Shown: positions 1-64,000 of the stretch, one piece after another
How positions within the stretch are numbered: position 1 is the first letter of the stretch
Layout: every line of letters begins with the position of its first letter
From: Saccharolobus solfataricus P2
Lineage (GTDB): Archaea > Thermoproteota > Thermoprotei_A > Sulfolobales > Sulfolobaceae
NCBI RefSeq assembly: GCF_000007005.1
Contig: NC_002754.1
DNA: 64,000 nucleotides
Strand: one strand, 5' to 3'
Program-made: the position numbers and the translations under genes
Notes under the pieces: generated by a model
Database searches by the model: none
What the model saw: only the letters and a program-made list of their open reading frames with translations
Told to the model about the DNA's origin: nothing

Positions 1-131
1 TAAGTGCGAAGAGAAATAGCTTTTGTCTATACAAAGAATACCAGTTAAATCCCTTAACCCACTTATTTCCAACATTCCCCATTTAATAGCCCTTTTTATT
101 TCTTTGCAATTATTACGAAAAAGACTATATT
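1..131 (-). mobile_element. Partial copy of a MITE-like element with TATATAGTCTTTTTC termini (runs off the window start)
   Basis: Positions 1-110 are the reverse complement of a sequence similar to ~61954-62052; the terminal motif GAAAAAGACTATAT is at 117-130. Confidence 0.45.
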
Positions 132-457
132 TGCAAGTGCTCAAATGTTTCACGTCAAGAATCCGCAACTAACCCGTTCCCTAAGAACTAAGTATATTTT
201 ACACTTCTTTAAACTAATGGCTTACCATTGTTTGATGATGTGCATATCAAGTTATGATAAATCTTATAATGAGAATTCCAGCAAATTAAAAGAAGGCATT
301 ACATGCCTCGCCTCTAACAGACCTGAGTTCGCAACTGTAGGAAGGAATTTTGAGGGAAGTGAGGATATGGAAACAATATGTTTCCTTTTTGGCTACGTTA
401 CGATGAGAGTTACTTGAGATAAAAGAGTTATTAGTTTGCATTGTCTATCTATATAAT

Positions 458-1333
458 GTGTTCTTTACTCATTCAGATATGCTGTTGCTTTCAAAGAGGA
501 TAAAGAAGTTACCTAAGAACGTGGATGAGGAGCTGAGGGGATGGAATTGGAGCGAACCACCAGTTTACACTAGGTCCCTTTCACAGGTATCAATTTCCGA
601 AATGGTTTACTGTAGTACTCTGAGGAACGTTTACCTTAAGGTAAAGGGCTTTAGGGGAGAAATAGGTAGGCAAATACTTCAAGGTTCACTTATCCACACG
701 ATTTACGCTATTGGCATTGAAGCAATCAAACGTTTTATTTATTCAAGGGAAAGCATTGATGGGAGTACTCTGAGAACGCTAATGGGAGATGAGTTTTACT
801 CCCTACTTAAGGACTTAAGGGAGGAAGAGGGGATTTACGCAAAGGTCTTATGGGATCACATTACGAACATTTATTCAGCTGAACTGGATAGGGTTAGGAG
901 TAAGTTCACTAACTTAACTAGGGATTCCTTGGTCTCCCAAGTTGTGCCGTTTTACGTTGAGTTTCCAGTTGATGGTTCCCTTCTGGGCTTGACCAATTTA
1001 AGGGTCGACGCCTTTATCCCTCACCTTCCCCTAATAGCGGAAATGAAGACTGGGAAATACAGATACACTCACGAGTTGTCCCTTGCAGGATACGCTTTGG
1101 CAATTGAGAGCCAGTACGAGATACCCATTGATTTTGGTTACTTGTGTTATGTTACTGTGACTGAAAAGGAGGTTAAGAATAACTGCAAGCTGATTCCCAT
1201 TTCAGATTCCTTGAGGAGTGAGTTCTTGGACATGAGGGATAAGGCTCAAGACATAATGGATAAGGGTGTGGATCCTGGGATAGCTAAGGATTGTGAGAGT
1301 GATTGCATGTTTTATAAGGTTTGTCACCCTTAA
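458..1333 (+). CDS. csa1: CRISPR-associated Cas4-like protein Csa1
   Basis: LRGWNW N-terminal motif, RecB-type RVDA/EMKTG/LAGYALAIE motifs, C-terminal Cys cluster (C-x3-C-x5-C); GTG start. Confidence 0.9.
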   Translation: MFFTHSDMLLLSKRIKKLPKNVDEELRGWNWSEPPVYTRSLSQVSISEMVYCSTLRNVYLKVKGFRGEIGRQILQGSLIHTIYAIGIEAIKRFIYSRESIDGSTLRTLMGDEFYSLLKDLREEEGIYAKVLWDHITNIYSAELDRVRSKFTNLTRDSLVSQVVPFYVEFPVDGSLLGLTNLRVDAFIPHLPLIAEMKTGKYRYTHELSLAGYALAIESQYEIPIDFGYLCYVTVTEKEVKNNCKLIPISDSLRSEFLDMRDKAQDIMDKGVDPGIAKDCESDCMFYKVCHP

Positions 1334-1340
1334 TGTATTA

Positions 1341-1898
1341 ATGACAATAAGTGGGATTACGATAAAGCACTTCGCCTATTGTCCTCAAATAGTTAGGATA
1401 GAGAGCATGGGGTTCACTGAGAGAGTGAGCGAGGCCATGATTGAGGGGGAACAAGTCGAGAAAGATAAGGTTATGAACTTCCTTTACGCTACGTTAAAAC
1501 CGTTGAATGTTGTGGGAAAACCGATCTTTAGGTATGGGGACTTGATCGGTTCACCGGACTACGTTTTGATTTACCCAAATCACTGGGTTCCACTTGACGT
1601 TAAGAGTGGGAGGAAGAGGTATGATCACAAGTTGCAAATGAAGTATTACCTTTACTTAATGGACATGAATGGGATTAACGTGAAGGAGGGGTTACTGTAT
1701 TACGTTAGCCTTAAGGAAATGGTTAGGTTAGAGTACAATTACGCTGAGAAGAGGTATGTGGAGAAGGTTTTGAGTAAGATAAGGGAAGCCATAAACGGTA
1801 AGGTGAGGGTTGTTCAAGACGCGAGGAAGTGCTATAATTGTGGATTTTTCGTCTATTGTAAACCTAAAATAAAGGGAAATTTAGCTTATGTTGATTGA
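1341..1898 (+). CDS. cas4: CRISPR-associated exonuclease Cas4
   Basis: YCP N-terminal Cys, PDY/DVKSG/QMKYY nuclease motifs, C-x2-C-x5-C tail; in-frame ATG at 1341 chosen as start. Confidence 0.9.
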   Translation: MTISGITIKHFAYCPQIVRIESMGFTERVSEAMIEGEQVEKDKVMNFLYATLKPLNVVGKPIFRYGDLIGSPDYVLIYPNHWVPLDVKSGRKRYDHKLQMKYYLYLMDMNGINVKEGLLYYVSLKEMVRLEYNYAEKRYVEKVLSKIREAINGKVRVVQDARKCYNCGFFVYCKPKIKGNLAYVD

Positions 1899-2389
1899 GA
1901 AAAAGCATACTAAAACGTATTAGCATTTGAAGATATATACATACTAAGCAGATTGTTGATAGGAAAGGAATATTATTGGGTAAAACTGGTTTTTGAATAA
2001 TATGCAAAAGCCTTCTTCTCTTTATTATGCTAACCTTTTCAAGTATTGTGATAAGCATTCAACCACTTAGGTAGCTTATACGAAAAGGGGATGAGCGTTA
2101 ATAGGTATAAGTTAAGATGTAGTGAAACAAGTAGAGGAAGAAACAAGGATCCAAATTTGTAAAATTAATTAAATTTCAGTAATCCCATTTGAGAGTTGAC
2201 AACAACTTTGTTAATTCAGTATAAAAATCATGTAAAGTATAAGTTTAGTTTCAATTCATCATGTAGTTTCTTCATGAATAAGATGTATATATTACAATTT
2301 TAATCTGAATTAAAAATTTTTATTGTATAGTTAAAGTGTCTAAAGGAAGAAGAGTTTAAGATAATTTTAAATGAGTTTCAAATAAATGA

Positions 2390-3728
<1,339 letters not shown>

Positions 3729-3836
3729 CTACAGTATCTTTTTTGAGTATTTCTAGAAAGCTGAGGATTAGAGATGTTTCTTAGTGTTGTCATTGAGCTA
3801 TTCATATTTCTATTTAGAATATAAGGCATACAAAAC

Positions 3837-3915
3837 TAGTGCTTTCAGAAAGTTTATAGCTTTAGGCAAAGGATATACCACCAGATCATAGTCTAAGAAC
3901 TTTTCCAAAATACTA
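3837..3915 (+). mobile_element. 79-bp MITE (SM1-type)
   Basis: Imperfect 23-bp TIRs (TAGTGCTTTCAGAAAGTTTATAG); near-identical copies at 23657, 27840 and 47040; AC on both flanks. Confidence 0.85.
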
Positions 3916-4062
3916 ACGTTATTTTGCAACTACTATTTGTAGAGATTTCCCTTGTTTAATAAGTTTATACCCTAATGACGACACTATCTTCACACTTGCC
4001 CATTTTTAGTAATTTCATTTAAAAAAGATATGTGAAGAAGTTGAATGAACCCCGACGTATCT

Positions 4063-5287
4063 CGGTAGACCCAAAATCATTTTACAAAAAATAATTTTGG
4101 TTGGGTAATATCAGATTCTGAAAAATAATAGAATTTATAGCTTTAACAAGAACGCAACTAATTGAAGAAAGATTTAAGGTGAGGAAGCCGGTATTATCAC
4201 GTGGTGAAGACAAGGTGATAACACCTGGTCTTCCCCACCAAAATAATATACAACAAGTAGGGTATAAATTACTTTCCATGTTGAGCTTCAAGGGAAGAAA
4301 GGCTGAGGAGGTATCGAGAGTTCTGGTCTCCGCGTGCTTGTGGAACGACTCCGTGGAAAGCAAGTCCAAAGGGTATAACGTGTCACCACAGACCGTGAGG
4401 AACTACGTGGAGGAGCAGGGAACTGAGGTGATCGAGAAGCTATTAGAGTCCATGAGGAGGATTTCCATGGAGATACTCAAGGGAGTGAAGGAAGTCGACA
4501 TCTCCATAGACTGGACAACCAAGACGTGGTATGGTAAGCCGGTGGAGGGACTGGGTAGTTCAGCCAAGGGGAACTCGTGGAACTACGCTACCGCGACCAC
4601 GAAGTATCAGAATATGGTGCTCCTCCTAGCTTTCGTTCCCCAAGTTAACGGGATGAGCAAGGATGAGATCGTGAAGCTTCTCATGGAGCAAATTGTGGGA
4701 ATGGGCCTCAAGGTGGGGCTCGTAACCTTGGACGCGGGATTCTACACCGTGGAAGTCCTCAAGTTCATATCGCAGTTCAAGTTCGTGATAGGAGTCCCTG
4801 TGGGGGACGTGAAGATCTACGAGGAGTTCGACGGAGAGTACACGACAAACAGTAAGAGGTATAAGAAGGAAGAGCAGGTCAAGTTCAGACTCCTGGTGTA
4901 TGGTAAGGAAATCGTTAAGAAGAGGAAGAAGACCGTGGTGTACTTCGCGAGGGCGACCAACCTCGACCTACCCAAGAGGGAAGTGCTGAAGTTGTACAAC
5001 AAGGTTAGGAGTCCCATTGAGACGTCTTACAGGAACATCAAGGCCTTCCTTCCCTTCACGAGCTCCACCAAGTTCATCTTCCGCGAGTTGATCTTCGTGC
5101 TGGCCATGATCTTCTACTCGCTTTACACCGTGTTTAAGAACGTCATGACAAGAGAGGAGTTTAGATTGCTGCTCATCCTCTGCTTTCTAGACGATTTATC
5201 TGATCTAAAGGATTTTATATTTAATCTTGAGGAAACACTTATTAATACTATAGATTTATTTTTATGGAGGTGATTTTGGGTCTACCG
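4063..5287 (+). mobile_element. ISC1225-type insertion sequence (ISH3/IS4-like DDE)
   Basis: Exactly 1225 bp, 17-bp TIR CGGTAGACCCAAAATCA, 5-bp TSD TATCT. Confidence 0.9.
4179..5273 (+). CDS. DDE transposase of ISC1225
   Basis: Intact 364-aa ORF with SIDWT, TLDAGF and IETSYR DDE motifs. Confidence 0.9.
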   Translation: MRKPVLSRGEDKVITPGLPHQNNIQQVGYKLLSMLSFKGRKAEEVSRVLVSACLWNDSVESKSKGYNVSPQTVRNYVEEQGTEVIEKLLESMRRISMEILKGVKEVDISIDWTTKTWYGKPVEGLGSSAKGNSWNYATATTKYQNMVLLLAFVPQVNGMSKDEIVKLLMEQIVGMGLKVGLVTLDAGFYTVEVLKFISQFKFVIGVPVGDVKIYEEFDGEYTTNSKRYKKEEQVKFRLLVYGKEIVKKRKKTVVYFARATNLDLPKREVLKLYNKVRSPIETSYRNIKAFLPFTSSTKFIFRELIFVLAMIFYSLYTVFKNVMTREEFRLLLILCFLDDLSDLKDFIFNLEETLINTIDLFLWR

Positions 5288-5342
5288 TATCTAGGCGAGG
5301 AAGTGTATTAGTTTATAAGTCACTTTCTTATTCATTTCAACT

Positions 5343-5876
5343 ATGGTAAAGCTAGTCGCAACTTTGGGTAAGTCTCCGGGAGGGATAGCTGAGACTTTGG
5401 ATAATTTGATCTCTGGAAATTACGTAGCTCCTTTTGAGGCTAAGCAAATCAAGGTTAATGAGCTTGTCGTAATAAGGACTGAAGAGGTGACTGAGAGCTA
5501 TTATTTCCTGAAAACTATTCTTCTATGTTGTTTGGATTTCACTAACGTTAAGGAAGTGTCGTTACCGTTTGACGATATTTCCTTTCCCCAAGATTTCATA
5601 ACTGTTAGGGAAACTGTTAGGAAGGTTTTGAGTACTGGAGATTATTTGGACTTCTCTGGAGGAAGAAAGGCAATTACGGCAGCTGCAGTATTGACAGCAA
5701 GGGATGTTGGGGCTCACTTGGTTACAACTATTATTGATCAAGACGATTACATTAGAATGAATAAGAGGTATGAGGAACTGAAGGGTAAGGCATTGTCAGT
5801 TTATAACAAGGGGCAGTGTCTAAGTTACTTCTGCGATTTGATGTCGTCTAAGGCTAAGACTATAATATTTTTCTAA
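5343..5876 (+). CDS. crn1: Stand-alone CARF protein, Sso2081-like ring nuclease paralogue
   Basis: MVKLVATLGKSPGG and YLDFSGGRKA motifs closely parallel Crn1 Sso2081 (LGTSPGG, DITGGRK). Confidence 0.7.
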   Translation: MVKLVATLGKSPGGIAETLDNLISGNYVAPFEAKQIKVNELVVIRTEEVTESYYFLKTILLCCLDFTNVKEVSLPFDDISFPQDFITVRETVRKVLSTGDYLDFSGGRKAITAAAVLTARDVGAHLVTTIIDQDDYIRMNKRYEELKGKALSVYNKGQCLSYFCDLMSSKAKTIIFF

Positions 5877-6217
5877 AAATAGAAATATTAGATATAATGG
5901 CAGCAAGAAAGGATGGTCTATCGCTAGATTTTAGTACGTTCTTGGATCCATATAGGGAGAAATACAGCGTATATTCATAAGCGTTAATTCCTTGAAAGCT
6001 CTGTTTGAGGTTTCACGTAATATTTGAAAAGGGCTACTATTATAGCTGATAGTCGTATTGTTAGATATGCAAAGGAAAAAATTGGCGTAATACAATTTGA
6101 AAAGAATTTGGTAAAGAGGTAAGTGGTTTTCAAAGTGTTGGAAAAATAGCGCTAAGACAGAGTGTAATACGGTGTACTTTTTTAGCGTACCAGGATTTTT
6201 TGAGTTGATCTGTTGAC

Positions 6218-6335
6218 TTATACTTCCTTAGACTTTAAAGGTCAAGGTCAGCATAAGTCAAATAATAAGTTATGAGTTCAAACGTGATGATTATCCAAAT
6301 TTTACCTTACCCTTTTATAACTTAATCAAGTATAA
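6218..6335 (-). mobile_element. 118-bp MITE-like element with TTATACTT termini
   Basis: Imperfect ~26-bp TIRs; inverted near-copy at 12085-12200. Confidence 0.7.
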
Positions 6336-6547
6336 ATTGTTACAATGTTTTAACTTTTCTCATAATATTATTACGAAAAGTCCTTTTTACTTCAATTCCT
6401 TTTATCCTTTAATCAAGGTTTGTTTTACTACTTGATGTTGTATATGTTATTTAATGAACTTATGAGGCTTATGTAAATATTTTATCTGTACTTTTTCGCA
6501 TATTAGGAAAAATAACGTAACGTAATTATCGCAACATGTGAAGTTTC

Positions 6548-6594
6548 TTTTCGTAATACAAAACGTTTAAATAATAGGCAATATTTAAATATTG
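6548..6594 (+). promoter_or_regulatory. Promoter region of the first type I-A operon, with palindromes
   Basis: Imperfect palindrome TTTTCGTAATACAAAA (6548-6563); perfect palindrome CAATATTTAAATATTG (6579-6594) containing a TTTAAATA box about 25 nt before the csa5 ATG. Confidence 0.45.
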
Positions 6595-6608
6595 GAAAAT
6601 ACAAATGA

Positions 6609-7103
<495 letters not shown>

Positions 7104-7104
7104 T

Positions 7105-8040
7105 ATGTGGATATCCTTCTCCGTTAGGTATTTGGTAAACGTAGAAGATCTAAATAACGTAGAGTCTGCAGGGAACTACGTAAGGCATAGGAGAGCTCCA
7201 TTAGTTTTTAAGGATAAAGACTCCTACACGGTAACATATGTGCCAGCAGTTAGTGGAGAAATGATAGCACATGGGTATCAAATGAATCTAGTCGAACTAG
7301 CGCTTCAAAGAAATCTACCAGTAGATAGTTTAGCTAAGCAGGGAATATTGATAAAGAGGGGTTCTGATGATAAGGTTCATGAAGGCACTAAATGCACTGA
7401 TGAAAAAGGGTCGGATTACGAACTCTGCGTCATTAATGAGGATATAGTCGAGGATGTTGCTGGATTCATGAATCCAAACAAGCTAGTTAAGAGAACTTCA
7501 AATGTAGCCTTTAGTTACATGGTTCCTGCAATAGATGCAGTTAAAGCTTCAACAATATCTTCCCAATTTCACGTTAGGTATGCTAATAAAGAACTAATGG
7601 ACAAATACAAGAACGAGAACATTCAATCCCTATATAATATCGAAACAGCGAGCGCATCGTATGTACTTACGGGTTACTTGAACGTTAACAGTGTAGGAAA
7701 GACACAAAACTATCCGGTAAAAGAAGTTGATAAGAAAAAGGATAGGGAAAAGGCTGCATTAGATGCCTTAATGTTAACTTTAACGCAATTCCTATTTGGC
7801 GCAAAGTTGACTAGATTTAAGCCCATAGTGGAGATAGAGGCCTTATTTGTTAGCGCTTCAGAGAAGCCTTTCAATCTACCACCCGTAACTGGAGACATTA
7901 AGAAATACATAGACCTTGTTAACTCTACAACGGATTCCTTCGCTAAAATTTTGAATATTAAACGGCCCGTAGTAAAGTACTATCTAAAGGAGGAGAAAGG
8001 TAACGTCAATACGCCAATAGATGCGTTTACGGTAATGTAA
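7105..8040 (+). CDS. cas7: Type I-A backbone Cas7 (Csa2)
   Basis: LNNVESAGN, VPAVSGE, EDVAGFM and QFHVRY motifs shared with the Cas7 at 54537-55502; ATG at 7105. Confidence 0.92.
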   Translation: MWISFSVRYLVNVEDLNNVESAGNYVRHRRAPLVFKDKDSYTVTYVPAVSGEMIAHGYQMNLVELALQRNLPVDSLAKQGILIKRGSDDKVHEGTKCTDEKGSDYELCVINEDIVEDVAGFMNPNKLVKRTSNVAFSYMVPAIDAVKASTISSQFHVRYANKELMDKYKNENIQSLYNIETASASYVLTGYLNVNSVGKTQNYPVKEVDKKKDREKAALDALMLTLTQFLFGAKLTRFKPIVEIEALFVSASEKPFNLPPVTGDIKKYIDLVNSTTDSFAKILNIKRPVVKYYLKEEKGNVNTPIDAFTVM

Positions 8041-8832
8041 ATGAAAGGTGTTGTTATTTTCGGTATTCACCATTGGGGTTTTTCAGTTAGAGTTCCCAGA
8101 ACTTCCGCAGGTGGAAGTTCTTATATTGTTCCTCCCATAACGACTATTTTGGGTGCGTTAAGTAGAGGTTACTGTAGTGATTACGCTGTTAAGAACAACG
8201 TTTCTTGTACTAAGGAGTTCATAGATAAATTCTCATCTGATCTCTTCTGGGTTACTTACGGTACTGAGGAACATATGCTAATGCCCTATTCAGATCTCTT
8301 GAGGGAGGAGAGAGTACCATATAGACAGTCAAAGAATAGAAGTTTGGATCACGTAAGTGATTGGTTTGGAGTTTCAGCATTTGGAAAAGTTTACTGTGAA
8401 AACGTAAATTTTAGTATATTATTGCTACTGAACAAGGAAAATTCCGAATTCTGGAGTAAATTGGGTTGGCAAATAATATCATTAGGCACAAAGGAGTCGT
8501 TAGTTACAATAACTGATGTAAAGGTAGTTGACGTAGAGGAAAGTAGTGATGAGGATATTTATACGATATACTATATACCGGCAGAATGTTTAACAAATAC
8601 AGAAGAGTTTGAAGTAGTGAACATGCCCGTAAAGAGCGTGTATGAGCTTTCCAGTAAGCCGAGTATTGGAGTTTTCTCAAATTTCTTAGTCCCAAGGAAG
8701 ACTCCATTTATAGGAGGAAAGGTAAAGGTTAAGAAGAGTAACGTGAGAGGAGACATATGCAAGGTTTATAAAATGGCTGATAAATACGTGATAACCTTTA
8801 AGGAGGGATTAGAGAAATGGTATTCAAAATAA
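8041..8832 (+). CDS. cas5: Type I-A Cas5
   Basis: HWGFSV and PPITTILGAL N-terminal Cas5 motif; LGTKES glycine loop. Confidence 0.9.
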   Translation: MKGVVIFGIHHWGFSVRVPRTSAGGSSYIVPPITTILGALSRGYCSDYAVKNNVSCTKEFIDKFSSDLFWVTYGTEEHMLMPYSDLLREERVPYRQSKNRSLDHVSDWFGVSAFGKVYCENVNFSILLLLNKENSEFWSKLGWQIISLGTKESLVTITDVKVVDVEESSDEDIYTIYYIPAECLTNTEEFEVVNMPVKSVYELSSKPSIGVFSNFLVPRKTPFIGGKVKVKKSNVRGDICKVYKMADKYVITFKEGLEKWYSK

Positions 8833-9788
8833 ATCTTCCACCTGAGGGATTATTTGCTAGAAGTCTAGTAATAAGTGAACTATTAGGTTTAAATAACGTT
8901 GGGATTAGCATAGATAATGATGTAGTAAACATAGAAAGGAAAGAAGAGTTTAAGGACAATTTGAAGAATGAATTGAGCCAATTTAAACTCGTATTCAATA
9001 AGCTAAAGACGTATAAAAAGAACTACGCAAACGAAGTAAACCTTGCAGAGAAGGTCTTCAACGGTGATGTTGAGGAGTTCTTTAAAGAGGATAAAGAAGA
9101 ATACTTTTTACCTTTAATTTTCCCAGAAATCATGGAGGCTGAAAAGTGGTTCGGAGGCTGGAGTGGGAGTGGAAAAGGATCTAAAAGAACTATTGGAGTT
9201 AACAGACAGTCCTTTATTCTGTCACTATTGAGTTTAGGAAAATATCAACTAGTTAGCTATAGGGCAGCTAAAGAACAAGTCACGGTTTTAGCTTTAGTAG
9301 ATACCACTGTGATGTCGGATATGTGTAAACCCTCTAAGAAAAAAGAGCTCAGAGTCCAATCAAATTTAATAGCTCAACTATCTCACATTAGTAGATTGCT
9401 TATATTCTCAACTATATTGGATGAGCAAGGTTGTCAAGAAGTCCTCTTATTAAAAGAGGGAACACATAGAGCGGAAATATACGAGAGAAATTCGCACACC
9501 TCTTTAAGGCCATTAATTCGCTTCTGGACTTTAGTGGATGATGATAGTGTGGAGAGGAGGATCACTAGTCTAGCTAACCAATCTCCGGACTCACTTAACA
9601 AGGTATCAAATTACATCTTTGAGGGAATTAGGGGTACGTTATCACCGGTAGAAGTAGCATACATGATTGCTAGGGAGACGTATTTGAAGGAAGAGCAATC
9701 ACCTCTAACTTCATGGGATGTGAAGAAAATAAGAGAGGCATTAGAAAGGATGAGAGTCGAGATGGAGGAGGTATACTCATCCACATGA
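8817..9788 (+). CDS. cas8a: Type I-A large subunit (Cas8a/CsaX-like)
   Basis: Position between cas5 and cas3'; FPE-x-x-E motif analogous to the KPEFYE motif of the second Cas8a. Confidence 0.7.
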   Translation: MVFKINLPPEGLFARSLVISELLGLNNVGISIDNDVVNIERKEEFKDNLKNELSQFKLVFNKLKTYKKNYANEVNLAEKVFNGDVEEFFKEDKEEYFLPLIFPEIMEAEKWFGGWSGSGKGSKRTIGVNRQSFILSLLSLGKYQLVSYRAAKEQVTVLALVDTTVMSDMCKPSKKKELRVQSNLIAQLSHISRLLIFSTILDEQGCQEVLLLKEGTHRAEIYERNSHTSLRPLIRFWTLVDDDSVERRITSLANQSPDSLNKVSNYIFEGIRGTLSPVEVAYMIARETYLKEEQSPLTSWDVKKIREALERMRVEMEEVYSST

Positions 9789-11431
9789 GGAAAGGGATAC
9801 AGAAAGTCTTGGACATTCTCAACTGTCGTGATAATTCAATTTATTATGAATGTGAAGACGTGAACTTCATTCTAACGTTCCCAACTGGTTACGGAAAAAC
9901 CACGCTTTCTTTGGAAATCGTCCGAATGATTGACCTAAAGCCCACCCAAAACTTCAGTAGGTTAATTCACGTTGTTCCTACTAGGTCGTTGGCAAAGGAT
10001 ATTCAGAATTCAGCTTGTGAAAGAGGATTAGGATTTGCAGTTCAATACTCCTTCACTCCCTCTCACATAAAATCCCCACTTTTCTTAGCAAAGTTCATCA
10101 TAACGACTTACGATTCGTTCTTACTAAACTTGTATAAGGCGTCAATAGGAGAGCCTTTCTCATATCACGGTCATTACGATTTGCCCAGATTTGGAATATA
10201 CACTTCTCTAGTACACTTCGATGAATTCCACTTAATGAATGAGGGAAATTCATGGACCTCTCTGTTAGGGGCAGTTAGGCACTTATCTAAAGTGGGAGTG
10301 AATATGATACTCTCATCAGCTACGCCCAGTAAGAGCGTGGAGGAGGAATTAATCAGAATGATGGAGAACCGGAAAGTAGTTAGATTGGCAGTTGTAAACG
10401 AGTACGGCGAATCTGTGAAAAATAGGAATTGTGTGAAAGTGAGTGAAGGTTACTATGAGTGTGAAGTGGGAAGCGTGAAGTATACTAGCGTAGAGGTAGA
10501 GGATAAGATAAATGCCCCTGATATAAACATCAATTTTCTTGATAAAGAGGATGATGTATTAGGAGTAGTTAGGAGAAACAAGGATAAGAAAATTATGGTC
10601 ATAGTGAACACTGTTGATAAGGCAATTACGCTCTACGAAAAGTTAAGGGATTTGTCTCCTTGCTTAATACACTCGAGGTTTAAGATAGGTGATAGGGATG
10701 AGAAGTTGAGAAAGGAGTGTAATATTATAATTGCAACTCAAGTCATTGAGGTTGGCGTTAACATTTCCTCTGAGGTGATGATAACTGAACAAGCTCCAAT
10801 AACCTCTATTGTACAGAGAGTTGGTAGGCTATTAAGAGATAACAAAAAGGATAAGGGGGAACTTTACATATGGAAGAGCGGGAATTATTATCCCTACGAC
10901 AAAGATGAAGTTGAAAACACTATTAAGGAGTTGGAAAGTAAGAAAAACGACATATCCTTAAAGGTACCTTCAAGTTACGGAGAAATTGTAGATAGAGTTA
11001 TAAAGCCTCCAAGAGGAGACCCTGATTTATTAAGAGAGTTAGATAATATAGCGGAGAACTTATTCGCAACTAGAGAGGACTTAGAAAAATTACTTGATAA
11101 GTACTGTACTTTAACTAACTCATATGTTATAAACGTAGCGTATGATACGCCAGCTTCAGAGAGGGATCTGATTCCACTTGACGGAGATTTGGCACTTAAA
11201 ATAGCTATTAAGGGTAACGATTGTGTCTACGCTTACGTAGAGGAATACAAGCCGGAGAGAAAGGTAGCGGTTGATAAGGTAAATGTAAGGGAAACTTGTG
11301 TTGAAATAGCAAAACCTTGTAGAGATTATAGGAAAGTCTTTTATGATGGAGATAAACGCTATATAATATACGCACTGAAGATAGATAAAGAACTTTACGA
11401 TGAGGAAACTGGGTTGAGGTTGAGGAAATGA
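9785..11431 (+). CDS. cas3: Cas3' SF2 helicase
   Basis: PTGYGKT Walker A, DEFH, SAT and QRVGR motifs; ATG overlaps the cas8a stop (ATGA). Confidence 0.95.
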   Translation: MRKGIQKVLDILNCRDNSIYYECEDVNFILTFPTGYGKTTLSLEIVRMIDLKPTQNFSRLIHVVPTRSLAKDIQNSACERGLGFAVQYSFTPSHIKSPLFLAKFIITTYDSFLLNLYKASIGEPFSYHGHYDLPRFGIYTSLVHFDEFHLMNEGNSWTSLLGAVRHLSKVGVNMILSSATPSKSVEEELIRMMENRKVVRLAVVNEYGESVKNRNCVKVSEGYYECEVGSVKYTSVEVEDKINAPDININFLDKEDDVLGVVRRNKDKKIMVIVNTVDKAITLYEKLRDLSPCLIHSRFKIGDRDEKLRKECNIIIATQVIEVGVNISSEVMITEQAPITSIVQRVGRLLRDNKKDKGELYIWKSGNYYPYDKDEVENTIKELESKKNDISLKVPSSYGEIVDRVIKPPRGDPDLLRELDNIAENLFATREDLEKLLDKYCTLTNSYVINVAYDTPASERDLIPLDGDLALKIAIKGNDCVYAYVEEYKPERKVAVDKVNVRETCVEIAKPCRDYRKVFYDGDKRYIIYALKIDKELYDEETGLRLRK

Positions 11432-12072
11432 CTTGTTGGGCATTTTACGGAATGGAAACTTTCAAACAACACAGTTTAGGTATACTCAATTTCTTTAGGG
11501 ATAACTTCTCCTATATCATTCCAATTATATCATACAGGACTGGGATCGATAAGGAAACGGTGAGGAAGAGCGTGGAGATAGGCGTTTCCCTTCACGACAT
11601 AGGTAAAACGTCTAAATACTATGATATGAGCTATTTCGGCCACGAATTTTACAGTGGGTATCTCGTTTACAAGATCCTACGAGAGTGTTGTGATTCAGAA
11701 CTAAAACCGTTAATTGCACTGGCTGCAATGAGCCATCACCAAGGGATGGAGGGTAGAACGTTAAACGAGATGATCTTGAAGGGGAATTACACGAGGATTC
11801 CTTCATTTTACGAGTTGAGGGAAGAATGTAGAAATGATATCGTGGAAATACTAGGAGAAATTGGTGTGAAAGTAAAGGATTTCCCTCAAAAGGTTACTAG
11901 AAGTGACGTCAAGAGTTGGTTTCAAAAGTTGAACATTAAGTGGAAAAACTTATACGTTATAATCCTTGGACCGTTAATGATATCTGACACAGTTGTAGCT
12001 AACAAGAATAGGGGAGGGGATCAGTACAACAAAATAATAGAGGAATATGAGAAGTGGATAAACGTTAAATAA
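11428..12072 (+). CDS. cas3'': Cas3'' HD nuclease
   Basis: H...LHDIGK...HE...SHH...D HD-domain motifs. Confidence 0.92.
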   Translation: MTCWAFYGMETFKQHSLGILNFFRDNFSYIIPIISYRTGIDKETVRKSVEIGVSLHDIGKTSKYYDMSYFGHEFYSGYLVYKILRECCDSELKPLIALAAMSHHQGMEGRTLNEMILKGNYTRIPSFYELREECRNDIVEILGEIGVKVKDFPQKVTRSDVKSWFQKLNIKWKNLYVIILGPLMISDTVVANKNRGGDQYNKIIEEYEKWINVK

Positions 12073-12084
12073 TCGATTAGTTTT

Positions 12085-12200
12085 TTATACTTGCTTAAGT
12101 TATAAAGGGCAAGGTAAAATTGGATAATGATCATATTTGAACTCATAACTTATGACTTGATTTATGCTGACCTTAACCTTTAAAGTCTAAGGAAGTATAA
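12085..12200 (+). mobile_element. 116-bp MITE-like element with TTATACTT termini
   Basis: Inverted copy of 6218-6335, lying between the convergent cas3'' and cas2 stops. Confidence 0.7.
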
Positions 12201-12228
12201 AATCTACTAACCATGAAACTGAATCCCA

Positions 12229-13438
<1,210 letters not shown>

Positions 13439-13639
13439 AGGTAAATTTGGTATTACCTCTTTAAAAATAGTTATGAGGAGTTCAAGACTATAATTTAGGT
13501 ATACATTTCTCCTTTGTTTTGGTTTTCGGCAGATACAGTCACAGTTCCGTTTATAACACCTTGAAAACTCTCTCTGTGATACCTTATGAACCACTATTTC
13601 GAGTTAAGTTTAAAGTTACGTTAATCCATTTAATATACT

Positions 13640-14425
13640 GTGATTTACACACTTACATTTCGATTAAAACCCTCAAATGACGTAATTATTCCACCCTTCT
13701 CTTCTAAGCTCAGTAGGACGTTATTCTTATCCTTTTCCCCCACGTACTCGAAGATTATAGAGAGCAAGGAGCCGAACAAACCCTTGAGGATAACTGTTGT
13801 AAAGGACCAAGGCAAACCCTTGTACTCAAATGGGAAGAGTAAAGTGGTGCTAAAGGCAGAGAACACCTACACTTTTATCGTAAACACTCTATTGGAGGAT
13901 GTGGTAAAGGAGGTAATAAGGGTTGAGAGTGTCAATAGGGAAATTTATAACACTAGTTTTCACGTAGAGTTGGTGAACGTTTCAGTAAAGGAAAACGTCA
14001 TGGCAGAGGACGCCAGATTTTACAGAGTTCACTTCAAGACGCCTACGCTTTTACAACCCCCTAGGCCTAGGATGAAAAGAAAAGAGAACAGATACGTGTT
14101 ATTCCCTTACGTTCCACTCCTCTTCTACTCTATAGCCTCCCACTGGAATAGATATATGGATAAGAAGATCGTTGGAGTTACTGGTAGTAAGACGTTATAC
14201 TACTTTAGAGAGGTGAACTATAGGATAAGACCTATGACTGCTTATTACGGAAACATACCCAATAAGGGGTTTGTGGGATGGGTTGTGTTTGAGTTGAGTG
14301 CTAGAAAAGGCAGTAAGATAAGGGAGAACATTAGGAGGCTATTGGATTACGTAAATTACTTCGGCGTGGGAAAGAGTAGGAACATTGGCTTTGGAGAGGT
14401 AGAAGTAAAATCACTTAATGGTTAA
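13640..14425 (+). CDS. cas6: Cas6 crRNA endoribonuclease
   Basis: C-terminal [11 protein letters not shown] glycine loop; adjacent to the array. Confidence 0.93.
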
Positions 14426-14481
14426 TGAAACGCTATTTTCTCACTCTAATGAGGATTATTTTACTTAGACTCTATTGCGTA

Positions 14482-17400
14482 ATTTCAATTCCTTTTAGGA
14501 TTAATCTTGAAGATAGAGTTAAATGAACTTTTGATGACACAAAACTTTCAATTCCTTTTAGGATTAATCGTCTACACCTCTTGCGTCTATTATGATATCA
14601 TATTTGTCAACTTTCAATTCCTTTTAGGATTAATCAAATACGTTTTCTCCATTGTCATATTGCGCATAAGTTGACTTTCAATTCCTTTTAGGATTAATCA
14701 CCAAGTGAAACTTGGAATATATAACCAAAAAGATATCTTTCAATTCCTTTTAGGATTAATCGATTCTTCAATAAAGCTGGTAATATACTTTGACAGAATC
14801 TTTCAATTCCTTTTAGGATTAATCAGTAATAGAAACTCATTCAGAGTCTCTTCCAACCCGTACACTTTCAATTCCTTTTAGGATTAATCCGTGGTAGTGG
14901 TGGTAGTTGTTGTTGTTGTAGGCGCTTTCAATTCCTTTTAGGATTAATCTAGTATAGTGTTACAGTTAAACGCTGTACCGAATAATGGCTTTCAATTCCT
15001 TTTAGGATTAATCTAGTATAGTGTTACAGTTAAACGCTGTACCGAATAATGGCTTTCAATTCCTTTTAGGATTAATCAAAATGTTTAATATTGGTGGAGT
15101 AGTTGATTTCGATAATATCTTTCAATTCCTTTTAGGATTAATCAAGGGTAATAGAAAGCATGCCCATATCAGCAAGTTCTAACTTTCAATTCCTTTTAGG
15201 ATTAATCGTAAAATCCCCAACGCCACATACGTTATAAGGGAAGATACTTTCAATTCCTTTTAGGATTAATCCTAGTGTTAAAATATATTTCAAGCCTTAC
15301 GATGAGAACTTTCAATTCCTTTTAGGATTAATCCATGCATCAGTTCATCGTAGTTGAACTCAGCATGGATCTTTCAATTCCTTTTAGGATTAATCCAAAT
15401 CCATTCGAGGAAGTGTTAGAAGAGGTGTATGGTGACTTTCAATTCCTTTTAGGATTAATCCAGAGGGAAAAAGTTTGCAGGAGATTTCAAGTATTACACT
15501 TTCAATTCCTTTTAGGATTAATCCAATATTAAATATTAGTGATTTGGTAATAACGAAAATAAACTTTCAATTCCTTTTAGGATTAATCGAGTGAGACCAT
15601 GATCATTAACACTGATATTACGGTAAGCTTTCAATTCCTTTTAGGATTAATCAACAAAACTTCACCAGTGATGGAACATTTGAATGTAACTTTCAATTCC
15701 TTTTAGGATTAATCAAACCGCAAGCAATAATGTACTTACGATAAGGGTGATACTCTTTCAATTCCTTTTAGGATTAATCATATGATTATGAGCGATAAGA
15801 ATGATGCAATATTAGATATATCTTTCAATTCCTTTTAGGATTAATCGAATATACAGAGAATAGAGAATAGAGAACAGAGAACGGCTTTCAATTCCTTTTA
15901 GGATTAATCCCGTGATCAGATACAGTAACAGTCATGTTTTTATCTCTTTCAATTCCTTTTAGGATTAATCCATGGAAACGGGAGGAGGGTGAGACAATGA
16001 AGGTTACCTTTCAATTCCTTTTAGGATTAATCCACATCTTTAGAGGCGAACTACAGGGGGTACAGCAACTCTTTCAATTCCTTTTAGGATTAATCGTAGT
16101 GTGAGTAGTGTAGTAGTAGTGGCCTGAATAAGTAGCTTTCAATTCCTTTTAGGATTAATCAAATTCTGCAAAGGTAACACAATTGACGAGGTAAACTTTC
16201 AATTCCTTTTAGGATTAATCCGGTTACGGGGACGTTTGGACATTTAGCAGCGCATCCCAACTTTCAATTCCTTTTAGGATTAATCTCCCTTCCTCTCTTT
16301 CCGCTTTTGCTCGCTTCGTTTAACTCTTTCAATTCCTTTTAGGATTAATCGGCATAACCGCTGCTTTCGGCTGCTGCTGCTAATTGGTCTCCTTTCAATT
16401 CCTTTTAGGATTAATCCCTTCAGCAAGTTGAAGATCTTAAGCGTTTCTTCATCTTCTTTCAATTCCTTTTAGGATTAATCACGCTGAACGACGTAAACAA
16501 GCTCGCACAGAAGAAAATCTTTCAATTCCTTTTAGGATTAATCAAGTCACTGAATTGTTGGACGAACTAACTGAAAAAATTAGCTTTCAATTCCTTTTAG
16601 GATTAATCGGCATTAGAATATGGGTAAAAACTTATAGCGACGAAGACTTTCAATTCCTTTTAGGATTAATCTGAAGTACTTGTTAATGTTTCACCTCTAA
16701 AGAAGATCTTTCAATTCCTTTTAGGATTAATCTTTACCACCGCTCAGACTTCTTGAGATGTTTAAAACCCTTTCAATTCCTTTTAGGATTAATCGAATTC
16801 TATCAAGTATTGCGGAAGTAAATACTTCATATTTATCACTTTCAATTCCTTTTAGGATTAATCTCCACTTGGCATATCTTTGGCTGAAGTTCCTTGGTGT
16901 GCTTTCAATTCCTTTTAGGATTAATCCTTCAAGTTGATGAAGTTATAAAAATGTTTGAAGCTCTTTCAATTCCTTTTAGGATTAATCCACATTAGCAAGA
17001 ATCGTGCTAGCTACAGTTGGATTCTTTCAATTCCTTTTAGGATTAATCAACTTGGAAGAGTTTAGTGATAAAATCATGGAAATGTTCCTTTCAATTCCTT
17101 TTAGGATTAATCTGTTAATATTGCCGGTTCGGCTAGTGATATAGTGTGGTTCTCTTTCAATTCCTTTTAGGATTAATCGGTAATGGTCTGTATATTGTCT
17201 TTAAGTATTTATCTTTCAATTCCTTTTAGGATTAATCAGCACTAATTGCGAGATTTGAGGATGCCATCAGAAGTAACTTTCAATTCCTTTTAGGATTAAT
17301 CCAAGCTAAGATTGCGAGTACAAGCGATCACTTACACAAAGCTTTCAATTCCTTTTAGGATTAATCACGCCGTTTCTCTATAGTTATTGAACCATGCAAT

Positions 17401-20400
17401 ATCATTCTTTCAATTCCTTTTAGGATTAATCATTAGCTAAACCATTTCAAAGGCTAACATCTTCTATGTCTTTCAATTCCTTTTGGGATTAATCATAAAT
17501 CCACAAAGTGGCCGTTCAAAGCAAAGAGTTTATTCTTTCAATTCCTTTTGGGATTAATCTGATATTTATTTTCTCGTGAAAAGTGGAGGGCCTAGAACCT
17601 TTCAATTCCTTTTGGGATTAATCATTATATCATGGAGACCCAGGTGCTGTGACTATCAACTTTCAATTCCTTTTGGGATTAATCAATTAGCCAGCGTGCC
17701 ATCTGGGTAAACGTGTATTTTGGTTAACTTTCAATTCCTTTTGGGATTAATCATAATATATTTCGTTCCAACTACACCTAATGGATTCGGGCTTTCAATT
17801 CCTTTTGGGATTAATCTAATTGTCTGCCCTTGAGTTCCACTGAGAGAAACGCCTTTCAATTCCTTTTGGGATTAATCAAAAGACGTACAAATATACATCG
17901 CACCGAACGGACACATCTTTCAATTCCTTTTGGGATTAATCGGGTGCGTGCCCCACAGGTCGCGGGTCTACCCCTTGCCTTTCAATTCCTTTTGGGATTA
18001 ATCTTATGTCGTTATCTTCTTCGTTTTTGCTGCGTTGTTTCTTTCAATTCCTTTTGGGATTAATCGATAAAATATTAAATTCTCAAATTCCATTTAGAGC
18101 TTTCAATTCCTTTTGGGATTAATCAAAATTTGAAACAATATCGCATCTTGAATAATTATCTTTCAATTCCTTTTGGGATTAATCACCCCAGAATCCTTGT
18201 AAGTAATTTAGTAGCAATGTACTTTCAATTCCTTTTGGGATTAATCAGAACAAGGTAAATAGGAGTGTAGTCATAAGGAGAGCAATCTTTCAATTCCTTT
18301 TGGGATTAATCCTCATTTATTCGCATCATCTCCCACCTTATCTAAGCCGCTTTCAATTCCTTTTGGGATTAATCCCCAAGTAAGCGATATTTTAATGGGC
18401 TTACTTTTTACTTTCAATTCCTTTTGGGATTAATCGAAAAATTGGTAGAGGACAATATGAAGAATATATTATTCTTTCAATTCCTTTTGGGATTAATCGA
18501 AAAAAAGAAGGTGATGAGAGAAGATGAGTGAGAAAGACTTTCAATTCCTTTTGGGATTAATCGATCTATTCGCAGAGTTTGCGTCAACACATAAATATCT
18601 TTCAATTCCTTTTGGGATTAATCACTTTCATCTTCAATTGGGACGATTAAACTATTTAGCTTTCAATTCCTTTTGGGATTAATCCAAAAATCTCAACGAC
18701 AACACCAACCACAGCATTAACAAGCTTTCAATTCCTTTTGGGATTAATCCTGACCTTAGTAATGAGTAATAGATTCCCTGCGATGACTTTCAATTCCTTT
18801 TGGGATTAATCGGCATTTACAAGTGGTCACCAGAAATGGGCGTGTACTTTCAATTCCTTTTGGGATTAATCTGCCCCATGTCTTCGGTTTGCAAATCATA
18901 AGGTATCCCTTTCAATTCCTTTTGGGATTAATCCCATTTAAGATCTACTTCACACCACCTTCGCAGGAGACTTTCAATTCCTTTTGGGATTAATCATTTA
19001 TCTGTTTCATCCGTGGCTTTGCCACTCATTTCGTCTTCCTTTCAATTCCTTTTGGGATTAATCTACAAAAACTAAAAAATAAAAACTAAAAATTAAAAAA
19101 ACTTTCAATTCCTTTTGGGATTAATCTGATAGATTGGGAGAAATACTACCTGAAATTGAAATCTTTCAATTCCTTTTGGGATTAATCTATGTTGTAGAAC
19201 TTAAACCTACATACCATTCCGCAATTATCTTTCAATTCCTTTTGGGATTAATCCACTAGAATTGAATGTCGACAAACATACGACATGGTTCTCTTTCAAT
19301 TCCTTTTGGGATTAATCAATGGAGGCAATGAATGAATTAGAAAGTGAAGAGAGAGACTTTCAATTCCTTTTGGGATTAATCTCCAGAATGGAGGGCATAT
19401 AATGTTGAGCAGTATGACTTTCAATTCCTTTTGGGATTAATCAAATACAAAGCCGATGAACCGCAATCTGCCCCTACAATTCTTTCAATTCCTTTTGGGA
19501 TTAATCTGAAGAGATTGACGGTATAAAATTTGAAGATATAATTAACTTTCAATTCCTTTTGGGATTAATCATGGTATCTTGAGGCAGTGTACGGGTGATG
19601 CTAAGTTATCTTTCAATTCCTTTTGGGATTAATCAAGTGCCTCCAGCATTTAGTGCAAGTTGGTTTGATAGCTTTCAATTCCTTTTGGGATTAATCTTCT
19701 GTTAAGCGCTCTTGCAACCTTCATGCCATAGCCCCTTTCAATTCCTTTTGGGATTAATCCTTACTTGTTGGCTAGGATTTTACCAAATGCAATTGATCTT
19801 TCAATTCCTTTTGGGATTAATCGGTTCTAGCTTACGTTATCTAATTTCGACGTGTGCGGCTTTCAATTCCTTTTGGGATTAATCCATATAGTTCACCAGC
19901 ACCCAGCGGTGTGAAGGATATCTTTCAATTCCTTTTGGGATTAATCATTTGAAAATGTTTAACATAACTGGAGTAATTCCATTCTTTCAATTCCTTTTGG
20001 GATTAATCTTCATCTAGAAGATATGAACAAGCTGTTGATGTGCAATCTTTCAATTCCTTTTGGGATTAATCGACATTAGCCCTGGGGGTATCTAAACCAT
20101 CAGTTGAGTCTTTCAATTCCTTTTGGGATTAATCATATGACAACGTAGACATTTTCATTATGGATTGTGAACTTTCAATTCCTTTTGGGATTAATCATCA
20201 AAACGGCACAGAACATCTTAGGGCAATTAGCTCTTTCAATTCCTTTTGGGATTAATCTAATATGATTTTATTAAATCTAGTAGTAAAGCCATTAACTTTC
20301 AATTCCTTTTGGGATTAATCAACATCTTAATGCCTTTATACCGCCAGTTACACATTATATCAACTTTCAATTCCTTTTGGGATTAATCAATTTACGATAT

Positions 20401-20452
20401 TATACCGGTTGAGCCTGCAAAAAATGTCTTTCAATTCCTTTTGGGATTAATC
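14482..20452 (-). CRISPR. CRISPR array, 95 repeats / 94 spacers (hand count); transcribed repeat GATTAATCC(T/C)AAAAGGAATTGAAAG
   Basis: 25-bp repeat CTTTCAATTCCTTTT(A/G)GGATTAATC with a period of about 63 bp; degenerate first repeat at 14482 marks the trailer end; leader at the right. Confidence 0.99.
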
Positions 20453-20700
20453 TGTTGTGTTTTTATACTTCCTATTTTTCTTTTCTCCTTTCTTACTTAT
20501 AAATCTTCATGACTACCCTTTACTCTTCATGCGACCAATTTTAGTTGTAATTAATTTAACAATTTCTGGTCGCAAGGATTTTATGTTAAATTGAAACATT
20601 GGGTATCATTTATAAACGTTCAATTATTATAGAAAGATTCGTTTCGGTCGCATTGAGACTCGAACTTTCACACTTTTAAACAACTTCATAAAAACGAAGT
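20453..20700 (-). promoter_or_regulatory. CRISPR leader and promoter
   Basis: AT-rich non-coding region; minus-strand TTTATAAG box at ~20496-20503; TGCGACCA/TGGTCGCA inverted repeat. Confidence 0.8.
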
Positions 20701-21011
20701 TTGAAGTTCTCTATTTGATAATAATGTTTCACTGATTTCGTATCATATCGAAAAATATTTTTTATCTCTTATCGCTCTCCTTTCATCTTTCTTTCATTGC
20801 AACGTATAATTATCTTTTTAAACTTACTTTTAAATACGTAATATTTCCTAATTTCACTAAGGCTGATAAAGTAAAATCTTTTTAACGTCAGAATTACTTT
20901 TTATTAACGTACGGTATATAGATAATTATGAGGATAAATTATATATAAAAGGGAGTTTAATGCCAGAAATCTATGAGTAAAACTTTTAATTATTTTTGTA
21001 GAACGTCTATT

Positions 21012-21440
21012 ATGTTATCGCAAAATAGGTTACTATTTTACATTGCTGGGGACGTATCGGGATATAACGTAGTTAAATACATTTACGGAGAGAAAAGTGA
21101 CTATTCGTTCTTCACAGCCCATTTCTTTTACAAGATATTATCTCCCATTAAAGTAATTTCATTATTACCAGATATCTGGTAAAGGATATGCAAAAGGCTG
21201 GCGAAGTTTATAAACAAGCGATTAAACGTAATGTGACAGTTTACATGAAAAATATATATTTGCTTATAGTCTAAAGGGCAACAACGTTTCCAAAATTACA
21301 TAAAGACCTTTCCGTATATTAGGAAGAGAGTTTGTCCTTTAAAGTCTCAGAAAGTATAACTCATTAAATTATATGGACAATTTTCTAAATGAGAAATTGT
21401 ACCAAATACCGGAGTTGGCAATATCGTTATTCTAACCGAA
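21012..21440 (+). pseudogene. csx1: Csx1 (CARF-HEPN RNase) N-terminal relic
   Basis: [11 protein letters not shown]...FFTAHF...LLPD matches the Sulfolobus Csx1 N-terminus; frameshift near 21180; MITE insertion; EIVPNTGVG resumes at ~21393; remainder absent. Confidence 0.7.
21254..21359 (+). mobile_element. ~106-bp MITE-like element (TTATACTT-terminus family, second subtype)
   Basis: Close copy at 34621-34726; termini resemble those of 6218 and 12085. Confidence 0.65.
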
Positions 21441-21828
21441 GGTCAAGGGTGAAACAAGAAAGCAAAATAAAAGCGACCTTAAACTTGAGTGTGATCAACA
21501 ATTTCCCGTTCATTTAAAATTTAGTTAAAATTCCTTAACGTCTCTTATTTTAAATTCTCCGATTAACAATAAAAACTTTCGAATAAAAATAAAATTACAA
21601 CGTCATTGCTTTATTGACAGATAGACCTTGTGATGAATTGAAACTAGATTTATACTTTAAATGATTTATACTGAATTAACAAAATTGTTGGCTATATTCC
21701 TAAACCTCATTGATCTCCTTGATAACTAGTTCTGATATGCAACGTGATTAAGGATTAGATCTCTTTAGAGTTGTTGAAATCCTTTGAGGAGTTTTAATTT
21801 ACTCTCAAGCATGAAATTAAAGAGTTAT

Positions 21829-23263
21829 CAGTGGTGTTTCACCAAATTATTTCATTTGAAAGATATAATATTAGTCCTTTCAAAAAGAGATTGATATAGA
21901 GAAAAACAATAAAATTATTATGAAACATAACATGTTAAAATAATTTGCAAAAAATATAGCGTACAATTCTAATAATAAGAGGAGAATTCTGAATTTTTCT
22001 CACGTGGTGAAAACGACGTGCATAGTCTCCTCTGAACACCGAGAAAGTTAGAGAAGCTTGACGAATGAATCGAAGGACAAACCCTTCTTACACGTGGACT
22101 TGAAGTTAAAGAGAAGATGATTCACTAGATTCCACGCAGAATCCAGAACCGTGTAATAGAGGAACAAGAAGATCTTATTACTCAACTTCCTAACATACCT
22201 TATCCTTGCCTTCCTAACCTTAAAACCCTCCTCAACTTGCCACCTCAACCTATAGAGTTCAGCCAGTTCATAGGGATCTCCCTCGAAGTTCGTTACGAAC
22301 ATGAAGTGCCTCGGCTTCCCCTTAACGTAAACCACATCGTAATAATAAAGCCCTTCAAATTTCAAGACCCTATACGCAACGTAAACCCTGTCCTTAACCT
22401 CGTATCTCTTCTCAACTAATGGAACGTTAGATAGTTCCTTGAATCCCTTCAAGTTCGACTTTCCTCTCACAATGGTCTTCACGGGCATTTCCTTGATGAC
22501 CCCTAGGTTCAAGAATCCGGCGTCAGCTACAACGTAATCTATTTCCATGTATTGGCTTACTTCCATCACGCTCCTGAGTAGGAACTGTGATGGACTGTCG
22601 CTTCTCAAATCTGCTATCTCCACTAGGAGGGGTAACCTTAAGGGATATACGAGGTCCAAGGATCTCATCTTTATTCCTTTTCTCTTCCAGTTGTAGAGTA
22701 GAAAGCCCTCTGCTTTTTCTTGTTCCTTTTCTCCCACGGTTAATCCGGTCTCATCTACACTACGTTGATCTCTCCCTTTACTTCTCTGTAGATTGGGTAG
22801 AACTTGAAGGTTCTCTGACCTTTACTAATTACTTTCTCGCCTTGTCTTACTACCTTCAAGTAGTATTTTCCTCTGTTTCCGGTTAGCAAGGATGGTGCTG
22901 CTTTCACTATTTCCAAGTCTAGATCTTGAGAGATAACGTTAATATTGTTTGTTGCTAAAGTTATAGCGAGGGACTTCAGCTCCGTTTTGGATACTTGTAT
23001 GGTTTGCATAACGGAGTTATGGAGTCCCTCGCTTTAACCTTTTCTTGTTCATCTCGTCCTTCCACCTACTCTCTCTCATTGATAATACTAGACAAATGGT
23101 ATTACTCTTTATATATAAACTCGTTTTCTGTTAGTTTCTTCAACAAATATGAAAATTTTTTGCTTCTTGTGTTGAAATAAGCCGATTTTTCTAACTCCGC
23201 TCTGATATTTTTCTCTTCCATAGAAATTGTATCATTTTGAGTAAAATTGGTGAAACACCACTG
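21829..23263 (-). mobile_element. 1435-bp IS (ISC1439-like) with frameshifted DDE transposase
   Basis: TIR CAGTGGTGTTTCACCAA, 9-bp TSD AAGAGTTAT; transposase split into ORFs 22755-23009 and 22048-22737. Confidence 0.85.
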
Positions 23264-23297
23264 AAGAGTTATTAAGTTGGGAAACCAATAAAATATT

Positions 23298-24631
23298 ATG
23301 ATTCTTGGCACTTTAGGCTCAGATAAGTCAGTTACTACAGTTGACGCTATAATGACTGAGATTTTCACAGGGATTAAGCTGGATGAAATAAGGATCTATA
23401 GGGAAGACGCTAATACCAAACCGGACTTCGTAACAAAAATGAAGGATGCGTAAAAATTCTCAATATAAACGCTGAAATTGTAGAAAGAGTCTTGGGAGAT
23501 GATATATTGGACTGGAAAAATAAAATATCAAATGAAAAAATAAATGTATTAGATATTACACCAGGAAGGAAATACATGGCTATTATAGGAAGCAACTACG
23601 TCCAAGCAGATGAAGTCAGATATGCATATCTAAAAGATGAACGTAAAGGGTATCACTAGTGCTTTCAGAAAGTTTATAGCTTTAGGCAAAGGATATACCA
23701 TTAGATCATAGTCTAAGAACTTTTCCAAAATACTAACGTTTTTGGTTATGTACCCCTCTCAGAAATAAAAGTTTATGATATAAGGAAAGGGAGGAAAGTT
23801 GAGTACGATCCCCCATTAACTAGAAAGTGTGAGGGGGATGAGTGCGTATCGTCACTAGATAGTGAGGGATTAACTGCACTTTACAACCTTCTTTCCATGC
23901 ACGGAAATGCAGATGTTAAATTCGGTAATGAAAGTGTATTTGATTTGGCAAGGGGCAGTAGTACAAATGACGAACTTTTAAACATTTGTATGATTAGGTC
24001 TGGGTTTAAAAAGTTTGAAGAAGAGAAAGAGATACAAAATACTGATGGTTTTTTCATAGCTGATACTAGCGTTTACATCAAATTGGGTAATAGACTAGGT
24101 TATCTTACAAAGGATAGGCTATTGGCTTCTAAAAGTGTGTACAACGAGTTGTCGGAGAGGACTAAATTAACGCAAATGGGAAAAGAAATAATAGTCTTCT
24201 ATTTGGGAATGTACTCTTACAGACATTTACATAAAAGTCCTCCGGTAAGTGAGTATAATAAGAGTGGCGATATTCCTTTAATTGAAGAAACTAGAAAGAT
24301 TAAGGAAAACATACCTGAAAAGGTTACGTTAATTACTGCTGATAGGCAACTGAAACAGAGAGCTAGAACGCTTGGTGTTAACGTCATTTTTCTTAATACC
24401 TTGAAGAGTGATTCGGGAAATATGAGTGAATTACTATTATGTGCTAGTAATAGGCGGGAGTATATGGAAAAATACGATTATGCAAGAAGGGACTTAACTA
24501 TAACTATTAATGATAAAGAAGTAATCAAAATTGAGTCTGATCCAACCAAGGAAGGGTTTTCAAGAATAAAGACGTTAAATAAGGAATTTAACTATGCGAA
24601 ATTAATAGAGAAACTTTATGAAATGATTTAG
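23298..24631 (+). pseudogene. CARF-PIN fusion ribonuclease, disrupted by a 1-bp deletion and an SM1 MITE
   Basis: MILGTLGSD and LDITPGRK CARF motifs; PIN acidic motifs IADTSV, GDIPLIE and TADRQL in ORF 23897-24631. Confidence 0.75.
23657..23735 (+). mobile_element. 79-bp MITE (SM1-type)
   Basis: Near-identical to 3837-3915; removing it plus one AC restores the CARF-PIN reading frame. Confidence 0.88.
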
Positions 24632-24774
24632 TTAGTAGTAAAAATGATGAATTTTTATAAAGATAAATACGTATATCATGCGTATAAGGAAAATGAGTTA
24701 TAAGAGTTGAAAAATAGGTGAGGTTAGATGAAGTATTGCGTTAGTTACTCTTTTATAAAGATTTTTTGCTTAAA

Positions 24775-25811
24775 TGCTTTGTGGATTGCTTCAGAATTGT
24801 ACAAAAAGTTTATAAATTATTCGTTTAAGTATTACCTATGGGAAAGAGTAAGTACAAGAGGGACTGGAGCAAGTACGACGAGAACGTCATAACTAGATAT
24901 AAGTTGATGTTCCCCTTCTACGTATTCGAACATTGGTGGGACTTATTAGCAGAGGAGAACAGGAACGCTAGGACAAAGTATAAAGCTCCGAAGGAGTTCA
25001 ACGAATTCCTAGCATTCTTACACATCTTCCTACCTTACAGAGCAATAGAAGGAGTATTGAGAGCCTTAGAACAATTGAAGATCATCCCCACAAGCCTCGA
25101 TTACTCAACAATATGGGAGAGAGTGAGGAACATGAACATAACCTTCCCCGAGGCAAGTGACGAACTTGAAGTAATTGCAGACGCTACCGGCATTGGCACA
25201 AACACGGGAGGACAATATATTGTTGCCAAGTGGGGGAAGACTAGGGATTCAAAATTCCTCAAGATCGAGATAGTAATGGACAATAACGAATTCAACGTGG
25301 TAAACGCTGAGGTCACTAGCAACGAGGTTGAAAGTGTAAAAACAGTTAAGGATCTTCAAGATAAGGGAAAGAAGTTTTATGGAGATAAGGCATATGACGC
25401 CAATGAGGTTTACAAGACCGGAGTTGAGGTTGTAGTTCCTCCCAAGAAGAACGCTTCTACTAAACGCCATCTTGCTAGACGTAAGGCTGTGCGGGAGTTT
25501 AGGAAGTTGGGTTATGATCGTTGGAGGGAGGAGAAGGGTTATGGCGTTAGGTGGCGGGTCGAGTCCTTGTTCTCTGTGAAGCGTACTTTTGGGGAATCGG
25601 TTAGACAAGTTTTGCTGGGCAAGTAGTTGAGGCTAAGCTCAAGTTCTGGGCTTACGCGTGGATGGTTCACTTGGCGAATTCTGTAGTCGGTAGGGCTCCG
25701 GGCATTAGGGTGTAAGCTTGAGAGGAACGTTGAAATAAATATTAATTACTGAAAAAATTAGTGTTATACAATATCGTTTTAATGAGACAAATTGAACGAA
25801 TCAACAAAGTA
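24775..25811 (+). mobile_element. Degenerate ISC1058-type IS (IS5 family)
   Basis: MGKSKYKRDWSKYDE transposase (24838-25626), frameshifted near the C-terminus (tail FWAYAWMVH in another frame); TIRs TGCTTTGTGGATTGCTTCA / TACTTTGTTGATTCGTTCA; GCTTAAA on both flanks. Confidence 0.85.
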
Positions 25812-26098
25812 GCTTAAAAAGGTGGATAAATGTTAGCTCGCTATTATTGAAAATCCGACATTGAAGTATATTGGCTTAAAGTATTACATACTAATTTTTA
25901 TGTGAAATATCGAAGATAGATACAATCGGAATGGTGTTTTCAACAATATTTCAAAGGGGTTAGGTAAGATCTAAGGGGCTATACTTTGAATTTGGTATTT
26001 TCAATAATTTTTTGCTCCACCTAGTTGCCCGAACATTGGGGTTACTGTGTCGATATAAACTATTGTAGCCCAAGGATATTTGTTAGTTAGAAAATTAA

Positions 26099-26701
26099 TT
26101 GTTAATCCTTTGCGTGAACCACAAGGTACAAATACCTGTAAAAGTAAAGTATAATATAATGGCTTACATAACTGATGACTTTGAGTTCTGGGCTTGGGTG
26201 AGTAGTGAGCCTAAAGTGATGAGGATGTTTAATGAATTGGAAAAAGCTTTCAAAAGATTTGAAGGTTCATTAATGTCTTTAGGTTATAATTACATATATC
26301 TAGATGTTTTTCCCTTTGATCAGAGAAGGATAACTGTTGTATTTGGTGAATACGAACCGCTACCCGTTGATGAGCTTGAGGGTAAGGAGGAAGAACGTGT
26401 CATGAAGGAACGTGAAAATTACTTTTCGATTACTTTTGATAATATTACTCCATCTCCGATAGAACAACCTACTTTGCTATCATATGAAGTGTATGCAATG
26501 TGGTGGCTCCATCACGAGGTTCCTGAGGAAAGTGATTTCGTTAATTTGGAAGGAATTGTTGAGAAGGGATTATTTCATTGCGTGAATGGAGACAAGCGAG
26601 AGGGTAAGTCTCAGACGAAATACCTCTTGGACTTAGGGGAATGCTATAATAATTTAATAAAAGTAGTGAATAAAAGGGACTTTAAATTCCCCTTAATGTA
26701 A
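26099..26701 (+). CDS. Hypothetical acidic protein (candidate immunity/antitoxin); start may be the ATG at 26159
   Basis: Open 200-codon frame with typical codon usage, 51 bp upstream of a co-oriented basic ORF; no family recognised. Confidence 0.6.
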   Translation: MLILCVNHKVQIPVKVKYNIMAYITDDFEFWAWVSSEPKVMRMFNELEKAFKRFEGSLMSLGYNYIYLDVFPFDQRRITVVFGEYEPLPVDELEGKEEERVMKERENYFSITFDNITPSPIEQPTLLSYEVYAMWWLHHEVPEESDFVNLEGIVEKGLFHCVNGDKREGKSQTKYLLDLGECYNNLIKVVNKRDFKFPLM

Positions 26702-26752
26702 AAGGGATATAATTTTCCAATAGATTTAAAATATGTTTCTTTTTAATCTTTA

Positions 26753-27172
26753 ATGATGTCTACTAGCGGATTTTATCAACGATCTAGGAGGGCAATAATT
26801 TATGAAACTGATTCTCTTTTCAGATATACGACTGAGGCTGAGTTAAAATTCGTAATCGAGAAAGGAGTAATTATGTCTTACAATCCAAAGGGTACATATT
26901 TGACAAATTTGTTTACTGATGACCCAAATGTTGCTGTGAAAATGTTAGCCCTATCTAAGCTTCCTCGATATAGAATTGGTCCCATTTCCATGAGTAAAAA
27001 GTTATTTTCTAAAGTTAAGTATGTAGGCATTGTGACGCCAAAAGGAAAAAGTAGGGGAGGAGCAAAGGAATACGTTTTTACTGATCCCATAATTATTGAT
27101 GTAGAGAACCTTTACGTTTACGACTTTAAAGATAGAAGAACATATACAATTCGTTTACCCTCTATTCATTGA
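26753..27172 (+). CDS. Hypothetical basic protein, putative ADP-ribosyltransferase/NAD-glycohydrolase-fold toxin
   Basis: Motif series LFRYT...GTYLT...LAL..LP.YRI...V.P....GGAKEY resembles ART/TNT-like polymorphic toxin domains (judged by eye). Confidence 0.5.
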   Translation: MMSTSGFYQRSRRAIIYETDSLFRYTTEAELKFVIEKGVIMSYNPKGTYLTNLFTDDPNVAVKMLALSKLPRYRIGPISMSKKLFSKVKYVGIVTPKGKSRGGAKEYVFTDPIIIDVENLYVYDFKDRRTYTIRLPSIH

Positions 27173-27222
27173 GACATTATTTGAAACAGTAAGAGGTTAA
27201 ATAGTTAAAATACGTAAGTTAA

Positions 27223-27839
27223 GGGCGATTCACGGATCCACTGCGATTTCAATTTGTTTCTCTAAAAATAGATAAGAATAATTGATTCTACATTTTCGGT
27301 AATACTAATAAGGGACGAGCGTTAGGTAATATCATGGACCTGTTAACTGCGAATGAGATAACCCTCTACGGCATTCAGCTAAAGGAGCTCATAGAGGGAC
27401 CCGGACAGAGCTTAACCCTCACACTCGCCCCCAAGATATTATCCGATGACGCATTATTAAACAAATCGGTCCAAGAGATCGAGAAGATGGCCTTGGAGGA
27501 GGCTGAGAAGAGGAGTCCCAACTACCGGAGGGGTAAGGAGGTGAAGAGGAAGGGTTACGCGAGGTACAGGTTCTTGAAGGGGTTTAAGATCATGTTAGAA
27601 GGGAGAGAAGTCATTTACAAGTTAGAGTGGATCTCGGTGGAGTTGCCCGTACTTTACGGGATTAAGGGAAGGGTGAAGACTCAAGTGGAGGAGACTTTGC
27701 TGAGGAAGGAGAGGAAGGTCTTCGCGACCTTGATGTTGGTCTATTCTGTGCTGGGAGGTAAGTTGAACGCAAAGCTCTGGATGCCTCAGATCGAAGTGAG
27801 TGGCAATTTCAAGTATGTAATAGTTGATGGGAAATGCGT
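27223..27839 (+). mobile_element. 5' fragment of an IS256-like (ISC1250/ISC1332-type) element
   Basis: Left end GGGCGATTCA; transposase ORF from 27334 truncated just after KYVIVDGK. Confidence 0.6.
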
Positions 27840-27919
27840 TAGTATTTTGGAAAAGTTCTTAAGACTATGATCTAGTGGTATATCCTTTGCCTAAAGCTAT
27901 AAACTTTCTGAAAGCACTA
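27840..27919 (-). mobile_element. 80-bp MITE (SM1-type), inverted
   Basis: Reverse complement of the 3837 copy with one extra base; GT on both flanks. Confidence 0.88.
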
Positions 27920-27921
27920 GT

Positions 27922-28360
27922 GTAGGTAGAAGAAGTACGGTCCGATTGACTCCATTATCCCTTCCTTATATTCGCCAAGGAATTTGATTAGTTCTTCTAT
28001 TCCCTCGTTGTCGTACTTGAATTCCCTCACCTCGTTGACCTCTACTTCCCTTTTCTCTTGCGTTATTACAAGTTCAGCTTTCGCTACCGTCAACTTGTCC
28101 CTTGAAACGTCTATTGCGAAACCCCTTGTCTTAATCTCACTTTCCATGATAGAATATTACTCGTGTATGCGAGATATTCTTTACTATCATAATACCACGT
28201 TTTTCTCGCATAATATTAACTACCTTCAGCCCCTAGAAAAATTTACTTGCGCACTCCTACTCGGGGTTTTGTCCCCTCTTGTTAGATCGTTCTAGGGGCT
28301 TCACAGCCAGCCTATTATCTGGGGTTTTTATCCCCATGTTGCGACTGGGCTTATGTTGTT
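27922..28360 (-). mobile_element. 5' fragment of an IS110-family element (ISC1190-like)
   Basis: ORF 27917-28147 has FAIDVSRD and IMES, the first two residues of the DEDD RuvC-like domain; truncated at the MITE. Confidence 0.7.
28228..28350 (-). ncRNA. Candidate IS110 bridge/seek RNA region
   Basis: Two tandem stem-loops, each enclosing a GGGG-N6/7-CCCC hairpin, about 80-200 nt upstream of the IS110 ATG. Confidence 0.35.
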
Positions 28361-28536
28361 TTTCTCCTTCCTTGCTTATTTGTTTTTCTCTTGTAATACT
28401 TGTTTTTACTAGTTCTCTAGTTTTGCGTGAATTCCCCGTAGAGATGCGAAGGAGAAATTAATATTTCCCAATACAAAATATAGAAGAACACTCGAATAAG
28501 TCTGAATAGTTAAGGATATGTATATTAAAAGAAAAC

Positions 28537-29971
28537 CAGTGGTGTTTCACCAAATTATTTCATATGAAAGATATAATATTAGCCCTTTCAAAAAGAGATT
28601 GATATAGAGAAAAACAATAAAATTATTATGAAACATAACATGTTAAGGTAATTTGCAAAAAATATAGCGTACAATTCTAATAATAAGAGGAGAATTCTGA
28701 ATTTTTCTCACGTGGTGAAAACGACGTGCATAGTCTCCTCTGAACACCGAGAAAGTTAGAGAAGCTTGACGAATGAATCGAAGGACAAACCCTTCTTACA
28801 CGTGGACTTGAAGTTAAAGAGAAGATGATTCACTAGATTCCACGCAGAATCCAGAACCGTGTAATAGAGGAACAAGAAGATCTTATTACTCAACTTCCTA
28901 ACATACCTTATCCTTGCCTTCCTAACCTTGAAACCCTCCTCAACCTGCCACCTCAACCTATAGAGTTCAGCCAGTTCATAGGGATCTCCCTCGAAGTTCG
29001 TCACGAACATAAAGTGCCTCGGCTTTCCCTTAACGTAAACCACATCGTAATAATAAAGCCCTTCAAATTTCAAGACCCTATACGCAACGTAAACCCTGTC
29101 CTTAACCTCGTATCTCTTCTCAACTAATGGAACGTTAGATAGTTCCTTGAATCCCTTCAAGTTCGACTTTCCTCTCACAATGGTCTTCACGGGCATTTCC
29201 TTGATGACCCCTAGGTTCAAGAATCCGGCGTCAGCTACAACGTAATCTATTTCCATGTATTGGCTTACTTCCATCACGCTCCTGAGTAGGAACTGTGATG
29301 GACTGTCGCTTCTCAAATCTGCTATCTCCACTAGGAGGGGTAACCTTAAGGGATATACGAGGTCCAAGGATCTCATCTTTATTCCTTTTCTCTTCCAGTT
29401 GTAGAGTAGAAAGCCCTCTGCTTTTTCTTGTTCCTTTTCTCCCACGGTTAATCCGGTCTCATCTACACTACGTTGATCTCTCCCTTTACTTCTCTGTAGA
29501 TTGGGTAGAACTTGAAGGTTCTCTGACCTTTACTAATTACTTTCTCGCCTTGTCTTACTACCTTCAAGTAGTATTTTCCTCTGTTTCCGGTTAGCAAGGA
29601 TGGTGCTGCTTTCACTATTTCCAAGTCTAGATCTTGAGAGATAACGTTAATATTGTTTGTTGCTAAAGTTATAGCGAGGGACTTCAGCTCCGTTTTGGAT
29701 ACTTGTATGGTTTGCATAACGGAGTTATGGAGTCCCTCGCTTTAACCTTTTCTTGTTCATCTCGTCCTTCCACCTACTCTCTCTCATTGATAATACTAGA
29801 CAAATGGTATTACTCTTTATATATAAACTCGTTTTCTGTTAGTTTCTTCAACAAATATGAAAATTTTTTGCTTCTTGTGTTGAAATAAGCCGATTTTTCT
29901 AACTCCGCTCTGATATTTTTCTCTTCCATAGAAATTGTATCATTTTGAGTAAAATTGGTGAAACACCACTG
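28537..29971 (-). mobile_element. 1435-bp IS (ISC1439-like), second copy
   Basis: Same TIRs, 9-bp TSD AAAGAAAAC, same frameshift as 21829-23263. Confidence 0.85.
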
Positions 29972-30091
29972 AAAGAAAACTTTATTTAACTTTTGGATTT
30001 GCCATTATATTGAAAGACCTAAACGCATTTTTAAATCCATTGATACTTAGACTATCAAGATTTTTTAAACCCTTTGATATTCTAAGTATCA

Positions 30092-31321
30092 ATGGAAGAA
30101 AACATTTGGTGGAGAGGGAAGGACTATATAGAGGAAGATGAAGATATTAAGAAGTGGAACTCTGCTAAATTTAAGTGGATTCCAAAGGAAATAAACAAGA
30201 TCTCTCTTCAACCCTTCTCCTTGAACTTTATCGTAGGCCCTAGACAAGTTGGAAAGACCACTCTGATAAAACTCCTAATTAAGAAGCTACTTGAGTCGAA
30301 TCACAACCCCTTATCAATATTCTACTGTAGTTGCGACCTCGTGTCCGATTACGAAGAACTATTGAAAAGGACAAGGGACTATCTAAAAATTAGGAAGCAG
30401 GAGGGCATTAAATCCTCATTCATTTTCCTTGATGAGGTCACTTTTGTTAAGGAGTGGTATAGAGCAGTAAAGCACTTAATTGATACCGGTGAACTAACAA
30501 GCGATGTAGTTACGGTTTCAGGTTCAAGTTCATTAACGATTCTAAAGCAGAAAGAGAGTTTTCCCGGTAGGAGGGGAAATGGAACTGATGTAATCTTGTA
30601 CCCTCTCAGCTTCTCTGGTTATATTAACGTAATTAATCCGAAAATTGAAGTCAGACCAGGTTGGTATAGTGAAATTGAAGAACTCTTTGAGAGTTATCTA
30701 AAGGTAGGAGGACTACCCCCGTCGATTAACGGTCTGTCTCCACTGAAAACATATACAGAGTGGATCATTTATGAGATAAATAGGGTAGGAAGAGATGAGA
30801 TGCTCGCTAAGCAGATACTTTCCGCAGTCCTCTCAACGACACCTAGTAAGGTGAGCTATAACTCAATTGCCAAAGAGATAGGAGTAAATCACAGAACTGT
30901 TGCGGAGTATATTAAGCTCTTTAATGATATGTTTTTGACCTTAACACTTCACTTCATAGATGTTAATACCGGTTACTATAACTACAGAAAGCAGATTAAG
31001 ATACACTTTGTAGACCCGCTGTTTTATGACGTAATGTCTACATGGACTGGAGTCAAGAGACCAGATGATCCAATAATCGTAGAGGGGATAGTTGCATCGC
31101 ATCTCTCGAGAATTTACAGCATAGGTTATACTGAGGTGGGGAAGGAGGAGATAGACGTCGTAACACTGCCAGAAGTTATCGGCTACGAAGTAAAATACAG
31201 AGAGAGGACAAAACAGGTAAAAGTTATTGCTGGAAAGATGAAGAAAGTGATCACATTATCAAAGCACGGAGAAAACGACACATTCCCGGTTCATTTATTC
31301 CTCGCCGAGTTAAATATATGA
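30092..31321 (+). CDS. AAA+ ATPase (AAA_14 / DUF4143 type)
   Basis: GPRQVGKT Walker A, FLDEV Walker B, KIHFVDP motif and C-terminal EIDVV...EVK. Confidence 0.85.
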   Translation: MEENIWWRGKDYIEEDEDIKKWNSAKFKWIPKEINKISLQPFSLNFIVGPRQVGKTTLIKLLIKKLLESNHNPLSIFYCSCDLVSDYEELLKRTRDYLKIRKQEGIKSSFIFLDEVTFVKEWYRAVKHLIDTGELTSDVVTVSGSSSLTILKQKESFPGRRGNGTDVILYPLSFSGYINVINPKIEVRPGWYSEIEELFESYLKVGGLPPSINGLSPLKTYTEWIIYEINRVGRDEMLAKQILSAVLSTTPSKVSYNSIAKEIGVNHRTVAEYIKLFNDMFLTLTLHFIDVNTGYYNYRKQIKIHFVDPLFYDVMSTWTGVKRPDDPIIVEGIVASHLSRIYSIGYTEVGKEEIDVVTLPEVIGYEVKYRERTKQVKVIAGKMKKVITLSKHGENDTFPVHLFLAELNI

Positions 31322-31423
31322 AAATCTTTTAAGAAATTTTCATTTACTTCGACTCTTTTTTAGTAATATTGACTTTTGTACAAATAATCAATTGTCAGAA
31401 AATCCGTCATTTGGAAATCGACT

Positions 31424-33034
31424 TCAGCAGTGACTAGTAATAAACTCCACAGCCTCTTTTATCGAGTCAACATAGTTTTCTATTTTTGCAAATCCGTGTC
31501 CCTCATCTTTGTATATCTTATATTTCACTTCTCTACCCAACTTTCTAAGTTCTTCAACTACTTGCAAAGTTTCCTCAGCTGGACATCTTGGGTCATTTTC
31601 ACCAGCTAAGAGAAGCAATGAAGTTTTTATCCTATCAATAAAGAATATAGGTGATCTATCCCTCAATAAATTTTCATCATTACCAACCTTTATTTCGTCA
31701 TATAGTTGAAGTATTTCCCTTTCAAGCTTCTTTTCGGTAAACCAATTAACAAAAGGTACTACAGCCACAGCCGAACACCAAAGGTCCGAGAACTTAGTAG
31801 TAGCCATCATGGTCAAATAGCCACCATAACTTGCACCAGTTATTGCAATCTTTTTAACTCCTAAGACCTTCACTGAATTTATAACATCTAACAACTCACC
31901 TCCTCCTGGGTCTTTATCGTTCAAATGGTTAAACCTCCTTCCATAACCTATAGATCCTCTGTAATTGGGACAAATAACCTTAAATCCTCTCTCCATAAAG
32001 AACTGAATTTCTGGGTTGAATGAGTTTACGCATTCCCAATCTGGACCTCCGTGAATATAAACTATACCCTTATCCTCACCACCTTTTTCATAGAGTAAGG
32101 CGTAAATCCTCAACCCATTGGAGTCGTAAGAGACAACCTTAGGTTTTATGAAATTCCCTTTAGCATCGTTCATTGAGTCAGTTAACCTCTCTACCTTTTT
32201 CCCATATCTGTATAGGTCTGCTGATCTATCATGTTTAGAGTTTACAAAATAAATATAATCTCCATCAACCTTTAAGGAGTAGGTAAAGCCTTCATTAACT
32301 ATCTCTTTTTCGTGAATTAAGACAAAGTTGCCGTGTCTATCCTCAACATAAGCGATAGAACCCTTATATGGAATAGCCTCAAAGATTTCGTAATCGCTTT
32401 CCCTTATTTTTCTGATCTCTCCCTTTAAAATATTAAACTCATAAACCTTAGATAAATCCTCGTGATTTGAGAGAAAGATGAATGATGAAGGAGAAGTAAA
32501 ACAATTCTCATTTGCAAGCTCTTGCTCTGAGTTTGGGATATTAATTACATTAATTTCATTACCACTGAGATCCATCACGTGAATGTTATTATCATAAATC
32601 CCAGTCGAGTAAACTATGTATTTGCCATTAAAACAGTAATTGTTTACCGGTCCTTCACCCTTGCTTAGCTTAATATATTTTCCTTCATTGTAGAGGTAAA
32701 GATGTAATGTCTTTTTATCATAGTTTGAGATTACTAGAATCCCTTCGTTTGTCTCGCGAGGAGATAAATTATCAAACTCATTATCAATAATTTTCTCTAT
32801 CTTCCCGTTATCGTAAAGGTAAATTTTCCTAATTTCACTACCGTTAGGGTCTACTGTGATAAACATTTTGTTTCTATTTATCCAGTCTACTTCTTTGGCA
32901 TATCCTTCGAGTTGGACTTTTTCCTTGTTGACGTAAAGGACGGGTTTTTCATCTCTTATAATTGTTGCTATTTTTCCGTTATATACGTCGTAATCGAGTA
33001 CAGGTTTTATCTTAAATAAATCTTCATATTTCAT
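31424..33034 (-). CDS. S9 family acylaminoacyl/prolyl oligopeptidase
   Basis: N-terminal beta-propeller-like region, HGGP, GASYGG nucleophile, GENDPRC and EGHGF catalytic triad motifs. Confidence 0.9.
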   Translation of the reverse strand: MKYEDLFKIKPVLDYDVYNGKIATIIRDEKPVLYVNKEKVQLEGYAKEVDWINRNKMFITVDPNGSEIRKIYLYDNGKIEKIIDNEFDNLSPRETNEGILVISNYDKKTLHLYLYNEGKYIKLSKGEGPVNNYCFNGKYIVYSTGIYDNNIHVMDLSGNEINVINIPNSEQELANENCFTSPSSFIFLSNHEDLSKVYEFNILKGEIRKIRESDYEIFEAIPYKGSIAYVEDRHGNFVLIHEKEIVNEGFTYSLKVDGDYIYFVNSKHDRSADLYRYGKKVERLTDSMNDAKGNFIKPKVVSYDSNGLRIYALLYEKGGEDKGIVYIHGGPDWECVNSFNPEIQFFMERGFKVICPNYRGSIGYGRRFNHLNDKDPGGGELLDVINSVKVLGVKKIAITGASYGGYLTMMATTKFSDLWCSAVAVVPFVNWFTEKKLEREILQLYDEIKVGNDENLLRDRSPIFFIDRIKTSLLLLAGENDPRCPAEETLQVVEELRKLGREVKYKIYKDEGHGFAKIENYVDSIKEAVEFITSHC

Positions 33035-33387
33035 AAATAATAAAAGAGGAGTAGAAATAAAAAGTTATTCAGATAGCAGGCCTCATATCACTAATCGCTC
33101 CCATTCGAGTTCATCAACAGAATATGGTATAAATTCCCCATATTAAATTATTATAGTAATTTTTATAATTATTGAAAAGAAGTTAAAGGATTAGTTCTAA
33201 CCTAAGATATTGAAAATGAATGAATTAATGAAGCAATAATATATATTTTGTATTAACAATTGTCATTTTCCTTATCGCGTTTACTGGGCACTACACACTT
33301 AGCTTCTGACAAATCTAAGTTTGCAACGGTGGGAAGAAAAAGACTATATTTCTTTGAGTCTCATTATTGTATGAAAATTTTTGACGA

Positions 33388-34615
33388 GAGAGTGTCCGGA
33401 ATGTAAAAAATTGAATTTTTATTGGCAAGAATAAATTGGTTTTTAGCATTATCTTGGATTAAATTGGAGTAACACTTAAGTTATGGGAGTAGAGGGTAGT
33501 ACCATGGCAAGAACATTAAGACACATACCAAACCTGATGTACTACCCTCTTCCCCCAATAGAGGATATGCCGTGGAGGGAAAAATGGTTAACGGAGATCA
33601 AGCCCGTGCTGGACGCCATGGATTTGGAGAGGGTTCTGGGCGAGGGCGCGCTGGTTTACTTGAAGTTGTTAATCGTCATGGTGCTCTACTCTTGCTCCTA
33701 TAGGGACGCGGTGAAAATGGTTAACGTGAACGTGGTCGTGGCCTGGTTCGTGGGGAGGAAGGTGGGGAAGAGCACGCTGCACGACTTCGTGGGCAGGTTG
33801 TACGGGGTGAGGAAGAAGTTGTTGGAGATTTCCTTCAAGCTTGAGGAGAAGTGCCTACCCAGTTACCTCCCTGCGAGCGCGCATCTCGTGGACTTCATGG
33901 CGTGGCTAGTGGACTCCTTCCTACTGGACTTACCTCCTGGGAAGAGGAGCGTGGAGACCTTTCGGGAGAAGGCGGAGCTGGAGAGGAGGGAAGGTAACCT
34001 GGAGAGGGCCAGGAAGCTGCTCTCCCTGGGGAGAACCAAGAGGAGGTTCGAGGGAAGGTGGACCAAGAAGAGAGGGGTCTCGCACTACGGGCTCAAGGCC
34101 ATAGCCGTGATCTCCGTCTCCCTCTTCGTGAGGTCCATCACGGTGAAGCCGGCCAACTTCTCGGACAAGAGGTTCAAGTCACCGCTCAAGGGGATTAAGA
34201 TCGCGGACAGGGGATTCTCTCCCTCCCCGACACAGCTCATAGCGCGGGAGAAGCCCTTCACTACCCTGAGGGCCCACGTGGAGTTCTTCGGCACCTACCT
34301 GAACGCGTTCTGGAGGCCCTACGGGACCACGACCTGGAGGAACGACGTCTTCCTTCACGTCCTGGGAGTGATCTACAACATCAAGATGTTCCTCGCGATC
34401 CAACGGAGGACTCCTCCAGGACGTAGAGCCGTTCAGCTCTGAGACGCGCCTCCTCGCGATCAAGCAACGCTATGCGCGATAGGTAAATCCTCTCGTCTTG
34501 ATATTTTTCCATTATAAAGTTTTTCTCGGTGATCCAGGTCCTACCCTTCTGGCAATATTAATATTTATCATTCTGTTTATCTATTCGTTCAGATAATTAC
34601 ATTCCGGACACTCTC
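33388..34615 (+). mobile_element. 1228-bp IS (ISC1234-like, IS5 family) with intact transposase at 33483-34442
   Basis: 19-bp perfect TIR GAGAGTGTCCGGAATGTAA, 4-bp TSD ACGA; LVDS, IADRGF and HVEF motifs. Confidence 0.8.
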
Positions 34616-34620
34616 ACGAA

Positions 34621-34726
34621 TTATACTTGCTTATAGTCTGAAGGGCAACAACATTTCTAAAATTACACAAGACCTTTCTGTATGATAGGAATAGAGTCTT
34701 GCCCTTTAAAGTCTCAGAAAGTATAA
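34621..34726 (+). mobile_element. 106-bp MITE-like element (TTATACTT termini)
   Basis: TIRs TTATACTTGCTTATAGTCTGAAGGGC / TTATACTTTCTGAGACTTTAAAGGGC; copy at 21254. Confidence 0.7.
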
Positions 34727-34796
34727 TAGAAGCTTTATGATTTATCTAAAACTTTTAACCACTGGCATAAGATAATACAGAATACCAAAGTGCACA

Positions 34797-34952
34797 CTTT
34801 TAATTCCTTTAGGAATTTATCATCATAGTTCAGCGGGACTGGCCTATCTTCATTAAATCCTTTCCAATTCCTTATATGGAGTTATTCATTTTTAAATTCA
34901 CATGCCGAATACTATAAAAAGTAGCTACTTTCAATCCATTTTAGGATTCATC
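34797..34952 (-). CRISPR. Degenerate mini-CRISPR: 3 repeat-like units, 2 spacers (38 and 40 nt)
   Basis: Units at 34797-34821, 34860-34887 and 34928-34952; the last is 22/25 identical to the large-array repeat; normal CRISPR spacing. Confidence 0.7.
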
Positions 34953-34996
34953 GGTGTGTCTTTATACTTCTGCCTTTCTTTTTTCCCGTTATTGTT
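34953..34996 (-). promoter_or_regulatory. Leader remnant of the mini-CRISPR
   Basis: GTGTCTTTATACTTCTGCCTTTCTTTT resembles GTGTTTTTATACTTCCTATTTTTCTTTT next to the first repeat of the large array. Confidence 0.55.
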
Positions 34997-35159
34997 GGGC
35001 GATTCAGGTCTCCTTTGCTAATTATAATTTGTAAACAATACGTTGTAAAAATGTTAATATTAATAATCATGCATCTTTGCCAGTTAATCATCTTTATTTA
35101 GTTAATTTCGTAGTAATCTTTAAAATAAAGTGAATTCGCAACGGATAACTGAATCGCCC
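34997..35159 (+). mobile_element. 163-bp MITE
   Basis: Perfect 11-bp TIR GGGCGATTCAG; related copies at 46816, 48365-49639 and ~62108-62264. Confidence 0.75.
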
Positions 35160-35787
35160 TCTGGATATAAAGGATGTATCATGTGACACCCATTACCAAT
35201 ATCTTAAGGATAATCGAATTTGCATTACGATATATTAAAAAAGTAGTTTCATAGCGCTTACTCTCATTTATTACCCTTAGTCTTCAATTAGACTGTTTCG
35301 TATGGGCAATTATACAAAAATTCTCTCATCTTAAGATTTTCTATGAATTTTCATAATATTGAAAGGATTTAGAGTGTGATGAAAAGGGATAGTTTGCTTG
35401 TTCTAGCTCGTGTTTCTCATATTCATTTAACTAACAAGTCTTTATGAGGATTCAGTTAAGCTTATAAGCTACGAACGGGCTAATAATAATGTGCCCCAAA
35501 ATGAATTGATATAAACGAGCGACTTTGTATCTATATTCAATATTATCTACCGCCCAATTTGTCCTACAATGAGTATTTTTTAGTCTTCTTTCACGGGATA
35601 AATTACGTCAGATAATGGATTAGAAAAATATTTAAATATCCAGCCAGACCATTCTATACTGGTGGATAAAAATGACTATAAGTACAAGATCGAGTTTGGT
35701 ATTAGATATAATTTTTCTGAAGCTAAATAAAGGTAAAGAGGAGAAGAAGAAGGTTAATCTACAATAAGGAACTGAGGGGTGAACCCT

Positions 35788-36312
35788 ATGACGTTCCTAT
35801 TTAAGGGTATAGAATGCGAAGTCTATAAAATTACGTCAGTCAAATTAAATTACAGAGCTAAATTTACCTATACTGACTATTATGTTGAATATCATGATAA
35901 CTTCCTCTCAGTTAGCGAAATAGCTAACAAGATGCTTAAAATTAAGGAAATTGGACATGACAACGGTAGGACTTTAGAAGATAGTGTGAGGGAACTAATG
36001 AATGTTGTTCCAGCACAAAAAGTTTGTAAGCACTATATCTGTGGCAAGGCTGACTTCGTGAGAGAAGGAATTCCGGGTGAGATTAAGACTTTCAAGGAAG
36101 AGGTTAATCCAATTTATGAAGAGAAGGGAATACTTCAAGCAGTATTTTACGCAATGCTTTATGGAACAAAAATGTCGGAGTACGTTTCGGCGATTTACGA
36201 GGAGGATCTGAATAACGAGGATTACGCTATAATCAAAAGGATTGACTTTCATAGGATAATTCTGAGGAAACTAAGCTTGAAATATTTGCCTAAAGTTGAG
36301 GTGGTAGCATGA
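35788..36312 (+). CDS. Cas4-like PD-(D/E)xK nuclease lacking the four-Cys cluster
   Basis: LSVSEI, GKADFV, GEIKT and LQAVFYAMLY RecB-type motifs; GGGGTGA ribosome-binding site; first gene of the III-D operon. Confidence 0.65.
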   Translation: MTFLFKGIECEVYKITSVKLNYRAKFTYTDYYVEYHDNFLSVSEIANKMLKIKEIGHDNGRTLEDSVRELMNVVPAQKVCKHYICGKADFVREGIPGEIKTFKEEVNPIYEEKGILQAVFYAMLYGTKMSEYVSAIYEEDLNNEDYAIIKRIDFHRIILRKLSLKYLPKVEVVA

Positions 36313-36569
36313 ACATAGATATGGAGTACGTTTACATTTTGGTAACGAGACGCCCTATAACTGACAGTTTTGGAGTAGCGGTTATCTTTGAGGGACTAGG
36401 TTTGTGCTTCAACGTATTCGTCTATAAGCCTAGCCGAAATGCCATAATAATGAAAGTAGGCGAATTCAAAAAGCTTCTGAGATTCCTTAAAGAGGTAACG
36501 AATGCAGAATACAAAATGCGTGATTTCGGATATAACTCAGCACTCATATACTTTCTCAGGGAGATTTGA
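36309..36569 (+). CDS. Hypothetical 86-aa protein
   Basis: ATGA overlap with the upstream gene and 1-bp gap to cas6 imply translational coupling. Confidence 0.6.
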
Positions 36570-36570
36570 T

Positions 36571-37293
36571 ATGATAGTTGCGGAAATTTTCGTTAAACCT
36601 GAGAGCGACGCTATCATACCGTTTAGTAGTAAAGTGGGGAAGAGTTTGCTTTTGGATCCTAAGAACGTTTCAATATCTCCTCTAAAATACAAGGGCAAAT
36701 ACTTGATAAAGTACGGATCAGTTTTAACTTTTCTGGAGGTTATTGGGGGTAATGTTTACTCTTTTGAGGTAGGTGGGGATGAGAGGAATGTGTACTCTGC
36801 TCTAATTAATTTGGGTGATAAGAGTTTATTATTCAATACTTATTGGAAAGTTGTCGACGTTGAGGTTCATGAAGTTGAGGTTAGTTCGATACCGAAGAAC
36901 TTTGGGGTTGATATTTTAACACCGGCTTTGATAGTCTCTCCCTATGTGAAGGAAAAGAGGAAGGTGTTCACTAATAAGTCTGAGTACGTTTTCTTCAATA
37001 ACATTATTGACGCTACCGGGTTCAATAGAGGTGATGTAAAGTTAAGTGAGGTGATTTCTCGTTTTGCTCAATTACTTTGGGAGGAACCGTCAATTATAGG
37101 ATATGCTAATGTGAGGTATGGTGATAAGTTGGTTATTGGGATGATCGGTAAATTGAGGTACTCGGTTAAGGGGGAGGATGAAGTTTTAATTAAGGTATTG
37201 GAGGACGCAATTGTGAGGGGTATTGGTTCGTCCAGAAGGAATGGGTTTGGTGTTGTAAGAATTAAGGGGGTGGAGGCAAGCTGGTTACGATAA
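36571..37293 (+). CDS. cas6: Cas6
   Basis: PFSSKV N-terminus and [11 protein letters not shown] glycine loop; ATG at 36571. Confidence 0.9.
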
Positions 37294-37907
37294 TCGGGTC
37301 TGATTTGGTTTACCTTAATTATGAAATAGAGAATTATACGAGGAACGTTAAAAGGGTTATTGTCTGCGGAGACGTTAAGGGATTTAGGTTGAGGGTTAAT
37401 AGGGTTGAGGTAATTGATAATTGTTTGTCTCTAGATGTTGAGGGAATAGCTGAGAGTATTGCTAGGAGGATTGGAAATAGTAAGGATAGTTATGTTGTTT
37501 TGCTTAATGGGAATTCCAATAAGTTCGCTGCAGCTATGTTTTACTTGTTTTCCATTATTTGCAAAAGGGTGAAGTTTGTAATCTACGATAGGGAAAGGGT
37601 TGAACTGGATGGAGATGTTTTTAGAAAGGTTGAGATTGACGATAAAATGATTACTGTACTGGGGGAGATAATGAATGGACGTTATAAGATAGAGGAGATT
37701 GAGAAGGATACTGGGATTAGTAAGGCTACAATTTCGAGGGTTAGAAGGAAGTTGGAGGAGATGGGGTTGGTTAAAAAGGTTGATGGTGGGAAATATTGTA
37801 TTAGTGAAAGGGGAAAGATAGTTGTTTACGATGGAGGATTTTTCAGAAATGTGAAAAAGGGAGGAAGGTATTATGAGAGTAAAACATTATATACAGAGAG
37901 AGTTTAA
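37281..37907 (+). CDS. CARF-like plus wHTH regulator (Csa3-like)
   Basis: C-terminal wHTH ([28 protein letters not shown]); N-terminal Rossmann-like VTIIGSD and LLNGNSNK; start at CTG 37281 or TTG 37305. Confidence 0.65.
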
Positions 37908-38292
37908 TTATAGTGTGTCTTCTCAAGATTTACTTGACATTGCTACAAGGATAGCAATATCTGCAATTAAACCTAAACCCAAAAGTAATAAACCAGAACC
38001 ATATGTGGATTCTAGTACGATAAATAGTTTGTTGAGTTTTCTGCAAAGTAGAAGGAATGTAAATGAGTTGTTACTTTACATTATGCGTCAAGCTGGGAGA
38101 GATGAGATAGATGAGGAAACCGGGAAGTTGTTGTTGGCCAGTTTAAAGGATAGGGAGTTAAAGGATGCTGTGAATCTTTTGGGATATGTGAAGTGGGTTT
38201 ACGATACTTTAACGGGGTTAAAAGTTAATTACAATAATGTGAAGGGTGTTAAGACCTTCAAGGAGCTTGTTAACATTTTGAGTAAGGTGTGA
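37873..38292 (+). CDS. csm2: Type III small subunit (Csm2/Cas11-like)
   Basis: 139-aa helical protein with YIMRQAGR motif, heading the RAMP genes. Confidence 0.7.
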
Positions 38293-39041
38293 AAATGTCT
38301 TGTATGGATCTTGATGTTATAACGACTGTTGTGAAAATTGAGGGTAAGTTGCGTAATGAAACTCTCTTAAGAGTAGGTAAGGGTAAGACTCAAGATTTCG
38401 CTGAGGCTACTGATAATCCAATAATTAAATATAGGGATAGACCTTTAATACCCGGTTCTAGTTTGAAGGGGGCATTCAGGAGTTTAGTAGAGTCCTACAC
38501 CAAGTCATTAAACGACAGTAAATATTACGTGTGTGATTTGGACGATAATAGTTGCGTTAGCTGTGAGGAGAAAAAGAAGGATAATGGGATTGTAGAGGGG
38601 AGATATTGTATTCCTTGTATATTATTTGGCTTTAAGGATTTGGCTTCCAGGGTTTATATTTTAGACGCTATTGCTGAGAAGTACTCAATTTCCCAGAGAA
38701 CGATGGTTGCGATTAATAGGGTTTTCGGCGGACAAATGCCTGGCCATTTGTATACTTTGGATTACGTAGACCCTGGTAGTGAATTTAGTTTTATGATGAT
38801 GATTTATAATCTTAACTTGATCGAGGGGGAGAAGGATTGGAAGGCGAAGTCTGTTGAAGCCTTGAAGTTCCTTTTAGCGACACTGGTTAGAGAGGGGATT
38901 TTCGTAGGAGCTAGGAAGAGTGTTGGTTATGGTTTAATTAAGTTAGTTGACGCTAAGGTGAGTTTATATAAGGCACCAGATCACCTAGTTTCTCCAGTTA
39001 TTGTGAAGAAATTGGAAGAGGTGATTGGTACTAATGGTTAA
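38289..39041 (+). CDS. csm3: Type III-D Cas7-group RAMP (Csm3-like)
   Basis: [19 protein letters not shown]-x2-C-x-LFG and [10 protein letters not shown] motifs. Confidence 0.85.
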
Positions 39042-39870
39042 CTATACATTTATTGATAAGAGAGTGATAAAGAGGACTACTATGATTGAGGGAGATGTGG
39101 AAACGGTATCTCCATTAAAGATTGGTGGGGGAAAGGATAATTTCGATCCATCTTCCCTGGCTAAAGATTCCATCCTAAAGGATGTTGAAGGTAGACCGAT
39201 AATTCCAGGATCATCATGGAAGGGGATATTTAGATCTACTGGTGAAAGAATTTTAAGGTTAAGAAATATAGAAGTTTGTAGCGGTATAGGAAAGGATTAC
39301 TGTTTGAATAATAATCGAAAAGAAAGGGACTTCAATAGTGCGTTGAAGGAAAACGTTGATCAAGCATTAGAGATATTTTGGGATTATACTTGTTTGAACT
39401 GTAAAGTTTTCGGAACGATGAGTGTTATAGGTGCTGTGAGATTTCTAGATTCACTTCCCATTAGTTACTCATTGAACACTAGATCGATGATAGCGATAAG
39501 TAGGACGGAGGGAGCTGTAGCTAGGAGGGCCTTAGTAACTGTTGAATACGTTGATGTAGGGTCTAAATTTAGTTTTAAGATGATGGGGTACAATTTGCCT
39601 AATTACGCTATTGGTTACTTAATTACGATAATGAAGAATATTCATGATGGCTTTACACAAGTCGGAGGGCATAAGAGTAGGGGGTTCGGTTTTGTGAAGT
39701 TCGGTAAGGTTAAGTTTACCGATCTTGGAGAAAAGAGGATTGGTGATGAGGATATTCAAGTTAAGGATGTAGGTGATTTAGTGGAAGGAAATGGAGATGA
39801 GTTTTTCGGGAGAATGAAACCTTTTATGGAGGCTTTCAATAATGCAAAGATCCCCTATCCGAAGAAGTAA
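39034..39870 (+). CDS. csm3: Type III-D Cas7-group RAMP (Csm3-like)
   Basis: [19 protein letters not shown] and GGHKSRGFG motifs. Confidence 0.87.
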
Positions 39871-40669
39871 CTATACTCCTAGAAATGAAAAGGGATTAGA
39901 AGGGGTTATAGAGTTACAGCTAAATGTAGTTTCCGATTACTTACACGTAGGTTCTGGGAAGTATGATGTGGAGGTAATGCGTAGCGTTAGTGACGTTAAA
40001 CGATTGGTTGAGGATTATTTAAGCGGAGGTAATAAAAGAATCCCTAATAATGTTGATCAGTATTTCTCAATGGTAGCTTTTCTAATGGTTAGAAATAAGG
40101 ATAATGTTGTTATTCCCGGGTCAACTATTAAGGGAATGGTTAGGAGTAGGTTGGAGTTATCTGTACCGGGTTCATGTTATATAGTTACTGGGCATTCTAC
40201 TTCATCTTCTGCAGTTTATAAGAGGATTTTCAATCCTGATCCAAATAGGGGTAGTGATAGGTTTGACGTTAATAAATTTCCACAAGTTTGTCCAGTTTGC
40301 GATTTATTAGGCAATATGGGATTAGCTAGTAGGGTATCGTTAAGTGATTTCGTAATGACGTCTGGTAAGGTAGATTACGTAAACGTTAAAGGAAGGGATT
40401 ATGAAGTTGTTACTAAGGGTTCGATTTTCGCTGGAAAGGTTTTGTATAAGTCTCTGAAGCCTGTTGAAATTGGGATGTTATTATATGGTTTTGGTTTCGT
40501 TAAGGATTGTAATGGGTCTAAGGTTATGCTATTGGGTAGGTTTAAGTTTTCTGATAAGAGGTTTGGAAGGGTTAAATTTAGTTTGAAGACTCCTATAGCA
40601 GATTGTAATAAACTTGTTTCTGATTTTGTTAAACAATTTAATCCTAGATATATTAATGAGGAGTGGTAG
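39842..40669 (+). CDS. Type III-D Cas7-group RAMP
   Basis: [14 protein letters not shown] and CPVCDLLG motifs; degenerate glycine loop. Confidence 0.8.
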
Positions 40670-40670
40670 A

Positions 40671-40835
40671 ATGAAGAAGTGTATTAGATATGATTTATAT
40701 ATAGAGGAGTGTAAACCGGGCAAGGATTACCTCTATGAGTTGGATTGTAAAGAAAGTGAGGAGGGCGATATAAGGAAAATTGAATGTAATGGGATAAAGT
40801 ATATTGAGATGGTGGTTAGGTATGATAAGAGGTAA
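40671..40835 (+). CDS. 54-aa Cys-containing micro-protein between the RAMP genes and cas10
   Basis: Fills the gap exactly: 1 bp after the RAMP stop and overlapping the cas10 start. Confidence 0.45.
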   Translation: MKKCIRYDLYIEECKPGKDYLYELDCKESEEGDIRKIECNGIKYIEMVVRYDKR

Positions 40836-43310
40836 GTTGTTGTTACCAGAAAAAAAGGTTGTTTTCATTAACGAGAGTGAAGTGCAGAGTTTGAGGAAAG
40901 ACGTTGTAGATGCATTAAAGGTATTTTCATCCTTAGCGTGTGAACTAGCTGATAATAACGAGACTAAGGCTACCAATATTTTCGCTGATCTAATTTCAAT
41001 GATTTATAAGCTCCCTATGTTGATTTCTTACGTACCTAGTGATAAGTTATCAACCCCCCATGAGTACTTCTTTGCCTATATAGTGTTTAGGCATCTAGTA
41101 GAGGACTCTATGCCAAGTAACGATATTGCCAAGTTATTGGAGATATTAGAGGAGAAGAAAAGAGATGAGATTAAAGAGGTTTTAGATTACGCGAGGACTT
41201 TGAGGAAAATTTACGAGAAATTGCTTTACGTTCCAGCTGATACTAGGCCAGGGTATAATTTTACGTCATTGGCCTCTCATCTTCAATTGTCATCAATTTT
41301 AGTTTGGCTATTGCAAAAGGGATCAGTGGATTTAAACTACTTGAGGATTTCGGCTTTACTTCATGATATAGGTAAGTTATTTAACCCAACTAACCACGTG
41401 AGTGAATCTATTAAGATTTTGGATGAGGTTATTGAGGGATCGGAATGTCTAAAGACCAATTTGAGTAGGGTGAAGAGTTTAGTTGAACAGCATCACGCTC
41501 CTTTGGAGACTATTTTGAACGATGCCGATAGATTGGCTGCATCTACTGATAGGTTTAGTGAGATAGTGAAAGGTGCTTTAAATAACACGAAGATAGGTGA
41601 GTGTTATAGTTTGTGTTATGGTAGGGATGTGAGAACAAAGGAGTGTATGGAGTGTTTAGAGGAATACGGCGAAGAGACGTATAGTGAGGAGAGCAAGAGG
41701 TTGTATGATGTAATAAGTAATTCTGTTGTTAGTCAGAAGGTTGAGGGTAATGCGATAGGTTATTTGGTTTACATTGATTTTCCTGGAATACAGAGATTCA
41801 TAACGAGTTTTCCAAAGTTAAGAGAGATGAGTTTCGCTAGTTTTCTAGTGGACTTTGTAACTTCAATTTACTCATTTATAGTCTTGGATCAAGCCTATTA
41901 CGAGAGAACTGGTAAAAAGTCAAGAATCCCCGCAGAGGCTTTGTTAAGTGGTTATGGTGGACATTCATATATTATAGTTAGGAGTGATTTCGGTTCTAAG
42001 GATGAGGTTAAGGCGTGGTTGGAAAGCGTTTCTTCTTCAGCTCTTAGTAAGTTAGGTATTAGATTAGACGTTAAGGTCGCTGACTTTGCCTATGAGAACT
42101 ACGTTAGGAATTATAAGGAGGTCTATGAGGATATGATGTCTAAGAGTTATGAGAGATATTTAATTCGTGATGAGGGGAAGGTTTACTCTTATGGTTTGCA
42201 TAGAGTTTGTGATAATTGCGGTATAAGGCCTGCTGTTAATAGAAGTGATGATGGGGAGTATTTATGTGAGACTTGTAATTTAGTTAGGGATCTATCTAAG
42301 AATAGAGGTTTTATTGCTAAGTATAAGTCAAAATACACTCTATATGAGGAACAACGTATTGAGATTTCACCTAAGGAGGATATAAAGTTTAAGCTTGATA
42401 AGAATCAAGACCCTACCACTACGCCATGGAGATTATTGCGGGTTATCGTACTACTTCTGACAGTAGGTATATTGCCTTGATTAAGGCTGATGGAAATAAC
42501 GCTGGAAAGATCTTTGGAAATACCGTTACGTTTTCGGAGTATGTAGATAAAAGTTTTAGGCTAGATTTCGGAGTGAAGAAGATGTTCTACGATACGTTAC
42601 TGGACATTATGAGGGCTTCTAGTGATGAGTCAATTAAGAAGGACTTAGTCTCAAGGATCTTACTTGGTGTGCTTTATTTGGGTGGAGATGATATAATGTT
42701 ATTGTCGCCCTCAGCAATTGCAGTGCCATTTGCTGTTAAAATGTTTAAGAGGAGTTTAGAGTATACGGGGTTTACGTTTAAGGTGGGTATTATATCAGTT
42801 AAGCCAGATCACCCAGTGCAGTTCGCTTATGGGGCTGTAAATGCGCTTATGGAAGAGAGTAAGATTCATACGGGTGAGAAGTCTTCAATAGGCGTTTTGG
42901 TGTTTTCTTCAACTTTAGCCAGTGAGGGTGTTGTTAAGAGCGATTTGAAAAATTATAGGAAAGAGAAGGAGAGTTTTTTGGTAGTTTCCAATGACGTTGA
43001 TGATGTAGAGAGGCTTTTGAATCTGATGGAGTTGGATGACTTTGGAAAGCTTATGGAATTATATTGGAATCCTGAGGAGGGAAGAAAGGTGATTAGAGAT
43101 AAGATAAGGTCTTTAGAACGTTTCGTAAATTATGCTGACACTCACGACTTTTACAATACTTTGGCTTACTTAATAAGGTCTAAGGCTAAGAGCGAGGAGA
43201 ATAGTTTGATTAAGAGGATTATTGATTTGACTATAAAGGGTAGGGACGATTTCGTGTTTCCGCTTTACGATTACTACTTTATTTTAAAGTCAATTAGGGT
43301 GGGAATATGA
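40822..43310 (+). pseudogene. cas10: Cas10 (type III-D), split by an apparent 1-bp frameshift at ~42402-42425
   Basis: HD motif LLHDIGK and zinc finger CDNC...CETC in the 5' ORF; KADGN and GGDD palm motifs in the 3' ORF (42426-43310). Confidence 0.9.
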
Positions 43311-43927
43311 TACCGATTAAGGTGAGTATGAGGAATTTGAGTTCACTTACAATAGCTGGAGGTAGTACTATAAGCTCTATCGATATTCCTCTTAACCCAC
43401 TTGGAGTTCCGCCATCAACGATAAAGGGTACAATGAGGACGGCAGTGCATAATTTACTACCTAATGGGTATACGTCATGTGGGGAAGTAGAGCCTGAAAG
43501 TATTAGGGAAGCTCATAAAAATGGAGTTTGTGACGTTTGTAAATTATTCGGTTATCCAGATTCCCTTACGGGGTGTTTTACTATAGACGTTTCCAAAACT
43601 GATTATCGTACATCTTATATAACTAGGGTTTCAATTGACGATAAAACGCAAAGGGCCAAAGAGGGTTCCCTCTTTACCCAACAAATCATATTGCCAAATA
43701 GCGATATTTCCTTTACTGTTTATTACAATTGTAATGATGAGAGATTGTTTAAACTTCTACTTTACTCTATCCTGGATTTAAGGTATTGGAGGTTGGGAAG
43801 AAATACTATGATTGACGTAAAGGTTAATAATGTTGAGGAGATTTGTAAGAGCGTTAAGTGTGATGAGGAAATTAATGGAATATTAAACCAACTTTCCAGA
43901 TATTTGTGGGAGGCTGAGAATAAATGA
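43307..43927 (+). CDS. Type III-D Cas7-group RAMP
   Basis: PPSTIKG, CDVCKLFG and TRVSIDD motifs. Confidence 0.8.
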   Translation: MIPIKVSMRNLSSLTIAGGSTISSIDIPLNPLGVPPSTIKGTMRTAVHNLLPNGYTSCGEVEPESIREAHKNGVCDVCKLFGYPDSLTGCFTIDVSKTDYRTSYITRVSIDDKTQRAKEGSLFTQQIILPNSDISFTVYYNCNDERLFKLLLYSILDLRYWRLGRNTMIDVKVNNVEEICKSVKCDEEINGILNQLSRYLWEAENK

Positions 43928-44838
43928 TCTTAATAAAGTTAAAGGTTAAAGGCTACATAACTACTCAAATGAGGAGAATTAGGAATTACTACTTCTCAAT
44001 AACAAATTACATTCCTTCAACAACTCTTAGAGGAGCCATACTAGCTGAGTACTATAATCAAACTGGGAAAATTGATGAAAACTTTTACGTATCTCCAGCC
44101 TATCCAATTAAGACTGCCCCAGCCCATTACTTCAGCCCAGCTAAGGAGAGGAAGGGTGATGAGTTCATTGAGGTTAAAAGGATACTTGAGAAGAAGGAAA
44201 AGGAGTTTGAAGCCAATAAGCCAATTGAAGAGATAATGAAATTGGAGATTGATGGTAAACATCCCAAGCCTAAAATAGGATCTTTAATAACTTATGAGGG
44301 GGAGACTGATAAGGAGAATAAATATAGGGAATTCTCGAGTAAATCAATTATTCAAATGCACGTAGCTATTGATAAGACGTCAATATCCTCATATAAGGGA
44401 ATGCTGTTCGCCTATGAATACAAGGAATTCGATGAAATGTGGGCTATTGCCTCAGACTCTGAAGTTATTGACACTGTTAAGAGAATAAAGATTGGTAGGG
44501 GGAAGAATAGGGGCAATAAGGTTGTTGATGTTGAAAAGGTTAGGGAAGTATCATTGGATCAGTCCAAAGGGTTATTATATTGTCTATCTCCTTGTATAGG
44601 ATCACTATTTGGTAAAACGTTCTTTAAGGCGAAATATATCATAGGGGATAAGTCAATTTACTCTGGTTGGTTTACGGTAGATAGTTTCAGTGGTCAAAAG
44701 CCAGTCTTTGAGACGTTAAGAGAGGGTTCCCTAGTTTACGTTGAGAGTTTTAGTAACGAGAAAAGTTTAATGCCCGCAGGGCTTAATTTCATGCTAAGAA
44801 TATCAGACTTAAGCTCAATACTTAATAAGGTGAGTTAA
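43924..44838 (+). CDS. csx10: Type III-D Cas5-group RAMP (Csx10-like)
   Basis: YIPSTTLRGA, HVAID and IGRGKNRG motifs; position after cas10. Confidence 0.7.
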   Translation: MILIKLKVKGYITTQMRRIRNYYFSITNYIPSTTLRGAILAEYYNQTGKIDENFYVSPAYPIKTAPAHYFSPAKERKGDEFIEVKRILEKKEKEFEANKPIEEIMKLEIDGKHPKPKIGSLITYEGETDKENKYREFSSKSIIQMHVAIDKTSISSYKGMLFAYEYKEFDEMWAIASDSEVIDTVKRIKIGRGKNRGNKVVDVEKVREVSLDQSKGLLYCLSPCIGSLFGKTFFKAKYIIGDKSIYSGWFTVDSFSGQKPVFETLREGSLVYVESFSNEKSLMPAGLNFMLRISDLSSILNKVS

Positions 44839-44839
44839 A

Positions 44840-45598
44840 ATGGTCATTCAAGTTTTCAGGTTAAATTTCAGATTAAGAACTGGTTTCAGAGTAGGTGGAG
44901 GTCAAGAGGTAGGCGATAACGTAATACGTCAATTGAGAATAGGAGTAGAAGGCGTAATGATCCCTGCCAGTAGTTGGAAGGGAATGTTTAGAAGGGTGAG
45001 TGAGATCGTTTTGAACAGTGAAGATCATTTTGAAGAGCATAGCAAAAAAGAGGTAGATACTAGGACAATAAACGCTTTACTGAAGAGCGATGAGAAATTC
45101 AGAAGGATAGCTATAAGCAAGGTTGGTAAGGAGGTTATTACACAAAATGGTATAAATGTTGATAAGCTAGATAGTGAGAGTTTAAGCGATCTGAGGAGGA
45201 TTTACAATGAATATAATTGTCCAATTGAGAGATTATACGGAAGTAATTATTTCGCTGGAGGTATTACTATTTCAGATAGCGTTATTCCTAATGCAAGTAT
45301 AATGGAAAGAACGCATGTAACTATCGAAAGGAAGAGTAAAAAGGCTTCTGAAAAACACTTGTTCAGTGAGGAGATAATTGATGCTGAAAAGATTGAGGTT
45401 AAGGTGATAGTTAGAAATGAGTTTGAATTATGGAAAAATAGTTTAAAGTTACTGAGGGAGATCGGCTACTTCATTGGAGGAAGTAAGTCTAGAGGTATCG
45501 GCTACATTGTACTGGACGAAAAGGAGAGTGAATATGCAGTTATAAATAACTTTAGTGAAACTCCTAAATTTTCTGAACTTAAGAGATATCTGAGTTAA
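44840..45598 (+). CDS. Type III-D Cas7-group RAMP
   Basis: FRVGGG, IPASSWKG and IGGSKSRGIG motifs. Confidence 0.82.
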   Translation: MVIQVFRLNFRLRTGFRVGGGQEVGDNVIRQLRIGVEGVMIPASSWKGMFRRVSEIVLNSEDHFEEHSKKEVDTRTINALLKSDEKFRRIAISKVGKEVITQNGINVDKLDSESLSDLRRIYNEYNCPIERLYGSNYFAGGITISDSVIPNASIMERTHVTIERKSKKASEKHLFSEEIIDAEKIEVKVIVRNEFELWKNSLKLLREIGYFIGGSKSRGIGYIVLDEKESEYAVINNFSETPKFSELKRYLS

Positions 45599-46106
45599 CA
45601 AACCTAGAAGTGCGAATGTAGTAAACCATCAGCTTTTTTATATATTATACCGTAGATAAGGAGAAGAAATTCTCATCACCGGTGAAGAATGGTTAGTATA
45701 AAGGGAAATATAAGTGTGGAAGGGCGTTTTCACAATACGGTAGAGAGCAGAAGGTGGATTCTTAAAAAATACAAAGTGAGTATTTTTAGCGAAGCCATCC
45801 ATATGAGTTTGTTGCTGTTGTGACTCCCCCGGTTATTGGGTATGACATATATTAAAAATAACATTAAATTTAGAGTAAGCTCATCTTATTTATACAATCA
45901 GACATTTAAAATTATATTTTAGGTTATCAATAACGAGTATAATGGAATAAATTTTCATATATCTAAAAAATGATATTATAATCTTATCTAAATAAATATT
46001 TGTAAAACGATTTTGAATTAACCGTAAAAGGGGAGGCTTTCAGTCTTTTGTAATTTTGCACCCCTAATCCCGCTAAGTATAAAAGAGGCAAAAGATAAAT
46101 TCATGA

Positions 46107-46691
46107 ATGATGAAAAGCTTAGTAATTCACGGGAAAAATTCCTCTCCAGAGAAAGTGGAATGGTTAGCGAAACCGCTTAGGAAGTTTGGAGAAGTTATTG
46201 TACCTGAATTCGAGATCGAAGCAAAGGAAGGTGTAGAAAAAGCACTAACTTACGATTTCGACTGCATAGCGGGTCACTCTAGAGGAGGTCTAATCGCACT
46301 AATTGCAGCAGCGTTAAAGGGAAAATGGGCTATTGCTGTCTCAGCCCCATCAGATAGGAGAAAACAAAAGGAGTACTTATCGAAGTTCCCACCCGGTACA
46401 GTGCAGTATAACATTTACCAAGATTTAATGAAGATGCCGGAGTACGAGCTTGAATATTCGTCACTTTCCTACGCTGATAGGTTAAAGAAAGTACTATTAA
46501 TACATGGAGAAGATGACGAAATGGTATTAAAGGAACATTCAATTACCTTATGTGATACAATAAAAAGGATGGGAGGGGATTGCGAGTTGCATATAATTCC
46601 GAAAATGAAGCACACACCTTTAGGGCAACAGTATCAAACAATTTGGAGTATAATTGAGGATTGGATAAAGAGGAATAGTTCTAGTTTTTAA
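46107..46691 (+). CDS. Alpha/beta hydrolase (esterase/peptidase)
   Basis: GHSRGG nucleophile elbow, HGEDD and MKHT motifs. Confidence 0.85.
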
Positions 46692-46815
46692 CCAGTTTGT
46701 GCCCAGTTCTCATACCTCATGAGTTCATTTCTACCCTTATCTTTAGCCACAATGTCTAGATAACTTATTGAATATTATTCACAAAAACTACTATATTATC
46801 TTCATTCTAATTGAT

Positions 46816-47030
46816 GGGTCGACTCTGTTATCTATTGCGAATTCCCTTCTATTTTAAAGATTTTGGCGAATTATGCTTTGTTGAATACTTTAATTTTCTA
46901 AGAGGTTAAGCTCATTAATTTTTCTTAAATTCGAAATCAATCCTTGATTTAAAAGTAAGCTCAACGTTAACTCAGATAAAAATTGAAGAGATCCGCAAAG
47001 CAGGCGAATTAACTGAATGAAGATGATCGA
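46816..47030 (+). mobile_element. Degenerate copy of the 163-bp MITE family, interrupted by an SM3-type MITE
   Basis: GTTATCTATTGCGAATTC...TTTTAAAGATT and AATTAACTGAATGAAGATG flank the insert. Confidence 0.6.
46874..47002 (+). mobile_element. 129-bp MITE (SM3-type, ISC1058-like ends)
   Basis: TIRs TGCTTTGTTGAATACTTTA / TGCTTTGCGGATCTCTTCA match the ISC1058 ends at 24775 and 25811; 9-bp TSD GGCGAATTA. Confidence 0.8.
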
Positions 47031-47039
47031 CTAACACAC

Positions 47040-47118
47040 TAGTGCTTTCAGAAAGTTTATAGCTTTAGGCAAAGGATATACCACTAGATCATAGTCTAAG
47101 AACTTTTCTAAAATATTA
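47040..47118 (+). mobile_element. 79-bp MITE (SM1-type)
   Basis: Near-identical to 3837-3915; AC on both flanks. Confidence 0.85.
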
Positions 47119-47312
47119 ACGTTAAAAGTACCGTTAAAGTATAAAGAAAATTGAATAGGTTCACGTAGCATCAATGCGAGGTTTACGCATCAAATAACTT
47201 ATAAACATCGGTGTTGCAATTGTAGCTAATAACATCATATTCTAAATTTTACCATAAGATTTACTACTGAACGTCCAAAGCCCCAGTATATGGGATAAGA
47301 ACTTCGGAACTA

Positions 47313-48251
47313 TTAAGGTTGATATAAAGCATAAGTCTTTACTTCGATTGCGTTCCCATTCACGTCTACTAACAAAGTTATAATGTATGTGGAGCCTTTT
47401 ACAAGATTGGAAACGTTATCGAACTGTATATTAATTTGATTATTTCCAGGCTGTAACGTTGCGGGGTTTACCTTGAAAGTGAATATATTCATTCCCTCAA
47501 TTTTAACTGATAATATTGAACCACTTACAGATGAGTAGATTAATATTTGTGCACTACCATCTCCCTTTATCACTCCTCCACCTATCGAATATATTTGTAC
47601 TTCTCTTGCTCTTTCTGTTATTGGCTTAACATTTCTCAACCCAATATAAGATAGAATACTCCCAATAAACGCTGGTATGACTATGGCTATTAATATCCCA
47701 CCTACTTTGACTATATTAGTGCTATATTCTCTGCCAACTCTATATATTCCAACTCCCACAAGTATTGAGCCTACAATCAATAGAATAATGGCTATAAATA
47801 ACGCCGGTAAACTTGCAAGAATTTCTACAAAATTAACTGATAGAAAGCCGAAGAGGTTAAGTAGTAAGCCAATGACAATGAGAGGGTAACTCACAATGTA
47901 TACTATAATACCAATATTCCCTATACCGATTTCGTTTGACACCGTTTTACTTAGAATATTGAAACCGCTTCTCAATATAATTAATCCTATTATGTTTATC
48001 ACTCCCACTATTGACGTTAATATTATACTCTCCTCAAAATATCCAATCTCCATTGAGGCTATTTGCGTAAATACTTGCTGTATATTCGTGTTGTTTAGGT
48101 TATTAGCAGTTATATTTGAGGGTATTGAAGGAGCGGGAGTTATAAATCTGGGAATTGTAACTGCTAGGTTCAATATGCCAGCTACCATTAATATCATTAA
48201 TCCTAACCTTAATTTTCTAATGCCTTGAAGTTCGTTGTTCGTATTCGACAT
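47313..48251 (-). CDS. Multi-pass membrane protein (DUF973-like)
   Basis: Several hydrophobic helices plus a C-terminal beta-rich soluble domain typical of this Sulfolobales family. Confidence 0.7.
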   Translation of the reverse strand: MSNTNNELQGIRKLRLGLMILMVAGILNLAVTIPRFITPAPSIPSNITANNLNNTNIQQVFTQIASMEIGYFEESIILTSIVGVINIIGLIILRSGFNILSKTVSNEIGIGNIGIIVYIVSYPLIVIGLLLNLFGFLSVNFVEILASLPALFIAIILLIVGSILVGVGIYRVGREYSTNIVKVGGILIAIVIPAFIGSILSYIGLRNVKPITERAREVQIYSIGGGVIKGDGSAQILIYSSVSGSILSVKIEGMNIFTFKVNPATLQPGNNQINIQFDNVSNLVKGSTYIITLLVDVNGNAIEVKTYALYQP

Positions 48252-48364
48252 TGTAATTAACTATTCTAATTACTGATTTTTATCTTTTACTCATGAAAAA
48301 CATATATGATTAAGAACAATATTCTTCGGCCAGTGGAGGAATACGACATAACTTCATGTAGCTT

Positions 48365-49639
48365 GGGAGATTCAGTTATCCATTGCGAATTCACTTTATT
48401 TTAAAGATTGCTACGAAATTAACTAAATGAAGATCGCGGGAGTGTTCTCATGCAGTCATCTTATTCGACAATTGTTAGTAAAATTATATCAAGTTTTCTA
48501 TAATATACCGTACTCCCTTCAAGTAAGCCTCATTTAAGTTATCTCCTTTGAAAATACGTGAGGATACATTACATTTAACAAGGCCAAACTGTACTCCACC
48601 ATCCTCCCACTCCTAGTAACAGCTTTAGTATCCCTAGCCAGCCTCGCCAAATGAGACCTACACCAAGAATTATGACTCTCCACAAGATAAGTATACTTCT
48701 TACTCGCTACACGATTATCGAGAACTTGATAAACACAGTAGTAGTCAGTATAGTTTACCTCACTCCTAGGTAACCAACCCAAGAGATAACGAAAAGTCCC
48801 ATAACTCCTATCCCCAAACTCATAGAAAGGCACACCATCAGCAAGAGCAGTCCAAATCCACAAATCCTCCCTCATCACCCCATGCCTAACACGGAAATAA
48901 GTCCAGAACTCGTCAAACACCGTAGACTTAGCTGTGAAATTCTTGAGCTCACCCTTCAAGATCGTTAGATACGTGAAGGCCCTTATCCCAATCCTCCTCA
49001 CTAGGCTGTAAACAGTAGTCAATGGTTTACCTTCAACTCTTGATATTGCCCTCATGCTCATCCTGTTCAAGTACTCCTTTAAGATTCTCTCCCTCTGTTC
49101 CCTATCCATTCTGTGCTTTAACGCGTCGTAAAACGTCCTTCCACACGCTTTACACTTGTATTTTGCTCTCCCTCTAGATGAACCGTTCTTCACTACTCTG
49201 TTAGAGTTACATGATGGGCATGTTGGTCTGCTTTCTCCTCTCCTCCTTATCCCTACTTTCCTCAAGTAGTAGTATAGGGTTGATGGTGGGATTCCCGTTT
49301 TCGTGATTTGAACTCCCAAGGAGTAGGCTGCTAATGCTAATGCAATATCCTTTAGCTCGTACTTTCTCGGCTTAAGATTTAAATTTCTTAGAATCATAAG
49401 TATTAATTGTGCGAGGGTTACAAGATCCATATTGGTAACCCTCACAAAAAATCTCGTAACCCTCGCACATAAGCTTTTTCAGAGGCTGTTTTCATGTTCT
49501 AATTCATTGGCTGCATCTCGATCGAAACGACTAATTGTGGAAATTTCTAGCCTGATTTAATTTTACTATATGATATCGAATAAGATGACTGCATGAGAAC
49601 ACTCCCCATTACAGTTTACAAAGGAGGCTTGAGTCGCCC
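48365..49639 (-). mobile_element. 163-bp-family MITE split by an IS1-family insertion
   Basis: 48365-48437 and 49607-49639 match the two ends of 34997-35159 in reverse orientation. Confidence 0.65.
48438..49606 (-). mobile_element. IS1-family element (ISC1173-like) with transposase at 48534-49445
   Basis: 29-bp perfect TIR GGGAGTGTTCTCATGCAGTCATCTTATTC; CPSC...CKAC zinc ribbon, DEFWTY, YTD and VESHN motifs; no TSD seen. Confidence 0.85.
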
Positions 49640-49655
49640 TATAAACGGAAACCCA

Positions 49656-50518
49656 TTAGTGATTTTCTTCTCTCTTTATGAACTCTAACTTAATCTCTCC
49701 AAATCCAATACCTCTACTCCTACCAATACCCAGATAAGATGACGCTAACAAATACCTCAAGGCTCTCCTCTTTAACTTTTCATCTGGAATATCGAACTCA
49801 ATCCAACCCATAACACCCCTAGCTTTCCTCAAATTTCCCTTACTATCCTCACCAATGACAATGGTAACTGGATGTAGATCATATCCTATAATCCTGGATA
49901 AGGCATTTGAAATAACGCCAAATTTAAACGCTCTGACCTCAACTTCCTTCTTCCCAATCAAATTACAATATACATTATAGGCGTAAGCCACAATTAATCC
50001 GACAGAAGGCAAAGTTGAATAACCTGCGTTAACTCTCTTATACCTTTCAGAAAGGGAGGGAGGAAGTAAAACCTTAGACGAAAGTAATGTAGGGGAAATA
50101 AACCTCACTCTTATATTATCGTTCATGTGTTTCTCAACCTCTTCCTTTAACTTCTCAACTTCCACTATTTCCACACTCTCGATCGTTATGTGAAATTTAC
50201 CGTAAATAGTTTCGAAGACACCCTCATCTAATTCTGGTAAAACGTTAACTTGTGTAGAAAAGGCTATTGTTGAGGAAAGCTTGCTTCCCCTGCTTATTGT
50301 CTTCAAGTTTCCGTTAGTCTGGAAAATTCTCCTCTGGTTTAGACCGAGATGGGATATGAAAATTGGCTTGTATTTATCCCTTGATGTAATTAAGTTATTT
50401 AACGAAGGGAGTAGTTTTCCGCTTTGTATTAAATATTTGAGCACCTTGGATGATGGAGTAGGCAAAATGACGTCTTGTAGAGGGATAACGTTATACCCTA
50501 TTTTAAAAATTAATGGCA

Positions 50519-50519
<1 letters not shown>
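49656..50519 (-). CDS. cas6: Cas6
   Basis: GIGRSRGIGFG glycine loop; Sso1437-type sequence. Confidence 0.93.
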
Positions 50520-52309
<1,790 letters not shown>

Positions 52310-52313
<4 letters not shown>

Positions 52314-53815
52314 TACACACCACCTATTTCACTATTATAATCTTGAATCCTAACCCCTAAAATATCATTCTTTATCATTTCCAGCTGAAGGCATTTCCCA
52401 GCATATAGTTTAATATTACTATTGCCCACAAACGCAGAACTTCCCTTGCTCTTTATTATTTTTATCGCCTCCTCCTCAGTTAAGGGTATGGCATCATCAA
52501 CGTTATCACTGTTTGGCGGAAATCCCAATATAATACTTGTCTCCCTAGTTATAGAACAAATATTCTCATACAGCGACTTCACCTTTTTATAGTCCACGAA
52601 CACAGAGTTGTCTATTACAGATAGATCCCTAGCTAATATTGAGTCAATTTCCTTAGTGTAATCCCTTTCAATAAGCAAACTCTCATCAATAGTCTTCAAT
52701 TTCCTTACCCTTTTCATGGTCTCCTTAACCTCACCCTCATTATAAACCTTTCCACTAAATGGGAAAATGTAAACCTCACCCTCCAACTTCCCTTTTCCTC
52801 CCTTACCATATCTCGCAACCCTACCAGCCCTTTGAATCAGATTATGAGATGGACAAGCTTCAGTTATTAAAACGTCAAAAGAAGTATCAATACCAGCCTC
52901 TATGACTTGAGTTGAAACTACCAACTTTGCATCATTTATCTTATTCACCTTATCTATCCTATCCTTTTTACTGAACTTACTGTGAATCAGAATAGGAGAT
53001 AATCCCCTTTCCTTTAACTTCCAGTAAGCTTCAATTGCCCCCATTCTCGTATTGTAAACTAGGAGAACCCTTTTACCCTCTTTTACCTTTTCATCAGCAA
53101 TGGAAATCTCATCCTTTTCCAATTCATTAACGTATATCTTTCTGTCGATTTTAAAATCACTCGCGTAAACGACCTTTCCGCTCTTACCTAATTTATCCAT
53201 TAAAACCCTCTCCAACCCCTTATCTATGGTCGCTGAAGTAACTACTATTGGAACACCCGCATCACTTAAAACCTCTATGGCACTAAGACCAGCTCCTAAA
53301 CTCTTACCGTCCTCACCTAATAAGTGAAATTCATCAAATATTACAATACTACTATATATCAACGCCCTAGGGAACTCATAATGAGAACCGTAATTTTTAA
53401 AAATTAACTTAAAATCAATAGTAGGTAATTTAAATAAATTGAGAATAAAAGTATCTAGAGTCGTAACGTTAACTTTCTTCATGAAAAAAGGCGAATCATG
53501 ATAATCCATATCTTGAGCTCCTATGCTCTTAGTGTAAATTATCCCTTTATCAGCGTATTTTTTCAGCTTTAAATATAAATCCTGCACAATAGCCCTATAC
53601 GGCAATACGTGTATAACTCTACTCCCTATGTCAATATTACTACTAACGGCATTAGCTAAGATCATTGTTAACGTTGTTTTACCGTAACCAGTTGGAGCCT
53701 TAAGTATAACATTATGTCCGTTCTCCAAATATCGTAAAGTCTCCTCAATACCCTTCCTTTCCTCAAAGCCATGACGAGTTATGAAATCGTTATAGAAGTC
53801 AACTAAAGACGACAT
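52310..53815 (-). CDS. cas3: Cas3' SF2 helicase
   Basis: APTGYGKT, DEFH, TSAT and QRAGR motifs; start placed at MSSLVDF. Confidence 0.95.
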
Positions 53816-54521
53816 ATTCCCCGCCGACCTCATAGGCTTCCTTAGCCTCAACTTCAACCTCCTTACTAGCTAAGGGATAAGTAGTTATCGGTAAAATGTA
53901 CCTTACCGGTGACCCTTCCTTCCCCCATATATACCCATTCTCTTCCCAGAAAGTAACGTATTCCAAAAACTCCTTCCTACCTACTACCTTCACTGTATCT
54001 CTGAAATAGTATCTAGTTTTTACCCTACCCGAAACCTTTTTAGCCTCACCGACTTCAACGTTCTCCACACTTGCTAAACACTCCTTACATCCTATCCTAG
54101 TTATACTCCAGCAGAGTTTCTCCAACTCCTCCTTACTGATGGAATCAGTTACGTAAACCACAACTAACCGACCGTTGGGTATATATACTTTACCAGTGGG
54201 GATCACCCCGTAAATATATCTCGGATTCTCCCTCCTCTCTTTACGTTGAAAATATGATATAACGTTCCTAATAATGTCCTCAGTGTAAACTCCCTCAGAC
54301 TCCAATCTAGCAGTAGCCATAATATTCCTAAAATTATATGCAGGACTACCGTAAACATTACCTAAATTAATATTATCCACTCCCCTAAATTTACCGTAAG
54401 ATAAGGCTCCAATCAGCGTAGTAGGAGGCGGTAAATAGAAACCTGGCTTCGCCTTAGCAGCTAAAGGCTTAACTACGGAAAACCCCCAATGAAGTTTTAA
54501 AAAAACCTTAGAGTAGATCAA
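53799..54521 (-). CDS. cas5: Type I-A Cas5
   Basis: HWGFSV, PPPTTLIGAL and IGCKE motifs. Confidence 0.92.
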   Translation of the reverse strand: MIYSKVFLKLHWGFSVVKPLAAKAKPGFYLPPPTTLIGALSYGKFRGVDNINLGNVYGSPAYNFRNIMATARLESEGVYTEDIIRNVISYFQRKERRENPRYIYGVIPTGKVYIPNGRLVVVYVTDSISKEELEKLCWSITRIGCKECLASVENVEVGEAKKVSGRVKTRYYFRDTVKVVGRKEFLEYVTFWEENGYIWGKEGSPVRYILPITTYPLASKEVEVEAKEAYEVGGEYVVFS

Positions 54522-54536
54522 AACTACCTTACCTCT

Positions 54537-55502
54537 CTACTCTTCCTCTAATTTAACTACTAAGTCCTCAACAGTTGACAGTACTGTAACCCCTTCACCC
54601 ACTTCTATCCCCTCGTTGTTAATCACATACGCCTTAGCCAAATTTCCGTTCAGCACACCTTTAGCCTTCCCTAACCTCATAATAGTGGTCTTAATGTAAT
54701 CATCATCGTGTGCCGGTTCTGGCATGAATGGGAAATCGGTCTTTGTCACCACTAAAGACATCAACTTCATGGATGGTAAAAACCTAGACCTCTTCCCTCC
54801 GAAATTACCTGATAGCAAAGAGTAAAGGGCTTTAATTGCAGACTTCACCCTTTTAGCCTTTTGCCTCTCTAACTCCTCTTCACCTTTAACCTTTTCCCCA
54901 AAAGTTGATGGAACTGCTATCAAATCTTCGTCAAGTTCAAACGAAAACGTGTAGAGAGCAGAGGATACTTCCACGTTGAAGATAGCTTGAGAACCGCTAA
55001 CTGGCTTATTTGAAAACCTCACATGAAATTGCGCTTCCAGTTGTGCAGGTATTTCATCTCCCCTTAAAGCCGGTATCATATAACCTAACTTTATCCTCGA
55101 CGTCCTTCTTACCGGAGCACCTCCGGCGTACATGAAACCTCCAACATCAGCGATAACGTCCTTAAGCATAACCTCTACCTCGAACCTCCTCGCATCGTTG
55201 TAATCCTTAGGCTCCTTTATCCCTTCAATCTTTAACGCCTCATCAGTTGAGAACTTTATGAACTCGTATTGAGAAGATAAACTACCTACTGGTAACCCCT
55301 CCTTTTTAGCAATGTCCACTAGACTCGCTTGATAGGCATGGGCTAAGGCTTCCCCAGAAATCACTGGGACATATCTCACTAGATAACCAGTTGAAGTCTT
55401 TAACACAACCGGAGCAGTTCTGTGCTTGGTTAAATTTCCTATACTCTCAACACCGTTCAGTGACTCTAGATTTACCAAAAACCTAACTGAACCGCTTATC
55501 AT
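54537..55502 (-). CDS. cas7: Type I-A Cas7 (Csa2)
   Basis: [22 protein letters not shown] and QFHVRF motifs. Confidence 0.95.
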
Positions 55503-55951
55503 TTCTTCTCACCACCTTGCTCACTCTTACTCTGTTTACTACCTAACTTAATTCTATTTGCTATACTCATGGCTAGTGCACCAGCCTTCCTAGCGTAGTA
55601 CACGTCTTCCTCAATCATTCTAAGAAAGTCTTCTATATCTTGACTAGTTGGTAGATAGCCAACTACAGTATACTTAGCCCCACTTGAATTCACGTTAACT
55701 GCAGGATAGTCCTTTCCTTGAGCAGGATAATCCTTTCCTTGAATCGTAATTGTAGTAGTCGCTATCTCACTCCTATCAATGCCCATTTGCACAATCCTTT
55801 GAACGTCATATAGAACTTTAGTTACAGCCTCTTTAGACAATGCGTTAGCAAATCTATCCACTAACGTTGGAGACTCACTATATAGGAAGCCCACAGCCAG
55901 TAAGTTCGCTATCCTTCCTATGATGTTTTCCTTCTCCGATTTCTGAGCCAT
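55499..55951 (-). CDS. csa5: Type I-A small subunit Csa5
   Basis: Recognised Csa5 sequence ([10 protein letters not shown]); internal QGKDYPA duplication. Confidence 0.88.
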
Positions 55952-55973
55952 GTTATTCTCTATTATTATTCCA

Positions 55974-56028
55974 CTATATAAACATTTCTATTTCTAGTGT
56001 ACGAAAACTCTTTTCATAAATATGAAAA
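55974..56028 (-). promoter_or_regulatory. Promoter and palindrome upstream of the second type I-A operon
   Basis: Minus-strand TTTATATA box at 55974-55981; perfect 8-2-8 palindrome TTTTCATA-AA-TATGAAAA at 56011-56028. Confidence 0.5.
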
Positions 56029-56029
56029 A

Positions 56030-56641
56030 TTAGAACCCATAGATTTTCAATAAAATCTCACCCTTTATGGTTAATTTATTGAACTCATCAATAAATTTTT
56101 CTTTCCTCAACTCATTCAACCTCCTCCAAGTAGTAGTTAGGGGAATTCCCGTGGTCTTACTTATCATATTAGCGGAAGAATATCCATCCTTAATAGCCTT
56201 TAATATTGTCAAGTGAGCCTTAGTTAAGAATAGTGAAGGTGAAGTGACATCGCTTACCCTAAAATAATAAACCTTAGTTAAGTCCTCAGTCTCTATCTCT
56301 ATAGTAGCGTCTATTCCAGTCAATAAAAAGGCGGAAAAAACAGCTAATATCATTAGTCTCATCCCTCCGCTCAAGTTAACCATGAAGTCCTTCCCTGCAT
56401 TATTTACAATAACTTTGCCAACATTCTCAATAACGTTTTCAAAGTCCCTAGGATCAACTTCAACAATCTCAAAAGGAACGTTAACAGTTCTCAGAAAATT
56501 AACGAGAGACTCTAATGCCTTCTTAGCCTTCTCTTCCTCAAAACCCCCAATAATAATAACTTTATCAACATTCTTACCTTGCCTCATCAATGCACGATAC
56601 TGAAACTTTTCATCGAATCCAAGTGTCAAAATCAATATCAT
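56030..56641 (-). CDS. csa3: CARF-wHTH transcriptional regulator Csa3b
   Basis: LTLGFDE and NLSGGMR CARF motifs, C-terminal wHTH; directly upstream of csa5. Confidence 0.88.
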   Translation of the reverse strand: MILILTLGFDEKFQYRALMRQGKNVDKVIIIGGFEEEKAKKALESLVNFLRTVNVPFEIVEVDPRDFENVIENVGKVIVNNAGKDFMVNLSGGMRLMILAVFSAFLLTGIDATIEIETEDLTKVYYFRVSDVTSPSLFLTKAHLTILKAIKDGYSSANMISKTTGIPLTTTWRRLNELRKEKFIDEFNKLTIKGEILLKIYGF

Positions 56642-56839
56642 ACCCTAAAAACGGAAAAAGAGATATTAAATTTTTCTTGAAAAGGGAAAAGAAATATCTT
56701 GTATTACGTCAACCTAATTCACCAAAGATTTTTTCAAGTTTACTGGTTTTATGTAGAGACTGATGAAAAGAAAAGTTAGAAAAAGGAGTTACAAAAACTA
56801 TGGTCATAATAAGGGCCCTAGATGGTTTGTTGATCTGGG

Positions 56840-57068
56840 GAGTCATAATTCTTGGTAGGTTAGCGAGGCTGACTAGGGACACTAAAGCTGTTAATAGGAA
56901 GTGGGATGGTGGAGTTTGGCCTTGTTGAATGTAATGTATCTTCACGTATTTTCAAGGGAGAAAAGTTATTGAACGAGACTTACCTGAAGGGAGTATAGTA
57001 TATTAGAGTAAATTTGATATAATTTTACTACTAATTGTGGAATAAGATGACTGCATGAGAACACTCCC
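56840..57068 (+). mobile_element. 3' remnant of an IS1-family (ISC1173-like) element
   Basis: Reverse-complement similarity to 48438-48680, including the TIR GAATAAGATGACTGCATGAGAACACTCCC. Confidence 0.75.
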
Positions 57069-57152
57069 GTACCAATTTCTTATTAATATTAGTTAGGAAT
57101 TGCCATTTTAAACAACTTGGATCACGTCTCAGTGTGTGTTGTTAATCCTACC

Positions 57153-59148
57153 CTTTCAATTCTATAAGAGATTATCTGAGGATATACTTTAATCGGATTG
57201 TGTTAGGTGGAGAGATGTTCTTTCAATTCTATAAGAGATTATCCCATCTACCACACCGCGGACACTGGTATAAACATGCACCGGCTTTCAATTCTATAAG
57301 AGATTATCTCAGTCTTATTGTCGAGGAGTAGTGGTAGGAGTGATACCTTTCAATTCTATAAGAGATTATCGGAAGAGACAAGACTCTACAGTACAATATG
57401 CCCCAGATGCTTTCAATTCTATAAGAGATTATCAACCGGAAGTACGAACTATGTTGCTGAGATTGTGGTCTATGTCTTTCAATTCTATAAGAGATTATCT
57501 TTGTGGTACTTGTAGTTGTGATGCTGACGTTCCACTACTCTTTCAATTCTATAAGAGATTATCTCAAATCAACAAGTTACAGTAACCAACGGTACTTCAA
57601 ACCCCTTTCAATTCTATAAGAGATTATCTATGTTGTTGTTTGTTGAGTTGTGGTCTGCTGTGTAGTTGCTTTCAATTCTATAAGAGATTATCATCCAGAC
57701 GAAGTGGGGGCAATCATGCAGCCCCCCTCACTTTCAATTCTATAAGAGATTATCAAAGATAATGGATAATAACTTAACATTACAGAATTTAATGCTTTCA
57801 ATTCTATAAGAGATTATCTAAACTCATGTAGCGTTAGTTGGAGCGGATCTGCACAAGTACTTTCAATTCTATAAGAGATTATCCCAGTGTTTTACTTAAC
57901 ATCAGTACAAGGATCAAAACCCTTTCAATTCTATAAGAGATTATCAAGAGTTCGATCGGATTAAAGAGGAGATTGAGCAAAACTTTCAATTCTATAAGAG
58001 ATTATCAGTGACTCAATACCGGTCACAATATCTTCAGGTGCTCCCATTCTTTCAATTCTATAAGAGATTATCCGTCCCCATCGAATACGTAAGAGTCTGG
58101 AGGGGAATTTACTTTCAATTCTATAAGAGATTATCTAAAGGTTACGTTAGAACTAGAAAAGAATGGAAATCTGAACTTTCAATTCTATAAGAGATTATCT
58201 GGAGTTTTCAGATATTTTGTAAAGTACGTTCAGTTTCTTTCAATTCTATAAGAGATTATCAATAGGCTATGGTGTGTGGATGGACCTGTATCGTAAATAC
58301 TTTCAATTCTATAAGAGATTATCCACGCAAAAGGATAAACAATATGGTGCGATTCGAATGGACTTTCAATTCTATAAGAGATTATCACAAACAGTGTGTG
58401 TTACATTATCCTTCGATTACAACGAACTTTCAATTCTATAAGAGATTATCCTTCTGTTCTGAAATTATAAAGGACATGCTGATAAAATTTCTTTCAATTC
58501 TATAAGAGATTATCCTAACTGAAGAAGACCCAATTTATATTGCAGGATTTGTCTTTCAATTCTATAAGAGATTATCTGCAGAACCATTAGCTGGTACAGT
58601 AACTGTTTGCCAACTTTCAATTCTATAAGAGATTATCACCATAGTCCCTGATTTCGGTATTCTTTACCCTGTAACCCCTCTTTCAATTCTATAAGAGATT
58701 ATCGCTTATCTCTCTCATGCGCCATTTCTTCTTTCCTTCTTTCCTTTCAATTCTATAAGAGATTATCTATATCCCAAAAAATCTCAGACATTAGAGAGCA
58801 TTTTTGTCTTTCAATTCTATAAGAGATTATCAATAGATCCAGAAAATGAATATGTCAAATTAGCTGACATTTCTTTCAATTCTATAAGAGATTATCTTTA
58901 TTTTCTTGCGATATTTCATTACCGAGACTTTTGCCTCTTTCAATTCTATAAGAGATTATCCAACCACAAGAAGAAACCACTACCCAAGAAATGCAGGGAC
59001 TTTCAATTCTATAAGAGATTATCTTTGACTCCTGGGCTTAACGCACCTTCTCTGGCCTCGACTTTCAATTCTATAAGAGATTATCTTAGCCCAGATGAAG
59101 CAACACAAGAGGCTAGTAAGGTTGCTTTCAATTCTATAAGAGATTATC
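57153..59148 (-). CRISPR. CRISPR array, 32 repeats / 31 spacers (hand count); transcribed repeat GATAATCTCTTATAGAATTGAAAG
   Basis: 24-bp invariant repeat CTTTCAATTCTATAAGAGATTATC; leader at the right. Confidence 0.99.
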
Positions 59149-59400
<252 letters not shown>

Positions 59401-59448
59401 TTATAAGTTATAGAAAAGTTTATGAATCGGTAATACTAATTTTATGGT

Positions 59449-60162
<714 letters not shown>

Positions 60163-60497
60163 ATTTGTACATTGACGTTATGAGAGTGTGTATAGACATT
60201 ACAATAGTGTTAAATAACATTTTAACTATTATTATTTACAATAATGTGGTTTTGTAGTATACAAATTCAACTTAAGCCTATATTAGATTTACCTTACACC
60301 TTACATATTTGCGTAAATTCTTAATAAGAAGATTTTAATAGCTATGAATATATAAGACGTGTAATCTAAAAATTACATAACTCATAAACGGAGTATGCTG
60401 AATATCTTATATTACACGCCACTTCCAGTAAACTTCCAAACATATAATAAATAATGTTATTCGACAGTATGAGAACAGAATCATCTCAGCGGTAGAA

Positions 60498-62076
60498 TAT
60501 ATAGTCTTTTTCTTAATAGGCACTACATCAGTATGGGAATCTCATTTTTCTGATATAAATGATAATATATGTAAGATTGAACCACACCAGTTTTATTCAA
60601 ATATAACTGCATATATTTTATGAAAATGACAGTTAATAAGTCAGTTTTGAACAGAAGAATATAAATATATAGAATTAATTTCACGTAGCTGGAAGGAGGT
60701 GCATAGGGTTAGCTGGAGTCTGGGGGAATGACGTCTTCACTTCACGGAACGCGCGTTCTTGTTCCACTCTTACCTCCCGATCGAGGAGATTCGAGAGGGA
60801 GACCGAGAACTCCCACAACTTTACCTTCCTCCAAGAACGGATCAAGAACCAGACATTCAAGAGAAGATAGGAAAGCAGAACGAGAACCAATTCCTTCCTC
60901 ACGTCACAAGTCCTAGTCTTGATTCTGAACTCCTCAAGGGAGCGGAAGGCGTTCTCTATCCCCCACCTCTCCCTGTACATCTCGGCAAGGACTATGGCAT
61001 CATAAAGATCCATCTCCCTCCTCACGAGGAAGGCAATAATCTTGCCGTCTTCCTTCCTCAGAATAATGAGATAAGCTCCACTCCCATGTCTCACGCAGAG
61101 AAATCCAGTATATCTAACTCCGCTAAAACTCACATCCACATCTTGCAACATCCCCTTGTACTTCTTGTACATCTGGGCCTTGGCAGATATGACGAAGTCC
61201 AAGCCCAACTCCAAGAGGAACCTAATCACTTCGTTCACCGCGAACTCCCTGTCCGCGAAGACCATGACGAGCCTCAGCTTGTCCTCCTCCAACTCCTTCA
61301 CGATTACCTCCATCACCGCCTTGAAACCTTCAGCTACGTTCTTCACGGTCACTGGGATCACGTCCAAGAAGCTCCTCGTCCTCCCCAGGAGGAAGATCGC
61401 AGCTTGAACCAGTCCCCACGACGTCCCCTTAGTTGGCTTTATCCTACTCAAGAAACTCTTGTCAGCGTGGTATTGAGGTATGGCATGGAAGTCCACTGCT
61501 ACCCTCCTGTCCCTGACTCCCCTTAACGTCATCCTCCCCATCTTCCTCAACGCATCCCTCACGTCCTCAACTTGAACCGCGTTCAACTTTCTCAACGCTC
61601 TTCTCCCATCTTTTCCCAACCTGCTCAAGTAGCTCCCACTCGCCTTAAGCAAGGCACTGAGGAGTTCCTCAGGGAAAAGTATTTTAGTGAGGACCGAGTA
61701 AATTATCTTGAGGGCGGACCTGGCGAAGTCCCGGTTGAACTTCGCCGGTTTAGTTGTATTCTCATGTTTCATATGTTCAAGTCCGCCCTCGTATATACAA
61801 ACTTTTCTACAGAAATTCTCATCCTCTCGATTTTGTCTGTATTTCATTCATCTCATTTTTTACGCAAAAAATGAGATTCCCATACTGACATGCTCCGCCT
61901 CTAACAAAGTGACCGTAGCAGATCGGGATTCTCTGCCACCGTAGGAGTTGTAAAGAAGTAAAAAGGACTATTAACTGAGGGAATGCTAGGAATTGCTGAG
62001 TTAAGGATTTAACTGGCTATATTTTGTATTGACAAAAGCTAATTCTCTTCGCATCTACTAAGAAAAAGACTATATA
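60498..62076 (+). mobile_element. ~216-bp MITE-like element (TATATAGTCTTTTTCTTA TIRs) split by ISC1359
   Basis: Inverted ends at 60498-60519 and 62055-62076; interior similar to 1-110. Confidence 0.55.
60529..61887 (-). mobile_element. ISC1359-type insertion sequence with transposase at 60681-61847
   Basis: Exactly 1359 bp, TIR CAGTATGGGAATCTCATTTTT, 4-bp TSD ACAT; AVDFH, FADREF and WGIENAFR motifs. Confidence 0.9.
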
Positions 62077-62107
62077 ATGAATCAATAATTATGAGGTCCC
62101 TTGAAAT

Positions 62108-62264
62108 GGATAACATTGGTCTCCTTTGTGAATTCTAAAATGCGGTGGTAAAGATGTTAACATTGGTAATAGCATATCTCTGCTATTCCGTAGTTTTCAT
62201 TGAGTTAAATTCGTAGCAATCTTTAATATAAAGTGAATTCACAATGGATAACCGTATGGCCCCC
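62108..62264 (+). mobile_element. Degenerate 163-bp-family MITE
   Basis: GGTCTCCTTTG near the left end and AATCTTTAATATAAAGTGAATTCACAATGGATAAC near the right end match 34997-35159. Confidence 0.5.
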
Positions 62265-62691
62265 AATATCACTTAAGCCGGATACTTTAATTATGTAAGA
62301 TTTTTTTGGAAAAAAATTAAGAATTATAGCCTCTCTCTTTGTCATCGGCTAAGTCCATATGTTAAGTCGGACCTGAGGTGGGGACAAAGTACATGTAGTA
62401 GTTTTAGGAAATTCCCTTATCATAAAAAGTCAAAATATTTATTCATGTATTTATAAATATCTTTCATTGTACTTCTTAATATTATAGCTTATCAATAAAC
62501 ATTTTTCATCTAACTAGGAAAGATTCATTATATATTTTTAACGTAACGTAAAAGTGTAACGATTTTCCTATAAATGCTATACATGAAAAGGCCAGATGAA
62601 GACGCTAAGTCTATATGTTAAGTAGGAAAAATATATAAATACGTTAAATAATTTATACTAAATTGGAACAGTCGTTGTTCACTCCCTTGAC

Positions 62692-63219
62692 TCATAGCAA
62701 AACACTAACTGAGCAAACCCTTCTGTACTGGCAAGCCTTACACAACAGAGGTGAGGGATTAACAACTGGAGGACTATCATCTTCTAAGCTCTCAACCAAC
62801 TCGTTAACTACCTTACCTATATACTCAACGTGTTCTTTCCTAACCTCGATGTTTATCTTCCTCTCCTTATTCATCAATAACACAGTGTTCCTAACCCTAA
62901 AACCGTTTCTCTCAGCTAAGTAAGCATAAGCTAACAACTGTATCCTGAAGTGATTGTAGAACCTTCTATAGAACGCCTTAATCTCTATTACGCTATCTTC
63001 AGTTAGAACGTCAACAATTCCATTCAATCCGCTATCCTTATCCCTCAAATGAACTTCGTAATATTTAGGTTCGGGAAAGTCCCTCACAATCTCCTTTAAA
63101 TTCACGTTCTTAGCTATCCTCTGACTATTCGTTATTGGCTCTTTCCATCCCATTTTCTTCCTTATCCAAGGTATGACCTTACATAAGGAATAGTCTTTTA
63201 AATCCGTTACACTAACCAT
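62692..63219 (-). CDS. cas4: Cas4
   Basis: LCKV N-terminal Cys, VD/EIK/QLLAY motifs, CKACQYRRVC tail. Confidence 0.92.
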   Translation of the reverse strand: MVSVTDLKDYSLCKVIPWIRKKMGWKEPITNSQRIAKNVNLKEIVRDFPEPKYYEVHLRDKDSGLNGIVDVLTEDSVIEIKAFYRRFYNHFRIQLLAYAYLAERNGFRVRNTVLLMNKERKINIEVRKEHVEYIGKVVNELVESLEDDSPPVVNPSPLLCKACQYRRVCSVSVLL

Positions 63220-63473
63220 TCCTCTAATCCCTCCCTACCTATTACAATCCTCCTCTCCCAATCCCTTATGCCTAAAGGGATTATGTGAACTATGTCAGTA
63301 TTTGTGTCAACTATTAGCTTAACAACTCTGACTAAATCCTTAACCCTTTGACTGTCAATATCACCCTCAAAGGCACTTCTCTGAATCCTCTCCAATCCCA
63401 GTTTCTTCAAATTATTGGCTAGTTTATTTCTCTTACTGTCATCGGAAACGTCATATACTACCAATAATTTCAA
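63207..63473 (-). CDS. cas2: Cas2
   Basis: LVVYDVSDD and RIQRSAF motifs. Confidence 0.95.
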   Translation of the reverse strand: MKLLVVYDVSDDSKRNKLANNLKKLGLERIQRSAFEGDIDSQRVKDLVRVVKLIVDTNTDIVHIIPLGIRDWERRIVIGREGLEEWLV

Positions 63474-64000
63474 TCACATCACCAACTTGAAACCCCTATA
63501 CTCCTTCCCCTCCCTTATACTTGACGCCAACTTTACCGCATGAGCCCTTATTGCTTGTATCAATGTTTTTGGATTATGATCACTCTCCTCCTTAACGTTC
63601 TCTTCCATTCCCTTCCTTATCAACTTAGCCAAATCTCCCCTACTGTTCTCCTCTATTAAACCCCCCTTAACCTTTAACCTAAAACCACTTCTGAGAGCCC
63701 TAACTAATAAGAAGTCAATGTATGGTTTAAACATTTCTGAGAAATCGTAAACTAGACTCTCATTTCCAGGTCTATCTTTGTGTATAAAGCCTAGGTAGGG
63801 GTCTAACCCAGCTATAACCAGATATTTGAAAATTGTGTTATAAAGTATTGCGTAAGAGTAGTTCAATGCCATATTAAATTGGTCAGTCCCATCCACATCT
63901 CTACCGTCAAATCCAATATCCTTGGGTAGCAGTTGAGATATGTTCTGCCAATACACTCTAGCAGCAGCCGGTTCATCCTTATCCAACAACTCCTTGTAAT
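63474..64000 (-). CDS. cas1: Cas1 (3' part; 5' end lies beyond the window)
   Basis: EPAAARVYW, NMALNYSY, GFIH and DFSEMFK motifs; frame open to the window edge. Confidence 0.93.
   Translation of the reverse strand, partial: YKELLDKDEPAAARVYWQNISQLLPKDIGFDGRDVDGTDQFNMALNYSYAILYNTIFKYLVIAGLDPYLGFIHKDRPGNESLVYDFSEMFKPYIDFLLVRALRSGFRLKVKGGLIEENSRGDLAKLIRKGMEENVKEESDHNPKTLIQAIRAHAVKLASSIREGKEYRGFKLVM

Follow-up and report, generated by a model that had tools for sequence, protein, structure and literature searches.

A pair of small genes in Saccharolobus solfataricus P2 probably forms a new toxin-antitoxin-like module, with a toxin that is probably of the ADP-ribosyltransferase (ART) type. Within the 64,000-nt stretch of DNA that we analysed (the window, to which ORF coordinates refer; residue numbers such as R24 are those of the 139-aa protein), the pair comprises a gene for a 180-aa putative antitoxin or immunity protein (26159..26701, + strand), a 51-bp intergenic spacer (26702..26752, + strand) and a toxin-like gene for a 139-aa protein (26753..27172, + strand). 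We observed that the adjacency of the two genes is conserved, that the two families diverge together, that the toxin domain is held in common with bacterial Rhs proteins and that a set of residues is conserved across the toxin family. The explanation to which we give somewhat better than even credence is a stand-alone toxin-antitoxin cassette, in which the toxin would be an ART-superfamily NAD enzyme blocked by its acidic partner through direct binding, and which may serve in defence against plasmids or viruses or in addiction.

The two proteins are not the orphans for which an earlier sequence-only reading had taken them: 1.84 billion cluster representatives yielded 21 genuine relatives of the 139-aa protein, with more in MAGs and metagenomes, and the 180-aa protein likewise has relatives. 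One further candidate, the 3501-aa P0010, was discarded as a false positive driven by repeats. The proposed restriction to Sulfolobales did not survive either, as the toxin family ranges over thermophilic archaea and some bacteria, with members in Desulfurococcales, Caldarchaeales and Nitrososphaeria. Its distribution is patchy, with two MAGs carrying two copies each, and the neighbours of its loci include MazE, PaREP1 and HEPN/NTase genes. Both families are missing from Pfam, NCBIfam and PADLOC, and public records all say "hypothetical"; the 139-aa family matched no PHROG family above threshold, and PHROGs and PADLOC scans over all of its members were empty. Searches of plasmid and phage collections with the 139-aa protein (tblastn), together with an IMG/VR scan, returned no match and thus gave no evidence for a viral or plasmid origin of the archaeal branch.

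Across this family, R24, Y25, E30, T48 and L65 are invariant, and S42, Y49, T51, R74, G102, G103 and E106 nearly so. The R, Y and E residues that had been singled out as an ART-like series are conserved beyond chance (R24 in 29/29 members, an aromatic residue at Y49 in 31/32 and tyrosine itself in 27/32, E106 in 27/30). T48 (32/32), T51 (31/32), L65 (33/33) and G102 (27/31) are also conserved, and G99 is present in 18/30. All of the motifs originally quoted occur in the 139-aa protein, with one correction to their spacing: five residues, not four, lie between P96 and G102 (VTPKGKSRGGAKEY). The window copy is intact at R24, Y25, E30, S42, T48, Y49, T51, R74, G102, G103 and E106.

Linkage in other genomes, on which the idea of a pair had been made to depend, was found in nearly all archaeal loci. 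A partner-family ORF adjoins a toxin-family ORF in the window, in S. shibatae, S. tokodaii and A. copahuensis (there in inverted gene order) and in several MAGs, with E-values of 5e-15 to 5e-4 for the partner ORFs at the first-detected loci. A first profile scan of genome contigs with the partner alignment gave no match; once a partner HMM was available, 23 further metagenome loci were retrieved, and in 21 of them the partner stands beside the toxin gene. (Locus scans used a tighter toxin sub-alignment, the full toxin alignment being too divergent.) The two genes may overlap by 4 bp or be separated by as much as some tens of bp. Pairwise identity in one family correlates with that in the other (r 0.66, permutation p 0.001), with the partner diverging faster (mean identity 34% vs 48% for the toxin), and opposite charges were seen in 8 of 11 toxin/partner pairs. 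In the window itself, the hand counts of charge proved exact, with 33 D/E vs 20 K/R in the acidic partner (net -13, pI 4.7) and 23 K/R vs 13 D/E in the basic toxin-like protein (net +10, pI 9.8). What emerges is a small, adjacent, co-oriented gene pair inherited as a unit, as in type II toxin-antitoxin and toxin-immunity systems, and at some loci (L026 and L034-36) the toxin ORF is split with the partner left intact.

The acidic partner is best read as 180 aa from the ATG at 26159, a start supported by homologues that share an N-terminal DDF-x-FW motif; the alternative TTG at 26099 would give 200 aa. The protein matched nothing in Pfam, NCBIfam, PADLOC or PDB sequences, and across 11 family members no Pfam family was matched recurrently at E <= 1 and no IFT/Imm63-type immunity protein was recognised. 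Because no HTH, RHH or AbrB DNA-binding domain was detected in any member, the partner looks more like an inhibitor of the immunity-protein kind than like a classical type II antitoxin, and its poverty in conserved polar residues is likewise inhibitor-like rather than enzyme-like. The C-terminal extension of a 246-aa toxin-family member (P0013) was considered as a fused partner domain, which the partner HMM did not confirm.

A further indication of function came from bacteria. The bacterial member P0021 matches, at E 3e-8, the final ~100 aa of proteins that are labelled "RHS repeat-associated core domain" and encoded by 9 Leptospira plasmids, and an HMM based on archaeal sequences scores this Rhs tip at 65.9 bits, with R24, Y25, E30, T48, T51, R74, G102 and E106 all kept. 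On plasmid pDO6 it is residues 380-478 of a 487-residue protein that match, a 118-aa ORF follows 4 bp later, and the surroundings form an array of Rhs/HINT toxin cassettes; each of the Leptospira Rhs toxins is followed by a small ORF. The domain is therefore common to a recognised toxin system, and its place as an Rhs tip followed by a small ORF gives good support to a toxin plus neutralising partner. Together with adjacency and co-divergence, this supports the earlier proposal that the 139-aa protein is of toxin type and the acidic upstream protein its dedicated partner. The window protein is the toxin domain alone; it carries neither a signal peptide nor a delivery part of the Rhs, PAAR or LXG kind, and Rhs fusions were found only among bacterial relatives. 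A close parallel is Tne5, an ART-fold Rhs tip that acts as a pure NAD(P)+ glycohydrolase and whose cleft is blocked by a loop of its immunity protein (bioRxiv 10.64898/2026.01.26.701734). Compared by description only, the Tne5/Tni5 cassettes resemble the Leptospira form of our family in the C-terminal position on Rhs proteins and the small ORF that follows, but Tne5 relies on a Lys where the 139-aa family has an Arg, and the window partner is encoded upstream. The small ORF that follows in Leptospira, like the ORFs on either side of a bacterial member that stands alone (L007), has no kinship with the archaeal partner family, nor are these ORFs related among themselves.

To what enzyme class the toxin may belong is a separate matter, on which Rhs tips and linkage are silent. 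The ART fold is a split six-stranded alpha/beta sheet (beta4-5-2 / beta1-3-6; bioRxiv 10.64898/2026.01.26.701734), and ART triads of the types H-Y-[EDQ], R-S-E or H-H-h lie on strands 1, 2 and 5 (PMC9503650). An AlphaFold model of the 139-aa protein (pLDDT 86.6, pTM 0.81) has the order b1-a1-b2-a2-b3-a3-b4-b5-b6-b7, which is compatible with an ART as regards the order of secondary structure. The predicted structure places R24 on strand 1 (16-26), T48, Y49 and T51 on strand 2 (48-55), R74 on strand 3 and E106 where strand 5 (105-109) begins, past a glycine-rich loop. Such a triad would be a hybrid, with the strand-1 arginine of R-S-E and the strand-2 aromatic residue of H-Y-E. For the original ART/TNT reading, conserved R, Y and E do fall on predicted strands 1, 2 and 5, but no similarity reached significance and the DRXG motif of TNT is missing.

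Searches of PDB structures with Foldseek gave nothing at E <= 1e-3 (lowest E 0.33; top TM-scores only ~0.4), and the PDB neighbour of best probability was the tRNA 2'-phosphotransferase Tpt1 (7yw4, probability 0.54, TM 0.40/0.45, not significant). Viral structural neighbours reached probabilities of up to 0.95; among these, phage G gp336 weakly matches PARP (E 0.021) and has no sequence relative in the PDB. With hhalign, the LFRY-T..E..FI..G element was placed on the strand-1 "hhHGT" element of gp336 and of E. coli KptA, at E-values short of significance (0.32 and 0.14, respectively). Neither profiles nor the family consensus retrieved anything from PDB sequences or Pfam, the consensus yielding only noise, and homeobox and capsid matches of a bacterial sub-profile against the PDB were set aside as noise. 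By sequence and profile, then, no significant similarity to an established ART family was found; every weak signal of similarity leads to the ART superfamily, and the assignment is only suggestive.

The same near misses bear on a reading in which the pair would be a non-toxic two-protein unit, namely a Tpt1/KptA-like NAD-dependent enzyme acting on RNA ends or small molecules together with a regulatory or substrate-presenting subunit. Its appeal lies in Tpt1 as best-probability neighbour, in the alignment of strand 1 and helix 1 with KptA residues 102-123, and in a partner that exceeds typical antitoxin size and has no DNA-binding domain. Yet Tpt1/KptA, of the H-H-h clade, has a strand-1 His where the 139-aa family has Arg, and the family possesses neither the N-terminal RNA-binding lobe nor the H/R tetrad of Tpt1. 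In its genomic setting the 139-aa family behaves as a mobile toxin module and not as a housekeeping enzyme: it is patchy and multi-copy, lies among toxin-antitoxin genes and IS elements, has repeatedly disrupted toxin ORFs and recurs as the variable C-terminal tip of Rhs toxins with a small ORF after each. We judge a non-toxic role to be decidedly unlikely.

Within the ART superfamily, toxins of type II toxin-antitoxin and polymorphic toxin systems belong to the R-S-E and H-Y-[EDQ] clades; DarT and MbcT are examples. The RES NAD+ phosphorylases, mentioned in PMC9503650, are another. The window cassette shares with ART-type toxin-antitoxin and polymorphic toxins the pairing of toxin and neutraliser genes, a predicted Arg/Thr-Tyr-Thr/Glu triad and a presumed NAD+ substrate; it differs in the lack of a significant sequence or structure match and in a partner that is neither a macrodomain nor of Xre type.

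TNT (PF14021/Ntox40), itself an ART-superfamily toxin domain (PMC9503650), was the sole Pfam family matched by more than one member of the toxin family, namely by three of ~34 (P0005, P0021 and P0024; E 0.016-0.12). These matches cover 23-26 residues each and put E106 on model position 68 in all three, with the best at 16.1 bits (E 0.016) against a gathering cut-off of 27. Neither the 139-aa window protein nor the family consensus matched TNT, and ten further family members added no matches. The Y49-E106 spacing of 57 equals that of TNT Y765-Q822, and G99/G102/E106 are spaced as TNT G815/G818/Q822, with Glu for Gln, a match of spacing only, with no statistical significance assigned to it. The essential arginine of TNT, Arg757, lies in a DRXG motif (PMC6398120), where residues 40-43 of our family read I-[YFM]-S-x, the conserved arginines being R24 and R74 instead. 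The QRXL motif of TNT (Arg780) corresponds to positions 62-65, within a predicted helix (58-65), and is only partly kept in the family (Q in 15/33, K/R in 14/33, any residue, L in 33/33), with the window protein reading VKML. TNT with its immunity protein (IFT/Imm63) and the window pair are alike in a small heat-stable-type toxin domain with a dedicated neutraliser, putative in our pair, and in a loop rich in glycine with a catalytic-type Q/E at its end, and a helix motif at matching distance resembles Q-[KR]-x-L in part; they differ in the extra N-terminal strand-helix unit of our family, in the archaeal host and in a partner unrelated to any Pfam immunity family.

A genuine toxin-antitoxin cassette whose toxin lies outside the ART/NAD enzymes, being a small nuclease or having some other activity on a new alpha/beta fold, would account for structure and profile searches that gave no significant ART match, and a basic pI (9-10) would fit a toxin directed at nucleic acids. 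Against it, the independent weak signals (TNT, Tpt1, the PARP-like phage neighbour, strand 1 of KptA) all point to ART, none of the top structural matches has a nuclease fold, and R, T-Y-T and a glycine-rich loop with E on strands 1, 2 and 5 make up an ART pattern; we regard a non-ART toxin as unlikely.

To put the favoured ART-type cassette in mechanistic terms, the basic 139-aa protein would be an intracellular enzyme toxin of a hitherto unannotated domain family, and bacteria also carry this domain at the C-terminal end of Rhs polymorphic toxins, as their warhead. Its fold would most likely be a minimal member of the ADP-ribosyltransferase superfamily, with a predicted NAD+ site formed by R24, T48/Y49/T51 and E106, to which R74 may contribute. 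The toxin might hydrolyse NAD(P)+ like TNT or transfer ADP-ribose to a macromolecule, and the 180-aa acidic partner would bind it stoichiometrically and block it. The domain connects the paired genes of archaea with the Rhs warheads of bacteria, such that a single experiment would serve to annotate a toxin domain common to two domains of life. If it is an ART/NADase, the cassette would be among very few NAD-targeting toxin systems of hyperthermophilic archaea and would offer a compact, heat-stable representative of such enzymes. A new immunity or antitoxin family would be founded on the partner, and the cassette would be one more candidate among the defence and addiction systems of Sulfolobales other than CRISPR, which have been little charted.

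We also evaluated the surroundings of the pair, which had been placed inside a CRISPR island and between IS remnants. Both placements are accurate: the locus is a CRISPR-Cas supercluster, in which a 48-repeat array occupies 14.5-20.5 kb, cas genes are found upstream and downstream there is a Cmr module, and two ORFs of the DDE_Tnp_1 family, at 24838-25626 and 28756-29445, stand on either side of the pair. Two IS copies (21829-23265 and 28537-29973; 1437 bp, 99.4% identical to each other) bracket the region. The conserved cassette block (26074..27225, + strand) is a single 1153-bp blastn segment with 95.8% identity to S. shibatae CP077713 (L001 7322-8473), where it immediately adjoins the CRISPR array at the conserved end of the latter; in the window it is set apart from array and Cmr module by insertions rich in IS elements (21084-26073 and 27226-35745). 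The pair thus sits between array end and Cmr module in both Saccharolobus genomes, and a distant relative (L039) lies ~800 bp from the end of a CRISPR array, as might be expected of an accessory module tied functionally to the adjacent array or type III (Cmr) system. The other ~20 distinct loci, however, showed no CRISPR array or cas homologue, neither protein matched a CARF or SAVED sensor domain, and the bacterial relatives are Rhs tips, so that the specific CRISPR tie falls away at most loci and an accessory role is very improbable. A bolder reading would be an archaeal abortive-infection or back-up immunity module in which the partner restrains an NAD-depleting ART toxin and frees it upon disturbance by a virus or plasmid; the position at array ends in two distant lineages would then reflect functional coupling with CRISPR-Cas, the cassette for example guarding the locus or acting once CRISPR fails. 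We hold this to be clearly unlikely; if true, it would be the first NADase-type abortive-infection or toxin-antitoxin system shown in Thermoproteota.

Finally, we considered whether the cassette in S. solfataricus P2 is a decaying, functionless remnant. Relative to S. shibatae, dN/dS is 0.64 for the toxin gene, a value that rests on small counts (14 non-synonymous, 6 synonymous substitutions) and suggests relaxed constraint, compared with 0.25 for the partner and 0.08-0.13 for neighbouring cas genes; the surroundings are riddled with IS elements and relatives are often pseudogenised. Decay nevertheless seems highly unlikely here, with both ORFs intact, the family-conserved residues all kept, few substitutions behind the toxin value and a spacer 98% identical between the window and S. 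shibatae. The spacer carries a TATA-like A/T-rich box (ATTTAAAATAT, about 26724-26734) ~24 nt 5' of the toxin-gene ATG, which could be an internal promoter from which a leaderless transcript of the toxin gene starts; the toxin gene may accordingly have a promoter of its own, a point that we count against the pair as best explained.

Two co-oriented ORFs on the plus strand form the pair, and their coordinates and 51-bp gap confirmed the observation of the sequence-only reading: a 180-aa protein (26099/26159..26701, counted from the ATG at 26159; pI 4.7) followed by a 139-aa protein (26753..27172; pI 9.8). The charges that had been counted by hand agreed exactly with the computed ones (33 D/E versus 20 K/R upstream, 23 K/R versus 13 D/E downstream), and the motifs quoted for the 139-aa protein were all present, though the spacing from P96 to G102 is five residues rather than four. 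Neither protein matched Pfam, NCBIfam, PADLOC or PDB sequences, and both are annotated as "hypothetical protein" in every public record. The ORFs had been called orphans, a description that did not survive wider searching, as phmmer run exhaustively over 1.84 billion representatives returned 22 matches to the 139-aa protein, and further relatives came from locus scans, in Caldarchaeales, Desulfurococcales, Nitrososphaeria, other Thermoproteota MAGs, Acidianus copahuensis and 23 metagenome contigs. The gene also occurs in Sulfurisphaera tokodaii and several Saccharolobus shibatae strains, and bacterial members were found as well (see below). One phmmer match, P0010, was rejected as a repeat artefact.

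Linkage of the two genes in other genomes had been named as a test, and we evaluated it with a partner HMM that was seeded with close relatives of the 180-aa protein and run on all ORFs of the fetched loci. Its sole matches were ORFs directly beside a toxin-family gene (E-values at first detection between 5e-15 and 5e-4 against 1000 ORFs), upstream and co-oriented at every locus but that of A. copahuensis, with gaps ranging from a 4-bp overlap (L017, L018) to 164 bp. The partner ORF was also immediately upstream in 21 of the 23 metagenome loci fetched after the HMM was built, several of which duplicate earlier loci (L026, L029, L032, L039 and L044 are new). Pairwise identities of toxin-family and partner proteins were correlated (r 0.66, permutation p 0.001), with the partner diverging faster (mean identity 34% versus 48%). 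Charge complementarity, proposed from the window's pair, was present in 8 of 11 pairs.

Decayed and rearranged loci were seen as well. L026 and three independent assemblies (L034-36) combine a split toxin ORF with an intact partner; L046/47 have breaks in both genes, and L021/38/40 keep only a toxin stub of 66 aa and no partner. Candidatus Acidianus copahuensis (L019 4983-5834) has the order inverted, toxin-family gene first and partner-family gene downstream; two MAGs carry two copies per genome, and one locus places the pair among MazE, PaREP1 and HEPN/nucleotidyltransferase genes. A partner-family protein of Acidianus sulfidivorans JP7 (P0004, DFR86_00105) shares 53% identity with that of the window and is a possible solitary antitoxin.

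Which of the two proteins is the toxic component was indicated by bacterial relatives. A bacterial member of the toxin family (P0021) matched nine Leptospira plasmids by tblastn (E down to 2e-8) under CDSs called RHS repeat-associated core domain or SpvB/TcaC-N-terminal-domain proteins. On L. weilii pDO6, P0021 aligns with residues 380-478 of an Rhs protein of 487 aa, with a 118-aa ORF 4 bp downstream. The surrounding region (33059-39325) is an array of three polymorphic-toxin cassettes in a row, every one with a small ORF behind it; two carry Rhs tips and one a HINT-domain toxin, and the middle tip is the family member. The toxin-family HMM, whose training sequences are nearly all archaeal, scored this tip at 65.9 bits (model positions 7-107), and the tip retains R24, Y25, E30, T48, T51, A61, L65, R74, P96, G102 and E106. 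Polymorphic toxins are typically laid out as a variable Rhs C-terminal tip followed by an immunity gene (PMC9503650; bioRxiv 10.64898/2026.01.26.701734), which makes the 139-aa protein, rather than its 180-aa partner, the probable toxic component and the partner the expected neutraliser. The small ORF after the Leptospira tip showed no relation to the archaeal partner; unrelated immunity partners are common for shared toxin domains. The proposal of a putative toxin with a neutralising partner is thus well supported by comparative evidence (conserved adjacency, co-divergence and the shared Rhs tip domain). The pair would belong to the known toxin-immunity/TA modules whose enzyme toxin is common to polymorphic toxins, and two unannotated protein families make it up.

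Across 33 distinct toxin-family members, R24, Y25, E30, G47, T48 and L65 are invariant where present, S42, T51, A61, R74, G76, P96, G102, G103 and E106 are nearly so, and 31 of 32 have an aromatic residue at position Y49, a pattern that is that of a putative enzyme active site. One 246-aa member (P0013, L013 5001-5741) is extended at its C-terminus by ~120 aa, in which no relation to the partner family was detected; its gene adjoins an OB-fold/RPA-like gene, and the organism has the acetyl-CoA pathway (CdhC).

The sequence-only reading had proposed an ART- or TNT-like fold. An AlphaFold model from a 24-sequence alignment was confident (pLDDT 86.6, pTM 0.81), with predicted strands at 16-26 (LFRY), 48-55 (GTYLT), 73-79 (YRIG), 88-93, 105-109 (opening K-E106-Y), 119-124 and 129-134, and helices at 28-37, 58-65 and, briefly, 82-85. 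Given these elements, R24, Y49 and E106 would lie on strands 1, 2 and 5, the triad positions that define ART clades (PMC9503650; bioRxiv 10.64898/2026.01.26.701734). Foldseek of the model against the PDB gave nothing significant, the top-probability neighbour being yeast tRNA 2'-phosphotransferase Tpt1 (0.54, TM 0.40/0.45). Tpt1 is itself an ART-superfamily enzyme. Neighbours in a viral library were unnamed jumbo-phage proteins (probability up to 0.95, TM ~0.4), among them Bacillus phage G gp336, which weakly matches a PARP catalytic domain (E 0.021). By hhalign, the family's best local alignment was the same with gp336 and with E. coli KptA and significant with neither (E 0.32 and 0.14): it sets "LFRYT..E..FI..G.I" against the "hhHGT...I..G.I" element that forms strand 1 and helix 1 in the ART lobe.

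No Pfam family except TNT (PF14021) was matched by multiple members; the matches of three members to TNT (E 0.016-0.12) cover "V-x-P-x-x-G-Q-P-G-G-x-x-E" and put the conserved Glu at model position 68 in every case. Ten further members had no TNT match, and the family consensus and profiles matched nothing in Pfam or PDB sequences. The spacing of G99/G102/E106 equals that of TNT G815/G818/Q822, the Y49-E106 distance of 57 equals Y765-Q822 (numbering from PMC6398120), and a partly conserved Q-[KR]-x-L occupies the position of TNT QRXL; the essential DRXG arginine of TNT (PMC6398120), however, has no counterpart at matching spacing. We consider it fairly probable that the family is a minimal and divergent ART-superfamily domain, similar to TNT over its C-terminal two thirds and outside the TNT family as defined. 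ART/TNT chemistry, as NAD(P)+ hydrolysis or ADP-ribose transfer, appears plausible and internally consistent for the 139-aa protein, and its basic charge would suit a nucleic-acid target too.

Placement of the pair inside a CRISPR island and between IS remnants was borne out: upstream are a 48-repeat array (~14.5-20.5 kb) and genes for adaptation and type I-A, and downstream is a Cmr module. DDE-transposase ORFs occur at 22048-22737, 24838-25626 and 28756-29445, and two direct 1437-bp DDE_Tnp_1 IS copies, 99.4% identical (21829-23265, 28537-29973), bracket the region. In S. shibatae (L001, CP077713) a 1153-bp block equivalent to 26074-27225 (95.8% identity) sits directly after the conserved array end, ahead of the Cmr module, while in the window IS-rich insertions of ~5 kb (21084-26073) and ~8.5 kb (27226-35745) now part the cassette from both. 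Because these insertions came later than the adjacency seen in S. shibatae, the position between IS remnants is secondary. Outside Saccharolobus, no CRISPR array or cas gene was found beside the pair at the fetched loci apart from L039, and a functional tie to CRISPR is therefore unsupported; the suggested abortive-infection role, or a CRISPR-linked one, is speculation. L039 (1-322, 1114-2115), a distant metagenomic relative with a toxin ~39% identical, offers a second example of a pair near an array, its pair lying ~800 bp beyond a degenerate array end with a 24-nt repeat, GTAACAACGAAAAGAAACTAAAAC. No archaeal-branch relatives were found in phage, plasmid and IMG/VR collections. Between the two Saccharolobus genomes (26159-27172 versus L001 7407-8420), all on small counts, the toxin gene had a dN/dS of 0.64 and the partner gene one of 0.25. 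Cassette dS was 0.07-0.08, about a third of the 0.21 of cas2/cas6, a hint that the cassette was exchanged more recently.

Several further features of the window were observed. The direct IS copies enclose a 5.3-kb segment in a composite-transposon-like layout, holding a CARF-PIN fragment, another transposase fragment, the pair and an ORF at 27334-27870. The fragment, a 244-aa ORF (23897-24631) within the first insertion, matches PADLOC CARF_m3--CARF_PIN (E 2.8e-69) at profile positions 170-389 of 392 only; it represents a type III CRISPR ancillary nuclease, beside an IS, whose N-terminal sensor part has been lost. A second array with a different repeat, CTTTCAATTCTATAAGAGATTATC, lies at 58614-58767 and on to ~59129, and a further type III-like gene block occupies the minus strand at 49.6-56.6 kb. 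A perfect 42-nt tandem duplication (50701-50786) falls within the minus-strand ORF 50519-51598.

Follow-up and report, generated by a model that had tools for sequence, protein, structure and literature searches.

The intergenic DNA upstream of the type III-D (CSM) operon of Saccharolobus solfataricus P2 carries three degenerate CRISPR repeats and the stub of a leader (positions 34797-34996 of the stretch analyzed). They probably represent what decay has left of an AB-family array, its leader-proximal end, at a site where the array formerly accompanied the Cas6-3/III-D module, and we infer both that they descend from a full array and that they have lost their function. The crRNA-like RNA of this locus is already known as ncRNA60; it is separate from the remnant and had been overlooked in the first-pass annotation, which proposed either a fossil array or an RNA regulating cas genes or a toxin.

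The window, meaning the whole 64-kb stretch, corresponds to P2 positions 1,240,001-1,304,000 (AE006641.1). A P2 coordinate is therefore the window position plus 1,240,000 (window 42426 is P2 1,282,426), and window and P2 were identical over 33300-40000. Besides the III-D operon, there are two type I-A modules in the window. The features that frame the remnant are as follows.

6615-12072: type I-A module, plus cas1 and cas6
14482-20452: 95-repeat CRISPR array of the AB family (array B), plus-strand repeat CTTTCAATTCCTTTT[A/G]GGATTAATC
35779-45598, plus strand: accessory cassette and type III-D (CSM) operon, from NCBIfam/Pfam matches and the P1 and P2 gene tables
35779-36312, plus strand: 177-amino-acid (aa) ORF, probably sso1421, first gene of the III-D accessory cassette
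Between the 177-aa ORF and Cas6-3, plus strand: 86-aa ORF of the accessory cassette
36502-37293, plus strand: Cas6-3, in the accessory cassette
37305-37907, plus strand: HTH protein, followed by Csx7-type RAMPs, Cas10 and further RAMPs
57153-59148: 32-repeat CRISPR array of the CD family (array C)

In both real arrays the plus strand is the reverse complement of the transcribed repeat, so transcription runs leftwards and the leaders lie on the right. Array B also contains a perfect repeat-spacer duplication at 14924-15077 (period 64, 2.4 copies, 100% identity), which yields two identical adjacent spacers. A perfect 42-bp tandem duplication is present elsewhere, at 50701-50786, inside a minus-strand ORF of the cas region.

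To locate repeat-like sequences, we ran a fitting alignment of the AB repeat against both strands of the whole window and took 100 Markov-simulated backgrounds as the chance level. The three highest scores outside the real arrays (35, 30 and 28) belong to three units, here termed U3, U1 and U2, which recur with the periods of 63 and 68 bp that had been reported for them and leave inserts of 38 and 40 nucleotides (nt), here termed S1 and S2.

34733-34746, minus strand: putative fragment of a fourth unit, CTTTATGATTTATC, weakly suggested by eye and abutting a MITE-like element; similar, apart from one deletion and two mismatches, to the final 15 nt (3' end) of the repeat as read on the plus strand
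34797-34821, minus strand: pseudo-repeat U1 (distal), identical to CTTTCAATTCCTTTTGGGATTAATC at 21 of 25 positions without gaps; handle ATTAAAAG
34822-34859, minus strand: pseudo-spacer S1, 38 nt
34860-34887, minus strand: pseudo-repeat U2, 28 nt, with one mismatch and three 1-nt insertions; handle TTGGAAAG
34888-34927, minus strand: pseudo-spacer S2, 40 nt
34928-34952, minus strand: pseudo-repeat U3 (leader-proximal), 22 of 25 positions with three mismatches to the AB repeat; GATGAATCCTAAAATGGATTGAAAG in transcript sense
34953-34996, minus strand: leader stub, 44 nt, with the equivalent of the array-B start present and the TATA box absent

Two of the units are also recognized by the Rfam model CRISPR-DR25, U3 at 34.3 bits (E value of 7e-5) and U1 at 29.8 bits (E value of 1e-3), and U3 retains the canonical 8-nt handle ATTGAAAG intact. 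Chance resemblance in AT-rich intergenic DNA has next to no probability as an explanation. The simulated backgrounds had a mean best score of 20.1, with scores of at least 28 in 2 of 100 and a score of 30 in a single one, and that one background is what speaks for chance; against it, the top three sites of the window lie in phase on the strand of the arrays, all inside 156 bp and beside a leader-like sequence, and they are recognized independently by Rfam and by chromatin immunoprecipitation of Cbp1 (see below). Jointly, this evidence refutes a chance origin, and the alignment with the repeat on which the first-pass annotation had made the locus depend is statistically sound. The gradient of decay with distance from the leader that it described holds only loosely: U3 is indeed the best preserved, yet U2 is more degraded than the more distant U1.

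The pseudo-spacers fit the spacer range of 34 to 48 nt quoted for P2 (PMC3807668). Both are unique in the window, where the best other matches of S2 are at most 11 nt long. Since the units have the orientation of arrays B and C, transcription of the remnant would by analogy run leftwards along the minus strand, with the III-D operon behind it; the remnant had indeed been said to face away from that operon. The putative minus-strand transcript folds no better than shuffled sequences (z = -0.73). With direct repeats of the host family, regular spacing and a leader on the correct side, the remnant has the anatomy of a CRISPR array.

A lone repeat-like sequence, ACTTCAATTCCTTTTATCCTTTAATC, occurs at 6390-6414 (plus strand), 200 bp upstream of the type I-A operon, whose first gene is csa5. 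Its score of 25, the fourth in the window, was reached by 9 of the 100 simulated backgrounds, and the published Cbp1 list has no peak at P2 1,246,4xx, where this site lies (PMC10883916).

We next compared the stub with the leader of array B. Positions 34955-34986 are 82% identical to it over 33 nt at the same offset from the repeat (shuffle P = 0.002), which bears out the reported resemblance to the leader of the large array. The start and TATA positions of array B were taken from primers 1477, 1479 and 1333 in the supplement of PMC10883916; according to this primer information, the transcribed region of array B starts AGGAAGTATAAAAA(A)CACAACA followed by GATTAATCC, and the promoter primer ends GATTTATAAGT (Blombach et al. 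2024, PMC10883916). The start of array B is thereby placed at 20473 and its TATA box at 20497-20503, which are 21 nt and 45 to 51 nt, respectively, upstream of repeat 1. In the stub, the start-equivalent region reads CAGAAGTATAAAGACACACC followed by GATG. An intact leader promoter has its TATA box about 24 to 30 nt upstream of the start; since that of array B lies 45 to 51 nt from the repeat and only 44 nt of leader are left, no canonical TATA box adjoins the stub, and the canonical promoter of the remnant is broken. As had been noted, the leader is cut by a 163-bp MITE beginning at 34997; this is the place where array B has its TATA box. The mobile elements around the remnant are listed below.

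33385-34618, plus strand: insertion sequence of 1,234 bp, with an IS5/DUF772-type transposase and 31-nt terminal inverted repeats
33483-34442: transposase ORF of this insertion sequence
34620-34727, no strand assigned: MITE-like element of 108 bp with 29-nt inverted ends, on the distal side of the remnant
34997-35159, no strand assigned: MITE of 163 bp interrupting the leader, with 27-nt terminal inverted repeats that are 85% complementary

The remnant is a 269-bp island (34728-34996) between mobile elements, with 69 nt separating U1 from the 108-bp element. The length of the insertion sequence would fit ISC1234. The element at 34997-35159 is a MITE: it is short and non-coding, has inverted ends, occurs in several copies (related copies at 62118-62262), and shares its ends with an insertion sequence, with 94% identity over 70 nt to the terminus of an IS1-family element (48365-48434). 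Its flanks, GTTATTGTT and TCTGGATAT, differ, and no target-site duplication was found in them, so the DNA on its right may not be the original continuation of the leader. The present arrangement may reflect a simple MITE insertion or a MITE-mediated rearrangement that joined unrelated DNA. Past the MITE there is an ATATAAA at 35166-35172 and a stretch that looks collinear with the array-B leader by eye (TATAAA, CATG..ACCC.TTAC). We do not claim that the leader continues there, as the resemblance falls short of significance (P = 0.44) and a target-site duplication is not seen. The MITE itself carries a TATA-like TTATAA at 35022-35027, about 25 nt from its edge, which could be a candidate replacement for the lost TATA box.

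The 108-bp MITE-like element has an 89% identical copy at 21255-21359 and fragments at 6218-6246 and 12085-12200. The second copy lies about 800 bp from repeat 1 of array B, and the fragments are near the lone repeat and cas3''.

The same intergenic region contains a further sequence derived from the AB repeat. Sokolowski et al. (2014, PMC4041471) singled out ncRNA60 as an abundant RNA other than crRNA that made up about 1.5% of the reads from purified CSM. The gene neighbors sso1421 and sso1422; of the two enzymes Cas6-3 and Cas6-1, only the former cuts the precursor, UAAUGUGCCCCAAAAUGAAUUGAUAU (PMC4041471). The published precursor UAAUGUGCCCCAAAAUGAAUUGAUAU matches the window exactly at 35487-35512 on the plus strand, 20 nt past a TTATAA box, which places the gene as follows.

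35462-35582, plus strand: ncRNA60 gene, with the TATA box TTATAA at 35462-35467 and the Cas6-3 site at 35487-35512

Mature ncRNA60 extends from 35505 to a T-run near 35582, and we reproduced its predicted 8-bp hairpin; no target of ncRNA60 was found in the window. The remnant (34797-34996) does not coincide with the precursor (35487-35512), and the two lie on opposite strands.

To ask which of the two sequences is conserved, we compared strains and relatives that share the cassette (an SSO1421-like gene, a small ORF, cas6 and an HTH gene, followed by III-D). The remnant is identical in P1, P2 and CP050869.1, strains too close to each other to show drift; CP050869.1 differs at 5 positions in 6.7 kb, none of them in the remnant. 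The nearest relative with the same cassette is Saccharolobus sp. E5-1-F, whose intergenic DNA is 72% identical over 391 nt (window 35419-35799). The conserved region spans the TATA box, the core of the Cas6-3 site ATGAATTGATAT and the 3' part of ncRNA60, TCCTACAATGAGTATTTTTT. Within 6 kb upstream of the E5-1-F cassette, no repeat-like sequence scored 18 or more. In S. islandicus M.16, a clear ncRNA60 homolog lies about 290 nt from the first cassette gene; no mini-array was found, and an IS110 fragment fills the space upstream. Sulfolobus sp. A20 has the same layout more weakly (BLAST E value of 0.43), with the core CCTATAATGAATTGAT. No array lies directly upstream in Sulfurisphaera ohwakuensis or S. 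acidocaldarius SUSAZ, and scans of genome contigs with Csx7 and with an alignment of the SSO1421-like protein gave no confirmed relatives. The comparisons show that position and sequence are conserved for ncRNA60 and not for the remnant.

The ncRNA60 homologs, found in E5-1-F and S. islandicus M.16 with the weaker match in Sulfolobus sp. A20, lie about 290 nt upstream of an SSO1421-like gene (L013 5651-5800, L005 7168-7315 and L007 9165-9320, the last on the minus strand, in the coordinates of the relatives' loci). They have in common a TATA box and the invariant core CC..AATGAATTGA and vary in the middle part; the 3' end, TCCTACAATGA..TTTTTT, is kept in the homologs and has diverged in A20. 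By its appearance, ncRNA60 belongs to the III-D accessory cassette as one of its conserved parts. That E5-1-F and M.16, and probably A20 as well, have kept the promoter, the Cas6-3 site and the 3' end of ncRNA60 may prove the more useful result of this analysis.

The comparison also brought out some features of the neighboring genes. In the 177-aa protein (35779-36312) and its relatives, residues C83, C88, D92, E101-x-K103, Q120 and Y124 are invariant and by eye resemble the PD-(D/E)xK motif of Cas4-like nucleases; the protein has no Pfam or NCBIfam match, and one source calls a relative "restriction endonuclease." The III-D cas10 gene of the P2 reference (40804-43310, plus strand) is split into two overlapping ORFs of 558 and 294 aa. 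In P1, one extra base after window 42418 gives an intact ORF of 835 aa, and the split in P2 is due either to a genuine frameshift or to a mistake in the reference sequence of 2001. Finally, S. tengchongensis carries a lone CD-type repeat, CTTTCAATTCCATAGAAGATTATC, 1.2 kb upstream of the III-D accessory cassette (L009 2533-2595). This repeat, which is unrelated to the remnant, has a TATA-like ATATATAC next to it and, at a distance of 40 nt, a partial second repeat.

Targets were then sought for the pseudo-spacers, as the first-pass annotation had suggested PAM-adjacent partial matches, especially in cas promoters and in a toxin-like gene at 26.7 kb. Within the 64-kb window, S1 and S2 (crRNA sense) had neither a PAM-flanked seed nor a match of type III length. 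The best seed runs there, of 14, 13 and 12 nt, all lack a CCN or TCN flank and lie outside promoters, so no partial match of the proposed kind exists in the window, cas promoters included. The ORFs at the toxin-like locus (26099-26701 and 26753-27172) contain no pseudo-spacer match and have no Pfam match. The longest run, in which the 5' end of S1 matches 46422-46435 exactly over 14 nt, was rejected as a target: it lies in the middle of a hydrolase coding sequence, its flank is CAA, and the strand would pair only with antisense RNA. Among shuffled spacers, runs of at least 12 nt occurred in 12% of trials and runs of 14 nt in about 1%. Comparison of S1 and S2 with a phage collection gave noise only, their exact cores (18 nt for S2) had no match in viral contigs, and they do not resemble the spacers that come first in arrays A and B. 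No copy of the remnant was found when metagenomes were scanned with U3 and with the junction of U3 and leader.

These results bear on the idea that the mini-array is still expressed, which we regard as unlikely. In that case the MITE-borne or a cryptic promoter would drive transcription, Cas6-3 would cut at U3 and U2, and crRNA-like RNAs would enter CSM or the type I-A Cascade as guides that regulate cas genes or another target, as CreR and CreA RNAs do. The Cas6-type 5' ends on the minus strand would then lie at 34935 (P2 1,274,935) and 34867, beginning AUUGAAAG or UUGGAAAG. Several observations are consistent with this picture. U3 keeps the canonical AUUGAAAG handle, Cas6-3 cuts the more divergent repeat-like site of ncRNA60 (PMC4041471), the unit stands beside cas6-3 and the III-D operon, and the TATA-like hexamer in the MITE would be at a suitable distance. 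Given the perfect handle of U3 and the relaxed specificity of Cas6-3, any read-through transcript could be processed. Some non-canonical Cbp1 sites have associated transcription starts as well (PMC10883916). Weighing against an expressed mini-array are the lack of a target in the window, where the best seed is the 14-nt run in the hydrolase coding sequence flanked by CAA and not CCN, and the absence of the unit from the E5-1-F, M.16 and A20 loci that have the same cassette. The work on CSM-bound RNA reports nothing from the remnant, though it noticed ncRNA60 at 1.5% of reads (PMC4041471); this silence is an argument from absence. A large survey of CRISPR-cas loci points the same way: mini-arrays stand beside 10 to 16% of type III loci (16% of III-D loci), had no positional conservation or targets, and were judged to be non-functional and probably degraded repeats (PMC10120712). 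A fossil array, our preferred reading, fits all of the tests, and of the two possibilities that the first-pass annotation left side by side, the Cas-regulating or antitoxin RNA lacks a window target, conservation and a canonical TATA box.

The remnant is bound by protein in vivo. Supplementary dataset 1 of PMC10883916 lists a Cbp1 ChIP-seq peak, peak116, with its summit at P2 1,274,948, which is window 34,948 and falls inside U3. The CRISPR-repeat-binding protein Cbp1 thus binds the remnant in vivo, and still recognizes it because U3 keeps the repeat motif. In the published list, peak116 is 73-fold enriched and the second strongest of the 92 non-array Cbp1 peaks in P2 (PMC10883916). The sections of that paper on non-canonical Cbp1 sites describe them as repeat-like and often transposon associated (PMC10883916), and the passages searched contain no statement that peak116 is the relic of an array. 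The rank of the peak, second of 92, could hint that the remnant is in use.

One such use would be as DNA, with the Cbp1 site kept for its effect on neighboring transcription, for example by damping MITE or IS promoters or by insulating the promoters of ncRNA60 and III-D. We consider this improbable, though worth stating, as the summit in U3 is a strong one (73-fold, second of 92 in the published list) and Cbp1 is described as repressing cryptic promoters that overlap repeats, with many non-canonical sites at transposons (PMC10883916). However, binding of Cbp1 is expected from the sequence alone, the relatives have no repeat at the corresponding place, and Cren7 co-binding is generally missing at non-canonical sites (PMC10883916). 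In a doubtful scenario that draws on both uses, the remnant would be live: transcription from the MITE edge and cuts by Cas6-3 would add one or two pseudo-crRNAs to ncRNA60 as non-immune CSM guides, or U3 with its bound Cbp1 would act as a cis element controlling both ncRNA60 and III-D expression. Were this so, the locus would hold a divergent pair of repeat-derived regulators, not demonstrated for type III.

Returning to the fossil array, we propose the following history. An AB-family CRISPR array would once have stood next to the Cas6-3/type III-D module. Point mutations and, in U2, indels would have eroded its repeats, leaving three, possibly four, with two unique spacer-sized stretches. 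The 163-bp MITE would have come to lie where the TATA box of the leader belongs, and the 108-bp MITE-like element and the insertion sequence would have truncated the distal side. The remnant would then no longer be an immune array, nor would it be the regulatory crRNA-like RNA of the locus, that role falling to ncRNA60, and Cbp1 binding at U3 would be a passive consequence of the retained sequence.

The first-pass annotation did not place the locus among the named arrays of the species, and it is indeed not one of the six arrays A to F (PMC10883916, PMC4041471). No paper describing the remnant was found in the literature searched, and the Cbp1 peak sits unremarked in a published table (PMC10883916, within the passages searched). 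With it, the best-studied Sulfolobales genome has an unnamed seventh CRISPR relic, and one of the strongest "non-canonical" Cbp1 ChIP peaks is explained as an array remnant and not a transposon site. It also illustrates how MITE and IS activity may erode arrays beside a type III-D module. A degenerate mini-array near cas genes need not be a regulator, and here the processed RNA is ncRNA60. Should the remnant nonetheless prove to be processed and loaded, it would provide rare repeat-derived regulatory guides in a type III system.

Among known systems, the closest in place is ncRNA60, which shares the intergenic region, the AB-repeat-derived sequence and the link to Cas6-3 and CSM (PMC4041471). 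It has one repeat-like site and its own TATA box, points to the operon, has been shown experimentally to be processed and loaded, and is conserved, whereas the remnant, made up of three units and not conserved, lies 490 to 535 bp leftward, 535 bp when counted from U3, and on the opposite strand. CreR and CreA (CreTA) RNAs of type I and V systems likewise combine degenerate repeats, a spacer-sized insert and cas neighbors (bioRxiv 10.1101/2023.03.10.532045 and PMC10120712), and a type I-A effector is present in the same genome as the remnant. Unlike them, the remnant lacks an intact promoter of its own, is not conserved and has no partial, PAM-flanked match to a cas or toxin promoter in the 64-kb window; its neighbor is a type III system, where regulation of this kind has not been shown.

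Array F of P2, which has no leader, and array E, with six spacers, resemble the remnant in having lost the capacity to grow, but their repeats are perfect and they produce crRNAs, whereas the repeats of the remnant are mutated and include indels. With the non-canonical Cbp1 sites, the remnant shares a listed peak and a repeat-like motif; the strong sites described in PMC10883916 are mostly in ISC1229 transposons, while peak116 marks a true array remnant. The degraded type III mini-arrays of the survey (PMC10120712) have in common with it at least two degenerate repeats near III-D, no target and no positional conservation. What sets the remnant apart from them is that it has kept a leader stub, is bracketed by MITEs and an insertion sequence, and is still bound by Cbp1 in vivo.
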